Below are positions 1-64,000 of a DNA stretch of 64,000 bases, one piece after another (position 1 is the first letter of the stretch; every line of letters starts with the position of its first letter). The notes below the pieces were generated by a model. The model saw only the letters and a list, made by a program, of their open reading frames with translations, made no database searches and was not told the origin of the DNA. The DNA lies in NCBI GenBank assembly GCA_964546275.1, contig CAZJJG010000003.1:2012-66011 (forward strand), given 5' to 3'. This DNA comes from an uncultured Gammaproteobacteria bacterium. GTDB lineage: Bacteria > Pseudomonadota > Gammaproteobacteria > Magnimaribacterales > D2472. Made by a program: the position numbers and the translations under genes.

Positions 1-911
1 GCATTAACTTTTCCTTGGCCTATTTTTTCTCCATTATGGCTATACCAAGATCCAGCTTTTTCTATAACACCTAATTTTTGACCGAAGTCTAAAATTTCAC
101 CCTCTGAATTAATCCCTAGACCATACATAATTTGGAATTCTGCCTGTCTAAATGGAGGTGAAACCTTATTCTTAACTACTTTTACTCTTGTTTCATTTCC
201 TATAACCTCATCACCCTCTTTGACAGCACCAATCCTTCTGATATCTAGTCTTACTGATGAATAAAATTTAAGAGCATTTCCACCAGTAGTTGTCTCAGGA
301 CTTCCAAACATAACTCCTATTTTCATACGAATCTGGTTTATAAAAATTACAGTTGCTCCAGAGCGCTGGATATTTCCAGTTATCTTTCTTAAAGCCTGTG
401 ACATTAATCTTGCTTGAAGTCCAACGTGATGATCTCCCATCTCGCCTTCAATTTCTGCTCTTGGAACAAGTGCTGCTACAGAATCGATTACAACTAAATC
501 AACAGCATTTGATTTAACTAACATATCTGCTACTTCTAATGCTTGTTCGCCGGTATCTGGCTGTGAAAGAAGTAAATCATCCACGTTAACGCCTAGTTTA
601 GCTGCGTATTGAGGATCAAGAGCATGCTCAGCATCTATAAAAGCAGCTGTGCCTCCTTTTTTTTGGCATTCAGCAATTATTTGTAATGTTAGAGTTGTTT
701 TTCCTGATGATTCGGGTCCGTATATTTCTGTTACTCTTCCTTGTGGAATTCCTCCTATACCCAGAGCTATGTCTAGTCCTACTGATCCAGTAGAAATAGA
801 TGGTATATCAAGTATTTCTTTATCCCCCATTCTCATCACTGTACCTTTACCAAACTGTTTTTCAATCTGACTTAGGGTTTCTTTTAGATCTGTTTTTTTG
901 TCTGTAGCCAT
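1..911 (-). CDS. recA: Recombinase RecA (3' end runs off the window)
   Basis: Not in ORF track. Minus strand from ATG at 911 reads [23 protein letters not shown]..., includes GPESSGKTT Walker A and [26 protein letters not shown]; GGAG Shine-Dalgarno at 917-920. Confidence 0.97.
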
Positions 912-921
912 GTTTACTCCT

Positions 922-941
922 TACTGTATGTTTGTACAGTA
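922..941. promoter_or_regulatory. LexA (SOS) box upstream of recA
   Basis: TACTGTATGTTTGTACAGTA = TACTG-N10-CAGTA, matching the gammaproteobacterial CTG-N10-CAG consensus, 11 bp upstream of the recA start. Confidence 0.88.
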
Positions 942-965
942 TAATAGAAATACTTTATAAATCAA
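938..965 (-). promoter_or_regulatory. Putative sigma70 promoter of recA
   Basis: Minus strand TTGATT (965-960), 16-nt spacer, TATACT (943-938); the -10 overlaps the SOS box. Confidence 0.55.
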
Positions 966-1027
966 ATACTATTCTACAATTTTATTTTTTTGTACGTTAA
1001 AATCAATTTTTCTTTGAAAAGTTAATT

Positions 1028-1360
1028 ATGACATTTGTTGTTACAGAGACCTGCATTAAATGCAAACTCACTGATTGTGTTGAAGTTTGTCCTGTGGATT
1101 GCTTTTATGAAGGTCCTGAATTTTTAGTAATACATCCAGATGAATGTATTGATTGTGGTCTATGCGTTCCTGAATGTCCGATAGATGCTATTTTTTCTGA
1201 TGATGAATTACCTGAGGGTCAGATTGATTTTATAGAAATAAATGCAAAACTTGCAGAAGTTTATGAAAACATTACGGAGGCTAAAGAGCCGCTTCCTGAG
1301 TCTGATAAATATAAAAATATTAAAGATAAAAAATTATTTTTAGATCTTAGCAATATTTAA
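1028..1360 (+). CDS. fdxA: 7Fe ferredoxin (FdxA / Azotobacter FdI type)
   Basis: [21 protein letters not shown]...[13 protein letters not shown] cysteine pattern. Confidence 0.93.
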
Positions 1361-1361
1361 C

Positions 1362-1991
1362 TTAGTTAAAATTTAAGTCTGATATTTTGATTGGGACGCC
1401 TAACTTTCTTACTTGAAACTTTAATTTAGGCTGATTGGTTTCAGATGATCCTAAAGATGCTATTAATTCACCCTTTTTAACCTTCATACCTTTTTTTACA
1501 TAAAGCTCATCACAATGAGCATAGAGACTTAGATATTCATTTCCATGATCGATCATGATGAAATTTCCATAGCCTGGAAGAACTGCTCCAGATAAAACAA
1601 CTTCACCATCTAAAATGGCAAAAATAGGATCGCCTATCTTCCCATTAAAAATTAGCCAAAAATTACCTTCATAAGATTTTCTAATTGAGGATTTTGTAGG
1701 AAGTTTCCATGAAGGTGAAATATTTTGATCTAACTTTATAGACTCTAAATTATTAAGCAATAATTTTTGACCTGGGTAAATTAGATAAGGTTTTTTAAGA
1801 TTATTTCTAATAGCTAATTTATTTGGGCTCACATTATTTTTTAGTGCTATTGACCACAAAGTTTCATTTTCTTTAACAGTATATTGAGAAGATGAGATAA
1901 CTTCCTGATACAAGGAATCGATTGATTGCTCTAATGACGAGCATGATGTGAGAAGGATACTAACCAATACAAAAGAAGGTAGTCTATTCAT
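1362..1991 (-). CDS. nlpD: NlpD-like LysM + degenerate M23 lipoprotein (amidase activator)
   Basis: Lipobox LTSC, LysM (YTVKENETLWSIA...IYPGQKL), M23-like GYGNFIMIDH...SLYAH; lies downstream of pcm. Confidence 0.8.
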   Translation of the reverse strand: MNRLPSFVLVSILLTSCSSLEQSIDSLYQEVISSSQYTVKENETLWSIALKNNVSPNKLAIRNNLKKPYLIYPGQKLLLNNLESIKLDQNISPSWKLPTKSSIRKSYEGNFWLIFNGKIGDPIFAILDGEVVLSGAVLPGYGNFIMIDHGNEYLSLYAHCDELYVKKGMKVKKGELIASLGSSETNQPKLKFQVRKLGVPIKISDLNFN

Positions 1992-2710
1992 TAGACGATT
2001 AAAATAATTCCAGTCCCTACTATGAGTCCGCTGAAGAATATAATTAAAGAGTCTCTATATTTTTCTATAAAATACGAGATTAGTTTGGGCATTATAAATA
2101 AAGCAATTAATGCTCCAATAGCAAATGGAGCCAAAATGGTTAGGTTTAATAAAGAAATTGCTTCTATAACCGTAGTATAAAATCCAAAAACTAATAGTAT
2201 TGCGCTCCCTGATATACCTGGTATAAGAAAGAATGAAAAAGATATAAAGCCAGCAATAGCTAGGCTAAGGTTATTAATTGGAATAGTGCCATTTGATAAA
2301 TTTGATAGAAGAAAGCTTCCAATAAGCCCTAAAAAAAAGAATATCCATATATTTAAATTAGATTTAATGAGACCCATCTGCAGAACATAGCCGCCAATAA
2401 TCATTATTAAACCAAGGATGATATTAAAAATATTAGCAAACTCACTCTGAAGAAATAAAATAAGATTAGAAAAAGCGAGTACGCTTATAATCATTGCAAT
2501 AACAAATGGTATTACTAAATTAAATGCGAAGGTTTTATTTAAATGTTCTAAATTTAGAGTAATGTTCTTTATTCTTAGCTCACTAAGAATTTTTATCAAT
2601 TTTTCATATATTCCAAAAAATATTGCTACAGTGGATCCAGATATTCCAGGTAAAAGTTCTGCAAATCCAACGCAGAATCCAGCTAAAATGAATCTCAATC
2701 TTTCACTCAT
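1991..2710 (-). CDS. DUF368 membrane protein (undecaprenyl-phosphate recycling family)
   Basis: Repeated motifs GFAELLPGISGSTVA and FFLIPGISGSAILL in a polytopic hydrophobic protein. Confidence 0.85.
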   Translation of the reverse strand: MSERLRFILAGFCVGFAELLPGISGSTVAIFFGIYEKLIKILSELRIKNITLNLEHLNKTFAFNLVIPFVIAMIISVLAFSNLILFLQSEFANIFNIILGLIMIIGGYVLQMGLIKSNLNIWIFFFLGLIGSFLLSNLSNGTIPINNLSLAIAGFISFSFFLIPGISGSAILLVFGFYTTVIEAISLLNLTILAPFAIGALIALFIMPKLISYFIEKYRDSLIIFFSGLIVGTGIILIV

Positions 2711-3387
2711 TAATCTTTCCCATCCATAGATTTTCCTGGAAGCATAGGAACAAATGCAACCTCATCATGATACTCTTCCTCAAAACTATCTTTTGTCTTT
2801 GTAACTACTAACAATTTTTGTTCTTTAGAATTTCCAATAGGCATAACAATCTTTGTATTTTCTATCGAACATTCAAGTAACTCCTTTGGAAAAGCTCTTG
2901 GCGCAGCAGCACAAATAATGCCTTCATATTTATTATTAGCATCCCAGTCTTGATAACCGTCACCATGCTTGACGATAACATTGTAAATTTTTAACTCACC
3001 AAGATTTTCTCTTGATTTGATGACTAATGGCTTAATTCTTTCAATTGCATGGACTTCTTCAGAAAAATAAGACAATACAGCTGATTGATAGCCACACCCG
3101 GAACCTAATTCTAAAATATTTTTAAAAACATGCCCTCTTCCACCTGTATGAGAAATTAAAAGCTCTGTCATTTTTGCAACTATATAAGGTTGAGAAATTG
3201 TTTGTTGATATCCGATTGTAAGAGATCTATTTTCATAAGCTCTTGATCTTAAGGCCTCATCAATAAAAATATGTCTTGGGATCTGCGCCATTGCATCGAG
3301 CACTCTAAAATCTTTAATCCCCATCTCTAGGAGATTTTCTATCATCTCTTCTCTAACGCGCCTAAAAGTAAAGCCTGAACTACTCAT
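2710..3387 (-). CDS. pcm: Protein-L-isoaspartate O-methyltransferase
   Basis: QIPRHIF...AYENRSLTIGYQQTISQPYIVAKMTE...ILELGSGCGYQSAVL. Confidence 0.95.
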   Translation of the reverse strand: MSSSGFTFRRVREEMIENLLEMGIKDFRVLDAMAQIPRHIFIDEALRSRAYENRSLTIGYQQTISQPYIVAKMTELLISHTGGRGHVFKNILELGSGCGYQSAVLSYFSEEVHAIERIKPLVIKSRENLGELKIYNVIVKHGDGYQDWDANNKYEGIICAAAPRAFPKELLECSIENTKIVMPIGNSKEQKLLVVTKTKDSFEEEYHDEVAFVPMLPGKSMDGKD

Positions 3388-4133
3388 TCACAAAGAATCT
3401 TTACAAGATAATTCTTTTCTTCATCTGCCTTAGTGAGATTGTAATCAAGTATTGATAAAGATATGTAACCTGATTGGACTGCCTCAACATCAGAAAGATA
3501 TGATTCTTTAATAGCTTCGCCTTGGAGATTGTATCTATAAGTTTTGCTATTATGAGATGAAGAAATCTCAACAGGTGCAGCTGGAATTCCTCTTCGAGAT
3601 AATCGCGTAAACTTCGTTCCTTTTACATCCTTTTCTAATAAATCAGGAAAATTAATATTGAGTATTTTATTTTCAAAGCTCAAAGGATTTTTAAAAATTT
3701 TATTTACTATATCAGCTGATTTTGTTGCAATATATTCTGGGTCTTTTGCATTATAAGATGCGACAGAAATAGCTACTGGAGGGAATTTTAAACTTCTACC
3801 TCCAACAGCAGCTCCTACAGTTCCAGAATACAAAACATCATTGCCAAGATTTGCGCCATGATTGATTCCTGAAACAACAATATCAGGTTCAAAACCTAAG
3901 ACACTTAGAAGGCCAAAGTACGTGCAATCAGCAGGAGTTCCATCTACTGCATATGTATAGTCATTAATTTTTGTAATTTCTGTGTCTTTTAAAAAAGATA
4001 TTGCTGCACTCATTCCGCTGCAATTATTTGCAGGTGCAACTATCCAAACTTCATGATCTTTAGATAAAGCCTTGTATAAATTTTGAATATTTACTGCATC
4101 GTATCCATCGTCATTAGTTAATAATATTTTCAT
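3384..4133 (-). CDS. surE: 5'/3'-nucleotidase SurE
   Basis: ILLTNDDG, DGTPADC, VVSGINHGANLG, YSGTVGAA motifs. Confidence 0.96.
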   Translation of the reverse strand: MKILLTNDDGYDAVNIQNLYKALSKDHEVWIVAPANNCSGMSAAISFLKDTEITKINDYTYAVDGTPADCTYFGLLSVLGFEPDIVVSGINHGANLGNDVLYSGTVGAAVGGRSLKFPPVAISVASYNAKDPEYIATKSADIVNKIFKNPLSFENKILNINFPDLLEKDVKGTKFTRLSRRGIPAAPVEISSSHNSKTYRYNLQGEAIKESYLSDVEAVQSGYISLSILDYNLTKADEEKNYLVKILCE

Positions 4134-5278
4134 TTTTTACCTATAAGATTTACTGAAGCCTGAACAGCTATTGCTTTATTTTCTCCAATAATACCAATCT
4201 TTTCAGAAGTTGTGGCTTTTAGTCCAATGTTTGATGGATCTATTTTTAATATGCTAGAAAGTGAATTGAGAATCATATCTCTATGCGGAGATATCTTTGG
4301 TGTTTCACAGATTATGGTTGTATCAATATTAAAGATTTCTAAATCTAATTTAGCGATTTCTTTTAAACAAAAGTTAATAATTTCTATACTGTCTAAATTT
4401 TTATTATCTTCATTGGTATCTGCAAAAAATAATCCTATATCTCCAAGAGCGCTAGCACCTAGAATTGCATCAGCAATTGAATGCAAAAGAACATCTCCAT
4501 CCGAATGAGCATTAATTGAATAATCGCATTCTATAAAGCAGCCGCCTAAAATAATTCCTTTTCCAGGCTTATAGGTATGAAGGTCATACCCTATTCCAGT
4601 TCTCGTATTAAATTTTTGCAATAAATGTAAATCTTCAGCATACGTAATTTTTATATTTGAAGATTTACCTTTAACTTTAGATAGAGAATAATTCATTTTC
4701 TCCATTACAAAAGATTCATCTGGAATATTTATACCTTGATCAATAGATATTTTTAGAGCGTTGAAGAGTTTTTGACTATTGCATATCTGGGGTGTCTGGA
4801 CCAGATAGTAATTATCTTTGTTCATGGTAGCATCTGATGCTCTTGATACTTGTTTAATGGAATCTCTAACAGGAGTATAAAAAAATGAACAGTCTGAATT
4901 ATTATTAACAATATTTTCAATGATCTGCTTTATATCATCAACCTCAATATTAGGCCTTGCTACATCGTGAGTTAAAACATAATCATAATTATTTAATTCT
5001 ATGCTACTAAGAGCATTCATGACTGATTCAGCTCTTGTTAATCCGCCTTGAATTAATTCAATTTTAGGGTCATTAAAAAAATCTTGTTCTTTAATAAAAT
5101 TATCATCTTTGTTGATGGTAATAATAATTTTAGAAATTAATTCAGAAGAAAGAAATGTTGAGATGGTCTGCTCAATAATAGTTCTTCCATTTAGTTTTGA
5201 GTATTGCTTAGGATTTAATGAATTAAATCTTTCACCTGTTCCAGCAGCTGGAATAATAGCTAAAATATTATTTTTCAT
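4130..5278 (-). CDS. ispDF: Bifunctional IspD/IspF (CDP-ME synthase fused to MEcPP synthase)
   Basis: N-half IPAAGTGERF..KQY, HDVARP, QTPQ, NIKITYAED; C-half GIGYDLH, HSDGDVLLHSIADAILGA, KATTSEKIG in one frame. Start placed at the ATG of MKNNIL (5278). Confidence 0.93.
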   Translation of the reverse strand: MKNNILAIIPAAGTGERFNSLNPKQYSKLNGRTIIEQTISTFLSSELISKIIITINKDDNFIKEQDFFNDPKIELIQGGLTRAESVMNALSSIELNNYDYVLTHDVARPNIEVDDIKQIIENIVNNNSDCSFFYTPVRDSIKQVSRASDATMNKDNYYLVQTPQICNSQKLFNALKISIDQGINIPDESFVMEKMNYSLSKVKGKSSNIKITYAEDLHLLQKFNTRTGIGYDLHTYKPGKGIILGGCFIECDYSINAHSDGDVLLHSIADAILGASALGDIGLFFADTNEDNKNLDSIEIINFCLKEIAKLDLEIFNIDTTIICETPKISPHRDMILNSLSSILKIDPSNIGLKATTSEKIGIIGENKAIAVQASVNLIGKK

Positions 5279-5576
5279 CTTGTGGCTGAATTTCCTTGTC
5301 TTCAAATTTGATAAATTGTTCTTCTGGCATAGTAAGATTTAATTTTTCTCTAGCATAATTCTCTATATGCTCATTATTATCTTGTGCATTGATGATTTCA
5401 AATCTTAATTCTTCATTACTATTTCTTAATACGTTATTTCTAGTTGATAAATCTTCGTTCTCATCAATCAAACTCTTTCTTTCCTTATAGCCATTAGGGC
5501 TTATAAAAAGATTAAATATGAGTATAAGAATTATTATTAATAAAAAAATAAATAGGGAAAGAGGTAATTTCCTCAT
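5268..5576 (-). CDS. ftsB: Cell division protein FtsB (septum formation initiator)
   Basis: Single N-terminal TM, coiled coil, IENYAREKLNLTMPEEQFI; between eno and ispD. Start MRKLP overlaps the eno stop. Confidence 0.88.
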   Translation of the reverse strand: MRKLPLSLFIFLLIIILILIFNLFISPNGYKERKSLIDENEDLSTRNNVLRNSNEELRFEIINAQDNNEHIENYAREKLNLTMPEEQFIKFEDKEIQPQDEK

Positions 5577-6850
5577 TAGCCAATAGTTAGGTCTATACAT
5601 TCGTCTTCTATCCATAAAAGACGGTTATATTTTGCTACTCTATCTGATCTACATGGAGCTCCTGTTTTTATTTGTCCAACTCCAAGACCAACAGCAAGAT
5701 CAGAAATTGTTGTATCTTCAGTCTCGCCAGATCTATGAGAAATTATAGATTTATAGTTATTTAAATTTGCTAGGTTAATGGTCTGAATAGTTTCTGTTAT
5801 TGAGCCTATCTGATTAAATTTAATTAAAATTGCATTGGCTAAACCTTGATCAATACCCTCTTGAAAAATTTTCTTATTAGTGACAAACAAGTCATCACCT
5901 ACTAATTGGCATTTGGTTCCAATTTTTTCAGTTAAGATTTTCCATCCAATAAAATCATTCTCATCCATACCATCTTCTATTGAAAGGATTGGATAATTTT
6001 GAACTAAGTTTTCAAGGTAATTAGCAAAAGATTGCGAGTCTAAACTTCTACCCTCTCCCGATAATTGATATTTACCATCTCTATAAAATTCAGATGCAGC
6101 GCAATCAAGTGCAATAAAAATGTCTTTGCCAGATTCAAGATTAGACTTTTCTATAGCTTCAATAATAAGTTGAATTGCTTCTTCGTTAGATTGAAGATTA
6201 GGAGCAAATCCTCCCTCATCTCCAACTGACGTTGATAAATTTCTATCTTTTAAAATAGTTTTGAGATTCCAGTAAATTTCTGAAGACCATCTCATTGCTT
6301 CTTTAAAACTTGAAGCGCCCTTCGGTATAATCATGAATTCTTGAATATCAATATTATTATCAGCATGCTGTCCACCATTAAGAATATTTAACATTGGCAT
6401 AGGAAGACTTTGGCTTACAGTATTACCAGTAATATTCTTAAAAATATCTTTAAAATAACTATGAAGACTTATATCAACATCTTTTGCTGCAACTCTACAA
6501 ATAGCCAATGACACTGCTAGAATTGCATTTGCACCTAGATTAGATTTATCTTCAGTACCATCTAGTGCAATTAGCTGATTATCAATTTTCTCTTGCTCTA
6601 ATGGATTTTGACCTGCAAGAAGAGGGCTTATAATAAGATTTATATTATCTACAGCTTTTAGAACTCCTTTTCCCATATAAGCATCTTCGCCATCTCTTAA
6701 TTCTAGAGCTTCTTTAGCGCCAGTGGATGCACCGCTAGGCACCATAACTTCAGCTGAAAGAAAATTATCTAATAAAACTCTGCAAGCAATAGTGGGAAGA
6801 CCTCGAGAATCTAAAACTTGTATCGCTTTTATTGACGTGATTTTTGACAT
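5576..6850 (-). CDS. eno: Enolase
   Basis: [46 protein letters not shown]. Confidence 0.98.
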
Positions 6851-6855
6851 AAATA

Positions 6856-9356
<2,501 letters not shown>

Positions 9357-9384
9357 TCAGATAATGAGTAATTGATAAATGAAA

Positions 9385-10464
9385 TTAAGCAGAATCTTCA
9401 AATAAAGGTCTAGAAAGGTCTGCCCAATCTACATCATAATCACTCTGAGCATCTTCATACTGAAGCAGGCCAAGTTTATCAAATTTATCTCTTACAGAAT
9501 CGGTAAGAAGACCAATCCTAGATAAATTAGGAACAACTCGTTGGAATAGTAATTTCTGAAACATTTTGGTGATATCTGAGGATTGTTGAAATAGTCTTGC
9601 TTCTTCAATATCCCACCCAAAATGATCAAAAACATCAGTTGATACTAATCTTTCTCGGCTTAACAGGCATGCCTCGTAAGCAAATTGTGCTCTTTCTTCA
9701 ATTTCTTCTTCAGACAAAGTTGAAATAAACTCTTCTAAATAATTAACTCCAAAAGTTACATGTCTTGATTCATCTCTAATTATCAGACCTAGCATATCTT
9801 TTAAAACTGGATCAGTAGTTAAATCTCGTGAGCTTTGAAATGCAGCTAAAGCTAAACCTTCAATAATGATTTGCATTCCAATAAATTTAAGATCCCATCT
9901 TTCATCTGTAAGAATTTTATCAAGAATTGATTTAAGAGGATTTCCAATTGGATACATTAATTTCATTCTTGTTTGTATATATTTATTAAATGCCTCTACA
10001 TGCCTTGCTTCATCAAAAGTTTGAGATGCTGCATATAATTTTGCATTAAAAGTAGGTGCGCAACTTGTTAACTGAGACGCAACTAAAACAGCACCTTGTT
10101 CTCCATGAAGAAACTGGCTCATGCTCCAAGCCTGTCTATGTTTTAAAAATTCAACTTTTTTCTCATCACTCATTTTTTGATATGGAGGATAATCATCCCA
10201 GAAAATTGGAAAAGGTTCTTTTAATTTTTCATATGGTCTATTCCAATCAATATCCATTTCAACATTCCAATTTAATTCTTTGCCTAGCTCATATAATCTT
10301 TTTATTCTATTATCTTGAATTCTATAGTCCCAATTATATGTACCTTGTAAAGGTGTACGAAATACCTCAGCTATATCTTCAGCATGCTTTTCAGTCATAT
10401 ATTCAGGAAAGTCATCTTCGTAAGTGATTTTCCTTAAATTTTCTTTTATGTAATTAATTTTCAT
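9385..10464 (-). CDS. Ferritin-like diiron protein (AurF/oxygenase-like), function unknown
   Basis: E122 (HGEQG), D-E152-A-R-H155, E202 (IIEG), D-E232-S-R-H235: the E/ExxH/E/ExxH ligand set of four-helix-bundle diiron proteins. Confidence 0.75.
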   Translation of the reverse strand: MKINYIKENLRKITYEDDFPEYMTEKHAEDIAEVFRTPLQGTYNWDYRIQDNRIKRLYELGKELNWNVEMDIDWNRPYEKLKEPFPIFWDDYPPYQKMSDEKKVEFLKHRQAWSMSQFLHGEQGAVLVASQLTSCAPTFNAKLYAASQTFDEARHVEAFNKYIQTRMKLMYPIGNPLKSILDKILTDERWDLKFIGMQIIIEGLALAAFQSSRDLTTDPVLKDMLGLIIRDESRHVTFGVNYLEEFISTLSEEEIEERAQFAYEACLLSRERLVSTDVFDHFGWDIEEARLFQQSSDITKMFQKLLFQRVVPNLSRIGLLTDSVRDKFDKLGLLQYEDAQSDYDVDWADLSRPLFEDSA

Positions 10465-11513
10465 GAATTTTTATAAATAACTTTTACTCTTGGTGTAATC
10501 CTAGTCATAAGTTCATATGAAATCAAATTATTTTGATTAGCTGTATGCTCTAATGACTTATTATCATCCCAGAAAGTACACCAATCGCCTATTTTGCAAT
10601 TAGGTATCTGAGTTATATCAATGGAAAGTAGATCCATACTTACTTGTCCACAAATATTTACTAAATAATTATTTACATTGATTTGTGTTGTATCTATTGC
10701 TGACTGTGGATAGCCATCTGCATAACCTGCATAAACAATAGCAATCGTCATTGCCTTATTTGCAATTACTCTTCCATTATATCCGACTCTATCTCCTTGC
10801 TTTAATTTTCTAATTTCAATTATTTTTGATCTGAATGACATTGCTGGCTTTAGGTTATTGTCTCCTTTAAAGCCTCCATAAATTCCAATACCTGATCTTA
10901 CCCAGTCAAAACCTTTGTCAGGAAAATTTATAATAGAGCCTGTATTTCCGATACTTTTCTCATTAGTAGTATTAATACTTGATGAGATTTTATGAAATAA
11001 ATCAAATTGCTTATTATTCAAATCATCTGAAGGATTATCAGCACATGCTAAGTGAGACATGAGTGTAAATTTTCTGTTTATTAGTTTTGAGTTATAAATT
11101 TTAAAGAATTCTTCTGGAGAAAAACCAAGTCGATTCATTCCTGTATTAACTTTTATCCATAAATTAATATCTAAATTATCTAGTGCAAATAACTGCTCGC
11201 TATTATGAACAACTAAGTCAAATTTTGATTTAGCAGCAGTATCTAAATCATTATTGTTGTAGACCCCTTGCATTAAAAGAATATTTTTTTTTGTATATTT
11301 TCTTACTCTTGCTGCCTCATCTAATCTAACAAGCCCATACCCATCAACAATATCATCTATGCTTGAAGTTATTCTCTTAAGACCATGCCCATAAGCATTA
11401 GCCTTTAGAATTGCCATAAACTTAGTATTTGGTTTTAAAAGAGATTTTAAATAAGTAATATTATTTCGAATAATATCTATATCAATCGTCAGCTCTGCCG
11501 TCGGCTCGCTCAT
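10461..11513 (-). CDS. alr: Alanine racemase
   Basis: AILKANAYGHG PLP-lysine motif, KVNTGMNRLG, GYADGYP, GQVSMD. Confidence 0.96.
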   Translation of the reverse strand: MSEPTAELTIDIDIIRNNITYLKSLLKPNTKFMAILKANAYGHGLKRITSSIDDIVDGYGLVRLDEAARVRKYTKKNILLMQGVYNNNDLDTAAKSKFDLVVHNSEQLFALDNLDINLWIKVNTGMNRLGFSPEEFFKIYNSKLINRKFTLMSHLACADNPSDDLNNKQFDLFHKISSSINTTNEKSIGNTGSIINFPDKGFDWVRSGIGIYGGFKGDNNLKPAMSFRSKIIEIRKLKQGDRVGYNGRVIANKAMTIAIVYAGYADGYPQSAIDTTQINVNNYLVNICGQVSMDLLSIDITQIPNCKIGDWCTFWDDNKSLEHTANQNNLISYELMTRITPRVKVIYKNS

Positions 11514-12883
11514 TCAAATGAATCGTAAAATCCATCGTTAGAGAAATTTTCAAATCTTGTATATTCTTTTAAGAAAGTTAAATAGCAAGTTCCAATTGGT
11601 CCATTTCTTTGTTTACCAATTATTACTTCTGCTTTGTTTCCTTGATCAGAATCTTCGTTATAAACCTCATCTCTGTATAAAAATAGAATCACATCCGCAT
11701 CCTGCTCAATTGCACCGGAGTCTCTTAAGTCTGACATTATAGGTCTTCTGTTTGGTCTAGAGTCGACTCCTCTATTTAGCTGTGAGAGAGCAATTACCGG
11801 AACTTTTAACTCTCTAGCAAGAGATTTTAAAGATCTAGATATTTCTGATATTTGATTTACCCTATTTTCTGTGGATCCAGGTACTTGCATTAACTGAAGA
11901 TAATCAACAACTATAAGAGATAGACCGTGTTCTTCTGATCTATGAAGTCGTCTAGATTTTGCTAAAAGCTCCATTGGAGAAAGTGTTGAACTATCATCTA
12001 TATACAAAGGTTTGCCTTTAAGCTTTTCACCTTCTTCAAAAATTTGCTTTAACTCATTATCTTTTAACATTCCTGATCTAACTTTCTGCTGATCAATCTT
12101 ACACATCCCCGATAGAAGTCTGGTAGTTAAAGACTCACCAGGCATTTCTAAACTAAAGATTAAAACTGCGCCTTCATTATCATCATTTAAAAGAACATTC
12201 TCAGCTAAATTCATTGCAAAAGCCGTTTTACCCATACTAGGTCTTCCTGCAACAACTATTAAGTCACCATTCTGAACGCCCTGCAGCTTTGTATCTAAAT
12301 CTTTAAAACCAGTGGAATTACCAATTATGTTGCCTTTACCCATTTTAGAGAGCATATGAAGTCTATCCATGGTTTCTGGGATAAGCTCATTCATAGACTG
12401 AAGCGAACTATCATTTAGACTTGCTGATTCATTTAAAGCAAAAATCTTTCTTTCAGCTTCATTTAATAAACTTGTGCCATTTTGGCCTTGAGGATTATTA
12501 ATAAGTTCAGCAATTTCTGAATTAGTTTTCATTAATTGTCTCGTTAATGATCTTTGCTTAATTATTTCTGCGTATGCTTCAATATTTGCAGCAGTAGGAG
12601 TGCTTGTTGCAAGCTCTATTAAATAATTTTTACCGCCAATTTTATTGAGAAAATTTTTACTATCTAATTTTTCTGAGACTGTTAATGGGTCTAAAGGTTT
12701 ATTCTCTTCAATCAATTCGAACATTGATTCATAAATTAACTGATGGTCTTTTCCTTGGAAATCTTCATGATTAATTATTTGGGTGACTGTATCAAATCTC
12801 TCTGTTTCAAGCATTAAGCCGCCTAAAACAGCTCTTTCAGCTTCTCGGGCTTGATCGTTGATATTTTGTGCTAACTCAGACAT
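11510..12883 (-). CDS. dnaB: Replicative DNA helicase
   Basis: EAERAVLGG, AGRPSMGKT, FSLEM, VVDYLQLM, ALSQLNR, DLRDSGAIEQDAD; no intein. Confidence 0.98.
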   Translation of the reverse strand: MSELAQNINDQAREAERAVLGGLMLETERFDTVTQIINHEDFQGKDHQLIYESMFELIEENKPLDPLTVSEKLDSKNFLNKIGGKNYLIELATSTPTAANIEAYAEIIKQRSLTRQLMKTNSEIAELINNPQGQNGTSLLNEAERKIFALNESASLNDSSLQSMNELIPETMDRLHMLSKMGKGNIIGNSTGFKDLDTKLQGVQNGDLIVVAGRPSMGKTAFAMNLAENVLLNDDNEGAVLIFSLEMPGESLTTRLLSGMCKIDQQKVRSGMLKDNELKQIFEEGEKLKGKPLYIDDSSTLSPMELLAKSRRLHRSEEHGLSLIVVDYLQLMQVPGSTENRVNQISEISRSLKSLARELKVPVIALSQLNRGVDSRPNRRPIMSDLRDSGAIEQDADVILFLYRDEVYNEDSDQGNKAEVIIGKQRNGPIGTCYLTFLKEYTRFENFSNDGFYDSFE

Positions 12884-12920
12884 GAAACATGATTTTTACA
12901 TCATATTTTAAATTACACAA

Positions 12921-13367
12921 CTACTCAGGCAATACTTTAACTAAAACTTCTACTGAAATCTCAGGATGAAGTGCTATTAAAACATTATGATCGCCTTGCT
13001 CTTTAATAGGGCCATCTGGTAATTGAACTTCACTTTTATCAATATTAACATCTAGGGCAACAAAAGCATCTGCTATCTCTCTGGTTCCAACTGAACCATA
13101 TAATGCGCCCTCTTCTGTGACTGGAACTCTAATTTCACATGATGCGTCAGCCATTGATTCAGCTCTTCCTTGAGCTTGAGCTAATGCATCAGCAGATGCT
13201 GCAGCAAGCTCACCTTTTCTTGATTCAACTTCAGCAATGTTCTTTTCACTTGCAAAAGCAGCTTTTTTTTGTGGAATTAGAAAATTTCTTGCATAACCAG
13301 ACTTTACATCTACTATGTCTCCAATTTCACCAAGTCTTTGAATTCTATCTAATAATATAATTTTCAT
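12921..13367 (-). CDS. rplI: 50S ribosomal protein L9
   Basis: MKIILLDRIQRLGEIGDIVDVKSGYARNFLIP. Confidence 0.97.
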   Translation of the reverse strand: MKIILLDRIQRLGEIGDIVDVKSGYARNFLIPQKKAAFASEKNIAEVESRKGELAAASADALAQAQGRAESMADASCEIRVPVTEEGALYGSVGTREIADAFVALDVNIDKSEVQLPDGPIKEQGDHNVLIALHPEISVEVLVKVLPE

Positions 13368-13369
13368 GA

Positions 13370-13564
13370 TTATTTGTGCATATCTGTGTAAGGAAGTAAG
13401 GCTAAAAACCTAGCTACCTTGATTGATTTAGTAACTTTTCTTTGATTTGAAGCAGAGATTCCAGTAACTCTAGCTGGAACAATTTTTCCTGTCTCCGTAA
13501 TAAACTGTTTAAGAACATCGATATTCTTATGATCAAAATTTTCAGGTAATTGAAACTTTTTCAT
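13370..13564 (-). CDS. rpsR: 30S ribosomal protein S18 (short N-terminus)
   Basis: [25 protein letters not shown]...[12 protein letters not shown]. Confidence 0.96.
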
Positions 13565-13999
13565 TTATGATTCCTCGCTTTTTTTATTAGAATCTTCAGC
13601 AGGAGCCTCATTTGATTCTTCTTTTATAATTTTTCTTGGAGATTCTTCAACAGCCTCTACTCTTCTACTCTTATTTTCTAGAGCTTCAGTTAACAAAATA
13701 GAGTCTTCGCCTGATAACTCTTCAACTGTTAATATCAAATGTCTGATAATGGCTTCATCATATTTAATCTTAGTTTCAATTTCCGCAATGTTCTGAGGAT
13801 TACCCTGCATACGATATAGCAGATAGTGACCTTTATGATGGTTGTTTATAGAGTAAGCTAATTGTCTTCTACCTATGTCTTCTACCTTTTTAACTTCGAA
13901 GGAGTTATCAGATAACAGTTTGTCAAATTTCTTTTGGAAATCGGCTACCTTAGAGGAAAGGTTAGGATTAATTATTAATATTGTTTCGTAATTCTTCAT
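13565..13999 (-). CDS. rpsF: 30S ribosomal protein S6
   Basis: MKNYETILIINP...EDIGRRQLAYSI..HHKGHY; acidic tail. Confidence 0.96.
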   Translation of the reverse strand: MKNYETILIINPNLSSKVADFQKKFDKLLSDNSFEVKKVEDIGRRQLAYSINNHHKGHYLLYRMQGNPQNIAEIETKIKYDEAIIRHLILTVEELSGEDSILLTEALENKSRRVEAVEESPRKIIKEESNEAPAEDSNKKSEES

Positions 14000-14047
14000 A
14001 TTTACCTTTTGGTTAAAGATTTTCTCTTATTTAAGAAAACCAAGGAG
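14000..14047 (-). promoter_or_regulatory. Putative S6:S18-binding leader RNA of rpsF
   Basis: Leader CCUCCUU-GGUUUUCUU(AAAUAA)GAGAAAAUC-UUUAACCAA-AAGGUAAAU-AUG: CCUU can pair with the SD AAGG, enclosing a 9-bp hairpin and a CC-containing loop, as in the described S6:S18 motif. Confidence 0.6.
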
Positions 14048-14052
14048 GGTGC

Positions 14053-14081
14053 ATTCTAATGTATATGTTTTTTACAATCAA
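14053..14081 (-). promoter_or_regulatory. Putative sigma70 promoter of rpsF operon
   Basis: TTGATT (14081-14076, overlapping the ftsA stop), 17-nt spacer, TAGAAT (14058-14053). Confidence 0.6.
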
Positions 14082-15307
14082 TACTCACCTTTAGCCCAAT
14101 TCAAAAATTTTGAAATAAGGCTTTGATTACTTTCAAGGGTGAAATTTTCTTTTTTCTGCATATAGCCATGTGAAACAAGGCCAATTGAAGTTGCATAGAT
14201 AGGATTTTGTAGAATATTCTCCATACCTTGGAATTTATTAGGCACTCCCAATCTCACACTTGTCTGGAAAATTGACTCTGCTAATTCTATAACTCCTTCC
14301 ATTTTAGAAGTTCCACCAGTTAGAACTATCCCTGCAGGAATTTTATCTTCAAAACCATTTCTGCTAATTTCTGCTTTTACTAATTGGCATAATTCGATAT
14401 ACCTTGGCTCTATAAATCCAGCTAAGGTTCTTCTAGCTAACTCCGTTGGGGGTCTTCCGCCTACTCCTCGAACCTCTATAACTTCTTCATCATTAGTAAA
14501 TTCAGGAACAGCACAGCCTTGTCTTTGTTTAATATCTTCTGCTTCTGGTGTCGGAGTTCTTAATGCTACAGCAATATCATTGGTAACCATATCCCCTGCT
14601 ATAGGTATATTTCCAGTAAATCCAATTGATCCAGCTTGAAAGATTGCAATATCTGTAGTTCCACCACCAATATCCACTAAACAAACGCCTAAATCTTTTT
14701 CATCATCAGATAATATTGAGTGCGAACTTGCTAATTGTTCTAAAACATAACCTTCTACTTTAAGACCACAATTTTTTATACATTTTTGAATATTCATGAC
14801 AGCATTGTTGGAGCATGTTACTAGATGAACTCTTGCTTCCAGCCTAACACCTGACATGCCTAAGGGATCTTTAATACAATCCTGATCATCAATAACAAAT
14901 TCTTGAGGAATAACATGCAATACTTTTTGATCCGAGGGTATTGCAATAGCTTGAGCTGATTCAATAACTCTCTCTATGTCAGAAGATGAAACCTCTTTAT
15001 CTTTTATCGCCTCAATACCTTGAGAGTTAAAACTTCTTATGTGATTTCCAGCTATACCCACAAAAACTGATTTAATTTTTTCTTCAATCATTGATTGAGC
15101 TTGTTCTACAGCTTTTTGAATTGCGTCAGTAGTTACATCAATATTAACTACTACACCCTTTTTTAGACCACTAGATGGATATGATCCAAGAGCAATAATC
15201 TCAAGATTATCTTGAGAATCATGTTTGCCAACTATGCATACCACTTTAGAAGTTCCAATATCTAAACCAACAACAATTTCTGCTTCTTTTAAAGAATTAT
15301 TTGCCAT
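14078..15307 (-). CDS. ftsA: Cell division protein FtsA
   Basis: VGLDIGTSKV, GLKKGVVVNI, LVDIGGGTTD, GIVLTGG. Confidence 0.97.
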   Translation of the reverse strand: MANNSLKEAEIVVGLDIGTSKVVCIVGKHDSQDNLEIIALGSYPSSGLKKGVVVNIDVTTDAIQKAVEQAQSMIEEKIKSVFVGIAGNHIRSFNSQGIEAIKDKEVSSSDIERVIESAQAIAIPSDQKVLHVIPQEFVIDDQDCIKDPLGMSGVRLEARVHLVTCSNNAVMNIQKCIKNCGLKVEGYVLEQLASSHSILSDDEKDLGVCLVDIGGGTTDIAIFQAGSIGFTGNIPIAGDMVTNDIAVALRTPTPEAEDIKQRQGCAVPEFTNDEEVIEVRGVGGRPPTELARRTLAGFIEPRYIELCQLVKAEISRNGFEDKIPAGIVLTGGTSKMEGVIELAESIFQTSVRLGVPNKFQGMENILQNPIYATSIGLVSHGYMQKKENFTLESNQSLISKFLNWAKGEY

Positions 15308-15926
15308 AATTTAATGCTACTCCATCTTTATATCTTAAATCTATCATACTCGGAATGGACTTATTTTCGTATATATAATTCATGGTTTGTTCAAATACAT
15401 GTAATCTTTCTGCTGAAATATCTTTGCCAAACTTTATCGTAGTTTTATTTGCTAAAAATAATGTCCACCCTGATGAGTATTTAAAATTAAGCTTTATTAA
15501 CTGTAAATCTTTTAGTGATTCTTTATTTTTAATAGAATCTATTAAATTTCTAGCTTCGTTTAATTGATTGCTCGGACAAAAAACCTGAGCAAGTGAGGTG
15601 TTGGTATTATCAAATTTAAAAGTATTAATATCTGAGTCAACATAATATTTTTCATTCCAAATAAATATTGGATTTTTGGTATCAAGAATTATCTTAATGT
15701 TTCCATTTATTCTAAAATCAATCTTGAAGTCTTTAATCCAGTCTTGCTGTAATAAAGCATTTTTAATATCTTTTCGAGAATGAAGTGATTTTAATTCTGA
15801 GATTAATTCATTTTGAGCTTTATATACAAAGCCATCATTAAAAAAAATTTCTATATCTTTATTTTTACTGCATCCAGAAATAATTATTAAAATACATAAA
15901 AAGTAAAAATATTTAAAATTCAGCAT
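15297..15926 (-). CDS. ftsQ: Cell division protein FtsQ (short, lipobox-like N-terminus)
   Basis: Between ddl and ftsA; POTRA-like LLQQDWIK...P..IW; C-terminal GWTLFL...IKFG...IDLRYKDGVAL. Confidence 0.8.
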   Translation of the reverse strand: MLNFKYFYFLCILIIISGCSKNKDIEIFFNDGFVYKAQNELISELKSLHSRKDIKNALLQQDWIKDFKIDFRINGNIKIILDTKNPIFIWNEKYYVDSDINTFKFDNTNTSLAQVFCPSNQLNEARNLIDSIKNKESLKDLQLIKLNFKYSSGWTLFLANKTTIKFGKDISAERLHVFEQTMNYIYENKSIPSMIDLRYKDGVALNYGK

Positions 15927-16839
15927 CTTTAATTATTGTATTAATTAACTCTTTATAAGAAATGCCATTGAGTTCAGCTGACCTAGGAAGGCAACTATGA
16001 GAAGTCATACCTGGGACAGTATTAATCTCTAAAATATAAAAACTTCCATGGGTATCTTGAAGAATATCAACTCTAGCCCATCCTGAGCAATTAAATGCAT
16101 TAAAGGCTTTTATAGATAAATGAGTAACTATTTCTTTCTCACTCTTATTCAAATTAGCTTCTATTAATTGAGTATCATTTGATAAATATTTGGCATCATA
16201 ATCATAAAAACTATTATTAGTCTTAATCTCAAGAATGGGCAGACATTTATTATTAATAATTGAAACGGTATATTCTTTATATTTAATAGCTTCTTCAAAG
16301 ATAAAAGCTCTGTCTGGATTACTTGCAAGCTGGATTGCATTAATTAGATCATTTTTTGAACTTATCTCAAAAATATCAATGCTTGAGCCATCCTCTTCTG
16401 GCTTTAAAAATAAATCTTTTATCTCTATATTATATTTCTCATGGAATATCTCAAAAGGTGATTGAATATCATCGTGAAGTTTATTTACAGAAAATCCTCT
16501 CGGAGTTGGAAGAGATTCTTTTTCTAAAATATCTTTAAAAGAAGATTTATTCCAGGTATTAGAACACGCTAAATAACCTGAACCAGTATACAAAATATTT
16601 AATTCATCTAATTTTTTTTGTAGCTGACCACTTTCACCCTCATGGCCATGTAATGCAATAAAAACTAAATCATGTTGTTTAAGATGCTCTAAGTCTCTAA
16701 GTTCATTCAAATCTATTAAAAATACTTCATGCCCAAGATCAATTAATGCGTCATATACACGATTGCCACTTTGAAGAGAGACCTCTCTCTCAGATGATGA
16801 GCCTCCATACAAAACTACAATATTTTTTAAATCTGCCAT
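15913..16839 (-). CDS. ddl: D-alanine--D-alanine ligase
   Basis: GGSSSEREVSLQSG, ALHGHEGESG, KPEEDGSS, FYDYDAKY, LEINTVPGMT. Confidence 0.96.
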   Translation of the reverse strand: MADLKNIVVLYGGSSSEREVSLQSGNRVYDALIDLGHEVFLIDLNELRDLEHLKQHDLVFIALHGHEGESGQLQKKLDELNILYTGSGYLACSNTWNKSSFKDILEKESLPTPRGFSVNKLHDDIQSPFEIFHEKYNIEIKDLFLKPEEDGSSIDIFEISSKNDLINAIQLASNPDRAFIFEEAIKYKEYTVSIINNKCLPILEIKTNNSFYDYDAKYLSNDTQLIEANLNKSEKEIVTHLSIKAFNAFNCSGWARVDILQDTHGSFYILEINTVPGMTSHSCLPRSAELNGISYKELINTIIKDAEF

Positions 16840-18218
16840 TTCTTTTTAATAACTTCACAGATTGAAGAGATACTTCCTGCACCTTGCGTGACTAGAATAT
16901 CAAAACTATTGGTAGAATTTTTTATATCACCTAAAATTAATTCTTTTGAAGTGTGGTTAGCGTTTAGATGTCCATTTTGCTTAATACTTTCTAGCAATTT
17001 TCTTGATGATATTCCTTTAATGGGAAGCTCGCTGGCAGGATATATATCAAATAATAATAGAGTATCTGTAGTTGATAGCACTTCAATAAAGTCATTGTAA
17101 AGTTGAGCTGTTCTAGTATATCTATGAGGCTCGAATATCATGCAAATTCTTTTATTTGGAAAAGCTTGATGAATAGCACTTATGGTTGATTTAATTTCTT
17201 CAGGATGATGACCATAATCATCTATAAAAGTTATTTTTTTATTATTAATTACAAGTTTAGATTTTTCAAAACGTCTTGAAACGCCTTTAAAATTTTTAAG
17301 ACCATTTTGAATATATTTAATTGATATGCCTTCTTCAATAGCAGCTGCTATTGATGCTGCTGCATTATAAAGATTATGTTTACCTGGCATTGGAAGGCTA
17401 AATGCATATGTCTTGTCTTGTATATGATCAATGATATTAAAATTTTGAAAATGCTTTTTATAATTTACATTTGTAATTTGATAATTACTCTTAGATGAGA
17501 AGCCAAAAGATATTTGTCTTCTTGGCACTTTTTTAGCAATAGCTCTAACATTTTTATCATCTTTATTGATAATAAGCGCTCCATAAAATGGAATGTTTTC
17601 AGCAAACATTTGAAATGATTTTAAGAGTTTGTCTATGTCATTATCGTAGTGACTAAGATGATCATTATCAATATTTGTGAATACGCCTACATCTGGCTGG
17701 AGATGAAGAAAAGATCCATCACTCTCATCCGCCTCTGCAATTAAATAATTTCCAGTTCCTAATTCTGAATTCTTACCAATACCTAAAACTTTTCCACCTA
17801 CAATATAAGTAGGACTTAATATAGCCTCGCTAAAAATATTTGCGATCATGCTAGTTGTGGTAGTTTTACCATGGCTTCCTGCAACAGCTATGCTTTCATA
17901 TCCTCTCATTAAACTTCCTAGCATTTGAGCTCTAGGGATAATGGTTATGCCTTCTCTTTTTGCTTTTCTATATTCTGGATTTGAACTTCTAATGGCTGAT
18001 GACATTACAAGCAAATCTGCTTTTCCAACATTTTTTTCATCATGCTTATAATAAATTTTTGCACCGAGATCTTTTAAATCTTTCAATTCTTTTGATCGAT
18101 TTAAATCTGAGCCGCTAATCGAGTAACCCTTTCTTACCAATAGATAAGCAATACCAATCATTCCAGAACCACCAATTCCTACAAAATGTATATGTTTTAT
18201 TTTTTTTAATGGTTTCAT
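16827..18218 (-). CDS. murC: UDP-N-acetylmuramate--L-alanine ligase
   Basis: HFVGIGGSGM, AGSHGKTTTT, EADESDGSF, DDYGHHPEE. Confidence 0.97.
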   Translation of the reverse strand: MKPLKKIKHIHFVGIGGSGMIGIAYLLVRKGYSISGSDLNRSKELKDLKDLGAKIYYKHDEKNVGKADLLVMSSAIRSSNPEYRKAKREGITIIPRAQMLGSLMRGYESIAVAGSHGKTTTTSMIANIFSEAILSPTYIVGGKVLGIGKNSELGTGNYLIAEADESDGSFLHLQPDVGVFTNIDNDHLSHYDNDIDKLLKSFQMFAENIPFYGALIINKDDKNVRAIAKKVPRRQISFGFSSKSNYQITNVNYKKHFQNFNIIDHIQDKTYAFSLPMPGKHNLYNAAASIAAAIEEGISIKYIQNGLKNFKGVSRRFEKSKLVINNKKITFIDDYGHHPEEIKSTISAIHQAFPNKRICMIFEPHRYTRTAQLYNDFIEVLSTTDTLLLFDIYPASELPIKGISSRKLLESIKQNGHLNANHTSKELILGDIKNSTNSFDILVTQGAGSISSICEVIKKKWQI

Positions 18219-19261
18219 TACGTGCTCTGATTAAAAATTGATTTAAAAATTATAGTAGTTGCATCTTGGTGATTAAATTTTAAAGTTAATTTTTGCCAGC
18301 TTAAATATTTTTCTTCTTTTATTATGAGTTTTATTTTATCCCTTAGATCCTGTATGCCATCTTTTTGTTCATGTATTACTCCCATGCCTTCTTTTTGAAT
18401 ATATTCTGCATTAAATAGCTGATGATTATCTATAGCATTAGGTAAAGGAATCATTAATAAACCTTTTTTCATTGATACAGTCTCAGATAAGCTTAATGCC
18501 CCTGCTCTTGATATAACAAAATCACACCAATTAATTAATTCTTGAGGGTTATTATAAAATTCTCTGATTTCAATATTACTTGAGCCTTCATAAAGCTTTG
18601 ATACTTCTTCTTTTTTACCCTTGCCACATTGGTGTTTTATTGAAATTGGGTATTTTAAATTTTTTAAAGCGGTTGGGATATTGTCATTAAGATATTTTGC
18701 TCCCTGACTTCCCCCAGTTATATAAATTTTAATATTATTATTTTCATCTGTATGTGATGAAGCTTTAAAAGATTCCCTAATGGGATTTCCTACAATTTCT
18801 GTATTATTTATTATCTTGTCATGTAATGGCATTCCAAGAAAAATTCTTTTAGCAAATTTTGAAGATAATTTATTTGCTGATCCAAGAATTGCATTCTGCT
18901 CATGTACAAATATCGGTTTACTCATAATTGCTGCTGCAATAGTTACTGGAATTGTAATAAATCCTCCAAAAACAATAACGCTATCAATCTTATTCTTGTA
19001 AATAATTCTGAGTAACTTAAAAATATTTATTGGGAGTTGTATAAGAACAAAAATTTTATTAAAAACTCCATTGCCTCTAAAGCCCTGCATATTTATTACC
19101 TGATGCTCAATTCCTGGAACAGTTTGGATAGCATTTTTTTCAATTAAGCTATTAGTACCTAAAAACATAGCTTCATGTCCGTTTTTAATAAACTCTTCTG
19201 CTACTGCTATTGCTGGGTAAATATGCCCTCCTGTCTTGGCTGCTGCAACTAAGATTTTCAT
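18218..19261 (-). CDS. murG: Lipid I N-acetylglucosaminyltransferase
   Basis: TGGHIYPA, HEQNA, GNPIR, GGSQGA, RAGA, HQ..NA. Confidence 0.96.
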   Translation of the reverse strand: MKILVAAAKTGGHIYPAIAVAEEFIKNGHEAMFLGTNSLIEKNAIQTVPGIEHQVINMQGFRGNGVFNKIFVLIQLPINIFKLLRIIYKNKIDSVIVFGGFITIPVTIAAAIMSKPIFVHEQNAILGSANKLSSKFAKRIFLGMPLHDKIINNTEIVGNPIRESFKASSHTDENNNIKIYITGGSQGAKYLNDNIPTALKNLKYPISIKHQCGKGKKEEVSKLYEGSSNIEIREFYNNPQELINWCDFVISRAGALSLSETVSMKKGLLMIPLPNAIDNHQLFNAEYIQKEGMGVIHEQKDGIQDLRDKIKLIIKEEKYLSWQKLTLKFNHQDATTIIFKSIFNQST

Positions 19262-19264
19262 ATT

Positions 19265-20365
19265 TTAATTAAAATTATTTTCATTATTAATTCTTAATAC
19301 TATAGCTATAAAAGACATCATTATTATCATGCTTGTGCCTCCATAGCTTATAAATGGTAATGTTAAACCTTTTGTAGGAAGAAGGCCTATGTTAACTGCT
19401 AAATTGAATAATGCTTGAATGGAAATTAAAAAACCAATTCCAAAAGCAACAAATCCCTGAAAGAATCTCTTTAATGCTAAAGATTGCAATGCAACTGAAA
19501 ATATAGCAAATATCATTATTGAATATAATGATATTAATAAAATAACACCAAAGATACCTAGCTCTTCTACTAAAACAGCAAATATAAAGTCAGTATGGGC
19601 TTCAGGTAAGAAAAGATTCTTTTGAAAACTATTTCCTAACCCTAATCCAAACCAGTTAGCTTGCCCTATACCTATTAATGAATTACTTAATTGCCAACCT
19701 GCTCCAAGCTGAACAGTAAATGGATCCATAAATGACATAACTCTAGTTAATCTAAATGGAGTGAAATAGATTGCAACGAAACCAAGCCCGCCTAACAGAA
19801 GAATCAATAAGCTAAATTGAAAAAATGATATTCCAGCAAAAAATAAAATAGCTACAACAACCGCGCATATAATTGCAGTAGTGCCTAGATCTGGTTGAGA
19901 TAAAATTAAAAATGAAACAATTCCTAAAAGCAGTAATGGTTTAAGGAAGCCCCTGAATGAACTAATTTCTTCCATGCGTCTAACACAATATCCTGATGTG
20001 TATAAAATCATACTAAATTTGCATATTTCTGCTGGCTGGATATTGATTGGTCCAAGTCTAATCCATCTTATGCTCCCATTGACTTCAGTTCCGACTCCTG
20101 GAATAAATAATGCAATTAATAATAAAATACTAATAAGTAGAAACAACCAATCTGTTTTCTCTAATAAACTTGATGGGGTTATTAAAAATATTGTGAATAT
20201 AAATATTCCTATACCGATAAATAAAGCCTGTCTTGTAGCAAAGTGAAATGGATTGCCTGTTAAGTTATCTGCGATATATATACTTGATGATGTCACCATA
20301 ATTAAACCAAGACTAACTAATCCTATTAAGGAGATAATAAGGAAGATGTTATTTTTATAAATCAA
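19265..20365 (-). CDS. ftsW: SEDS peptidoglycan polymerase FtsW
   Basis: NGSIRWI, IQPAEICK, QPDLGT, LPEAHTDFIF, PTKGLTLPFISYGG. Confidence 0.96.
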   Translation of the reverse strand: MIYKNNIFLIISLIGLVSLGLIMVTSSSIYIADNLTGNPFHFATRQALFIGIGIFIFTIFLITPSSLLEKTDWLFLLISILLLIALFIPGVGTEVNGSIRWIRLGPINIQPAEICKFSMILYTSGYCVRRMEEISSFRGFLKPLLLLGIVSFLILSQPDLGTTAIICAVVVAILFFAGISFFQFSLLILLLGGLGFVAIYFTPFRLTRVMSFMDPFTVQLGAGWQLSNSLIGIGQANWFGLGLGNSFQKNLFLPEAHTDFIFAVLVEELGIFGVILLISLYSIMIFAIFSVALQSLALKRFFQGFVAFGIGFLISIQALFNLAVNIGLLPTKGLTLPFISYGGTSMIIMMSFIAIVLRINNENNFN

Positions 20366-21414
20366 TTAAAAAGAATCTCCTTTAATAATTTATTAAAATA
20401 TTCCCCTCTTTCTTCAAAATTTTTAAAATCATTTCCGCTTGGGTAGCCCGGAGAAAATAATATATTTCTAAATTCTTTAGCTTTAGAGATATGAATTAAA
20501 ACTTCTTGTAAATTACTAAAAATATTTTTTTTAGGATGTTTGATACATTTATCAATATCTAAACTATGGGAACCAAAAATAAAAACTTCATCAGGGCCCT
20601 CAATCTTAAAACTACTAAAACCCTCCTTTTCAGGATTGCCACATAGTAATAAGTTGTATTTCTGTAATTTAAAACAATCATTTGCTTTGTCTATAGCATA
20701 TTGTAAAGAGTGCATATTGGTTGATTTAGAATCATTCACCACTGCATCATTAATAAATTCAAATCTAAAAGGCAAATCTTTTAAGCGCATATTTTCTGCC
20801 TGTTTGCCTGTTATCCATTCATATATCTTGTAAGGATTTTCTAGGTTTGAGGATGCTTTTGCTTCTAGTATCTTTTCTTTACAAGATTTGTAATTTTCAA
20901 AATTGCCATGATAATCAAGGTGATCAGGTGCAATATTAAGAAGAATTCCGTAATCAAGTTGTATTTCATGAATTTTATCTAGCTGTTGGCTAGATAATTC
21001 AATAATAGAAAAATCTGCTCCATTATTTAAGCTATCAAGCACTGGATCTCCAATATTTCCTATTAAATTAACTTTATAAGTTTTATTTAATAGCTGAAAG
21101 AGATGAAAACAAGTTGTACTTTTTCTATTAGTGCCAGTAATTCCAATTTTTATAGAAGAATCTTCATTAAAAAAAATATCTATATCTGTCTTGATGCCAG
21201 TTTGTGATAAAGCGTCTAATTTTTTATATTTTTCTTTACTTATTCCTGGGCTGCAATAAATTACATACCAAGCAGCTTCAAGTTCATTTGTAAATTTTTC
21301 TGATATGTATAGCTCTTTATTGTCATCGAATATTTCGTATTCAACATTATTTTTAATAAGGTATCTTTCAATAGATCTTCCAGTTACTCCATAGCCGTAT
21401 ATTAATGACTTCAC
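20362..21414 (-). CDS. murD: MurD-like D-glutamate ligase, shortened and with an atypical P-loop
   Basis: GTG start; SPG, IELSSQQL, PDHLDYH, NDSKSTN, LFSPG; sits between mraY and ftsW; only 350 aa. Confidence 0.85.
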   Translation of the reverse strand: MKSLIYGYGVTGRSIERYLIKNNVEYEIFDDNKELYISEKFTNELEAAWYVIYCSPGISKEKYKKLDALSQTGIKTDIDIFFNEDSSIKIGITGTNRKSTTCFHLFQLLNKTYKVNLIGNIGDPVLDSLNNGADFSIIELSSQQLDKIHEIQLDYGILLNIAPDHLDYHGNFENYKSCKEKILEAKASSNLENPYKIYEWITGKQAENMRLKDLPFRFEFINDAVVNDSKSTNMHSLQYAIDKANDCFKLQKYNLLLCGNPEKEGFSSFKIEGPDEVFIFGSHSLDIDKCIKHPKKNIFSNLQEVLIHISKAKEFRNILFSPGYPSGNDFKNFEERGEYFNKLLKEILFN

Positions 21415-21425
21415 GAAGCAGTTCT

Positions 21426-22511
21426 TTACCTTATTTTAAGGGTTGCTAAAGCAATCAATATTAAGATAATTGTTATGATCCAAAACCTAACTATAATCTT
21501 TGGCTCTTCCCACCCTTTGAGCTCAAAATGATGATGAATAGGTGCCATGAGGAAAACTCTTTTTCCTCTTAATTTAAAAGATATAACTTGAATTGCAACA
21601 CTCAATGTTTCTATTACAAAAACGCCAGCCATGACGGCAAAGACTAATTCATGCCTTAAAATAACAGCAATTATCCCTAAAATTGCTCCTAGTGTGAGCG
21701 ATCCTACGTCACCCATAAATATTTGAGCTGGATAAGTGTTGTACCATAAAAACCCAATGCCCGAGCCCATTAAAGCTCCACAGAATACTATCAACTCTCC
21801 AGATATCTCCAAATGAGGAAGATATAAATAATCTGCAATTACAGTATTACCCATTCCATATGCAATTAATCCAAGAGCCCCAGCAATCAGGATAGTTGGC
21901 AATATTGCTAAACCATCTAAACCGTCTGTTAGGTTCACAGCATTTGAAGAACCAACAACTACAAATGTTCCAACAAGTATAAATAAGAAAGGGCTCATGC
22001 TAATTAAAAGATCTTTATAAAAAGGAACAATAAAAGCTGTTTCAGGAGATGTTTCTGCAGAAATATATAAATATGCTGATGCGCAGAATGCAAAAAATGT
22101 TTGTAAAATAATTTTTTGTTTACTTGATAAGCCATCTGAACTCTTTGATTTTATTTTAAGAAAATCATCTAAAAAACCTACAGAACCAAAACTAATAGTT
22201 ACAAATAAAACTACCCATATATATCTATTCCCTAGGTCTCCCCAAAGTAATGTAGAAATAACTAAAGAAAGTAAGATCAGAAGTCCTCCCATCGTTGGCG
22301 TGCCGGTCTTTTTATAGTGACTTTTAGGTCCATCTACTCGAACATGCTGCTCAAACTGAAGGCGCTTTAATAAATTAATTACAAAAGGTCCTAAGAATAT
22401 TGAAATAAGAAGTGCTGTTGCGGTAGCACCGATAGTTCTTACAGTTAAATATCTTAAAATATCAAAACCAGGATCTGTATTTACTAGAATTGTTCCTAAA
22501 TATTCAAACAT
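21426..22511 (-). CDS. mraY: Phospho-MurNAc-pentapeptide translocase
   Basis: KKTGTPTMGG, SNAVNLTDGLDGLA, FMGDVGSL, MAPIHHHFELKGW. Confidence 0.98.
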   Translation of the reverse strand: MFEYLGTILVNTDPGFDILRYLTVRTIGATATALLISIFLGPFVINLLKRLQFEQHVRVDGPKSHYKKTGTPTMGGLLILLSLVISTLLWGDLGNRYIWVVLFVTISFGSVGFLDDFLKIKSKSSDGLSSKQKIILQTFFAFCASAYLYISAETSPETAFIVPFYKDLLISMSPFLFILVGTFVVVGSSNAVNLTDGLDGLAILPTILIAGALGLIAYGMGNTVIADYLYLPHLEISGELIVFCGALMGSGIGFLWYNTYPAQIFMGDVGSLTLGAILGIIAVILRHELVFAVMAGVFVIETLSVAIQVISFKLRGKRVFLMAPIHHHFELKGWEEPKIIVRFWIITIILILIALATLKIR

Positions 22512-23844
22512 CTATAAATCTCTCCATTTTCATTGCTCTGGATCCTTTTAAAAGGACAGTATCATTTGAATTAATATTTTTCTTTAAAAATCTCTTCAAT
22601 TCAGATTCCTCTTTAAAGAAAATACCTTTTTTACCAAACTCTTCTACAGCATATTTTGTTAAATCTCCAAAACCAAGGAAAATATCTATTTTCTTAGCTC
22701 TTGCATAGTCTCCAATATCTCTATGCATTTTCTTTCTATATCTACCTAGCTCTAACATATCACCTAAAACCAAGATTCTTCTAGTCTTTGAACTTTTTAA
22801 TAAGTCTATAGATTTTTTGACAGAGTCTGGATTAGCGTTATAGGTATCATCTATAAGCAAAGAGCCATTTATCCATTTAGATTGTTTTTGTCTAATAGCT
22901 TCATCTAAGCTCTCCTTTAAGCTATTGATAAATAATTCTGTAGAGTTTTTTAAGAAAAAAGAGGCTGCAAAACTGGATAAAATATTTTTAACATTATGCT
23001 CTCCAGCTAAAAAAGTATTTATTTTTACTTTGATTTTGTATTTTTTTGAGCAAATATTAAATTCTGTCTTATTTATACTATATTTAATATCTGAAGGATA
23101 AAAATCTGCACTACTGCTGAGACCAAAAGTGATGATAGTAATGTCATTTCTTATTTGCTGCCAAAATTTTAAATGCTTTTTATTATCATTTGGCACCACA
23201 AGACATCCGCTTTTTTTAATATTATTAATTAATTCAGACTTTACTTTTAATACACCTTTAATATTTTTTAATTTTTCAAGATGTGAGTTACCTATATTAG
23301 TTATAACTCCAACATTTGGCCTTAAAATTGAGCTTAGATACTGAATATCTTTAGGCTTTGCTGCCCCCATCTCAATAATTAAATTTTTTGAGTTTATATT
23401 TGCAAGCATTATGCTCAGCGGCATTCCGATCTCATTATTAAAGTTTTTATGAGTAGATGAGCTCTTTTTTAGGGCATTAGATAGTATTTTAGTTGTTGTT
23501 GTTTTTCCATTGCTTCCTGTAATTCCAATAACATTGCCCGTGTATGTCTTTAAAATATTTTTTGATATCTTTTTTAGAGCTGCTATAGAATTGGCTACAT
23601 AAATTAAGTGTTTATCTTGTGAATTTTTAAATTTTATATTGTCAGTTATAACTAAAGATGCTCCTTTTTTAAGAGCTTCATCAATATAGTCGTTTCCATT
23701 AAAATTATCGCCTTTTATAGCTATAAACAAACTTCCTTTTTTTAAGGTTCTTGTGTCAATAGAAATATTCTTAATGTCTATATTTTTCTTTAATGATAAA
23801 TCAAGATATTTAGCTAGATAATTTGAGTTACTTATAAATTTCAT
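22504..23844 (-). CDS. murF: UDP-MurNAc-tripeptide--D-Ala-D-Ala ligase
   Basis: ITGSNGKTTT, NFNNEIGMP, IEMG, DDTYNANPDS, LGDMLELG, LKGSR. Confidence 0.96.
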   Translation of the reverse strand: MKFISNSNYLAKYLDLSLKKNIDIKNISIDTRTLKKGSLFIAIKGDNFNGNDYIDEALKKGASLVITDNIKFKNSQDKHLIYVANSIAALKKISKNILKTYTGNVIGITGSNGKTTTTKILSNALKKSSSTHKNFNNEIGMPLSIMLANINSKNLIIEMGAAKPKDIQYLSSILRPNVGVITNIGNSHLEKLKNIKGVLKVKSELINNIKKSGCLVVPNDNKKHLKFWQQIRNDITIITFGLSSSADFYPSDIKYSINKTEFNICSKKYKIKVKINTFLAGEHNVKNILSSFAASFFLKNSTELFINSLKESLDEAIRQKQSKWINGSLLIDDTYNANPDSVKKSIDLLKSSKTRRILVLGDMLELGRYRKKMHRDIGDYARAKKIDIFLGFGDLTKYAVEEFGKKGIFFKEESELKRFLKKNINSNDTVLLKGSRAMKMERFIDV

Positions 23845-25309
23845 TTACTACCTCATGGTCACTAAAATAAGATATCTTCCCGCCAATATCCTGGGTTTCT
23901 TCATGCCCTTTTCCTAAAATAACCATGCAATCATTATCACCCATTAATCCATTTCCATGAATAATTGCTTCTCTTCTATCCTCTATTAGAATTACATCTT
24001 TGATAATATTTCCTATTGATGCGTCAGCAAAAATATTTTCGAAGGCTTCACTTCTTGAGTTATCAGATGTAAAAATAATTTTTACTCCATATTCTATAGC
24101 TATGCTTAACATCTCTGGTCTTTTTAATTTATCTCTATCTCCGCCACATCCAAAAACAATAATTAAATTATTAAAATAATTATTAATTGATGACAGCAGA
24201 AACTTAAATCCATCTGGATTATGTGCATAATCAATAATAATATTTGAATCAATATTAGGAATAAGTTCAGTTCTTCCTTTGGGAAGTTTTAAAAAAGACA
24301 CATCGTTAAAATCATCTTCTAAGAAATTATTAAATCCTATTACTGAAATTGCAAACACAAGATTATTAATATTAAATTCTGGAAATAAACTACATGAAAA
24401 ATTATATTTGCAACTTTTAAGACTGTTATCTGATAAATAAACTAATGATGCATTATTTATAGTTATTGAAAAAGTAGTTATTTTTATGCTGGATTCAATA
24501 ATCTCATAATAAATATCTGACAATTTGTTTTTATTGCTTACAGAGTAAATTTGAGGGTAATGATCCTTGGTAGATATTAAATCTTCATTAATTAGCCTTA
24601 ATGAGCTTATGTTATTAAATATTTTAAACTTTGTTTGAGCATACTCTTCTATGTTTGAGTGATAATCCAGATGATCTCTTCCAATATTTAAAAGTGATGC
24701 AGAATGAACTGATGTAAGATCAAATAGTCTTTTTTGATCAAGTGCATGAGAAGAAATTTCAATACAAATATTTGCAGACTTTAGATCATAATTCTTCAGA
24801 ATTTCATAGAATTCAAATATATCAGGAGTTGTTTTACTGTAAAGAGAAGTATTTACTTCTTCATTATTATACTGAGCTCCCAAAGTACCAATATAAAGGG
24901 AATTATCTCCTGCATTAAGTATAAGTTGATGGCAAAGATGAGCTGTTGATGTTTTACCATTAGTACCTGTAAAGGTATGAATCAGAAATTTTGAGGGATC
25001 AATTTTAAAGAATGCTTTTAAAAAATAATATACTTTTGTATTTTTAGTGGCATCTTCTTGCTCTTGCAAGTCTTGAATATAAAAAATATTATTTTGATCT
25101 GATCTATATGAAGAATCATTATGAACTACTATTGATGCTCCTAATTCTAATGCTTTTTCTATATATACACTTCCATGGTTTTGTGAGCCAGGCAAAGCAA
25201 AAAATATAGAATTTTTTCTAATCTTCTGGGTAGAATTGGTTGCGCTAGAAATTTCTATTCCAGGCGGAAAAGATATACCAAGTATTTCTTCTAGCTTATT
25301 CACTTTCAA
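23828..25309 (-). CDS. murE: UDP-MurNAc-dipeptide--meso-DAP ligase
   Basis: TTG start; TGTNGKTST, KTTPD, EISSHAL.Q.R, IDYAHNPD, FGCGGDRD, SDNSR, GKGHE. Confidence 0.95.
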   Translation of the reverse strand: MKVNKLEEILGISFPPGIEISSATNSTQKIRKNSIFFALPGSQNHGSVYIEKALELGASIVVHNDSSYRSDQNNIFYIQDLQEQEDATKNTKVYYFLKAFFKIDPSKFLIHTFTGTNGKTSTAHLCHQLILNAGDNSLYIGTLGAQYNNEEVNTSLYSKTTPDIFEFYEILKNYDLKSANICIEISSHALDQKRLFDLTSVHSASLLNIGRDHLDYHSNIEEYAQTKFKIFNNISSLRLINEDLISTKDHYPQIYSVSNKNKLSDIYYEIIESSIKITTFSITINNASLVYLSDNSLKSCKYNFSCSLFPEFNINNLVFAISVIGFNNFLEDDFNDVSFLKLPKGRTELIPNIDSNIIIDYAHNPDGFKFLLSSINNYFNNLIIVFGCGGDRDKLKRPEMLSIAIEYGVKIIFTSDNSRSEAFENIFADASIGNIIKDVILIEDRREAIIHGNGLMGDNDCMVILGKGHEETQDIGGKISYFSDHEVVNEIYK

Positions 25310-26924
25310 AATATCCTAAATAACTTAATGTATCAGAAGCTATTTCAGCAAATAAAGGTGCAGCAATTTCACCACCTTTATAAGCATTTAAACCAGGCTG
25401 GTAAATAGAAACAAAAATAGTAAGATCTTTTGTTTCTAAGGGAGCTATGCCTACAAAAGATGCAGTATAAATACTTTTCTCATACCCACCATCTTTCGAA
25501 CTTTTATGAGATGTTCCTGTTTTTCCTCCTACATTAAAACCTGATACTCTTGCATTTTTTCCAGAACCATTCTCTACAACATCATGCAAAGCAAATAGAA
25601 TTTTATTTGCTGATTCTGCAGAAATAATTTGTTCTTCATATTTATATTCGTCATTCATAACTATGGTAAATTCTTTATAAATGCCATTATTCGCAAAGAC
25701 GGAATAAGCAGAGGCGATTTGATATGGGCTTGCCTCCATACCATAACCAAAACCTAAGTTAGCTATTTCAATATCAGACATATTATTTCTAGTATTAATA
25801 GTTCCAAATGAAGCTGAGGGAAAATTTAAGTTAATAGGCTTGCTAAATCCAAAATTTTTGTAGGTTGAAATAATATTATCTGCACCTAGCATTAAAGCAA
25901 TTTTTGAAGCGCCAACCTGGCTTGAATTAGTTATAACTTCATATGCCTTTAGAAGACCGTGATTTTTATAATCACTTATAGAATAATTATTTAAAGAAAT
26001 ATAACCAGGCGAGGTATCCAGAGTATCATCTATATCAATCAAACCCATATCAAAAGCTTTAGCCATAGCAATAGGTTTAAGAACAGATCCCGGCTCGTAG
26101 GTATCAAGCAAAGCTCTGTTTTTTTGACTTTTTCTATTAGAATTATTGGGATTGTATGAAGGGAAGCTGGCCATTGCTAAAATTTCGCCGGTTGAATTAT
26201 CTAAAACAATCGCTGTGCCACTTTTTGCTTGACTATTTTTAACAGCTTCCACCAATTTCTTATATGTAAAAAATTGTATGTTGCTATCAATTGTTAAATG
26301 AAGATCTTTACCGTCCTCTTTTGCTTCAATGCTAATAGCCTTAGAGATAATTTCTCCTTTTCTATTTTTATAATACTTTTGCTTACCATCAATTCCAGAC
26401 AAGAAGGAGTTATAACTTTTTTCGATACCTTCTAGGCCATAGTTATCTTTGCCAGAAAATCCAATTAGAGGAGCTATTTGATCTCCAAGCGGATAATGTC
26501 TTGAAAACCTAACCTCAATTTCAAAATTCTTTATTGAAGAAGTTTTTATAAAATTTATTTCTTTTAAAGATAAACTTTTATAAATTAGCATCTTTCTATT
26601 TTGAGACTTAATGTCATCAAAGGATGGCTTTAGTTCAATTAAATTATCTAAAATAGAATAATCATTAGCAGAAAAATTTTTTAGAGCATAAATGTCGTAA
26701 TGAGTTAATGATATCGCAAGGGGTATTTGATTTCGATCATAAATAGTTCCTCTGATAGGAAGAGTTTTTCTATATGCAATATGCTGATTCTGCCCCCAAT
26801 CTTTTAAAAAATTTTCTTTATCGATTTGTAAAAAAATTACTCTCACAGAAATTGCGCAGACAGAGGCTATTAGAAAAATTAATATAATAAAAAAACGCCA
26901 GTTAAAATAATTTAATTTCTTCAT
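25296..26924 (-). CDS. ftsI: Penicillin-binding protein 3 (FtsI)
   Basis: RGTIYDRN, GLEGIE, EPGSVLK (SxxK), SSQ (SxN variant), GKTGT. Confidence 0.95.
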   Translation of the reverse strand: MKKLNYFNWRFFIILIFLIASVCAISVRVIFLQIDKENFLKDWGQNQHIAYRKTLPIRGTIYDRNQIPLAISLTHYDIYALKNFSANDYSILDNLIELKPSFDDIKSQNRKMLIYKSLSLKEINFIKTSSIKNFEIEVRFSRHYPLGDQIAPLIGFSGKDNYGLEGIEKSYNSFLSGIDGKQKYYKNRKGEIISKAISIEAKEDGKDLHLTIDSNIQFFTYKKLVEAVKNSQAKSGTAIVLDNSTGEILAMASFPSYNPNNSNRKSQKNRALLDTYEPGSVLKPIAMAKAFDMGLIDIDDTLDTSPGYISLNNYSISDYKNHGLLKAYEVITNSSQVGASKIALMLGADNIISTYKNFGFSKPINLNFPSASFGTINTRNNMSDIEIANLGFGYGMEASPYQIASAYSVFANNGIYKEFTIVMNDEYKYEEQIISAESANKILFALHDVVENGSGKNARVSGFNVGGKTGTSHKSSKDGGYEKSIYTASFVGIAPLETKDLTIFVSIYQPGLNAYKGGEIAAPLFAEIASDTLSYLGYFESE

Positions 26925-26931
26925 CTGTCTA

Positions 26932-27198
26932 TTATTTTATTTTTACAACTGTAGGTTTTACTTTTTGCATAGTTAAATTCTTTCTTGCTATCTGCTCTAC
27001 TCTTGCTGGAGAATTTAAAAAGTAAGCCTCAGTTTTGAGTTTATGCTCTTCTTCTTTAAGGTTTTGATACTCTGTATTTATACGATCTTGATTTCCATAT
27101 AGAAGACCTATTTCCCATCTAACTTTTATTTGTTCAATAGAAAGAAAAATTATTAAAGCTAACTGAGCAAAAAGTAATAAGGCAAAATTTAATTTCAT
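26932..27198 (-). CDS. ftsL: Cell division protein FtsL
   Basis: TM plus coiled coil, PARVEQIARKNLTM; between rsmH and ftsI. Confidence 0.85.
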   Translation of the reverse strand: MKLNFALLLFAQLALIIFLSIEQIKVRWEIGLLYGNQDRINTEYQNLKEEEHKLKTEAYFLNSPARVEQIARKNLTMQKVKPTVVKIK

Positions 27199-28094
27199 GG
27201 AAGTTTTTTAAAGACTCGCATGATTGCACTTCTAGAGCGTTTATTTTTGTTAACTTCAAAGTCACTTGGTCTAATTTTTCTTGCAATACAATCAAATTCT
27301 TTTATGACTATTGGGTTGATTGGAATTTCTCTTGGAATGTCTTCTACTTGAGTCTTAAATGTGTTCTTAACGATTGAATCTTCGAGAGAGTGAAAAGATA
27401 TAACAACTATTTTACCTCCAGTTTTTATTAGTTTTTTCGACTTATTTAAAGCTTCATCTAATTCATTAAGCTCGTCATTAATAAAAATTCTAAAAGCTTG
27501 AAAAGATTTTGTTGCTGGATGAATTTTAGAATATTTTTTTGAAGAAACGGATTTAATGATATTTGCTAATTGAGATGTTGTCTCTATATCTGCATCCTTT
27601 CTATTCACACAAATAGCTTTTGCAATTGCTCTAGCATTTTTTTCTTGACCATATTTATAGAGCACATTAATGATTTCTTTTTCGTCTGCTATGTTAATCC
27701 ATTTAGAAAGAGGTCTTCCTGTATTGTAATTAAATCGCATATCCAATGGGCCATCATCTCTGAAGCTAAAACCTCTAGATTTATCATCAAAATGAGTAGA
27801 ACAAGTTCCTAAATCAAATAGAATTCCATCAAGTGAACCTTCCTCAAAAATTGTATCTATTTGATTAAATGAATTATAAATAATATTAAATCTTGGATCT
27901 TTTATGTGTGTTTCTGCAAATTTAATAGCATCTGGATCTTTATCAAAAGCTGTAAGTTTTCCTTCTGATAAAAGCTTATTTAAGATAGATTTGCTGTGGC
28001 CACCTCGACCAAAAGTGCAGTCTAAATATGAACCAACTTTATTATCAACTAGAAAACCAATAGATTCTTCCAGCAATACTGGAAAATGGAGCAT
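27195..28094 (-). CDS. rsmH: 16S rRNA m4C1402 methyltransferase
   Basis: HFPVLLEE, DCTFGRGGHS, GPLDMR, HPATKSFQAFRI.IN.EL, ISFHSLED. Confidence 0.97.
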   Translation of the reverse strand: MLHFPVLLEESIGFLVDNKVGSYLDCTFGRGGHSKSILNKLLSEGKLTAFDKDPDAIKFAETHIKDPRFNIIYNSFNQIDTIFEEGSLDGILFDLGTCSTHFDDKSRGFSFRDDGPLDMRFNYNTGRPLSKWINIADEKEIINVLYKYGQEKNARAIAKAICVNRKDADIETTSQLANIIKSVSSKKYSKIHPATKSFQAFRIFINDELNELDEALNKSKKLIKTGGKIVVISFHSLEDSIVKNTFKTQVEDIPREIPINPIVIKEFDCIARKIRPSDFEVNKNKRSRSAIMRVFKKLP

Positions 28095-28095
28095 T

Positions 28096-29223
28096 TTAGT
28101 CTACTTGTTTACGCATAAAAGTCGGCACATCAAGGTAATCAATTACCTCTGCAGACGATGTGCCGCCTTCTTGACTTGCTTTAACTGCAAACTCTTTTTC
28201 TAAGCCTACAGGATTTAATTTAATTGAAGCGCTTCTTCTATTATTATCAACAGCCAGGGTTGGAGCTTTCTGATTCACTCCAGTTGCTACAATAGTTACC
28301 AGTAAGTCCTCTTCTATATCATTATCAATAACTGTTCCATAGATGACGACAGCATCGTCAGCAGTAAATTCTTCAACGATATTACTTACTTCTTCATAAT
28401 CATTTAGTGTAGGTTCTTTTGCGGTAATATTGACAAGTACGCCTCTAGCATCTTTAAGATCAATATCTTCTAGTAATTCGCTTCCTACAGCTTGAGAGGC
28501 TGCTTCAGAAGCTCTATCTTTCCCATTAGATCTTCCAGTGCCCATCATTGCAATTCCCTTCTCTGACATCACTGTTTTTACATCAGCGAAATCAACATTG
28601 ATTAAACCATCTTTCATAATAATGTCAGAAATTCCTTGAACGGCTCCTTTAAGAACATCATCAGCCTTTGCAAAAGCATCAGTCATGCTTGTATTACCAC
28701 CCAGTACTTCTATTAATCTTTGATTCGGAATTGTGATTAAACTATCAACTTCTTCAACTAGCGCTGCTAACCCTTGTTCAGCAGAAGTCATTCTTCTTTT
28801 ACCTTCAAATTTAAAAGGTTTTGTAACTACAGCAACAGTTAATGCTCCCATCTCTTTAGCAATGGATGCAACCACGGGAGCTGCACCAGTCCCAGTACCT
28901 CCACCCATTCCGGCTGTTATAAAAATCATATCAGCATCAGCTAAAAGCTCTTGAATTGCTTCTCTGTCTCCTTCAGCAGCTTGACGTCCAATTTCTGGGT
29001 TAGCTCCTGCTCCAAGACCTTTTGTTAAATTACTGCCTAATTTAAGTGATATTGCGCCATCAGCTCTAGCTAGAGCCTGAGTATCAGTATTTGCACAAAT
29101 AAAATCAACTCCCTGAATTTGATGATTGATCATATGGATAACAGCGTTTCCGCCAGCTCCACCTACACCAATTACTTTAATTTTTGCTTGTTCAACTTGT
29201 TGATCTACAACTTCCCAATTCAT
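28096..29223 (-). CDS. ftsZ: Cell division protein FtsZ
   Basis: VIGVGGAGGNAV, AGMGGGTGTG tubulin signature, NVDFADV, C-terminal LDVPTFMRKQVD. Confidence 0.99.
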   Translation of the reverse strand: MNWEVVDQQVEQAKIKVIGVGGAGGNAVIHMINHQIQGVDFICANTDTQALARADGAISLKLGSNLTKGLGAGANPEIGRQAAEGDREAIQELLADADMIFITAGMGGGTGTGAAPVVASIAKEMGALTVAVVTKPFKFEGKRRMTSAEQGLAALVEEVDSLITIPNQRLIEVLGGNTSMTDAFAKADDVLKGAVQGISDIIMKDGLINVDFADVKTVMSEKGIAMMGTGRSNGKDRASEAASQAVGSELLEDIDLKDARGVLVNITAKEPTLNDYEEVSNIVEEFTADDAVVIYGTVIDNDIEEDLLVTIVATGVNQKAPTLAVDNNRRSASIKLNPVGLEKEFAVKASQEGGTSSAEVIDYLDVPTFMRKQVD

Positions 29224-29236
29224 ATTTATCCCCTAT

Positions 29237-29704
29237 TTAAAAAGACATCTCTTTTATGCTCGTTGGAAGAACAACATCTAAAATCTCTGTAGCTAATGTT
29301 CCTCCGGTTTGACGTATATTCCAATTATCTGTGTTCCAAATTTCAAATTTATTTCCCATACCTATAAATGAAATTTTATTATCCTGATTAAGCTGAGCAT
29401 AATTTCTTAGCTCTTGTGGCAATAAGATTAGCATTCTGCCATTTGGATCAAATTCTGTAACACTTGCATTGCCTAGAATGGTCCATTGTAAATTTCTTAC
29501 GATTGGATCTAAGCCTTGAAGCGATTGAAGTTTTTCAGAAATAATGTTCCAGTCAGAACCTTTATAAACTTTTAACGAGGGGTATTGAGGATCCTTAGTA
29601 ATAACTATTTCTTTTTCGTTTGTTAAAAGAAAATCAGAACGATACTTAGCAGGTATTGAGAACCTGTGCTTTTGATCTATAGATATCGTATTGTATCCAA
29701 ACAT
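29237..29704 (-). CDS. mraZ: Transcriptional regulator MraZ
   Basis: Two SpoVT/AbrB-like repeats (SIDQKHRFSIPAKYR; EFDPNGRMLILLPQELR..A; GMGNKFEIW). Confidence 0.88.
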   Translation of the reverse strand: MFGYNTISIDQKHRFSIPAKYRSDFLLTNEKEIVITKDPQYPSLKVYKGSDWNIISEKLQSLQGLDPIVRNLQWTILGNASVTEFDPNGRMLILLPQELRNYAQLNQDNKISFIGMGNKFEIWNTDNWNIRQTGGTLATEILDVVLPTSIKEMSF

Positions 29705-29732
29705 AAAGTTATTAACTTAATTTATTAATTAA

Positions 29733-29771
29733 CACACTTTATAACATTTTTTGCACACTTTCACACACTTT
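29733..29771 (-). promoter_or_regulatory. MraZ-type operator: direct repeats at about 10-bp spacing
   Basis: CACACTTT (AAAGTGTG on minus strand) at 29733, 29754 and 29764, plus a degenerate AACATTTT at 29743; directly upstream of mraZ and overlapping a TGT-TATAAA extended -10-like element. Confidence 0.75.
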
Positions 29772-29791
29772 TTTTAATTTTATACAAAAAT

Positions 29792-30122
29792 GAGTTGGTC
29801 TGTAAGCCGGATTCTGTAAAAGATGATCATCTATCTTGGCTATGTGTCACCACAAAGCTCTAGCAACCTACCCAAATCCTAAGCGAGCAGCCTAAGGATT
29901 TCTATTTGGTCTTGCTTCGGGATGGGGTTTACAATGCCTTAAATGTTACCATTTAAGCGGTGCGCTCTTACCGCACCTTTTCACCCTTACCAATATAATT
30001 GGCGGTATATTTTCTGCTGCACTTTCCGTAGGCTCACGCCTCCCAGGAGTTACCTGGCGCCCTGCTCTATGAAGTCCGGACTTTCCTCTAAAGCAAAGCT
30101 TTAGCGATCATCCAACCAACTC
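29792..30122 (-). ncRNA. rnpB: RNase P RNA (type A, compact)
   Basis: Minus strand GAGUUGG...GAGGAAAGUCC...GGAAAGUGCAGCAGAAA...GGGUGAAAAGGUGCGGUAAGAGCGCACC...ACAGAAUCCGGCUUAC...CCAACUC; P1 and P4 conserved; rsmI-rnpB-mraZ synteny. Confidence 0.96.
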
Positions 30123-30140
30123 GGAGAGAATTATAGACAT

Positions 30141-30956
30141 TTATTTGTCTATCAGCCACTTATAAAGATCTCTTTTATTTTTACTCGTTAATGCTGCTAA
30201 TAATTTAGCAGCGTCTTTCGCAGGTAAATGTTCTAAATATAGGTCTTTAATCTTTTGACTAAGATTCAAATCTAGATTAATTTTTTTAGAGCCCTCAAGA
30301 ACAATTACAAACTCACCTTTAGTTGTTATCTCATTATTTTTAAATTTATTATTCATATTTCCAACAGAGTCTCTAATAACCTCTTCATACTTTTTTGTCA
30401 TTTCTCGACATAGAATAATTCTTCTATCAAACTCAAGATACTCTGCAAATACGGAGATTGTTTTTTCTAATCTTTTTGCTGATTCAAAAAATATGATAGT
30501 TTCAGATACATCATTTAGTGATTTGCTCATTTCTATTTGATCTGTTTTTTTTCTTGGAAAAAATCCTTTAAAGGAAAATGCATCTGAAGGGAGGCCTGAT
30601 AGAATCAAAGCATTTATAACTGATGATGGGCCTGGTAAGACTGTAAACTGAATATTATGTTTAATGCATTCTTGTGAAAGATAATAACCAGGGTCAGAGA
30701 TACAAGGAGCCCCAGCATCAGTGATTATTGCAATTTTATTTCCATCATTTAATTGATTAATTATTTCTGGAGTAATTTTAATTTCATTATGTTCGTGAAA
30801 TGATTTAGATTTTTTATTAATATTAAAGTTAATGAGTAAATTATTGGTATTTCTAGTATCTTCTGCATAAATAAAATCTGCAGACTCAAGAAGACTTATT
30901 GACCTCATAGAGATATCATTTAAATTACCAATTGGACTACATATAAAATTTAACAT
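30141..30956 (-). CDS. rsmI: 16S rRNA Cm1402 methyltransferase
   Basis: SPIGNLNDIS, AEDTR, TDAGAPCISDPG, LPGPSS, CREMTKKYEE, KGEFVIV. Start set at the ATG of MLNFIC (30956). Confidence 0.95.
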   Translation of the reverse strand: MLNFICSPIGNLNDISMRSISLLESADFIYAEDTRNTNNLLINFNINKKSKSFHEHNEIKITPEIINQLNDGNKIAIITDAGAPCISDPGYYLSQECIKHNIQFTVLPGPSSVINALILSGLPSDAFSFKGFFPRKKTDQIEMSKSLNDVSETIIFFESAKRLEKTISVFAEYLEFDRRIILCREMTKKYEEVIRDSVGNMNNKFKNNEITTKGEFVIVLEGSKKINLDLNLSQKIKDLYLEHLPAKDAAKLLAALTSKNKRDLYKWLIDK

Positions 30957-30966
30957 AAACGTACTT

Positions 30967-32172
30967 TTGAAAAAAAAATCATTACTAAGTTCATTATCTT
31001 TCGCTTTAGCAGTAATGCTTGTGAATAGTTGTGCTACTTCTTCAAATAATAGCTTATATAGCAATGAACTTACAAATGATAGTGAGCCTATTCAAGTTCT
31101 TTCTGTTGAAGAGCTTTTTTATATTAGAGATTTAGATACTGAAGAATTAATAAACAAAAGAGCTGTAATAACCGAATCGATAAAATATAAAGGTCTTAGT
31201 AAATCTCAATTAGTTGAGCTTAATTTAATAGCTAACTCTTCTTATGCAAAGCCTTATACAAAAAATATAATAAAAAATTTATATAAAAATGATGAGGCTC
31301 TTAAAAAAAATAAAAGGATAGTTATCAGCCTAGATATAGACGAAGTGTATAAAAATTATTTAATTCAAGCTATAGCTAATTTAGGTTGGAACATAGAGCT
31401 AATTTTTGATAAAAATAATCCAGATATATTTATAAGTTCAAATATTCTTGATGAAAATCTTCCGGGTTTTTGTAGTTCATTTCAAAGAGATCAAGCTGCC
31501 TCAATTGAAAAAGTAATTTTTCGTAAAAACTCTTCTGAATATCAAGATACGCTTGTAATCTATGAAGACGCTTTTAAAAGCGAACATTTCGAACTATTAA
31601 ATAATTATAAAAATATTCGATCTGCTTTATATACTAATAATTCATATGAAATATTTGCATCAAATATTTTAGGTGTTTCAGAAAGCGCAAATAGATTTAA
31701 AAAAATAAATGCCTTACTTCCCAATATAAAGATAAATAATATTCCAAGAGTAAGACAGGACATTAAAAATATTTATTTTCTGATGAGTTATGAAAAAGCT
31801 AAAGGGCTTGTTCCAGCTTTTAGATATAACTACTCAATTGATATTAATTCGTATGCATCTATAAACCTAATTAAAAATATAAGTGACCTTAATAAAATAA
31901 TTGATTTTGAATCGCTTATTATTCCTGCCCCGCATCAACTGGGAGATGTTATATTTTTAGAGCAGTTTTCAAAGAATACTCTTTTAAAAGAAAGACTGAT
32001 TTATGACAACCTGCATGATCTAATTATAAGTATTTATCTTCAAAAAAGTGGCATACAGAAAGCGATTATAAACGGGAGAAGTGGAATACTCTTTATGAAT
32101 GCTGGTCAGTGCACAAGACGAGAATTGCCTCTTAAAAAGATAGATTCTGAAGGAAGTTTTAAGCCTCTCTAA
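30967..32172 (+). CDS. LpoA/LppC-like lipoprotein (PBP activator), shortened
   Basis: TTG start, lipobox VNSC, divergent from rsmI; C-half PRVRQDIKNIYF..LVPAFRYNY...INGRSGIL resembles the LppC domain. Confidence 0.65.
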   Translation: MKKKSLLSSLSFALAVMLVNSCATSSNNSLYSNELTNDSEPIQVLSVEELFYIRDLDTEELINKRAVITESIKYKGLSKSQLVELNLIANSSYAKPYTKNIIKNLYKNDEALKKNKRIVISLDIDEVYKNYLIQAIANLGWNIELIFDKNNPDIFISSNILDENLPGFCSSFQRDQAASIEKVIFRKNSSEYQDTLVIYEDAFKSEHFELLNNYKNIRSALYTNNSYEIFASNILGVSESANRFKKINALLPNIKINNIPRVRQDIKNIYFLMSYEKAKGLVPAFRYNYSIDINSYASINLIKNISDLNKIIDFESLIIPAPHQLGDVIFLEQFSKNTLLKERLIYDNLHDLIISIYLQKSGIQKAIINGRSGILFMNAGQCTRRELPLKKIDSEGSFKPL

Positions 32173-32770
32173 GATCTCTTTCTAAAGGAGAAAGACTATC
32201 AAGGAATCCTGGTCTTTCAAATATTCTACTTTGATAATCAAGCAAAGGTTTTAAGTGTCTATTAACAGGTAAATTAATTCCTAATGATGGTAACCTCCAT
32301 AAGATAGGTCCAAAACATCCATCAACCAGTGAAAATTCATCACTCATAAAAAATTTAAATTCTTTAAAGGTGGATGCTATTGATGCAATCTCATGAAGTA
32401 ACTCTTCTCTTACTTTAATTAATTCCTTCTCAGATAATTTTTTTTCAATCAAAGTATCTACCATTGGGCACCACTCTTTATCAATTCTTAACATCAAAGT
32501 TCTACAATTTGCTCTAGCAACTGGATATACAGGCAATAAAGGAGGATGTGGAAATCTTTCATCTAAGTATTCCATCATTACTCCAGTATCATATAAGCCC
32601 AATTCTCTATCAACCAAAATTGGAAGCTTGTGGTATGGATTTATTGATAGAATTTCTTCAGAAGTTTCTTCTAAAGAGGATTCTCTTATTTCGCAAGTAA
32701 TATCTTTTTCGGCAAGAACTATTCTCACTCTTTGGCTGTAATGGTCGTCTCTGTCTGAATATAAAATCAT
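32159..32770 (-). CDS. sspA: Stringent starvation protein A (GST fold)
   Basis: YSQRVRIVLAEK, LVDREL.LY..VMMEYLDERFPHPPLLPVYPVARA. Confidence 0.96.
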   Translation of the reverse strand: MILYSDRDDHYSQRVRIVLAEKDITCEIRESSLEETSEEILSINPYHKLPILVDRELGLYDTGVMMEYLDERFPHPPLLPVYPVARANCRTLMLRIDKEWCPMVDTLIEKKLSEKELIKVREELLHEIASIASTFKEFKFFMSDEFSLVDGCFGPILWRLPSLGINLPVNRHLKPLLDYQSRIFERPGFLDSLSPLERDLREA

Positions 32771-32782
32771 ATTGTATTTATC

Positions 32783-33613
32783 CTAATGGTAGTCTTTTTG
32801 ATATTCTCTATATAACAGAGATGAAAGAGCAGTGAAAATAATGAAGAAGAATACCACATACCAGCCCAATCTTTCACGCTCAACTTTGTCAGGATCACCA
32901 ACATAGGTTAAAAAATTGGTTAAGTCGTATATAAGTTTATCAAACTCCTCCTGACTTAAGCTTCCTGTGCCATCCTCAACCGATAAAAATCCACATTTTT
33001 CTTTTGTAACTGGTTCGCCAAGATTATCTCTTTTTTCACCGCCATTCTTTGCAATGATTGGTATTTGCTTACAAGTTAATTGCTGATTACCTTGAAGTGC
33101 TGCTAAGACATTTGGCATTGCAGCTCCTGGGTATACTAAATTATTTACTCCATACTGCTTTGAAGAATCCTCATAAAAAGTTCTTAAATAAGTATAAACC
33201 CAATCTGATCCATGTAATCTTGTAACAAGAGTTAAGTCTGGTGGAGCAACTCCAAACCATTCAGCAGAAGATTCTTTTGACATAGAGCCGGCCATTAAGT
33301 CTCCAGGCCTAACAGATGCATCAAAAACTAAATTTTGAAAGAATAATTCTTCAGGAATTTGAAGATCATTAGCAATTCTATTCCATCTTGAATATTGAAG
33401 AGAATGGCATCCATAGCAATATGTTAAGTATGTTGATGCTCCGCTTTGTAAAGAAGGTAGGTCAGTTAATGTATCAGCAAACTCATCACATTCTCCATAA
33501 TCCTTACAAGGGGCTCCTTCAGCTGCATTTAAGCTAGTAAAGCTAAAAACTAAGAAGAGCATAAAGAAGATTACAAACTTAAGGCTAAAAAATGTATTAT
33601 TTTTTTTAATCAT
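32783..33613 (-). CDS. petC: Cytochrome c1
   Basis: CYGCH heme motif, APPDLTL, AMPNVL, C-terminal TM. Confidence 0.95.
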   Translation of the reverse strand: MIKKNNTFFSLKFVIFFMLFLVFSFTSLNAAEGAPCKDYGECDEFADTLTDLPSLQSGASTYLTYCYGCHSLQYSRWNRIANDLQIPEELFFQNLVFDASVRPGDLMAGSMSKESSAEWFGVAPPDLTLVTRLHGSDWVYTYLRTFYEDSSKQYGVNNLVYPGAAMPNVLAALQGNQQLTCKQIPIIAKNGGEKRDNLGEPVTKEKCGFLSVEDGTGSLSQEEFDKLIYDLTNFLTYVGDPDKVERERLGWYVVFFFIIFTALSSLLYREYQKDYH

Positions 33614-34824
33614 AGTCGCTCTGGAACTGGTTTAGTTTTTTCAATGCTTGTATAAATAGGCATTAATAAAAAATAACTAAAATAAATAAATGTACAAATA
33701 ATGCCCATTGTTTTTCTGTGCTCTGTAACACTAACTGTTCCAAGATAACCAAGAGTTAGAAAACTAATTCCAAATAAGACTATAGCTATTTTACTTAAAA
33801 TTCCTTTATATCTTATTGAGGCTACTTTGCTTCGATCCAGCCAGGGAACAACAAAGAAAATTGCTACTGCTGCACCCATAGCTGCAAATCCGCCCAGCTT
33901 ATCAGGGACTGCTCTTAAGATTGAATAATATGGTGAATAATACCAAACTGGGGCGATATGGTCTGGGGTAACAAGTGGATTAGCTTCTTCATAATTTGCA
34001 TACTCAATAAAATATCCACCTCCCTCAGGAAAGAAAAACATTACTATTGCAAATACAGTCATGAAAACACCTATACCAACAAGAGCATTTAGAATTTTAT
34101 ATGGAAAAAATGGCACACTGTCTAAAGGAACTCCGTCTTCATCAGTATGGGCCTCAATATCAACCCCTTCTGGATTTCCTGCTCCAACCTCATGAAGGGC
34201 AACTAGATGAAGAAATACCAGTGCTATTAGGACTAAGGGAAGCGCAACAACATGAAGTGCAAAAAATCTATTTACTGTAATGCCTGAAATATAGTAGTCA
34301 CCTCTTATCCATAATTCTAATGATTCTCCAATATATGGCAAAGCACCAAACAGCGAAATAATTACTTGAGCACCCCAATATGACATTTGTCCATATGGAA
34401 GAACATAGCCAAGAAAACCCTCTGCCATCATTGCGAGATAAATGGTGCAACCAAAAATCCAAACAAGCTCTTTAGGCTTTTGATATGAACCGTAAAGTAA
34501 TCCTCTAAACATATGCAGATAAACTACAGCAAAGAACATGGAAGCTCCTGTGGTATGCATATAACGTATCATCCACCCATAGTCTACATCTCTCATCATG
34601 TACTCTATTGATGCAAATGCAGCATCTCCTGGTGTATAAAGCATAATTAGCCATATACCAGAAATAATTTGAATTATTAAAACAACAGAGGCTAAGGCTC
34701 CAAATAAATACCAAAAATTAACTTTTTTAGGAACAGGATGTTTTGATAAATGTCTTTCATAGGTATTTTGAATTGGAAGTCTGTGATTGACCCAATGAAA
34801 TAGCTTTGTTACTTTATCTGACAT
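33610..34824 (-). CDS. petB: Cytochrome b
   Basis: MRDVDYGWMIRYMHTTGASMFF..VYLHMFRG, GQMSYWGAQVI, RFFALH, PVWY. Confidence 0.98.
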   Translation of the reverse strand: MSDKVTKLFHWVNHRLPIQNTYERHLSKHPVPKKVNFWYLFGALASVVLIIQIISGIWLIMLYTPGDAAFASIEYMMRDVDYGWMIRYMHTTGASMFFAVVYLHMFRGLLYGSYQKPKELVWIFGCTIYLAMMAEGFLGYVLPYGQMSYWGAQVIISLFGALPYIGESLELWIRGDYYISGITVNRFFALHVVALPLVLIALVFLHLVALHEVGAGNPEGVDIEAHTDEDGVPLDSVPFFPYKILNALVGIGVFMTVFAIVMFFFPEGGGYFIEYANYEEANPLVTPDHIAPVWYYSPYYSILRAVPDKLGGFAAMGAAVAIFFVVPWLDRSKVASIRYKGILSKIAIVLFGISFLTLGYLGTVSVTEHRKTMGIICTFIYFSYFLLMPIYTSIEKTKPVPERL

Positions 34825-35396
34825 TAAGACATCTCCTCATCTTCACCAATAGTAAGAATATTTCCTTTAAAATTATGAGGAGGCACTTTAAGATTAGTTG
34901 GTGCTGGAACTCCTTTAAAAACCCTACCCACTAAATCAAACATAGATCCATGGCATGGACAAAAGTAACCACCAGTCCAAGAGGCGTCCCAAGATTTAGG
35001 CTCTACTTCTGGAAAAAACTTAGGAGAGCATCCTAAATGGGTACAAACCCCAACTAAAACAGTGAATTCAGGGCTTTTTGATCTTGTTGGATTTATATCA
35101 CGATAAGGTTCATCAATAGCTTCTGAATTAGGATCTGCAAGTTTAGAAAGACTAGATTCTAAGTTATCTAGACCTGCTTGCGAATGTCTAATAACGAATA
35201 CAGGTTGTTTTCTCCATCCAACTTGAATTTGTTGACCAGGATCAATCTTAGATACATCAACTTTAACCGGGGCACCGATTGCTTTAGCTTTTGCGCTAGG
35301 ATTCCAAGATGCAATAAATGGGGTTGCAGCGAAAGGTACACCTGCGGCACCAAATGCCGAAGTAAGTCCTATCAGTACTTTTCTTCGTGAGTTTAT
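34824..35396 (-). CDS. petA: Rieske 2Fe-2S subunit of bc1 complex (apparent ATA start)
   Basis: Not in ORF track. Open frame of 190 codons: (M)NSRRKVLIGLTS Tat motif, CTHLGC and CPCHGS Rieske motifs, ends GEDEEMS-TAA overlapping the petB ATG. Confidence 0.93.
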   Translation of the reverse strand: MNSRRKVLIGLTSAFGAAGVPFAATPFIASWNPSAKAKAIGAPVKVDVSKIDPGQQIQVGWRKQPVFVIRHSQAGLDNLESSLSKLADPNSEAIDEPYRDINPTRSKSPEFTVLVGVCTHLGCSPKFFPEVEPKSWDASWTGGYFCPCHGSMFDLVGRVFKGVPAPTNLKVPPHNFKGNILTIGEDEEMS

Positions 35397-35440
35397 TTTC
35401 TTCTCCTAAAGTTAAAAAGTGAATAACTCTTGAAAAACTA

Positions 35441-35833
35441 TTAACGTTTTGAAAACTGCTTGCTTTTCCTTGCTTTTACTAGACCTGGTTTCTTCCTTTC
35501 AACTCTTCTGGAGTCTCTTGTTAGAAGGCCAGCAGATTTAAGTTGAGGTCTCAATTCTTCATCATAAGAAATTAAGGCTCTTGATATACCATGTCTAATA
35601 GCACCAGCTTGACCGAAGCTTCCGCCGCCTTTAACCATGACTTTAATATCAAATTTATCTACAGATTCGACTAATTCTAAAGGCTGTAAAACTAACATTT
35701 GAGCTACTTTTCTTCCAAAGTAGATATCAAGCTTGCGATCATTGACCGTAATTTCACCTTTACCTTTACTTAGATATACTCTTGCAGAAGAAGTTTTTCT
35801 TCTTCCAGTTGCGTAATGAATTTCTGATTTCAT
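35441..35833 (-). CDS. rpsI: 30S ribosomal protein S9
   Basis: [13 protein letters not shown]...[13 protein letters not shown]...[17 protein letters not shown]; ATG at 35833. Confidence 0.98.
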
Positions 35834-36264
35834 ATTTTTGGTTCCCAAACCTGAGGCTGTTGTGATTCGTGCTCATGCTCTGAACCGCTAAAAACTTTTA
35901 ATTTCTTTATCATGCTTTTACCTAATTTATTTTTAGGCAGCATTCCTTTAACTGCTTCTTCTATAATTTTTTCTGGCTTAGACTCATTCAATTCTCTAAA
36001 AGTTCTAGTTTTAAGCCCTCCAGGATACAAGGAATGAGAATAATATTTTTTATCTTCAAATTTATTACCAGTAACTTTTATGTTTTCTGCATTAATAACC
36101 ACAACATAATCGCCGCCATCAGTATGAGGTGTGAATGTAGGCTTATCTTTGCCCCTAATTCTGTCTGCAATCTTAGTTGCAACTCTTCCAAGAACCATGT
36201 CTGTTACGTCAATAACAAACCATTCTCTTTGTACTTCTTCCTTTTTTAATGCAAATGTTTTCAT
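35830..36264 (-). CDS. rplM: 50S ribosomal protein L13
   Basis: REWFVID...LGRVAT...[21 protein letters not shown]; ATG at 36264. Confidence 0.98.
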
Positions 36265-36287
36265 GTGACCTAGGTTATAAGATGGCA

Positions 36288-36316
36288 ATATTAATGTTTA
36301 CGGAAATAATTAGCAA
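36288..36316 (-). promoter_or_regulatory. Putative sigma70 promoter of rplM-rpsI-pet operon
   Basis: TTGCTA (36316-36311), 17-nt spacer, TAATAT (36293-36288). Confidence 0.45.
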
Positions 36317-36334
36317 TATTTTAATATATTTAAA

Positions 36335-37384
36335 TTAATTTTTCGCTGAATTTAGCAAATATTTTTTACTTTTCATTTCATTGATTCTGCTTTGAGATCT
36401 TTCCCAAAGATATTGAAACTTGCTTCCTGTGTAAATATCTTCTGGATTTATTCCCTCATTAAAGAATTTTACTTTTGTATTTTCTTTATAAGCAACATCA
36501 ATAAAGCTTATAAATCTCCTTATTCTATCAGCTTCATCATCATTGCAAATCATAAATTCATTAATTAATATCCAGTCATAGTCTTTACAAATTTCTATAT
36601 AGTCTTTTGCGCTAGAAGGTTCATGAAAAAATTTATTAAAACTAAGCCAAAGAAATGAATTATTAAATCCATTTGAGCTAAAAGTTCTATTATTAATAAT
36701 AATTTTTTCTTTAAAGTTGTCGCAGGCAAATGTAGATGATATAAATTCTTTTATTTTATTTTTATCAAATAAATTATTTTCATTATTTTCTTCAAATCTT
36801 GATATTAATGAAATTCTGTAATCTTTATCCCCTTCTAGCTTATAAACGTTTAAAAATTTCATCATTAAATCTATTGCTGATAAAAATTTTTGTCTTTGCA
36901 GGCCATCTTGATATAGATTTTCAGGATGAGCATTTGAAGATAAAAGAAAATATATATCTTTTTCAAATAGTTTTTTAAATAAATTTGTTATTAACATAGC
37001 ATCAGCAACGTCCTCAACCTGAAATTCGTCGATAAAAATTACTTCGTAATTAGAAGCTAAAGAATCAGCAATAATATCTAATGGGTTTTTTGTTCCTGAA
37101 AGCTTTTCCAGATCATGGTGAATAGAATGCATAAAATCAATATAGTGAAATTTACCTTTTTTAAAAGTAAGCTCTTCAAAGATTGAGCTTAATATAAGGG
37201 TCTTACCTCTTCCTACATCACCCCATAAATAGAAGCCTTTAAGAGAATTTTTAAATGAATTAAAAAAAAGTCCAGATTTTTTAGGCTTGTGCTTATCAAA
37301 AATATCAATAAAATTAAGCTGAGAGACATCTAATGTAATATCTTTAGATAAAAGCTTTTTTAATATATTTTTTGAAATAGACAT
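36335..37384 (-). CDS. zapE: Cell division ATPase ZapE (AFG1 family)
   Basis: GFYLWGDVGRGKT, FIDEFQVEDVADAM, SSNAHP..LY.DGLQRQKFL, DYR. Confidence 0.9.
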   Translation of the reverse strand: MSISKNILKKLLSKDITLDVSQLNFIDIFDKHKPKKSGLFFNSFKNSLKGFYLWGDVGRGKTLILSSIFEELTFKKGKFHYIDFMHSIHHDLEKLSGTKNPLDIIADSLASNYEVIFIDEFQVEDVADAMLITNLFKKLFEKDIYFLLSSNAHPENLYQDGLQRQKFLSAIDLMMKFLNVYKLEGDKDYRISLISRFEENNENNLFDKNKIKEFISSTFACDNFKEKIIINNRTFSSNGFNNSFLWLSFNKFFHEPSSAKDYIEICKDYDWILINEFMICNDDEADRIRRFISFIDVAYKENTKVKFFNEGINPEDIYTGSKFQYLWERSQSRINEMKSKKYLLNSAKN

Positions 37385-37385
37385 T

Positions 37386-38411
37386 ATGCAAAAAGAAAAT
37401 AATTTAAGTACAAATAAAATTACTCAAATTTTATTAATAGCGTTTCCTGTGTTACTCATAATTTCATTATCACAATTTTTTTATCATAATGATAATAAAT
37501 TTGTTTCAGCTTCTGAGAAAGCTATTAGATCAGTTGTAACTATTCACACATCAAGCAATAAAAATATTTTAAGTAATAGATATGCAAGCTCTAAAAATAT
37601 TGGATCTGGAGTAATAATTTCAGAAGATGGACATGTTGTTACCAATAGTCACTTATTAATACCAAATGGGAAAATAATAATTGGTCATACCAACGGTGAA
37701 ATGAGCGAGGGAGTTTTGGTAGGTCGAGATGATGACTCTGACTTAGCAGTTATAAAAACTGATGTAGACTTTAGCATGGTACCAATTGAGATTGGTAATA
37801 GCTCAGGGGTTAGAATTGGAGATAAAGTTTTAGCTATAGGAAATCCTTATAATATTGGTCTTTCTGTCACTAGCGGCATTATAAGTGCTACAGGAAGAGA
37901 TTATGGAAATCCCTACTTAGAATTAATTCAAACAGATGCCGCTATAAATCCAGGCAATTCAGGAGGAGCTTTGATAAATGAAGAAGGTTATCTTGTTGGA
38001 ATTAATACAAAAATATATTCGCAAACTGGTTCATATGAAGGCTTGGGTTTTGCAATACCATCAGAGAAAGTCTTTCAAGTCGCATCTGAATTAATTAGAT
38101 ATGGGAAAGTAAGAAATGCATGGATTGGTAATTTCCGAGTAAAACAAATTCGTTTTTTAGATAATAATCAAACTATTGGTCTACAAATTATTGAAATTGG
38201 TAAAAAAGGCCCATTGATTAATGCTGGCATCAATCAGGGTGATATTATAATTGGAATAAATGATGATATTGGGTCATGGAAAAATTTAACTGAAGCTTTA
38301 AGGCTAGTATTTCCTGGGGATATCATAAAATTAGAATTTTTTACCAAAGAGACTTCTGAACAGTTACTGTTAGAAATAAAAACTGAGCCTCTTAACCAGG
38401 CAGACGAGTAA
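37386..38411 (+). CDS. HtrA/DegS-like membrane-anchored serine protease with PDZ domain
   Basis: N-terminal TM, GSGVII...VVTNSH, DLAV, QTDAAINPGNSGGAL, C-terminal PDZ. Confidence 0.88.
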   Translation: MQKENNLSTNKITQILLIAFPVLLIISLSQFFYHNDNKFVSASEKAIRSVVTIHTSSNKNILSNRYASSKNIGSGVIISEDGHVVTNSHLLIPNGKIIIGHTNGEMSEGVLVGRDDDSDLAVIKTDVDFSMVPIEIGNSSGVRIGDKVLAIGNPYNIGLSVTSGIISATGRDYGNPYLELIQTDAAINPGNSGGALINEEGYLVGINTKIYSQTGSYEGLGFAIPSEKVFQVASELIRYGKVRNAWIGNFRVKQIRFLDNNQTIGLQIIEIGKKGPLINAGINQGDIIIGINDDIGSWKNLTEALRLVFPGDIIKLEFFTKETSEQLLLEIKTEPLNQADE

Positions 38412-39651
38412 TATCGGCACCTAAATAAGATAATTTTTCTTCTATCCTCTCATAACCCCTATCAATATGATAAATTCTATCAACAATGGTGTCACCATTT
38501 GCAACTAAACCTGCAAGGATCAGACTAGCAGATGCTCTTAAATCTGTAGCCATAACTTGAGCCCCTGAAATTTTTTCAACACCAGTTATATGTGCTTGAT
38601 TGCCTTTAATTAAAATATTGCAGCCCATTCTGCTTAATTCTTGAACATGCATAAATCTATTTTCAAATACATTCTCTTGAACCATAGATTTTCCATCTGC
38701 AAGTGCATTTAAAACAGAAAATTGAGCCTGCATATCAGTAGGAAAACCTGGAAAAGGTGATGTCGAAATATCAACAGGTATTGGTCGCTTAGAGTTCATG
38801 CTTAGACTAATACTATTCTTATCTGTTGAAATAAGGGCTCCTGATAACTTAAGTCGATCAATTACATTTGTTAATCTTTCAGGCTGAATTGAGTTAATTT
38901 TAATATCTCCTCCAGTTAAAGCAGCTGCTACAAGATAAGTGCCAGCCTCTATCCTATCTGCAGGAATTGTATATGTCGTTGAATGAAGAGATGAAACTCC
39001 TTCTATCGTAATTACTTCAGATCCAGCTCCTTTGACTGAAGCGCCCATTCTATTTAGCAAGTCAGCAAGGTCAGATATCTCAGGTTCCATAGCAACATTT
39101 CTTAATGTGGTTGTGCCCTCTGCTAAACAGGCAGCCATCATTATATTTTCAGTTCCAGTAACAGTAACGCCATCAAAAATAATATCTGCACCTATTAATT
39201 TTTTAGCTCTTGCTTCGATGTAACCATTTTCAAGAGTAATGGATGCGCCCAATTGCTTTAAGGAATCTAAATGAAAATTTACTGGTCTAGATCCAATTGC
39301 ACATCCTCCAGGAAGAGCAATTTTTGCATAACCATACTTAGCAACCATTGGTCCTAAAACTAAAATAGATGCACGCATTGTTTTAACAAGTTCATATCTA
39401 GCCTCTAGATCATTCAAATTATTGGAAGCTATAGAAAAATCCATACTCTCGTCTAAAGATATATCTGCTCCCATAGAACCAAGCAACTCAAACATTGTTG
39501 TTATGTCTTGAAGGTAAGGAAGATTTTTAAATATTATGGCCTCATCGTTAAGAATTGTTGCCGCTATCATTGGCAATGCAGCATTTTTTGCACCAGAACA
39601 TGAAATCTCTCCACTCAGAGTTTTTCCACCTTTTATTAAGAGTTTTTCCAT
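38392..39651 (-). CDS. murA: UDP-GlcNAc enolpyruvyl transferase
   Basis: SGAKNAALP, MRASILVLGP, LPGGCAIGSRP, PGFPTDMQ, DLRASA. Confidence 0.98.
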   Translation of the reverse strand: MEKLLIKGGKTLSGEISCSGAKNAALPMIAATILNDEAIIFKNLPYLQDITTMFELLGSMGADISLDESMDFSIASNNLNDLEARYELVKTMRASILVLGPMVAKYGYAKIALPGGCAIGSRPVNFHLDSLKQLGASITLENGYIEARAKKLIGADIIFDGVTVTGTENIMMAACLAEGTTTLRNVAMEPEISDLADLLNRMGASVKGAGSEVITIEGVSSLHSTTYTIPADRIEAGTYLVAAALTGGDIKINSIQPERLTNVIDRLKLSGALISTDKNSISLSMNSKRPIPVDISTSPFPGFPTDMQAQFSVLNALADGKSMVQENVFENRFMHVQELSRMGCNILIKGNQAHITGVEKISGAQVMATDLRASASLILAGLVANGDTIVDRIYHIDRGYERIEEKLSYLGADITRLPG

Positions 39652-39881
39652 TAAATATTTTCCATATTTGTTTTAGTCTTTAAACTTAACGCATGTAAAT
39701 CCCCAGATTTAAAAGAATCAGACAATAAATCTAATACCATTCTATGCCTTTTAAGCATCGACATTCCTTCAAAACTATCTGAAATAACAAGAAGTTGAAG
39801 ACTGCAATCGTCTCCTATAAATTCAAGGCTAGCCTCAGGTAAAGATTTTTGGATTATTTCTTTGATTGCTTCTTTATTCAT
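39651..39881 (-). CDS. BolA family protein (IbaG-like)
   Basis: VISDSFEGMSMLKRHRMV...LHALSLKT; upstream of murA; start MNKEAI (39881). Confidence 0.88.
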   Translation of the reverse strand: MNKEAIKEIIQKSLPEASLEFIGDDCSLQLLVISDSFEGMSMLKRHRMVLDLLSDSFKSGDLHALSLKTKTNMENI

Positions 39882-40491
39882 CGAAAGCGCCTGCATCAGA
39901 AACCCAAGATTGTATTGTTTTATTCATATCGCCATTATTTGAATCAGCAAGTGCTCTAAATTGATTTCTAAAAGTTAAGCCTAGGTTTACGCCGTTCACT
40001 ACTATATTAATAATTTTCCAATCATCACCCTGCTTTCTTAAAGTGTATTTAATTGGGTAGACGCTGCTTGAAGTATAGAGGTTTTGCCTTACAGATACCT
40101 GATTTTCAAAAACCATATCGTCTGGTATATCAGTAACTATTTTTTGATCTTGCCATTGAGCAAGAGTTTCAGAGTATGTATCCAGGAGAGAGTTTTTAAA
40201 AATCTCTATAAACTCTGCGCGCTCCTTTTTCGTTGCGGCAACATAATAACTCTTACCCATAACTAGCGCTGAGACTCTTCTAAAATCTATAATTGGCTCA
40301 AAAATAACCTTGATTTCATTCTCATAAGCATCCCTGTCAGAATAAAAAAGTTCACTATTTATTTTTAGAACCTGAACCATTTCTTGAGCTTTACTGTCTA
40401 TAAATAAATGAGGATTTGTTTCAGCATTAGCTCCACAAGGAATTACAAGAAAAGCTATTAGTAAAAAATAATTTTTCAGTATGGATAACAT
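39874..40491 (-). CDS. mlaC: Periplasmic phospholipid shuttle MlaC (Ttg2D)
   Basis: Signal peptide, IIDFRRVSALVMG, EFIEIFKNSLLDTY, WKIINIVVNGVNLGLTFRNQF. Confidence 0.88.
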   Translation of the reverse strand: MLSILKNYFLLIAFLVIPCGANAETNPHLFIDSKAQEMVQVLKINSELFYSDRDAYENEIKVIFEPIIDFRRVSALVMGKSYYVAATKKERAEFIEIFKNSLLDTYSETLAQWQDQKIVTDIPDDMVFENQVSVRQNLYTSSSVYPIKYTLRKQGDDWKIINIVVNGVNLGLTFRNQFRALADSNNGDMNKTIQSWVSDAGAFDE

Positions 40492-40536
40492 TGCTCTATT
40501 ATATCATTTGAATGATAAGAAAAATTATATGAAATT

Positions 40537-41502
40537 ATGAAAAAATTTAACTATATACAAGCTGCAAAAAAGATTTTTGAGATTGAAGCACGAGTTATTT
40601 TAGAGCTGTCTGATCAGCTTGGTAATAATTTTGTTACTTTGTGTGAAGATGCTCTAAAAACTAATGGAAAGATTATTCTTATGGGTGTAGGAAAATCTGG
40701 TCATGTTTCACAAAAAATAGCAGCTACTTTATCAAGCACAGGAACTCCATCTTTTTTTATTCATCCAACAGAAGCCGCTCATGGGGATATGGGGATGATA
40801 GGTAAAAAAGATATGGTAATAGTATTTTCTAACTCTGGAGAAACTCAAGAAATTATTTCGATATTGCCAGCATTAAAAAGAACAGCAAATAAATTGGTAT
40901 CAGTTACAGGAAATATAAACTCATCTATAGCCAAGGCTTCAGATAATCCTATTGAAATTCAAACTTCAGAAGAAGCTTGCACTTTAGATCTAGCTCCCAC
41001 CTCATCTACAACAGCAGCAATGGCTTTTGGAGATGCTCTAGCTGTTTCACTCCTTCAGGCAAAAGGTTTTACAAAAGATGATTTTGCAAAATCACATCCT
41101 GCAGGAAAGCTTGGAAAAGCTTTAACCTTATTGGTTTCTGATGTTATGCATGCTGGTAGAGATATGCCACAAGTGAGTTCAACTGCTTTATTAAGCAGCG
41201 CTCTGCTTGAAATTACTGAAAAAAATCTTGGTATGACTTTGGTTGAAGAGAATCAATCAGTTATTGGAATTTTTACAGATGGTGATTTAAGAAGATGTAT
41301 TGGCAATAAAACTGATATTAATAACACTATTATAAAAGATGTTATGACTCAAGATTTTAAATCTATTCAATCTTCTGATCTTGCTATTGACGCAGCAAAT
41401 GTTATGGAAAAATATAAGATATTTACATTAGTTGTTTTTGAATCAAATCAAGCTGTTGGAGTTATATCCATGCATGATTTGCTTCAGTCTGGAATTGTAT
41501 AG
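40537..41502 (+). CDS. kdsD: Arabinose-5-phosphate isomerase (SIS + CBS)
   Basis: GVGKSGH...ATLSSTGTPSFF.HP.EA.HGDMG, APTSST, HPAGKLG, GIFTDGDLRR. Confidence 0.96.
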   Translation: MKKFNYIQAAKKIFEIEARVILELSDQLGNNFVTLCEDALKTNGKIILMGVGKSGHVSQKIAATLSSTGTPSFFIHPTEAAHGDMGMIGKKDMVIVFSNSGETQEIISILPALKRTANKLVSVTGNINSSIAKASDNPIEIQTSEEACTLDLAPTSSTTAAMAFGDALAVSLLQAKGFTKDDFAKSHPAGKLGKALTLLVSDVMHAGRDMPQVSSTALLSSALLEITEKNLGMTLVEENQSVIGIFTDGDLRRCIGNKTDINNTIIKDVMTQDFKSIQSSDLAIDAANVMEKYKIFTLVVFESNQAVGVISMHDLLQSGIV

Positions 41503-41916
41503 TTGAAAATTATAATAACTTTTTTAGTAATATTCTCACTTAACATTTTCGGTTATACAGCTATTAATATTAGCAATAGCGACTTATTTATTGAATCTGA
41601 GAAAATTGAAATTCTAAAAGAAGAAAATGAGATACATTTTCTTGATAATTTAAAAATTCAAAATGAACATATAGCTATATCAGCCAAAACTGCAATATAT
41701 AATAAAAAAAATAAGATGCTTAGTATTTCAGGTGATATGGCTAAAATAGTTTCAAGTTCTTCTGAAAATCCTTTTTCCGGATATGCAAAAAAGATTATTG
41801 TTTTTGAGGATAATACAATAGAGCTAATAGGAAATGCTTACTTTGAAAATGATGGTATAAAATTTAAATCATCTTCTATTAAGTTTAATCAGCAAGACGG
41901 TAAAATATTAAATTAA
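41503..41916 (+). CDS. LptA/OstA-like periplasmic LPS transport protein
   Basis: TTG start, signal peptide, beta-jellyroll-like pattern (IELIGNA..FKSSSIKFN); directly before lptB. Confidence 0.65.
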   Translation: MKIIITFLVIFSLNIFGYTAINISNSDLFIESEKIEILKEENEIHFLDNLKIQNEHIAISAKTAIYNKKNKMLSISGDMAKIVSSSSENPFSGYAKKIIVFEDNTIELIGNAYFENDGIKFKSSSIKFNQQDGKILN

Positions 41917-41918
41917 AT

Positions 41919-42638
41919 ATGAGTCTTTTAAAGGTCAAAGGTCTATCCAAAACAATTAAAAAGAAGAATATTATTAATGATATTACTTTTGATGTTGATG
42001 CTGGTGAAATAGTCGGTTTGCTTGGTCCAAATGGAGCAGGAAAAACAACTACTTTTTATTCAATAGCTGGTCTTATTCAGCCTACTAAAGGTGAAATATT
42101 TATAAATGATAAAAAAGTTACAAATATTCCAATGCACACCAGATCAAAGCTTGGAATAGCATATTTACCTCAAGAACCTTCGATATTTCAAAATCTATCT
42201 GTAGAAGATAATATCCTTGGTTTAGCTCAGCTTTCCCTAAAAAATACTGATTCTATAAATCTTAGATTTACAGAAATTGTTAAGGAGTTTAATTTATCTA
42301 ATATCTTAACAAGCAAAGGCAGAGAACTTTCTGGAGGTCAAAGAAGAAGAGTTGAAATTGCTAGAAGTCTGGTTACAAAGCCAAAAATAATTCTTATGGA
42401 TGAGCCTTTTGCTGGAATAGATCCAATAGCTGTAGATGATATTAAAAAAATTCTTAATCAATTAACGCTACAGGGAATTAGTGTTCTTATAACCGATCAT
42501 AATGTCAGCGCTGCTCTTGAGATTTGTAATAGAGCTTTAATTTTAAGCGAAGGCAAAATTCTTGCTGAGGGCACTCCACATGAACTTATTAAGAACCCTA
42601 AAGTAAAAGAGGTGTATCTTGGTGAGATGTACTCATAA
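41919..42638 (+). CDS. lptB: LPS export ABC ATPase
   Basis: GLLGPNGAGKTT, YLPQEPSIF, LSGGQRRRVEIAR, DEPFAGIDP, ITDHNV. Confidence 0.97.
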   Translation: MSLLKVKGLSKTIKKKNIINDITFDVDAGEIVGLLGPNGAGKTTTFYSIAGLIQPTKGEIFINDKKVTNIPMHTRSKLGIAYLPQEPSIFQNLSVEDNILGLAQLSLKNTDSINLRFTEIVKEFNLSNILTSKGRELSGGQRRRVEIARSLVTKPKIILMDEPFAGIDPIAVDDIKKILNQLTLQGISVLITDHNVSAALEICNRALILSEGKILAEGTPHELIKNPKVKEVYLGEMYS

Positions 42639-42640
42639 GT

Positions 42641-43915
42641 ATGGCAATATCTTTAGTAAGGGAACTAGGCCAGAAACAAAAAGTAACTCTGACACCGCAA
42701 CTTAAAAAATCTATAGATCTACTTCAGCTATCCAGACAAGAGATCATTCAAAAAATTAATCTAGAAATTGAAACAAACCCATTTCTAGAAAAAGATGAGT
42801 CTGAACTCACTGAATATGTTGAGAATGAAGATTTTTTTTCAAGTGATTATCAGAAAGATATTGTTGCTAATCAAACATTAAGAGAAATCTTATTAAAACA
42901 ACTAGATGATCTCAATTTAGATAAAAAAGATAATAAAATTTCTATTTCTATAATTAACTCCTTAAATGAATCTGGTGAATTGATTGAAGGGATAGATGAA
43001 ATTGAAAATTTATTAAACTTTCAATATTCATATGATGAAATTGAGCAGGTGTTGATTAATATCATTCATCAAATGGATCCTCCTGGTATAGGTTTTAGAA
43101 ATATAAAAGAGACTATTTATATTCAGCTAAAAAAGAAAAGGATTAGTTCAGAATTAATGGAGATATGCGAAATAATTTTATTTAAAAGTTTAGGAATTAA
43201 TATTCAGAATATTAAAAAAGAATTAGCTAGCTCCTTTAAAGAAAACTCAATAGATGAATCAATTCAACTTATAAAAAGTTGTGATTTAGCGCCAGGACTT
43301 AGTTATGAAGAAACTCAATATGTCATGCCTGATCTTATTGTTATAGATGGCGAGAGTAAAAATGTTAATTTTATAAATGATCAGTTTCCAGTTATACAAA
43401 TTGATGAAGTTTTAATAAATTCTATTAAAAAAGAGTTAAAGAAAAAACCTAATGAGGGGATTGTTGAAAAAATTAATGATGCAAAATGGTTAATTAAAGC
43501 TGTAAAAAAAAGAAATGAAACTGTCTTAAAGGTTGGTGAAATAATTTGTAAAAAGCAGCATGCTTTTTTTGATAATGAACCTTTAGAAATTAAGCCCTTA
43601 ACTAATAAGGATATTTCTGATGAATTAGGCCTTCATCCTTCAACAATATCGAGAATATTGCGATCTAAGTTTATCCAGACCCCAAGAGGTGTTGTTGCTC
43701 TAAAATCTTTGCTAGTAAGCTCTGTATCAAAAACTAGAAATGTAACTCCTGTTCAGTTGATGGAGATTATTCAAAAAGTAATTCAAGCAGAAAAAGTTAA
43801 GTTGAGTGATCAGGATATTGTTATTTTATTAAATAAAAAAGGTTATAGCCTCGCCAGAAGAACAATTTCTAAATATCGTTTGAAATTAAACATACCTTCA
43901 TCAAGAAAAAGATAA
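42641..43915 (+). CDS. rpoN: RNA polymerase sigma-54 factor
   Basis: TPQL...LLQLS...ETNPFLE, LGLHPSTISR helix-turn-helix, RpoN box ARRTISKYR. Confidence 0.93.
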   Translation: MAISLVRELGQKQKVTLTPQLKKSIDLLQLSRQEIIQKINLEIETNPFLEKDESELTEYVENEDFFSSDYQKDIVANQTLREILLKQLDDLNLDKKDNKISISIINSLNESGELIEGIDEIENLLNFQYSYDEIEQVLINIIHQMDPPGIGFRNIKETIYIQLKKKRISSELMEICEIILFKSLGINIQNIKKELASSFKENSIDESIQLIKSCDLAPGLSYEETQYVMPDLIVIDGESKNVNFINDQFPVIQIDEVLINSIKKELKKKPNEGIVEKINDAKWLIKAVKKRNETVLKVGEIICKKQHAFFDNEPLEIKPLTNKDISDELGLHPSTISRILRSKFIQTPRGVVALKSLLVSSVSKTRNVTPVQLMEIIQKVIQAEKVKLSDQDIVILLNKKGYSLARRTISKYRLKLNIPSSRKR

Positions 43916-43943
43916 AAGTTATACCTTGATGTAAGATAATTGA

Positions 43944-45284
43944 ATGGATCAATCGTTCAATAAAAATAATTTAACAATTCTACTTGATGAATCATCTAAT
44001 CTTTCTATTAATCAAATTAAGAGATTATTGAATAAAATGAATGCTGCCGAACTTGCTCATTGTCTTGAATCGTCTCCTCCAAAACAAAGAAAATTATTAT
44101 GGTCTTTAATCGATAATGAGGATGAAGGGGATGTTTTAGCAGATCTGGGTGATGAAATTCAGCAAGAAGTTCTTTTAGATATTTCAAATGAAGAGCTTGC
44201 AGAGGTAGTTAGTGATCTTGAGTTAGATGAGATTGTAGATATTCTCCAACATCTTCCTAAAAATAGAATGAATATGATTCTTGGAAAAATGTCTTTAAGA
44301 GACAGGCAAAGAATTGAAGAAGCGCTTATTTATCCAGAAGATTCTGCTGGCGGTCTTCTAAATACAGATGTTATAAGCGTTAGACCAAGGCATACGATTG
44401 AAGTGGTCATGAACTACCTCCGAGCACAAAAAAAGCTTCCAAGAAATACTGATAAATTATTTGTAGTATCTTCTGAGGATCTTTATCTTGGAGAGTTACC
44501 AATTACAACAATTCTTACCTCAGATCCAAATCTTACTGTTAGAGAGATTATGGATACAAATATTATTCCCATGGATGCTAGTCAGGATGATAAAGAAGTA
44601 GCTACTTTATTTGAAAGAAATGACCTTATCTCCTCGGCTGTTGTTGATAAAGATAATAAATTAATAGGTAGAATTACAATTGATGATGTTGTTGATGTAA
44701 TAAGAGAAGATGCTGATCAGAACTTTCTAGGAATGGCTGGTATAGCAGAAGATACTTTTCAGCCTCCAGGGCGAGCAGCAAAAAGTAGAGTTTTTTGGTT
44801 AAGTATGAATTTGATGACTGCTTTTATTGCAGCTATGACGATTAATATATTTCAAGAAGTCATAGCAGAAATAGTCTTTGTTGCTGTCTTAATGCCTATA
44901 GTAGCAAGCATGGGTGGAGTTGCTGCAACTCAAACTCTAACAATTGTATTAAGAGGTTTAACGTTAGAACAGATAAATCGCTCAAATCTTGCATGGCTAT
45001 TTAAAAGAGAATTAGCAGTGGCTATATTAAATGGCATAGTTTTAGCTATCCTTATTGGTCTAAGTACCTTTATTTGGTTTAATGACATGACTCTTGCCCT
45101 TTTAATATCTGCAGCTCTTATTATTAACTTAATTAGCTCTGTTTTAGCAGGGGTGTCAGTTCCATTAATTCTAAGAAGATTTAAACAAGATCCAGCTATT
45201 GCTGGAAGTGTTGTTGTCACAACAGTAACAGACGTCGTTGGATTTGTATCATTTCTGGGTTTAGCTACTATTTTTTTACTCTAG
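43944..45284 (+). CDS. mgtE: Magnesium transporter MgtE
   Basis: YPEDSAGGL, CBS pair, GRITIDDV, MPIVASMGG.AATQT, DPAIAG...TDVVG. Confidence 0.95.
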   Translation: MDQSFNKNNLTILLDESSNLSINQIKRLLNKMNAAELAHCLESSPPKQRKLLWSLIDNEDEGDVLADLGDEIQQEVLLDISNEELAEVVSDLELDEIVDILQHLPKNRMNMILGKMSLRDRQRIEEALIYPEDSAGGLLNTDVISVRPRHTIEVVMNYLRAQKKLPRNTDKLFVVSSEDLYLGELPITTILTSDPNLTVREIMDTNIIPMDASQDDKEVATLFERNDLISSAVVDKDNKLIGRITIDDVVDVIREDADQNFLGMAGIAEDTFQPPGRAAKSRVFWLSMNLMTAFIAAMTINIFQEVIAEIVFVAVLMPIVASMGGVAATQTLTIVLRGLTLEQINRSNLAWLFKRELAVAILNGIVLAILIGLSTFIWFNDMTLALLISAALIINLISSVLAGVSVPLILRRFKQDPAIAGSVVVTTVTDVVGFVSFLGLATIFLL

Positions 45285-48200
45285 TCTAATTAATTCTGGA
45301 TTATTGATATCCCCTTTTACTTGATAATTGAGAGTTGATATTTCATTGATGCCCTCTTCAAATATACTTCCAATAACCATACCGCCAGCTATTGCCGGAA
45401 ATCCTCCTAAAAATGCTCCATACCATGGCAAGTTATCAGAAATTGTAAGTCGCATTTCCAAAAATAAATCTAAATCAGAAAGATTTTGTCTTCTGTCTTT
45501 TTGAATATCTCCAATCCATTTCATTTTTGCAAAATTAGTTTCTATAAATAAAGGATCTGAAATCCTTGCTTTGTCATTCATAAAGATAAAACCTCCTGCT
45601 CCTCTTCTTATATTTAGGTTGTTTCTATTTTCATCAGAAAGATCTATCTCAGAAAGTGTTGAAAAAAAACTTTTTAGATTGAATATTCCAAGAGCTTTTA
45701 ATAGAACAGAATTTGATATCTCTTGATCTAATTTTAAGTCCTTAACTAAGAAAGATAATTTTCCTTGTAAGTTATTCAGCTGCTTGGCGCTAGTCCATTC
45801 AATATTCATATTTGATTTGAGATATTCAAAATTATAGTTGAGGTATTTTTGAATCTCCTTGGGAGGATTTTTTAGCTCATAAATGCCTTTAACTTTATAA
45901 AGATCAGAATTTTTATTGTAGCTAATATATGCTTTTTCATCGGTATTCAAAGGCTCAACATTAATATTTTTACTCTTAACTTTAATATCATTAACTGTAA
46001 GAACTTCTGAATTCTCTAGAATATAAAAGTCAAATGCGTCAATATTTATCCCATCTATATCTATATTTTTACCTATTATTCTCATATTAGTTGATTGTTT
46101 TTCTCTATTAGATTCTGGGAATGTAAGAGTTTTAATACTAGAATTATTTAAATTAATTTTTGTAAAACCCTCTGCTCCAAATGTTACAAGGCCATTCAGA
46201 TCATCTCCTTTTAGGTATAGCTCTGAAGTATTGCCTGAGAATGTAAATTTACCCGACTGAGAATTAAAAATATTTCCAAAAAGAATTAACTTATCAAAAT
46301 AAAATTCTATAGATTTAATAGATATTCCAGCTGAACTATTTTCACCAAAATCATTAAAGCTTAAGTCCTCGAAGTCTAGCTGAGGTATATCAAGATATAT
46401 ATTGAAATCATTATTCTTAAGAGCTGATGCAATTTTCTCATCAAAGTAATTGCCTGATTTAAAATAACCTCCCAATTTATTGTTCTCTATAATAATTAAA
46501 GTTTCGAAAAGAGTATTTTTTATAAAAATATTCGGACTAGTTATATTTGAAATCTCAATATTAGTATCTAAAGCTTGACCAAAATCTTTATTAAAATATT
46601 CTATTTGAGAGGATATTTTTGTTGATTTCAAATTATTAAACATGCTTATCTTTATCCCCTCTTCCTCTGAATAAGTTAATGTTAAATCTGATAACTCTTT
46701 TCCCTGTAAATTAAATAAATCACTCTTGGGAGTAACTGAAGCCATATCAATTAATAGTTTGGATGATAAAGAGATGGATGGATTTTTATTTAAATTTTTA
46801 ATAGCAATAATAGCTTCAAGATCTTGATTGAATACGCCTAAATTTAAGACTCCGTATGCATTATTGAAGTTATTAAGGTAGATATTTCCATTAATGTTAC
46901 TAATTTGCATATCTTTGTAGATATCTAGATCTAGATTATTTAATGAAGCTACAGCAAAGTTAACATTACTAGAATCCATAAGATTTATTATTCCCAAAGT
47001 TTCAATTGGGAGACTGAAATTATTTTGGAGACTCTCTTGAACGCCACTAAATGCATCTATCAGAAGATCATCTTGAGTCAATGTATGATCAGAATAATAA
47101 TATAGGCTACCTGTATCTGTTTCAATTAAAGCTCTGACTTTTTGAAAAGGAATTGAATTAAAGTCACCCATGCCTAGATAAAATTTTAAATCATTATTTT
47201 TTAAAATAAGGTCTAAAGTATCTGATCTCACTATTGAATCAGAATTTATTTTGTACTCAAAATTATTTAAGGTAGCTGATCCGCTTATGTAGTTAAATGA
47301 CGGATCGTCAGAAGTATTATTAATTGAGACCATTAAATTATCTAAATAATTTGATATTAATGACCTTTGGAGGCTCTTTTGTATATTTGTAAGACTATCT
47401 GGTAAAAGAGCAATAAAAAGTTTTTTATCTATATTTTCAGTAACAAGATTTAACTTATATTTATTTTTTGAAAAATTTGTCATCCTAAAATCTAATTCTG
47501 TATTATTAATTTTGAAAAGGAGCTGAGAACTTAATTCTAATTTTTTAAAATCATAATTTATGTCTCCTTGAATATTTGCTATAAAATTTGCTTTGTTTTT
47601 AGCCTCTAAAACACCATTTGATTTTATTTTAAGTTGAGCAAAATCATTGTTAGCTAACATAATTCCTGAAATACCTTTTAATGACTCAAGATAGATATTG
47701 TTGATATTAAGAGAGTTAAAATTAGCAGAAAAAAACAAATCTTTATTATTAGCAATATAGCTAAGATTGTTCAACTGAATTTTTTCAATGTTTTGTAAAG
47801 ATTCCAAATTAACAAAATCATGATCTAAATAGATGTCTGACAGTCTTAATGTTTTATTTAAAAAATCTATTGCAAGTACATTGTTTGCCTTCAACAAAGG
47901 TTTATTTAAATTGTTAAAAGATATAAAAGCTATTTTATTAAAATATGTTTGAGTAAATTCTCCGCTAAGATCTGAAAACTCAATATATTCGTTCATTAAA
48001 TTACTTCCGCTGAAAGATCCAACGGTATTCCAGGATTGTAAAATATTATTACCTATTAAATTTAAAGAAAATTTAATTTCCTTTAAATCATCTTGTTGTC
48101 TCGTTGGGAAATTAGAAAGCCAGTTATTGTTAGGTAAATTAATTATATATTTTTGATACTTATCATTTGATGCTAAAAATATTGATCCCATTTTATTTTT

Positions 48201-48668
48201 TTGTGATAAATGAAGATAGCCATTTATTAGATTGCTTGAGTTAATGGCTATATCTGCATTTATGCTATCAAAAATTTTAATACGCTCATCTTCATCAAAA
48301 TATTGCAGGCTTCCCTCACTAATTGTTATATGAGAAAAAGGCTGCATGAAAACCAATTCAAAAGGATTCTCATATAAAAATTTGAAGCTAGACTTTAAAT
48401 ATTTAGACTCAAAAACAATTTCTTTGTTGATAGATATTTTTAAGTCATCGAAATAAAGAGTTGGGTAAAATAAATTTCCACTTGAGGTTACGCCTGAAAA
48501 ATCAATTTGAGCACTATTAATAAAAACTTTATCAATTATTTTAATAGCATTACTTGGGTAGGTTGATATAAGAGCTATAAGCACTAGAGATAAAATAACC
48601 AGTGAAGAAACAATATTCAGCAGAATTAAGAAAAAATTCTTTAATAACGGAGAAAAAATCTTTGACAT
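45276..48668 (-). CDS. YhdP/AsmA2-like intermembrane lipid transporter
   Basis: 1130 aa, N-terminal TM, beta-rich body, C-terminal GGFPAIAGGMVIG...YQVKGDINNP; downstream of mreD, where yhdP usually lies. Confidence 0.7.
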   Translation of the reverse strand: MSKIFSPLLKNFFLILLNIVSSLVILSLVLIALISTYPSNAIKIIDKVFINSAQIDFSGVTSSGNLFYPTLYFDDLKISINKEIVFESKYLKSSFKFLYENPFELVFMQPFSHITISEGSLQYFDEDERIKIFDSINADIAINSSNLINGYLHLSQKNKMGSIFLASNDKYQKYIINLPNNNWLSNFPTRQQDDLKEIKFSLNLIGNNILQSWNTVGSFSGSNLMNEYIEFSDLSGEFTQTYFNKIAFISFNNLNKPLLKANNVLAIDFLNKTLRLSDIYLDHDFVNLESLQNIEKIQLNNLSYIANNKDLFFSANFNSLNINNIYLESLKGISGIMLANNDFAQLKIKSNGVLEAKNKANFIANIQGDINYDFKKLELSSQLLFKINNTELDFRMTNFSKNKYKLNLVTENIDKKLFIALLPDSLTNIQKSLQRSLISNYLDNLMVSINNTSDDPSFNYISGSATLNNFEYKINSDSIVRSDTLDLILKNNDLKFYLGMGDFNSIPFQKVRALIETDTGSLYYYSDHTLTQDDLLIDAFSGVQESLQNNFSLPIETLGIINLMDSSNVNFAVASLNNLDLDIYKDMQISNINGNIYLNNFNNAYGVLNLGVFNQDLEAIIAIKNLNKNPSISLSSKLLIDMASVTPKSDLFNLQGKELSDLTLTYSEEEGIKISMFNNLKSTKISSQIEYFNKDFGQALDTNIEISNITSPNIFIKNTLFETLIIIENNKLGGYFKSGNYFDEKIASALKNNDFNIYLDIPQLDFEDLSFNDFGENSSAGISIKSIEFYFDKLILFGNIFNSQSGKFTFSGNTSELYLKGDDLNGLVTFGAEGFTKINLNNSSIKTLTFPESNREKQSTNMRIIGKNIDIDGINIDAFDFYILENSEVLTVNDIKVKSKNINVEPLNTDEKAYISYNKNSDLYKVKGIYELKNPPKEIQKYLNYNFEYLKSNMNIEWTSAKQLNNLQGKLSFLVKDLKLDQEISNSVLLKALGIFNLKSFFSTLSEIDLSDENRNNLNIRRGAGGFIFMNDKARISDPLFIETNFAKMKWIGDIQKDRRQNLSDLDLFLEMRLTISDNLPWYGAFLGGFPAIAGGMVIGSIFEEGINEISTLNYQVKGDINNPELIRLE

Positions 48669-48675
48669 AAAATGA

Positions 48676-49149
48676 TTATTTGTAAAACCTTTTCTTAAAA
48701 TTATTCATCAGGATGTATATAAATATCCATGAAAATGCATTTAAAAATAAACTTAAAAAAATTAGTAGGTAAGAGAAATTTATAGTATTCATAAATATCT
48801 GAATAACACCTAGATAAAACATTGAAAGAAATGCAAAAAATATTGTTATCTGTAAGAAAGAGAATATTTTGAATGAATACCTATAAGTATGAATTAGAAA
48901 AGAGGCTGAAGTAAATAAAAGAGCATTCAAACCAAATGGACTGCCAAGAATAAGATCGATCATGAGGCCAATAAAAAAACTTGAAAGAGCATAAATATTA
49001 TTTGGTAAACTGAAAACCCAAAAGCAGAATACTAAGAAACCCAAAGTAAAACTTAAATAATAATCTATCATTAAAAAATTGATCTTAGAGTCCAAGAAAT
49101 TAGCTAGAATAATGGTTATTAATATCTTAAAAAAATTAGTTAAAGTCAT
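48676..49149 (-). CDS. mreD: Rod shape-determining protein MreD
   Basis: Hydrophobic; FFIGLMIDLILGSPFGLNAL; follows mreC. Confidence 0.88.
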   Translation of the reverse strand: MTLTNFFKILITIILANFLDSKINFLMIDYYLSFTLGFLVFCFWVFSLPNNIYALSSFFIGLMIDLILGSPFGLNALLFTSASFLIHTYRYSFKIFSFLQITIFFAFLSMFYLGVIQIFMNTINFSYLLIFLSLFLNAFSWIFIYILMNNFKKRFYK

Positions 49150-49975
49150 TGGGGTATAGAACCATTACGTGGTTTTGTATTAAAGGACTGGCATTGGTCT
49201 TGATCTCTATAGAGGCTTCCGCTTCATCTGATGCTGTTATCAAAATAATGGATCCTAAAAGTATTCCTTCAGGGAAAATACCCCCTAAGCCAGATGAATA
49301 AAATTTATCACCTAGATTAAGGGGTTCAGGCCATAAAGACTTATCATATTTACATTGAATAATCTGAGGTCTTCCAGCCCCAGCTGCATTGCAAAAGAAG
49401 TTATTTGACTTAATAGGAATGGAATGCTGTATGTCACTTAGTAAAATAACTTCGCTTACTTGTTGATTTGAATTAGCAATTTGACCCAATAAACCCTCAG
49501 AATTAATGACAACCCCGCCAACTTTGAATGGGGTAATATTATTAAATAAAAATAATTTATGACTATCGCAACACTTATATAAATTAGTATCAAATGAAGA
49601 TATTGATGCAATTTCATTATATGAATCGATGGCAGAGCTTTTTATGTATGCAGTTAGCCCGTTATTATTTTTAAATAAATTATCTTTATTTAAGATAAGA
49701 AAATTTTCTATTTTTGCATTTTCTAGTTCATTTTTTAGTGCATCATTTGATTGAATTAAATCAAGCTTGCTATTGGTTAAGTTATAAGAATTTTTGATAG
49801 GTTGAAAAATTAAGCTCTTAATAGCAAGATTGCTGCTAAGCAAAGCAGAATTAAAAATATTTTTAGTTGAATTAAAAGTTTTGTATTGTAGATCTAGAAA
49901 TAAGAATGAAGCTGCTAGACCAATTAAAACAATGTATGCAAATTTAGGTGTATTGCCCGGCGCAATCCTCGCCAT
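49136..49975 (-). CDS. mreC: Rod shape-determining protein MreC
   Basis: TM plus coiled coil, VINSEGLLGQI, SSGLGGIFPEGI. Confidence 0.9.
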   Translation of the reverse strand: MARIAPGNTPKFAYIVLIGLAASFLFLDLQYKTFNSTKNIFNSALLSSNLAIKSLIFQPIKNSYNLTNSKLDLIQSNDALKNELENAKIENFLILNKDNLFKNNNGLTAYIKSSAIDSYNEIASISSFDTNLYKCCDSHKLFLFNNITPFKVGGVVINSEGLLGQIANSNQQVSEVILLSDIQHSIPIKSNNFFCNAAGAGRPQIIQCKYDKSLWPEPLNLGDKFYSSGLGGIFPEGILLGSIILITASDEAEASIEIKTNASPLIQNHVMVLYPNDFN

Positions 49976-49980
49976 CTGAA

Positions 49981-51105
<1,125 letters not shown>

Positions 51106-51111
51106 CTATAT

Positions 51112-51393
51112 ATGGACAAAGAAACAGTTGCAACTATATCTTACTTATCAAGACTTGCATTTGATGAGGAGAATGAAAAAAAAATTACCAAAGATCTGGA
51201 AAATATAATTGAATTTGTTGATCAGCTAGATGCTGTTAACACCTCAAATATTGAGCCTCTTACAAGCCCTCTTGAAAAGACTGCTAAGACAAGAGTTGAT
51301 AAAGTTACAGCTAAGAATAGAAAGGAAAAATTTTTAGAAAATGCGCCCAAAGCAAATGAAGATTATTTCTTAGTACCAAGGGTTGTTGAATGA
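51112..51393 (+). CDS. gatC: Asp/Glu-tRNA amidotransferase subunit C
   Basis: ISYLSRL...IIEFVDQL...NAP...YFLVPRVVE. Confidence 0.94.
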
Positions 51394-52838
51394 GTATTCA
51401 ATATAAAACAATTAAAGAATTATCTCTCATGCTTAAGTCTAAGCAGATTTCTAATAGTGAGCTTATGGTAGAAACCTTTGATCTAGTAGATAAATACAAG
51501 GATTTAAATGCTTTTATTACTCTTAATAAAGAGAATGCATTATTAAAAGCAAAAGAGTTAGATGATAATCCTTTAGATTTGAGTCTATCTGGTATACCTA
51601 TAGCTCAAAAAGATTTATTTGTAACAAAAGGTTTGAGGACTACTTGTGGATCAAATATGCTCTCTAATTTTATTCCTCCATATTCAGCAACGGTTATTGA
51701 AAATCTTGAACAGGCTGGATGTATATCTATTGGCAAGACCAATATGGATGAGTTTGCTATGGGCTCATCAAATGAAACTAGTTTTTATGGAAATGTTTAT
51801 AATCCATGGGGAAATGACTTAGTGCCTGGAGGAAGTTCTGGAGGCTCTGCGGCTGCCGTTGCTGCTGGTATTGTTTCTGGAGCTACTGGAACTGATACAG
51901 GGGGTTCGATAAGACAGCCTGCTTCTTTGTGCGGTATAACAGGCATAAAGCCTACCTATGGGAGAATATCTAGATGGGGCATGATTGCATTTGCCTCAAG
52001 CTTGGATCAAGCTGGTCCAATAGCTAGAAGTGCTGAAGATTGTGCAATTCTTATGAATGAAATGTGTTCACATGACCTAAAAGATACTACATCATTAGAT
52101 GAAGATATTCCTGATTTTACTGCAAATATTGATGCTCCAATCCAAGGACTAAGAATAGGACTCGTAAAAGAGTTTGATTTATCTAAACTTGATAGTGCAG
52201 TTGTGAAAGTCTTTGAAGACGCGAAGAAGCATTATGAGTCTTTAGGTGCAGAGTTCGTAGAAGTATCTTTACCAAATATTAACTTGTCTGTGCCTACTTA
52301 TTACGTAGTGGCTCCTGCAGAATGTTCTTCAAACTTATCAAGATTTGATGGAGTTAGGTATGGAAAAAGATGCGACAATCCAAAAGATCTTGAAGACTTA
52401 TATATAAGGAGTCGATCTGAAGGTTTTGGTGATGAAGTAAAAAGAAGAATTCTTATAGGATCATATGTTCTTTCTGCAGGATTTTATGATGCTTATTACA
52501 AAAAAGCTCAGCAAGTAAGAAGATTAATTAAAAATGATTTTGATAATGCTTTTGATAAGGTTGATCTAATCATGTCTCCTACAACGAGGGGCACAGCATT
52601 TGAAGCTGGATCAATGAATGATCCAATTCAGATGTATCTAGAAGATTTATTTACTGTTCCAGCAAATTTAGCTGGATTACCTGGAATATCTATTCCTAGC
52701 GGTTTTGTTGATGGTAAACCTTTAGGCCTTCAATTAATTGGTAACTCATTGCAAGAGAGTCAATTACTTAATGTTGCTCATAATTTTCAAATGACTAGTG
52801 ATTGGCATTTAAAGACACCATCTTCGGAGATAAAATAA
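51390..52838 (+). CDS. gatA: Amidotransferase subunit A
   Basis: [38 protein letters not shown]. Confidence 0.97.
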
Positions 52839-54271
52839 TGACTTGGGAAACAGTTATTGGATTAGAAGTACATGTTCAATTATCAACTAAAACAAAACTT
52901 TTTTCTGGAGCATCTACCACTTTTGGCGCTGAACCTAATACTCATGTAGATTTAATTGATTTAGGTCTTCCAGGAGTGCTTCCGGTAGCAAATAAAGAAG
53001 CTTTTCGTAAAGCTATTCGTTTTGGTTTAGCTACTAATGCAATTATTAATCAAGTGTCTATGTTTGATAGAAAGAATTATTTCTATCCAGATCTTCCTAA
53101 AGGTTATCAAATTACTCAAATGGAAAGACCTATTGTAGGCAAAGGTTCTATTTCAATAAATGTAGATGGTGTCGAAAAAATTATCAATATCACTAGAGCT
53201 CATCTTGAGGAAGATGCCGGAAAATCTATCCATGATCTATTTGATGGAGAAACTGGCGTTGATTTAAATAGAGCTGGAACTCCTTTATTAGAGATCGTTT
53301 CTGAGCCAGAGATATCAAATGCTAAAGAGGCAGTTGCATACTTTAAAGCTATTCATCAGCTAGTTACATTTTTAGATATTTGTGATGGGAATATGTCCCA
53401 AGGATCTATGCGTTGCGATGTAAATGTATCTGTTAAGAAAGTGGGTGATACTGTTCTTGGAACTAGAGCTGAGATTAAGAATATAAATTCATTTAAGTTT
53501 ATTGAAAGAGCCATTCATTTTGAAGTGGCGAGACAGATAAAACTATTAGAAAAAGGTGAAAGTATTGTTCAAGAAACTAGACTGTATGACAGCGTAAAGA
53601 ATGAAACAAGATCTATGCGTTCAAAAGAAGCTGCAAATGATTATAGATATTTTCCTGAACCAGATTTACTTCCAGTAGTTATTTCAGACAATGAACTGGA
53701 AGAAATAAAAAGCACTCTACCCGAACTACCTAAACAAAAAGAGATAAGGTTTATTAATGAGCACAATTTAGAAGAATCTGAGGCAAAGATTCTTGCTTCC
53801 TCTAAAGCGATGGCTAATCTCTTTGAAGATGCATCAGAAAAGACAAAAGATTCTAGCCTTATAGCTAAATGGCTTGTAGGTGATGTGAGTGCTCTATTAA
53901 ATAAAGATAATATAAGTATTGAGGAATCAAAATTATCTTCAATTAATTTTGCAAAACTAATTGAAAGAATTTCAGATAATACAATTTCAGGAAAAATAGC
54001 TAAATCTGTTCTTGAGGAGGTTTGGATTTCAGGAAATGATATTGATGCAATTATTGAAGAGAAAGGTTTAGTGCAAATTCAAGATGAATCAATTTTAGAA
54101 GATATTGCTAAAAAAATTATTGATGCAAATCCTGATCAAGTTAATGCTTATAAGGGTGGAAAAGACAGGTTATTTGGTTTTTTTGTAGGCCAGGTTATGA
54201 AAGAAACTCAAGGCAAAGCTAATCCAAAAAGTGTAAATGATATACTTAAGAGATTTTTAAGTAATAAATAA
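52838..54271 (+). CDS. gatB: Amidotransferase subunit B
   Basis: [49 protein letters not shown]; ATG at 52838. Confidence 0.98.
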
Positions 54272-54718
54272 ACTCAAAGTTTCAGCAACAAAAGCTGGCT
54301 TATCAACTCCTTTAATTTCCATCGTTACTTCATTTTTAGCTAAAAATTGTCCTGGATTTTTTTCAGTTATATCAACACATTTCATTGATATTCTTACTTC
54401 TGAATTAACTGGAACTGGGCTTAAAAATCTTACTTTATCTAAACCATAATTTAGACCCATTTTAGTGCCTTCTAAAATAAGTCCTATTTGTTGTTGATAA
54501 GGGATTCCAGCTACAAGCGATAGTGAAAGAAATCCATGGGCTATAGTAGAACCAAAAATTGGTTCAGCTTGAGCTGGATCGACATGAATAAATTGATGAT
54601 CCATAGTTGCATCTGCAAATTTATCTATTCTTTCTTGATCTATAGTAACCCAGTCTGACTTTCCTAATTCTTTTCCTATAACCGATTGAATCTCTTCAGG
54701 TTTTACAACTTCTAACAT
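54257..54718 (-). CDS. MaoC-family (hot-dog) dehydratase/hydratase
   Basis: [14 protein letters not shown]...[23 protein letters not shown]. Confidence 0.88.
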
Positions 54719-54719
54719 A

Positions 54720-56336
54720 TTATTTCTCCATATAGTAATTATTATATTCTGCTCTTAATTCAAATTTTTGAAGTTTTCCTGTTGCTCCATGAGGAAGCTC
54801 CTTAAGAAAAATAATTTCATCTGGAAGCCACCATTTTGCTACCTTTGAAGCTAGAAATTCTAAAATGCCTGCTTTTTCAACTGGCTCTCCATCATTTGTC
54901 ACTATAAATAGCATCGGTCTCTCGTCCCACTTAGGGTGAGGTATACCAACAACGCATGCTTCTGCAACTTCAGGATGCCCAAAAGCTGCATTTTCAAGAT
55001 CTATTGAGCTAATCCACTCTCCACCTGATTTGATGACATCTTTTGCTCTATCTTTAATGGTCATATATCCATCTTCATCTAGAACGGATATATCGCCTGT
55101 ATCAAACCATCCATTTTTATCAACTGCATCTTTTTCAGCTTTAAAATATTTTTGAAGAATCCAAGGACCTCTTACCATTAAATGTCCTTGTGACTCTCCG
55201 TCATTAGGAAGATCTGCTCCAGAATCATCTACAACTTTTAACTCTACTCCATATATTGGCCTTCCCTGTTTTAATTGAATAGCATATTTTTCTTTTTTAC
55301 TCATATGCTCCATTTCAGGGGTAGGAATATTTGTTGTACCAAGAGGGCTCATTTCAGTCATGCCCCAGGCTTGAATTACATTTACATCATGAACTTCATC
55401 AAACTCTTGAAGAGTTGAAAGTGAAAGTGCTGAACCGCCTATGATGGTATTTTTCATCGAAGTAAGTATCTTATTATTCTCTCTACAGTATGTAAGTAAT
55501 CCCATCCAAATAGTTGGGACACCAAAGGCCAAGGTTACATCTTCTTTATCAATGAGATCATATAAAGGTTCTCCTTCCATTTGCATTCCTGGCATTACAA
55601 GCTTTAGCCCATGCATAGCTCCAAAGTAAGGAATACCCCAAGCTAAAACATGAAATAATGGAACTACCATTAATATGGTGTCGTCAGGACTAATACTCAT
55701 TGCTGTTAAAGCAGCTTGAGCATGGAGGATATTCGATTTATGAGAATATAGAACTCCCTTAGGATTCCCTGTTGTTCCAGACGTATAACAAAGTCCACAA
55801 GCGGCATTATCATCCATAATTGGCCAGTCATAATTCTCATCACCATCTTTTATGTATTCTTCATAAGAGATTGCATTTTTTAATACTGTTTCAGGCATGT
55901 CAGATTGATCACAGAGGATGATATATTTCTCAACAAGAGGGAGTTGATCTTTTAAGCCTTCCAAAATTGGAACAAAAGGTGCTTCGCAAAAAATAACTTT
56001 ATCTTCTGCATGATTAATAATATAAACAGCTTGCTCAGGATGAAGTCTAAAGTTTAAAGTATGATTAATACCTCCCATTCCAGAAATTCCATAGTACATT
56101 TCCAAATGTCTATATGTATTTAAAGCAAGAGTTGCAAGAACATCGCCCTTCTTATAACCATCTCTTTCAAGAGCTGAAGCAAGTTTTCTAGACCTAATAC
56201 ATACTTCATCATAATTTGTTCTATGAACATCACCAGAAACCATTCTGCTAATAATTTCAGTAGTAGGATGAATCCTTTTGGCATGCTCAATAATACTTGC
56301 CACATTTGGCGTCCATGTCTGCATATCTCCAATCAT
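54720..56336 (-). CDS. Acyl-CoA ligase, AlkK/DmdB-like
   Basis: YTSGTTGNPKG AMP motif, QAWGMTE, WFDTGD, DRAKDVIKSGGEWISS, HPKWDERP, TGKLQK; N-terminus IIEHA...HTLNFRL.PEQ..YIINHAED. Confidence 0.85.
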   Translation of the reverse strand: MIGDMQTWTPNVASIIEHAKRIHPTTEIISRMVSGDVHRTNYDEVCIRSRKLASALERDGYKKGDVLATLALNTYRHLEMYYGISGMGGINHTLNFRLHPEQAVYIINHAEDKVIFCEAPFVPILEGLKDQLPLVEKYIILCDQSDMPETVLKNAISYEEYIKDGDENYDWPIMDDNAACGLCYTSGTTGNPKGVLYSHKSNILHAQAALTAMSISPDDTILMVVPLFHVLAWGIPYFGAMHGLKLVMPGMQMEGEPLYDLIDKEDVTLAFGVPTIWMGLLTYCRENNKILTSMKNTIIGGSALSLSTLQEFDEVHDVNVIQAWGMTEMSPLGTTNIPTPEMEHMSKKEKYAIQLKQGRPIYGVELKVVDDSGADLPNDGESQGHLMVRGPWILQKYFKAEKDAVDKNGWFDTGDISVLDEDGYMTIKDRAKDVIKSGGEWISSIDLENAAFGHPEVAEACVVGIPHPKWDERPMLFIVTNDGEPVEKAGILEFLASKVAKWWLPDEIIFLKELPHGATGKLQKFELRAEYNNYYMEK

Positions 56337-56382
56337 AAAATTACCCCTAAAAAATTGATTGATATAAATTATATAAGCAAGC

Positions 56383-57210
56383 TCATTTAATGCCTATAGT
56401 TATTCTAGGATGAAGTTGATAATCTTTATAAGTTTGTATCTTATTAAACTTATTGAGTTTCATAATTTCTGTAACCTCATCTGATTGATTATATCCATGT
56501 TCAAACATTAATATTCCACCTCCTTTTAGCAAGGGGTATGCTTGAGAAGAAATCTTTTTAAAATCAGAAAGGCCGTTATCTGATGCAATTAAAGCAGACT
56601 GAGGTTCATGCTTAAGATGTTCTAAATGTGGATCAGATAAATCTATATATGGTGGATTAGAAATAATAACATCAAAATTATTTTCATTAATTTCAGATAA
56701 CCAGTCTGATTTTACTAAATTAAAATTGGATACCTTTAGTAAATCTTTATTAATTGTTGCAACATCTATGGCATCTATGGAGCTATCAAGGCCTATTACC
56801 TTTGACTTAGTTATTTCTAAAGCAATAGAAATACCAATACAACCTGAACCTGTTCCAAGATCAATAATCTTGGGCTCTTCTTCGACATTATTTTCAATTA
56901 ATATTTCTATAAGCAGCTCTGTTTCATTTCTTGGAATTAGCACTCTTGGATCTACATAAAAATTTCTTCCATAAAACTCAGCCTCTTTTAAGATGTATTC
57001 AAAAGGAATTTTTTTTAATGAAAGATTTATAAAATTTTCTATTGCGATTACTTCATCAGATGAAATCTTAAGGTCGTCTTTTAAAATAATTGATGATTCT
57101 GAATGCTGGAGAGATTTTTTTAAGAAGAAATTAAAATTTTCAGTTATTCCTGAAAAGCTTGATTCCAGTAATCTAATTTTTTCTTTATATGTATTTAAGG
57201 AAGTTATCAA
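56383..57210 (-). CDS. prmC: Release factor glutamine methyltransferase
   Basis: TTG start; VLIPRNETE, IDLGTGSGCI, ISNPPYI, EHGYNQ. Confidence 0.94.
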   Translation of the reverse strand: MITSLNTYKEKIRLLESSFSGITENFNFFLKKSLQHSESSIILKDDLKISSDEVIAIENFINLSLKKIPFEYILKEAEFYGRNFYVDPRVLIPRNETELLIEILIENNVEEEPKIIDLGTGSGCIGISIALEITKSKVIGLDSSIDAIDVATINKDLLKVSNFNLVKSDWLSEINENNFDVIISNPPYIDLSDPHLEHLKHEPQSALIASDNGLSDFKKISSQAYPLLKGGGILMFEHGYNQSDEVTEIMKLNKFNKIQTYKDYQLHPRITIGIK

Positions 57211-57216
57211 AGATGA

Positions 57217-58302
57217 TCACTCTTCCTCAAGTTGAGATAGCATAGCTAGCTGATTTTCAGATAAGAGAGCATCGCATATGCTTTTAATATCGCCATCCAT
57301 GATTTGATCTAAATTATGTTGGGTAAGCTTTATTCTATGATCTGTCATTCTTCCTTGGGGAAAGTTATAAGTTCTAATTTTCTCACTTCTATCTCCAGTT
57401 CCTACTAAAACTTTTCTTTCACTGGCAATGCTTTCTTGCTGCTCTTCTAGTTCTTGCTGTTTTAATTTTGCTGCTAATAATGACAAGGCTTTTTCTTTAT
57501 TCTTATGTTGTGATCTGCCATCCTGGCATTCTACAACTAAACCGCTTGGGATATGAGTTAGGCGAACAGCGGAATCAGTTTTGTTTACATGCTGGCCCCC
57601 TGCGCCCGATGCTCTATAAGTATCAACTCTTAAATCAGACTTAGAAATCTGAACATCCTGAACCTCTTCTGTCTCAGGAAGAACAGCTACTGTACAAGTA
57701 GAGGTATGAATTCTTCCTTGAGATTCTGTTTCAGGAACTCTTTGCACTCTATGAACTCCTGATTCAAACTTCATAACTTTAAAAACAGCTTTTCCAGTTA
57801 ATTTAGCTACTGCTTCTTTTAAACCACCCTGCTCTGCTGCTCTAGTATTGATAATTTCTAGACCCCAGCCCTCTCTTTCTGCAAGCCTGGTATACATTCT
57901 AAATAAATCGCCTGCAAATATTCCAGCTTCATCACCGCCTGCGCCAGCCCGAATTTCAAGAAAGGCAGAGCCATCATCTGCTGAATCTTTTGGTAAGAGC
58001 ATAAATTTTAAGTCTTTTTCAAAACTTTCAGATTCTTCTTGGGATTCCTGTAATTCAATTTGAGCAAGCTCTTTCATTTCATCGTCTTCTGATTCAAGAA
58101 GTGAAGTTGCTCCTTCATGTCTAACAATTGTTTGATTGTATTGATCAAACTTTTCTACAATTGGCTTTAATTCAGAAAATTCTTTATTTAGCTGAGTATA
58201 CTTATCTATATCTTTTACGGTATTACTATCAACCAGAGCATTTTGAATTTCTTCAAGTCGCTCTTTAAGCCTTTCAAGCTTAATTAACATTGAATCATGC
58301 AT
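57217..58302 (-). CDS. prfA: Peptide chain release factor 1
   Basis: ESGVHRVQRVPETE (PxT), ASGAGGQHVN, RTYNFPQ.R.TDHRI. Confidence 0.98.
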   Translation of the reverse strand: MHDSMLIKLERLKERLEEIQNALVDSNTVKDIDKYTQLNKEFSELKPIVEKFDQYNQTIVRHEGATSLLESEDDEMKELAQIELQESQEESESFEKDLKFMLLPKDSADDGSAFLEIRAGAGGDEAGIFAGDLFRMYTRLAEREGWGLEIINTRAAEQGGLKEAVAKLTGKAVFKVMKFESGVHRVQRVPETESQGRIHTSTCTVAVLPETEEVQDVQISKSDLRVDTYRASGAGGQHVNKTDSAVRLTHIPSGLVVECQDGRSQHKNKEKALSLLAAKLKQQELEEQQESIASERKVLVGTGDRSEKIRTYNFPQGRMTDHRIKLTQHNLDQIMDGDIKSICDALLSENQLAMLSQLEEE

Positions 58303-59530
58303 CTTTTATTAATCCCTTCATGATTTCCTTTATTGCATGATCATCAATAAGTTGAATATCTCTAATGGAATCAGATGCCCCAATTTCTTTTGCTTTTATA
58401 AGAATTAGGTCTGTAATGTTTTCATTATTTACGATTTTAGTTTTAAAAGTGGAGATTTCTTTAGACGACATAGAATTTAACAATTCCCTGAGCTCTTTTC
58501 TAATATTATTTCTTTTGAATTTATTATTAATTTCTTTTTCTGCAACTAAGACTTCATTAACAATCAAATTAGAAGCCTTTTCAGCTTCAGCTAGCCTTTC
58601 TCCAAAATTATCTTTTGTTATTTTCTCGATATCATCAATTGAAAATAAATAAACTTGTTCTAATTCTTTTATCTCAGATTCAATATTCCTTGGAACAGCT
58701 AAATCAATAAAAAGCATAGGTTTATTGTTTCGTATTCTAAGAGCGCTTTCAACTGCTCCTTTTCCAATGATTGGAACAGCTGTAGTTGCAGATGCTATAA
58801 CTATATCAGCGTCTTCTAAAGCCTTGTGCGCATGAGATAAGGGCATGGGTATTACATTAAAAGTATCAGAAATATTGATTACTTTGATGCTTCTATTAAT
58901 TGCATTTATATTTTTTATACCAGATTTATATAAGCTCTCAATAATTAATTTAGCCATTTCACCACCACCGACAATAAGCACATTTTGATTTTCTGGATTT
59001 TCAAAAATTTTTCTAACTAAATTTAGAGCTAATCCACTTACAGAAAGAGGATTAATTCCTATTTTGGTTGAGGACCTAATTTTTTTTGAAATTTCCAATG
59101 TTTTATCAACATATTGTCTAAGTCTGTTTTTAATTATTCCTAGATCATCAGCGGTTCTATATGCGCTTTTGAATTGACCAAATATTTCTTGTTCACCTAC
59201 AACCTGTGAGTCTACACCGCATGCTACTTTACACATGTGAATAAAGGCATCTTCTTTCTTGTAAAAATAGAAATGTGAATCAGGAATATTTTCAACACCT
59301 AATGCATGCTTCACAGCATTAAAAATATCATTGATATAATCATTATCAGCAATAAAATAAAATTCTGTTCTATTGCATGTTGATAACCCAAAAAACGAAT
59401 CTAAAACATTTGGAAATCGATCTTTTAGATAATTTTCTAAAAAAATATGCGTGGACTCATCTATAATAAATCTTTCTCTTTCAGAGACATCTGAGGTTTT
59501 ATGATTAATGCCAAATAGCTGTAAATTCAT
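58295..59530 (-). CDS. hemA: Glutamyl-tRNA reductase
   Basis: FGINHKT, STCNRTE, DSQVVGEQEIFGQ, IDLAVPRNIE. Confidence 0.96.
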   Translation of the reverse strand: MNLQLFGINHKTSDVSERERFIIDESTHIFLENYLKDRFPNVLDSFFGLSTCNRTEFYFIADNDYINDIFNAVKHALGVENIPDSHFYFYKKEDAFIHMCKVACGVDSQVVGEQEIFGQFKSAYRTADDLGIIKNRLRQYVDKTLEISKKIRSSTKIGINPLSVSGLALNLVRKIFENPENQNVLIVGGGEMAKLIIESLYKSGIKNINAINRSIKVINISDTFNVIPMPLSHAHKALEDADIVIASATTAVPIIGKGAVESALRIRNNKPMLFIDLAVPRNIESEIKELEQVYLFSIDDIEKITKDNFGERLAEAEKASNLIVNEVLVAEKEINNKFKRNNIRKELRELLNSMSSKEISTFKTKIVNNENITDLILIKAKEIGASDSIRDIQLIDDHAIKEIMKGLIKDA

Positions 59531-59999
59531 CTTTAAAAGTTTCTCAATAGCTTTTTTGTTATCTGTAGTTTCATGCGCCTCTCTTAACCAGCAGTTTTCC
59601 GGAGAAAAGTATCTTGGTAAATTTACGCTAATTCAAGATAAAAATAATTCCAATTTCAGTGTTGCAATTTTCCCTTCATCTAGCAATGTAATTATACAGG
59701 TTAAAAAACCTTTATTAGGAAATGTTCTGAACATAACATTTGATAAATTTAAGGCTGTATCTATTATTCCTAAGCTAAATGATAACAATACAGCACTCAT
59801 AAATAGCATTAATCCAAAATTATATTTTAATATTATTTCTTCCTGCATAAAAAGTAATAAATCTAAAAAAGACTTCAGTATCATAGAAGATAATAGATTG
59901 AGTGTTAATTGTAGTTATATGAAAAACGGTTCATCAAAAATCATAATTAAAGAAGCAGATAATTTTTATATTAGTGGAGTAATAACTAATTATGAATAG
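59508..59999 (+). CDS. Divergent LolB-like lipoprotein
   Basis: Lipobox VVSC; occupies the lolB position between hemA (divergent) and ispE. Sequence similarity to LolB is weak. Confidence 0.5.
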   Translation: MPNSCKFIFKSFSIAFLLSVVSCASLNQQFSGEKYLGKFTLIQDKNNSNFSVAIFPSSSNVIIQVKKPLLGNVLNITFDKFKAVSIIPKLNDNNTALINSINPKLYFNIISSCIKSNKSKKDFSIIEDNRLSVNCSYMKNGSSKIIIKEADNFYISGVITNYE

Positions 60000-60807
60000 C
60001 GTAAGTCTTAAATCGCCTGCAAAGATAAATCTATATTTAGAAATACTAGATAAAAGATCAGATGGGTTTCATAATCTAAAATCTGCATTCCAACTAATTG
60101 ATCTTTATGATGAAATCCAAATATCTATTAAAGACTCAAAAGAAGTAACAATTTTATGCGAGCCAGCAGTAATTGATTTAAAGGATAATATTATTTTTAA
60201 AGTAATAGAGATGCTTAAAAAGAAATTTAACATTAATAAAGGCGTGCAAATTATATTAAAGAAGAATATACCTATCGGCGCTGGTCTTGGTGGTGGTAGT
60301 TCAAATGCTGCTAGTGTTTTGGTTGCTTTAAACAAATTATGGGAGCTTAATATTTCTGATTTAGAGCTATTACAGATTGGTAAAGATTTAGGGGCAGACG
60401 TTCCATTTTTTATTAATGGAAAAAATGCATTTGTTTCAGGTATTGGAGATAAGTTTGAGCTTAAAAAGTCAGAGAAATCAAAATATGTTCTTATATCTCC
60501 AAATATCAACATCTCAACAGGAGAAATGTTTGAATACTATTCCAACAATAATTCATCTTTAAGCGTGAAAGAGGCTTCCCAGAATTCATTTTTAGAATCA
60601 GTAAAGGCAAAATATCCTGAAATAAATACATTTTATAAAAAAAATATTTCTTCGTTTAATATTTGTTTAACTGGCACTGGTTCAACAATGTTTATTGCAT
60701 ACAAAGACTCAAATGAATTAGAAAAAATATTGCAAATAATACCGATTAATTGGAGATTCTTTTTAACTGAAGCTATACAATATTCACCTTTAGAGGATAT
60801 GAAATAA
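59992..60807 (+). CDS. ispE: CDP-ME kinase
   Basis: PAKINLYL, DGFHNL, KNIPIGAGLGGGSSNAA, GADVPFF, TGTGS. Confidence 0.95.
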   Translation: MNSVSLKSPAKINLYLEILDKRSDGFHNLKSAFQLIDLYDEIQISIKDSKEVTILCEPAVIDLKDNIIFKVIEMLKKKFNINKGVQIILKKNIPIGAGLGGGSSNAASVLVALNKLWELNISDLELLQIGKDLGADVPFFINGKNAFVSGIGDKFELKKSEKSKYVLISPNINISTGEMFEYYSNNNSSLSVKEASQNSFLESVKAKYPEINTFYKKNISSFNICLTGTGSTMFIAYKDSNELEKILQIIPINWRFFLTEAIQYSPLEDMK

Positions 60808-60810
60808 CAT

Positions 60811-60885
60811 TGGGGTGTAGCCAAGCGGTAAGGCAACTGGTTTTGATCCAGTCATGCGGAGGTTCGAATCCTCCCACCCCAACCA
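60811..60885 (+). tRNA. tRNA-Gln(TTG)
   Basis: Cloverleaf TGGGGTG/CACCCCA acceptor stem, ACTGG-TT-TTG-AT-CCAGT anticodon arm, GGTTCGAATCC T-arm, encoded CCA. Confidence 0.97.
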
Positions 60886-60906
60886 ATTTTGATATAATTA
60901 TTTATT

Positions 60907-61869
60907 ATGATTAGTAAACCAAATTTAGATATTTTTACAGGAACAGCAAATGCTGAGCTTGCAAATGATGTTGCAGATATTTTAGGTATGAAAATGTCGT
61001 CTGCTGATATTGGGTATTTTTCCGATGGTGAAATTAAAGTTGAAATTCAAGAAAACGTTAGAGGGCATGATATTTTTATTATTCAGCCTACTTGCGCTCC
61101 TACTAATAAAAATTTAATGGAATTAATGTTGCTTGCAGATGCGCTAAAAAGATCTTCAGCATCAAGAATTACTGCAGTAGTTCCATACTATGGATATGCA
61201 AGGCAAGATAGAAGAGTTAAATCAGCCAGAGTTCCAATTAGTGCAAAAGTAGTTGCTGATATGTTTGGTAGTGTTGGTATTGATAGGGTTTTAACTGTAG
61301 ATCTTCATTCAGAAACAATTCAAGGATTCTTTGATATGCCAGCTGATAATGTATATACAACTGGGCTAATGGTTCAAGATATTAAATCTCAAAGCAAAGT
61401 AAACATGAAAGATATCGTTGTTGTTTCTCCAGATGTAGGTGGAGTTGTTAGATCAAGAGCTCTAGCAAAACAACTTGATGGAGCAGAGCTAGCAATAATT
61501 GATAAAAGAAGAGCTGCTGCAAACGAGTCAGAGGTTATGAATATAATTGGTGATGTTGAAGGAAAGCTGTGCATTGTTCCTGATGATATTATTGATACCG
61601 CTGGAACACTTTGTAATGCGGTTGAGGCTTTAAAACAAGCAGGTGCTTCTGGAGTTAAGGCCTATATAACTCATCCAGTGTTATCAGGTCCTGCAATTGA
61701 AAGAATTTCTAATTCTTCTATTGATGAATTAGTTGTAACTAATTCCATTCCTTTGTCCCAAGAAGGTAAAAAATGCAGTAAAATACGCGTCATTTCGCTG
61801 GCTCCAACAATTGCTGAATGTATTAGAAGGTTGAGTAATGAAGAGTCGCTAAGCGCAATGTTTACATAG
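60907..61869 (+). CDS. prs: Ribose-phosphate pyrophosphokinase
   Basis: [40 protein letters not shown]. Confidence 0.98.
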
Positions 61870-61882
61870 ATAAGAGGCAAAT

Positions 61883-62575
61883 ATGACACAAGAAATAATT
61901 TTAAATGCAGATTCTAGAGAAAGAAGTGGTTCAAATAAAGCTAGAGTTATAAGAAAAATTGATGGAATGATTCCAGCTGTAATCTATGGAAATAACATTC
62001 CTGGAGAAAATATTAAATTACCTCTTAATGAACTAACAAAAGCCTCAGAGAATTCACTATTTTATACTCAGGTATTGATTATAAAAATTGGGGAAAAAGA
62101 AGAAAAAGTAGTACTTAAAGAACTGCAAAGAGATCCTGCAAAAGGAAAATTTTTACATGCAGATTTTTTAAGAGTATCAAGTAAAACTAAGCTAAAAGTT
62201 ACTATTCCAATTATTTTTATAAATGAAGATGAGTGTATTGGTGTAAAAATGGAAGGTGGGGTTCTAATTAAAGCGCTTCGTGAAATTGAAGTTCTTTGTT
62301 TAGCTGGAAATATTCCTGAAACTATTGATGTTGACGTCACTAATGTTCCTCTTGGAGAAGCTATTAGAGTTACTGAGTTAGACTTACCTGAAGGATCTGA
62401 AATTGTTGGTCTAGAGGATGGACAAGATCAAATGGTAGTTTCCGTTAATGCTCCTAAAGCTGCTGAAGAAGAGCCTGTTGAAGATGAAGGTGTTGAGGGT
62501 GAAGAAGGCACTGACGGTGAACCAACTCAAGGTGATGAATCCTCTGATGATGCAGAAGGGTCTGAAGAAAGCTAA
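61883..62575 (+). CDS. rplY: 50S ribosomal protein L25/Ctc
   Basis: IPAVIYG, LKELQRDP...HADF, Ctc C-domain, acidic tail. Confidence 0.95.
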   Translation: MTQEIILNADSRERSGSNKARVIRKIDGMIPAVIYGNNIPGENIKLPLNELTKASENSLFYTQVLIIKIGEKEEKVVLKELQRDPAKGKFLHADFLRVSSKTKLKVTIPIIFINEDECIGVKMEGGVLIKALREIEVLCLAGNIPETIDVDVTNVPLGEAIRVTELDLPEGSEIVGLEDGQDQMVVSVNAPKAAEEEPVEDEGVEGEEGTDGEPTQGDESSDDAEGSEES

Positions 62576-62578
62576 AAA

Positions 62579-63145
62579 GTGTCTAAGTTATGTTTTCTTG
62601 GTATTGGCAACCCCGGTACTAGATACGAAGGTACAAGGCATAATATTGGCAAAGACTGGTTAATAAAACTTTCTAGTGATTTTGGTTGTGAGTTTATATC
62701 TAAGGATAAACTTGAAGCAAACACATCTTTCTCTCATAACGATAATATCCAGTGGATAATTCCGAATAACTTTGTAAATAATAGCGGACAGACTGTTCAA
62801 AAAGTAATGCGTTATTCTAATGTATCAAGTGAAGATCTAGTCGTATTTTATGATGACTTAGATTTAAACCCCGGAGAAGTTAAGATTAAGCTAGGCGGTG
62901 GTCATGGAGGCCATAACGGACTAAAGGATATATTTGAAAAAATAGGTACTAGAAATTTCTATAGAGTTAGAATTGGAATTGGGCATCCTGGTGATAAAAA
63001 TAAAGTAACTGACTGGGTGCTAGGTAAATCTAATCCTAAAGATACATCATTAATAGAAGAAAGTTTTTTTGATTTTTGTAAGGTATTTAATCTTCTTTGC
63101 GAACGAAAATTTTCTGAAGCTCAGCTTCAACTTCATTCAGAGTAA
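62579..63145 (+). CDS. pth: Peptidyl-tRNA hydrolase
   Basis: GTG start; GIGNPG..Y..TRHNIG, YDDLDL, GGHGGHNGL, RVRIGIGHPG. Confidence 0.96.
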   Translation: MSKLCFLGIGNPGTRYEGTRHNIGKDWLIKLSSDFGCEFISKDKLEANTSFSHNDNIQWIIPNNFVNNSGQTVQKVMRYSNVSSEDLVVFYDDLDLNPGEVKIKLGGGHGGHNGLKDIFEKIGTRNFYRVRIGIGHPGDKNKVTDWVLGKSNPKDTSLIEESFFDFCKVFNLLCERKFSEAQLQLHSE

Positions 63146-63149
63146 TATT

Positions 63150-64000
63150 ATGGGATTTAAATGTGGAATCATAGGTCTACCTAATGTTGGTAAATCAACT
63201 TTATTTAATGCTTTAACTAAATCTGCAATTCCTGCTGAAAATTTTCCATTTTGTACTATTGAACCAAATGTAGGAATTGTTCCACTTCCAGATAAACGTT
63301 TAGATAAGCTGCAAGAGATAGTTGTATCTAAAAAAATTATACCCACTACATTGGATCTAGTTGATATAGCAGGTCTTGTTAAAGGCGCATCAAAGGGTGA
63401 AGGACTTGGAAATGCATTTCTTTCAAATATACGAGAGATGCAGGCTCTAGCTCATGTAGTTAGGTGTTTTGAAGATGAAAATATAACTCACGTTGATGGA
63501 TCTATTAATCCTATTAGGGATGCTGAAATTATAAATCTGGAACTAATATTTGCAGACCTGGAATCCGTATCAAAACGTTTGATGAAAACAGAAAAACTAT
63601 TAAAAACACCTGATCCAAAAAATAAAAAAGAGCATGATATTTTATTAAGAATTAAATCTGAGCTTGATGCTGGGAATTTTATATCGACTAACTCCTTTGA
63701 TGAGGAACAAAAAGCATACATTAAGTCATTACATCTATTAACAACTAAGCCAATGTTCTATATTGCTAATGTATCTGATGATTCGAAATCTGAAGAACTT
63801 TTAAGTGATTTTAAAAAATTTGCAAAAGACTTAGAGCATGAAGTTGTTCCAACATTTATTAAAATTGAGCAAGAGATTTCTCAATTGGATGAAGATGAAA
63901 AAAATGAATATTTAGAACTAATGGAAATGGATGAGCCTGTTCTAAATAAAATTATATTTAAAGGATATGAAATATTAGGACTTCAAACATATTTCACTGC
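63150..64000 (+). CDS. ychF: Obg-family ATPase YchF (runs off the window)
   Basis: Not in ORF track. ATG at 63150 reads MGFKCGIIGLPNVGKSTLFNALT...NFPFCTIEPN...DIAGLVKGASKGEGLGN. Confidence 0.97.
   Translation, partial: MGFKCGIIGLPNVGKSTLFNALTKSAIPAENFPFCTIEPNVGIVPLPDKRLDKLQEIVVSKKIIPTTLDLVDIAGLVKGASKGEGLGNAFLSNIREMQALAHVVRCFEDENITHVDGSINPIRDAEIINLELIFADLESVSKRLMKTEKLLKTPDPKNKKEHDILLRIKSELDAGNFISTNSFDEEQKAYIKSLHLLTTKPMFYIANVSDDSKSEELLSDFKKFAKDLEHEVVPTFIKIEQEISQLDEDEKNEYLELMEMDEPVLNKIIFKGYEILGLQTYFT

What the first reader, a model, noticed from the sequence alone, without database searches (positions are those of the whole stretch)
28096..29704. ftsZ moved from the end of the dcw cluster to between mraZ and rsmH
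Seen: order mraZ-ftsZ-rsmH-ftsL-ftsI-murE-murF-mraY-murD-ftsW-murG-murC-ddl-ftsQ-ftsA, then rpsF, with no lpxC. Junctions are tight (13 bp holding a strong AGGGGA SD before ftsZ; 1 bp before rsmH), which argues for a settled arrangement rather than an assembly scar. Established: mraZ-rsmH and ftsQ-ftsA-ftsZ are among the most conserved adjacencies in bacteria. Inference: placing ftsZ second gives the high FtsZ:FtsA ratio by operon polarity and puts FtsZ under direct MraZ control, a different logic for division control.
Basis: partly seen in the sequence, partly recalled or inferred. Interest (0 to 1): 0.7.

Follow-up and report, generated by a model that had tools for sequence, protein, structure and literature searches.

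The report
ftsZ relocated next to mraZ in SAR86
In the abundant marine SAR86 bacteria the key cell-division gene ftsZ sits second in the division/cell-wall operon instead of last. This is a real, clade-wide, apparently undescribed rearrangement of one of the most conserved gene orders in bacteria, and it comes with a conserved RNA hairpin at the new ftsZ/rsmH boundary.

Summary
On the minus strand the order is rsmI, rnpB, mraZ, ftsZ, rsmH, ftsL, ftsI, murE, murF, mraY, murD, ftsW, murG, murC, ddl, ftsQ, ftsA, then rpsF-rpsR-rplI-dnaB. The junctions are 13 nt (AGGGGA) and 1 nt.

It is not an assembly scar. The identical locus occurs on many independent contigs, and DNA depth across it is flat. 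All 52 SAR86 species representatives show mraZ-ftsZ-rsmH. These include single-cell genomes, megabase-scale contigs and a closed chromosome. All 28 outgroups keep ftsZ at the 3' end of the cluster, after ftsA in 25. In 76 of 76 informative SAR86 contigs ftsA is followed by rpsF.

FtsZ is canonical and closest to Pseudomonadales, so it was moved rather than imported. MraZ boxes lie upstream of mraZ. RNA contigs join mraZ to ftsZ. ftsZ is the dcw mRNA detected most consistently (12 of 12 metatranscriptomes).

New here: the last 22 codons of ftsZ carry a SAR86-specific hairpin (-25 kcal/mol) with compensatory changes and strongly suppressed synonymous variation. It probably sets the expression step between ftsZ and the downstream genes.

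MraZ-driven ftsZ transcription is already known in Burkholderia, and ftsA RNA is not clearly lower than ftsZ RNA. I found no publication describing the arrangement.

The parts
30141..31064 (-). rsmI (16S rRNA 2'-O-methyltransferase), the ancestral upstream neighbour of the cluster
   Evidence: Pfam TP_methylase + RsmI_C. Present upstream of mraZ in all SAR86 loci with enough flank.
29787..30123 (-). rnpB, RNase P RNA, directly upstream of the mraZ promoter region
   Evidence: Rfam RF00010, 326 bits, full length. RNA depth in the thousands to tens of thousands in most metatranscriptomes.
29734..29768 (-). Four phased MraZ boxes (GTGT, GTGT, ATGT, GTGT; 10-11 nt period), the putative operator overlapping the dcw promoter
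   Evidence: Sequence. At least 3 in-phase boxes in 47 of 52 sequences (window plus 51 SAR86 loci) versus 2 of 1040 shuffles. Matches the GTG(G/T) + 6-nt spacer consensus (PMC12957436).
29237..29704 (-). mraZ
   Evidence: Pfam MraZ, two stretches.
29229..29234 (-). AGGGGA Shine-Dalgarno of ftsZ inside the 13-nt mraZ-ftsZ spacer (29224-29236)
   Evidence: Spacer of 8-17 nt with a G-rich SD in 50 of 52 SAR86 species, GGGG in nearly all. Duplex dG -6.4 kcal/mol, among the strongest in the cluster.
28096..29223 (-). ftsZ (375 aa), a canonical FtsZ with GGGTGTG and the C-terminal peptide DYLDVPTFMRKQVD
   Evidence: Pfam. Best PDB match 2vaw, an FtsZ chain (P. aeruginosa by my recollection of the entry), E 4e-121, full length. 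Core identity 62-63% to Pseudomonadales.
28113..28175 (-). Conserved RNA hairpin inside the last ~22 codons of ftsZ (core arms 28157-28169 / 28119-28131), followed by UUUUAUG
   Evidence: MFE -25.2 kcal/mol, z -4.18. 10-bp helix 97.7% paired in 44 distinct sequences, 3 pairs with double changes, 0 of 500 shuffles. Codon entropy 0.53 vs 1.27 bits, p 2.6e-8. No shared counterpart seen in 28 outgroups. No Rfam family.
28095..28095 (-). Single nucleotide between the ftsZ stop and the rsmH start
   Evidence: -1 to +4 nt in all 51 SAR86 loci that reach rsmH.
27195..28094 (-). rsmH, with a small invariant hairpin at codons 4-9 (28069-28083, UCCAGU...ACUGGA)
   Evidence: Pfam Methyltransf_5. Helix 4 is 98.5% paired, but with no compensatory change.
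15297..27198 (-). ftsL-ftsI-murE-murF-mraY-murD-ftsW-murG-murC-ddl-ftsQ in canonical order
   Evidence: Pfam and NCBIfam.
14078..15307 (-). ftsA, now the last gene of the cluster
   Evidence: Pfam FtsA + SHS2_FTSA. Followed by rpsF in 76 of 76 informative contigs.
13565..14077 (-). 78-nt ftsA-rpsF spacer with a promoter-like TTGATT-17-TAGAAT, then rpsF (followed by rpsR, rplI, dnaB)
   Evidence: Sequence. Pfam S6, NCBIfam S18. rpsF RNA detected in 11 of 12 runs.

Best explanation
On the stem lineage of the SAR86 order (Magnimaribacterales), the resident, vertically inherited ftsZ was moved from the 3' end of the dcw operon (after ftsA) to position 2, between mraZ and rsmH. ftsA became fused to the rpsF-rpsR-rplI-dnaB block.

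Shown:
- The order is fixed in every SAR86 genome examined.
- The junctions are kept tight.
- ftsZ keeps a conserved G-rich SD.
- mraZ and ftsZ are on one transcript.
- A canonical MraZ-box array precedes mraZ.
- A SAR86-specific RNA hairpin, maintained by selection at synonymous sites, occupies the last ~22 codons of ftsZ just before the 1-nt ftsZ/rsmH junction.

Inferred: in these streamlined genomes, promoter-proximal position plus a strong SD replaces the battery of ftsZ-proximal promoters used in E. coli. This would make FtsZ the most abundantly made product of the operon. The hairpin, with the small hairpin in the rsmH 5' end, would set the step-down in expression to rsmH and the 13 genes behind it. 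It could do so through mRNA stability or processing, partial termination, or by limiting translational coupling. Which of these applies is unknown.
For: Order and junctions.

Independent assemblies and flat DNA depth with unitigs across the junctions.

Clade-wide distribution: 52 of 52 SAR86 against 0 of 28 outgroups. The SAR86 set includes SAGs, a 1.26-Mb contig and the closed chromosome CP097973.1. ftsA is followed by rpsF in 76 of 76 contigs.

Vertical origin: core identity is 62-63% to Pseudomonadales, 58-60% to other Gammaproteobacteria and 55-58% to Acidobacteriota. The best PDB match is the FtsZ chain 2vaw, with a canonical C-terminal peptide.

MraZ boxes: with the consensus from PMC12957436.

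SD.

Co-transcription and RNA pattern. The uneven RNA pattern contrasts with the flat DNA depth.

Hairpin. G·U-type substitutions keep pairing on the mRNA strand only.
Against: Expression evidence is only the k-mer depth of unstranded assembled contigs from metatranscriptomes, with 3-6 contigs per run in the region. Some rsmH/ftsL RNA appears at depths close to ftsZ.

ftsA RNA is about as detectable as ftsZ RNA in the best runs, so simple polarity does not explain an FtsZ:FtsA ratio.

The hairpin lies inside the coding sequence. Termination or 3' trimming at it would give non-stop ftsZ mRNAs, which is awkward for the terminator and stabiliser versions.

The U-tract after the hairpin is not under special constraint (TTT 37 of 50, TTC 13 of 50).

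Promoter-like hits in the cluster are not above shuffles, so internal promoters can be neither shown nor excluded.

The selective advantage of the move is untested. It could be a neutral event frozen by operon constraints.
Confidence: 0.6

Rival explanations
1. Neutral, frozen accident. A rearrangement, for example tandem duplication of rsmH...ftsZ followed by reciprocal losses, happened once in a small streamlined ancestor. It persists only because any further break of the operon is deleterious, and position 2 gives no regulatory benefit.
For: A single event on the stem explains the distribution. No direct measurement shows higher FtsZ output. ftsA RNA is similar to ftsZ RNA. In Burkholderia the canonical order already works with a single MraZ-controlled promoter (PMC7761207).
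Against: The new boundary has acquired its own conserved features. These are a G-rich SD in 50 of 52 species, a -1 to +4 nt stop-start junction, and a lineage-specific hairpin under purifying selection at synonymous sites. ftsZ is the dcw mRNA seen in 12 of 12 runs.
Confidence: 0.25
2. Assembly or binning artefact: a chimeric join placing ftsZ between mraZ and rsmH.
For: None found. The window is from an uncultured lineage usually known from MAGs.
Against: The same join appears in SPAdes, Tara and other assemblies from many samples, in single-cell genomes, in megabase-scale contigs and in a closed chromosome. Flat DNA depth and unitigs cross every junction in four metagenomes, with no joints. 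RNA contigs cross both junctions.
Confidence: 0.01
3. Xenologous replacement. The native ftsZ after ftsA was lost and a foreign ftsZ was inserted after mraZ.
For: tblastn best-segment identities to Acidobacteriota (55-57% over the core only) looked as high as those to Pseudomonadales (52-54% over the full length).
Against: Over the same core (residues 13-315), identity is highest to Pseudomonadales (62-63%), then other Gammaproteobacteria (58-60%), then Acidobacteriota (55-58%). The C-terminal peptide and best PDB match are Pseudomonas-like. The raised GC of the mraZ-ftsZ bin (0.37 against about 0.29 for its neighbours) is what I would expect of a Gly/Ala-rich conserved gene, but I did not test it as a foreign-DNA signal.
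Confidence: 0.04
4. The conserved 3' segment of ftsZ reflects only protein-level constraint (a conserved VGTSSAE..IDFLDVPTFMRKQVD tail), not an RNA element.
For: The C-terminal peptide of FtsZ is functionally conserved everywhere, and the structure was derived from these same sequences.
Against: At columns with a conserved amino acid, codon entropy is 0.53 bits in the tail versus 1.27 in the rest. This is the lowest of 225 sliding windows, p 2.6e-8. GC-ending codons are fixed in a 30% GC genome: GGC 44 of 49, TCG 48 of 50, GAG 41 of 41, TTC 48 of 48, GTG 45 of 50. Paired synonymous changes occur, GGC/GTG to GGT/GTA. Pairing is 94% versus 50% or less when partners are slid.
Confidence: 0.08

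Closest known systems
Canonical gammaproteobacterial dcw (mra) cluster (E. coli, Pseudomonas): mraZ-rsmH-ftsL-ftsI-murE-murF-mraY-murD-ftsW-murG-murC-ddlB-ftsQ-ftsA-ftsZ-lpxC
   Same: Same gene set, same orientation and tight packing. The order of the other 14 genes is the same. The upstream context is also the same (rplM-rpsI-petABC-sspA...rsmI-rnpB-mraZ, as in Pseudomonas by my own knowledge; genes verified). MraZ boxes lie upstream of mraZ.
   Different: ftsZ is second instead of last. ftsA is the last gene and abuts rpsF. lpxC is not adjacent and not in the window. A hairpin is embedded in the ftsZ 3' coding end.
Burkholderia cenocepacia dcw operon (PMC7761207)
   Same: A single MraZ-controlled promoter with four GTG repeats drives a polycistronic mRNA that includes ftsZ. 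No active internal ftsZ promoters were found, and the authors invoke post-transcriptional control of ftsZ.
   Different: ftsZ keeps its distal position there. In SAR86 the gene itself has moved to the promoter-proximal end.
Reduced mollicute cell-division operon mraZ-rsmH(mraW)-ftsA-ftsZ (PMC12957436, PMC8475190)
   Same: ftsZ lies close to mraZ in one MraZ-regulated operon, with four MraZ boxes at 10-bp spacing.
   Different: That proximity arose by deletion of the wall-synthesis genes, and the rsmH-ftsA-ftsZ order is retained. In SAR86 all wall genes are present and ftsZ has jumped ahead of rsmH.
Intercistronic hairpins that set differential expression within operons (for example REP in malEFG, the puf operon stem-loops) and intrinsic attenuators
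   Same: A stable GC-rich stem-loop exactly at the boundary between a gene needed in high amount and genes needed in low amount. A U-rich run follows it in most species.
   Different: It lies inside the coding sequence, with the stop codon about 12-20 nt downstream of the stem (depending on where the stem is taken to end), not in a spacer. The U-tract is not specially conserved. Function is untested, and no Rfam family matches.

Membership tests
dcw (division and cell wall) cluster, canonical gammaproteobacterial form | Contiguous, co-oriented mraZ, rsmH, ftsL, ftsI, mur/mraY/ftsW genes, ddl, ftsQ, ftsA, ftsZ | tested here: met
   All 15 genes identified by Pfam or NCBIfam on one strand with overlaps or short spacers.
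dcw (division and cell wall) cluster, canonical gammaproteobacterial form | Gene order with mraZ-rsmH adjacent and ftsQ-ftsA-ftsZ(-lpxC) at the 3' end | tested here: not met
   The order is mraZ-ftsZ-rsmH, and ftsA is followed by rpsF. Same in 52 of 52 SAR86 species and 76 of 76 ftsA contigs. No lpxC in the window.
dcw (division and cell wall) cluster, canonical gammaproteobacterial form | MraZ operator: 3-4 direct GTG(G/T) boxes at a ~10-bp period at the promoter upstream of mraZ | tested here: met
   Four boxes at 29768-29734. At least 3 phased boxes in 47 of 52 sequences (window plus 51 SAR86 loci) vs 2 of 1040 shuffles. Consensus from PMC12957436 and PMC7761207. Binding itself was not tested.
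FtsZ (bacterial tubulin homologue) | Tubulin/FtsZ GTPase domain with GGGTG(T/S)G, FtsZ C-terminal domain, disordered linker and conserved C-terminal peptide for FtsA/ZipA binding | tested here: met
   Pfam PF00091 at 1.6e-49 and PF12327 at 3.8e-26. GGGTGTG present. DYLDVPTFMRKQVD aligns with DYLDIPAFLRRQAD of chain 2vaw.
Rho-independent terminator / attenuator | GC-rich stem-loop immediately followed by a conserved U-tract, located where transcripts end | tested here: inconclusive
   The stem is met. UUUU follows in 37 of 50 species, CUUC in 13 of 50. The element is inside the CDS. One RNA contig reads through it (X2, 27841-28311). Coincident contig ends near 28103/28104 are within chance expectation. 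The consensus scan did not flag it.
Known cis-regulatory RNA families (Rfam 15) | Match to a curated covariance model | tested here: not met
   Only a sub-threshold chance hit elsewhere in ftsZ (SurA, 19.9 vs 100 bits). Nothing at the hairpin.

The most novel reading that the evidence does not exclude
The relocation and the embedded hairpin together form a new operon architecture. ftsZ is the lead structural gene, and a stem-loop in its last codons acts as a translation-sensitive gate. The gate could work by attenuation, processing, or control of re-initiation. Expression of the 14 downstream wall and division genes would then be conditioned on, and scaled down from, FtsZ synthesis. This would be a position-plus-RNA solution replacing multi-promoter control in a streamlined genome.
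Probability: 0.15. Interest if true: 0.8.

Novelty: new variant of a known kind. Interest (0 to 1): 0.6.

Why it matters
The dcw order, and ftsA-ftsZ adjacency in particular, is a textbook example of extreme gene-order conservation. It has been tied to ideas such as "genomic channeling", in which gene order shapes assembly of the division machinery.

A whole, globally abundant marine order breaks that order in one precise way and has kept the new order through deep divergence (RsmH down to about 44% identity). It is therefore a natural experiment on why the order is conserved and on how FtsZ dosage is set without dedicated promoters. A cultured representative now exists (HIMB1674, PMC11582366), so the predictions are testable.

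There is also a practical point. Marine studies use ftsZ transcripts as a growth index across taxa (PMC13349992). In SAR86, ftsZ has a different transcriptional context from other taxa, which may bias such comparisons.

Tried and rejected
1. Sigma-70 promoter and terminator scan of the cluster. Hits were not above shuffles, so it says nothing on internal promoters.
2. Inferring RNA 3' ends from contig ends. Ends coincide at 28103/28104 and at 28208/28209. With about 50 contig ends in 1.2 kb, roughly 3 such coincidences are expected by chance, so no inference was drawn.
3. Rfam search at a permissive threshold. There was no family for the hairpin.
4. Search for Nanopore runs holding the locus. 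None was listed. Megabase-scale and closed assemblies were used as support instead.
5. HGT origin of ftsZ. Rejected on core-domain identities. The neighbour-joining tree is rough and was not used for more than that.
6. The hairpin as a repeated element. It is unique in the window and is the only GC-rich inverted repeat in the cluster.
7. The hairpin as a DNA palindrome or operator. This is unlikely, because many substitutions are G·U-compatible on the mRNA strand only.
8. Literature. Seven full-text searches and five papers were read, and none mentions ftsZ between mraZ and rsmH. Absence from this library is not proof. Megrian et al. 2022 on dcw evolution was not held.
9. Location of lpxC in SAR86, and a survey of other phyla for mraZ-ftsZ adjacency.
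Full report
**1. What is in the window**

All genes of interest are on the minus strand. Pfam and NCBIfam identify the following:

| Gene | Coordinates |
|---|---|
| rsmI | 31064-30141 |
| mraZ | 29704-29237 |
| ftsZ (Tubulin + FtsZ_C) | 29223-28096 |
| rsmH | 28094-27195 |
| ftsL | 27198-26932 |
| ftsI | 26924-25296 |
| murE, murF, mraY, murD, ftsW, murG, murC | in canonical order |
| ddl | 16839-15913 |
| ftsQ | 15926-15297 |
| ftsA | 15307-14078 |
| rpsF | 13999-13565 |
| rpsR | 13564-13370 |
| rplI, dnaB, alr | following rpsR |

Rfam finds a full-length RNase P RNA between rsmI and mraZ (30123-29787).

The mraZ TAA is followed by ATAGGGGATAAAT and then the ftsZ ATG. The ftsZ TAA is followed by one base and then the rsmH ATG. 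The window holds a single FtsZ signature and no LpxC motif.

Further upstream lie rplM, rpsI, the cytochrome bc1 genes and an SspA-like GST. By my own knowledge this is the Pseudomonas neighbourhood of mraZ. The 5' context is therefore ancestral, and the only change at that end is ftsZ wedged between mraZ and rsmH.

**2. It is real**

The exact FtsZ protein is indexed in 130 blocks of the assembly collection. The 10 places shown come from different samples and assemblers, and all have rsmI-mraZ-ftsZ-rsmH-ftsL-ftsI-murE-murF-mraY.

Four DNA metagenomes cover the 17.8 kb cluster at flat depth (about 15x, 30x, 35x and 10x). Single unitigs cross mraZ|ftsZ, ftsZ|rsmH and ftsA|rpsF, and no joints were reported.

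**3. It is clade-wide and derived**

A scan of one genome per GTDB species returned 52 SAR86 loci, with FtsZ 69-93% identical to the query. They include single-cell genomes (AG-*, AAA076-P13, AAA168-P09), a 1.26-Mb contig and several others of hundreds of kb, and a closed chromosome (CP097973.1).

All 52 have mraZ-ftsZ, and the 51 that extend past ftsZ continue with rsmH. This holds although RsmH identity falls to 44% and RsmI to 39%.

All 28 outgroup loci keep ftsZ at the end of the cluster. They are Pseudomonadales, BD1-7, Marinobacterium, Gallibacterium and Acidobacteriota, and one is labelled Cyanobacteriota. In 25 of them ftsZ follows ftsA. In two Marinobacterium loci it follows ftsQ with no ftsA hit, and one Marinobacterium contig is too short to show the upstream gene.

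A metagenome scan with FtsA returned 80 SAR86-type contigs (FtsA 71-97% identical). In all 76 with enough sequence, ftsA is followed after 79-94 nt by rpsF(-rplI-dnaB), never by ftsZ.

Over the FtsZ core, SAR86 is closest to Pseudomonadales (62-63%), then other Gammaproteobacteria (58-60%), then Acidobacteriota (55-58%). The best solved structure is the FtsZ chain 2vaw (P. aeruginosa by my recollection), which aligns through the C-terminal peptide.

The simplest reading is one relocation of the resident gene on the SAR86 stem. A path with viable intermediates would be tandem duplication of rsmH...ftsZ, followed by loss of rsmH...ftsA from the first copy and of ftsZ from the second. That path is inference only.

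**4. Features of the new position**

- **Promoter and operator.** Upstream of mraZ there are four GTGT/ATGT boxes at a 10-11 nt period (29768-29734). Across 52 sequences (the window plus 51 SAR86 loci), 47 have at least 3 phased boxes, against 2 of 1040 shuffles. This is the published MraZ operator: GTG(G/T) boxes with 6-nt spacers, three or four per promoter (PMC12957436), and four repeats overlapping the TSS in Burkholderia (PMC7761207).
- **Translation signal.** The mraZ-ftsZ spacer is 8-17 nt in 50 of 52 species and carries a G-rich SD, GGGG in nearly all. Of the other two, one has a frameshifted mraZ and one probably a misplaced start. Its predicted anti-SD pairing (-6.4 kcal/mol) is among the strongest in a cluster where many genes have essentially none.
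- **Junction with rsmH.** The ftsZ stop and the rsmH start are -1 to +4 nt apart in all 51 SAR86 loci that reach rsmH. rsmH has no SD of its own (-1.6 kcal/mol), which suggests translational coupling.

**5. A conserved RNA hairpin at the ftsZ/rsmH boundary (not in the finding)**

The last ~22 codons of ftsZ fold into a stem-loop of about 50 nt at 28175-28113. It has -25.2 kcal/mol and z -4.18, and 0 of 200 shuffles fold as well. The 221-nt context gives z -3.17. It is the only GC-rich inverted repeat in the cluster and is unique in the window.

It is present in essentially all SAR86 species. No shared counterpart was apparent when I inspected the 28 outgroup ftsZ 3' ends.

On an alignment of 49 sequences (44 distinct), the named structure behaves as follows:
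- It is 94.4% paired, against 50% or less when partners are slid.
- The 10-bp lower helix is 97.7% paired, and three of its pairs show changes on both sides.
- None of 500 shuffles reached the observed paired fraction, compensatory counts or covariation score. One of 500 matched the count of further pair types.
- Many single changes are A-to-G, giving G·U. These preserve pairing only on the mRNA strand.

Selection acts on the nucleotides, not just the peptide. At columns with a conserved amino acid, mean codon entropy is 0.53 bits in codons 354-375 against 1.27 elsewhere. This is the lowest of 225 sliding windows (Mann-Whitney p 2.6e-8). GC3 there is 0.35 against 0.19. Examples of fixed codons are GGC 44 of 49, TCG 48 of 50, TCT 50 of 50, GAG 41 of 41, TTC 48 of 48 and GTG 45 of 50, and GGC/GTG changes pair with GGT/GTA.

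A second, small invariant hairpin (UCCAGU...ACUGGA) sits at rsmH codons 4-9 (28083-28069). It shows no compensatory change, so its support is weaker. No Rfam family matches either element.

**6. Expression evidence (weak but consistent)**

Only assembled contigs of public metatranscriptomes were available, and their depth is a poor proxy for expression. Counts of runs with RNA in each bin, out of 12:

| Bin | Runs with RNA |
|---|---|
| ftsZ body (28250-28843) | 12 of 12 |
| ftsZ 5' / mraZ 3' | 10 of 12 |
| rpsF | 11 of 12 |
| ftsA | 6 of 12 |
| One murE/murF bin | 7 of 12 (partly traces) |
| Remaining bins, rsmH to ftsQ | 0-5 of 12 (most 0-4) |

The pattern is not DNA carry-over, because DNA depth is flat. 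RNA contigs cross the mraZ|ftsZ junction in 7 runs: X1, X2, X4, X6, X8, X10 and X12. One run crosses ftsZ|rsmH (X2, 27841-28311).

At finer scale, some rsmH/ftsL RNA appears at depths not far below ftsZ. ftsA RNA is comparable to ftsZ RNA in the richest runs.

So the data show co-transcription and ftsZ as the most consistently detected mRNA. They do not show a clean polar gradient or an FtsZ:FtsA ratio set by polarity.

**7. How it most likely works**

Shown: the position, the tight junctions, the SD, the operator, co-transcription and the conserved hairpin.

Inferred: SAR86, with a streamlined genome, obtains high FtsZ output from promoter-proximal position and a strong SD. E. coli instead uses several ftsZ-proximal promoters. 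The hairpin then sets how much expression passes into rsmH and the 13 genes behind it.

Candidate sub-mechanisms, with the main problem for each:
- Partial termination or attenuation that a closely following ribosome suppresses.
- Protection of the upstream mRNA segment after cleavage.
- Confinement or limitation of re-initiation at the rsmH AUG between the two hairpins.

The first two would generate non-stop ftsZ mRNAs. The U-tract also shows no special constraint: TTT in 37 of 50 species and TTC in 13. I therefore give no sub-mechanism more than about one chance in three.

**8. Comparison with what is known**

The gene set and 14 of the 15 relative positions are those of the canonical gammaproteobacterial dcw cluster. 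The defining order feature (mraZ-rsmH; ftsA-ftsZ-lpxC) was tested and is not met.

MraZ control of ftsZ is not new. B. cenocepacia transcribes mraZ through ftsZ from one MraZ-regulated promoter with no internal promoters (PMC7761207), and mollicutes have mraZ-rsmH-ftsA-ftsZ (PMC12957436, PMC8475190). In E. coli, MraZ repression reaches mraZ through murC (Eraso et al., as summarised in PMC7761207). Placing ftsZ second would therefore put it in the most strongly MraZ-affected part of the operon, which is a difference of degree.

I found no paper that mentions the SAR86 arrangement. The SAR86 isolate paper has no occurrence of ftsZ, division, dcw or synteny. Surveys of dcw order do not report it.

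**9. Verdict**

The arrangement is a new, clade-defining variant of a known cluster, with an added undescribed RNA element.

Interest is moderate to high for cell-division and genome-evolution specialists. The mechanism can be tested in the cultured strain.

Noticed in passing
window 28069-28083 (minus strand): Small invariant hairpin UCCAGU-loop-ACUGGA in rsmH codons 4-9, 11 nt after the start codon. CCA and CTG codons are fixed in a 30% GC genome. It may be ancestral to rsmH (the PVLL motif) rather than linked to ftsZ. Outgroup rsmH was not examined.
   Followed up: partly
L065 and L066 (Marinobacterium sp. xm-d-530), L066:4047-6149: murC-ddl-ftsQ is followed directly by ftsZ with only a 48-nt gap. 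There is no ftsA between ftsQ and ftsZ, and the FtsZ C-terminus is atypical (YDVPSYLRR). This may be another departure from the ftsQ-ftsA-ftsZ adjacency.
   Followed up: partly
window 20362-21414 (minus strand): MurD is only 350 aa (typical length about 440). It scores below the NCBIfam equivalog cut-off (181.7 vs 211.95 bits) and matches in two stretches. MurG is also just under its cut-off (238.9 vs 250.25).
   Followed up: no
window 30967-32172 (plus strand): A 401-aa ORF with a lipoprotein-like signal (…LVNSC) has no Pfam or NCBIfam hit. It lies divergent to rsmI, where Pseudomonas has lpoA (own knowledge). It may be a highly diverged LpoA.
   Followed up: no
window 14000-14077 (minus strand): The ftsA-rpsF spacer holds a promoter-like TTGATT-17 nt-TAGAAT whose -35 overlaps the ftsA stop codon, and an AU-rich hairpin. 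There is no convincing terminator for the dcw operon, so read-through into rpsF is possible.
   Followed up: partly
window 29787-30123: rnpB lies immediately upstream of the mraZ-ftsZ promoter in every SAR86 locus seen. A 2026 study (PMC13349992) normalises ftsZ transcripts to RNase P as a growth index, and in SAR86 the two loci are neighbours.
   Followed up: no
window ~38000-41000: Cumulative GC skew reaches its minimum at about 38-40 kb. Gene orientation switches from minus to plus at about 40.5 kb (ORF list). This may be a replication origin region about 10 kb from the dcw promoter. No dnaA or DnaA-box check was done.
   Followed up: no
L014 (CAJIYN010000001.1, 859-kb contig): mraZ, rsmI, ftsL, ftsI and murE give split tblastn hits with frame changes. 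I suspect assembly indel errors rather than pseudogenes, but did not test this. The gene order is still mraZ-ftsZ-rsmH.
   Followed up: no
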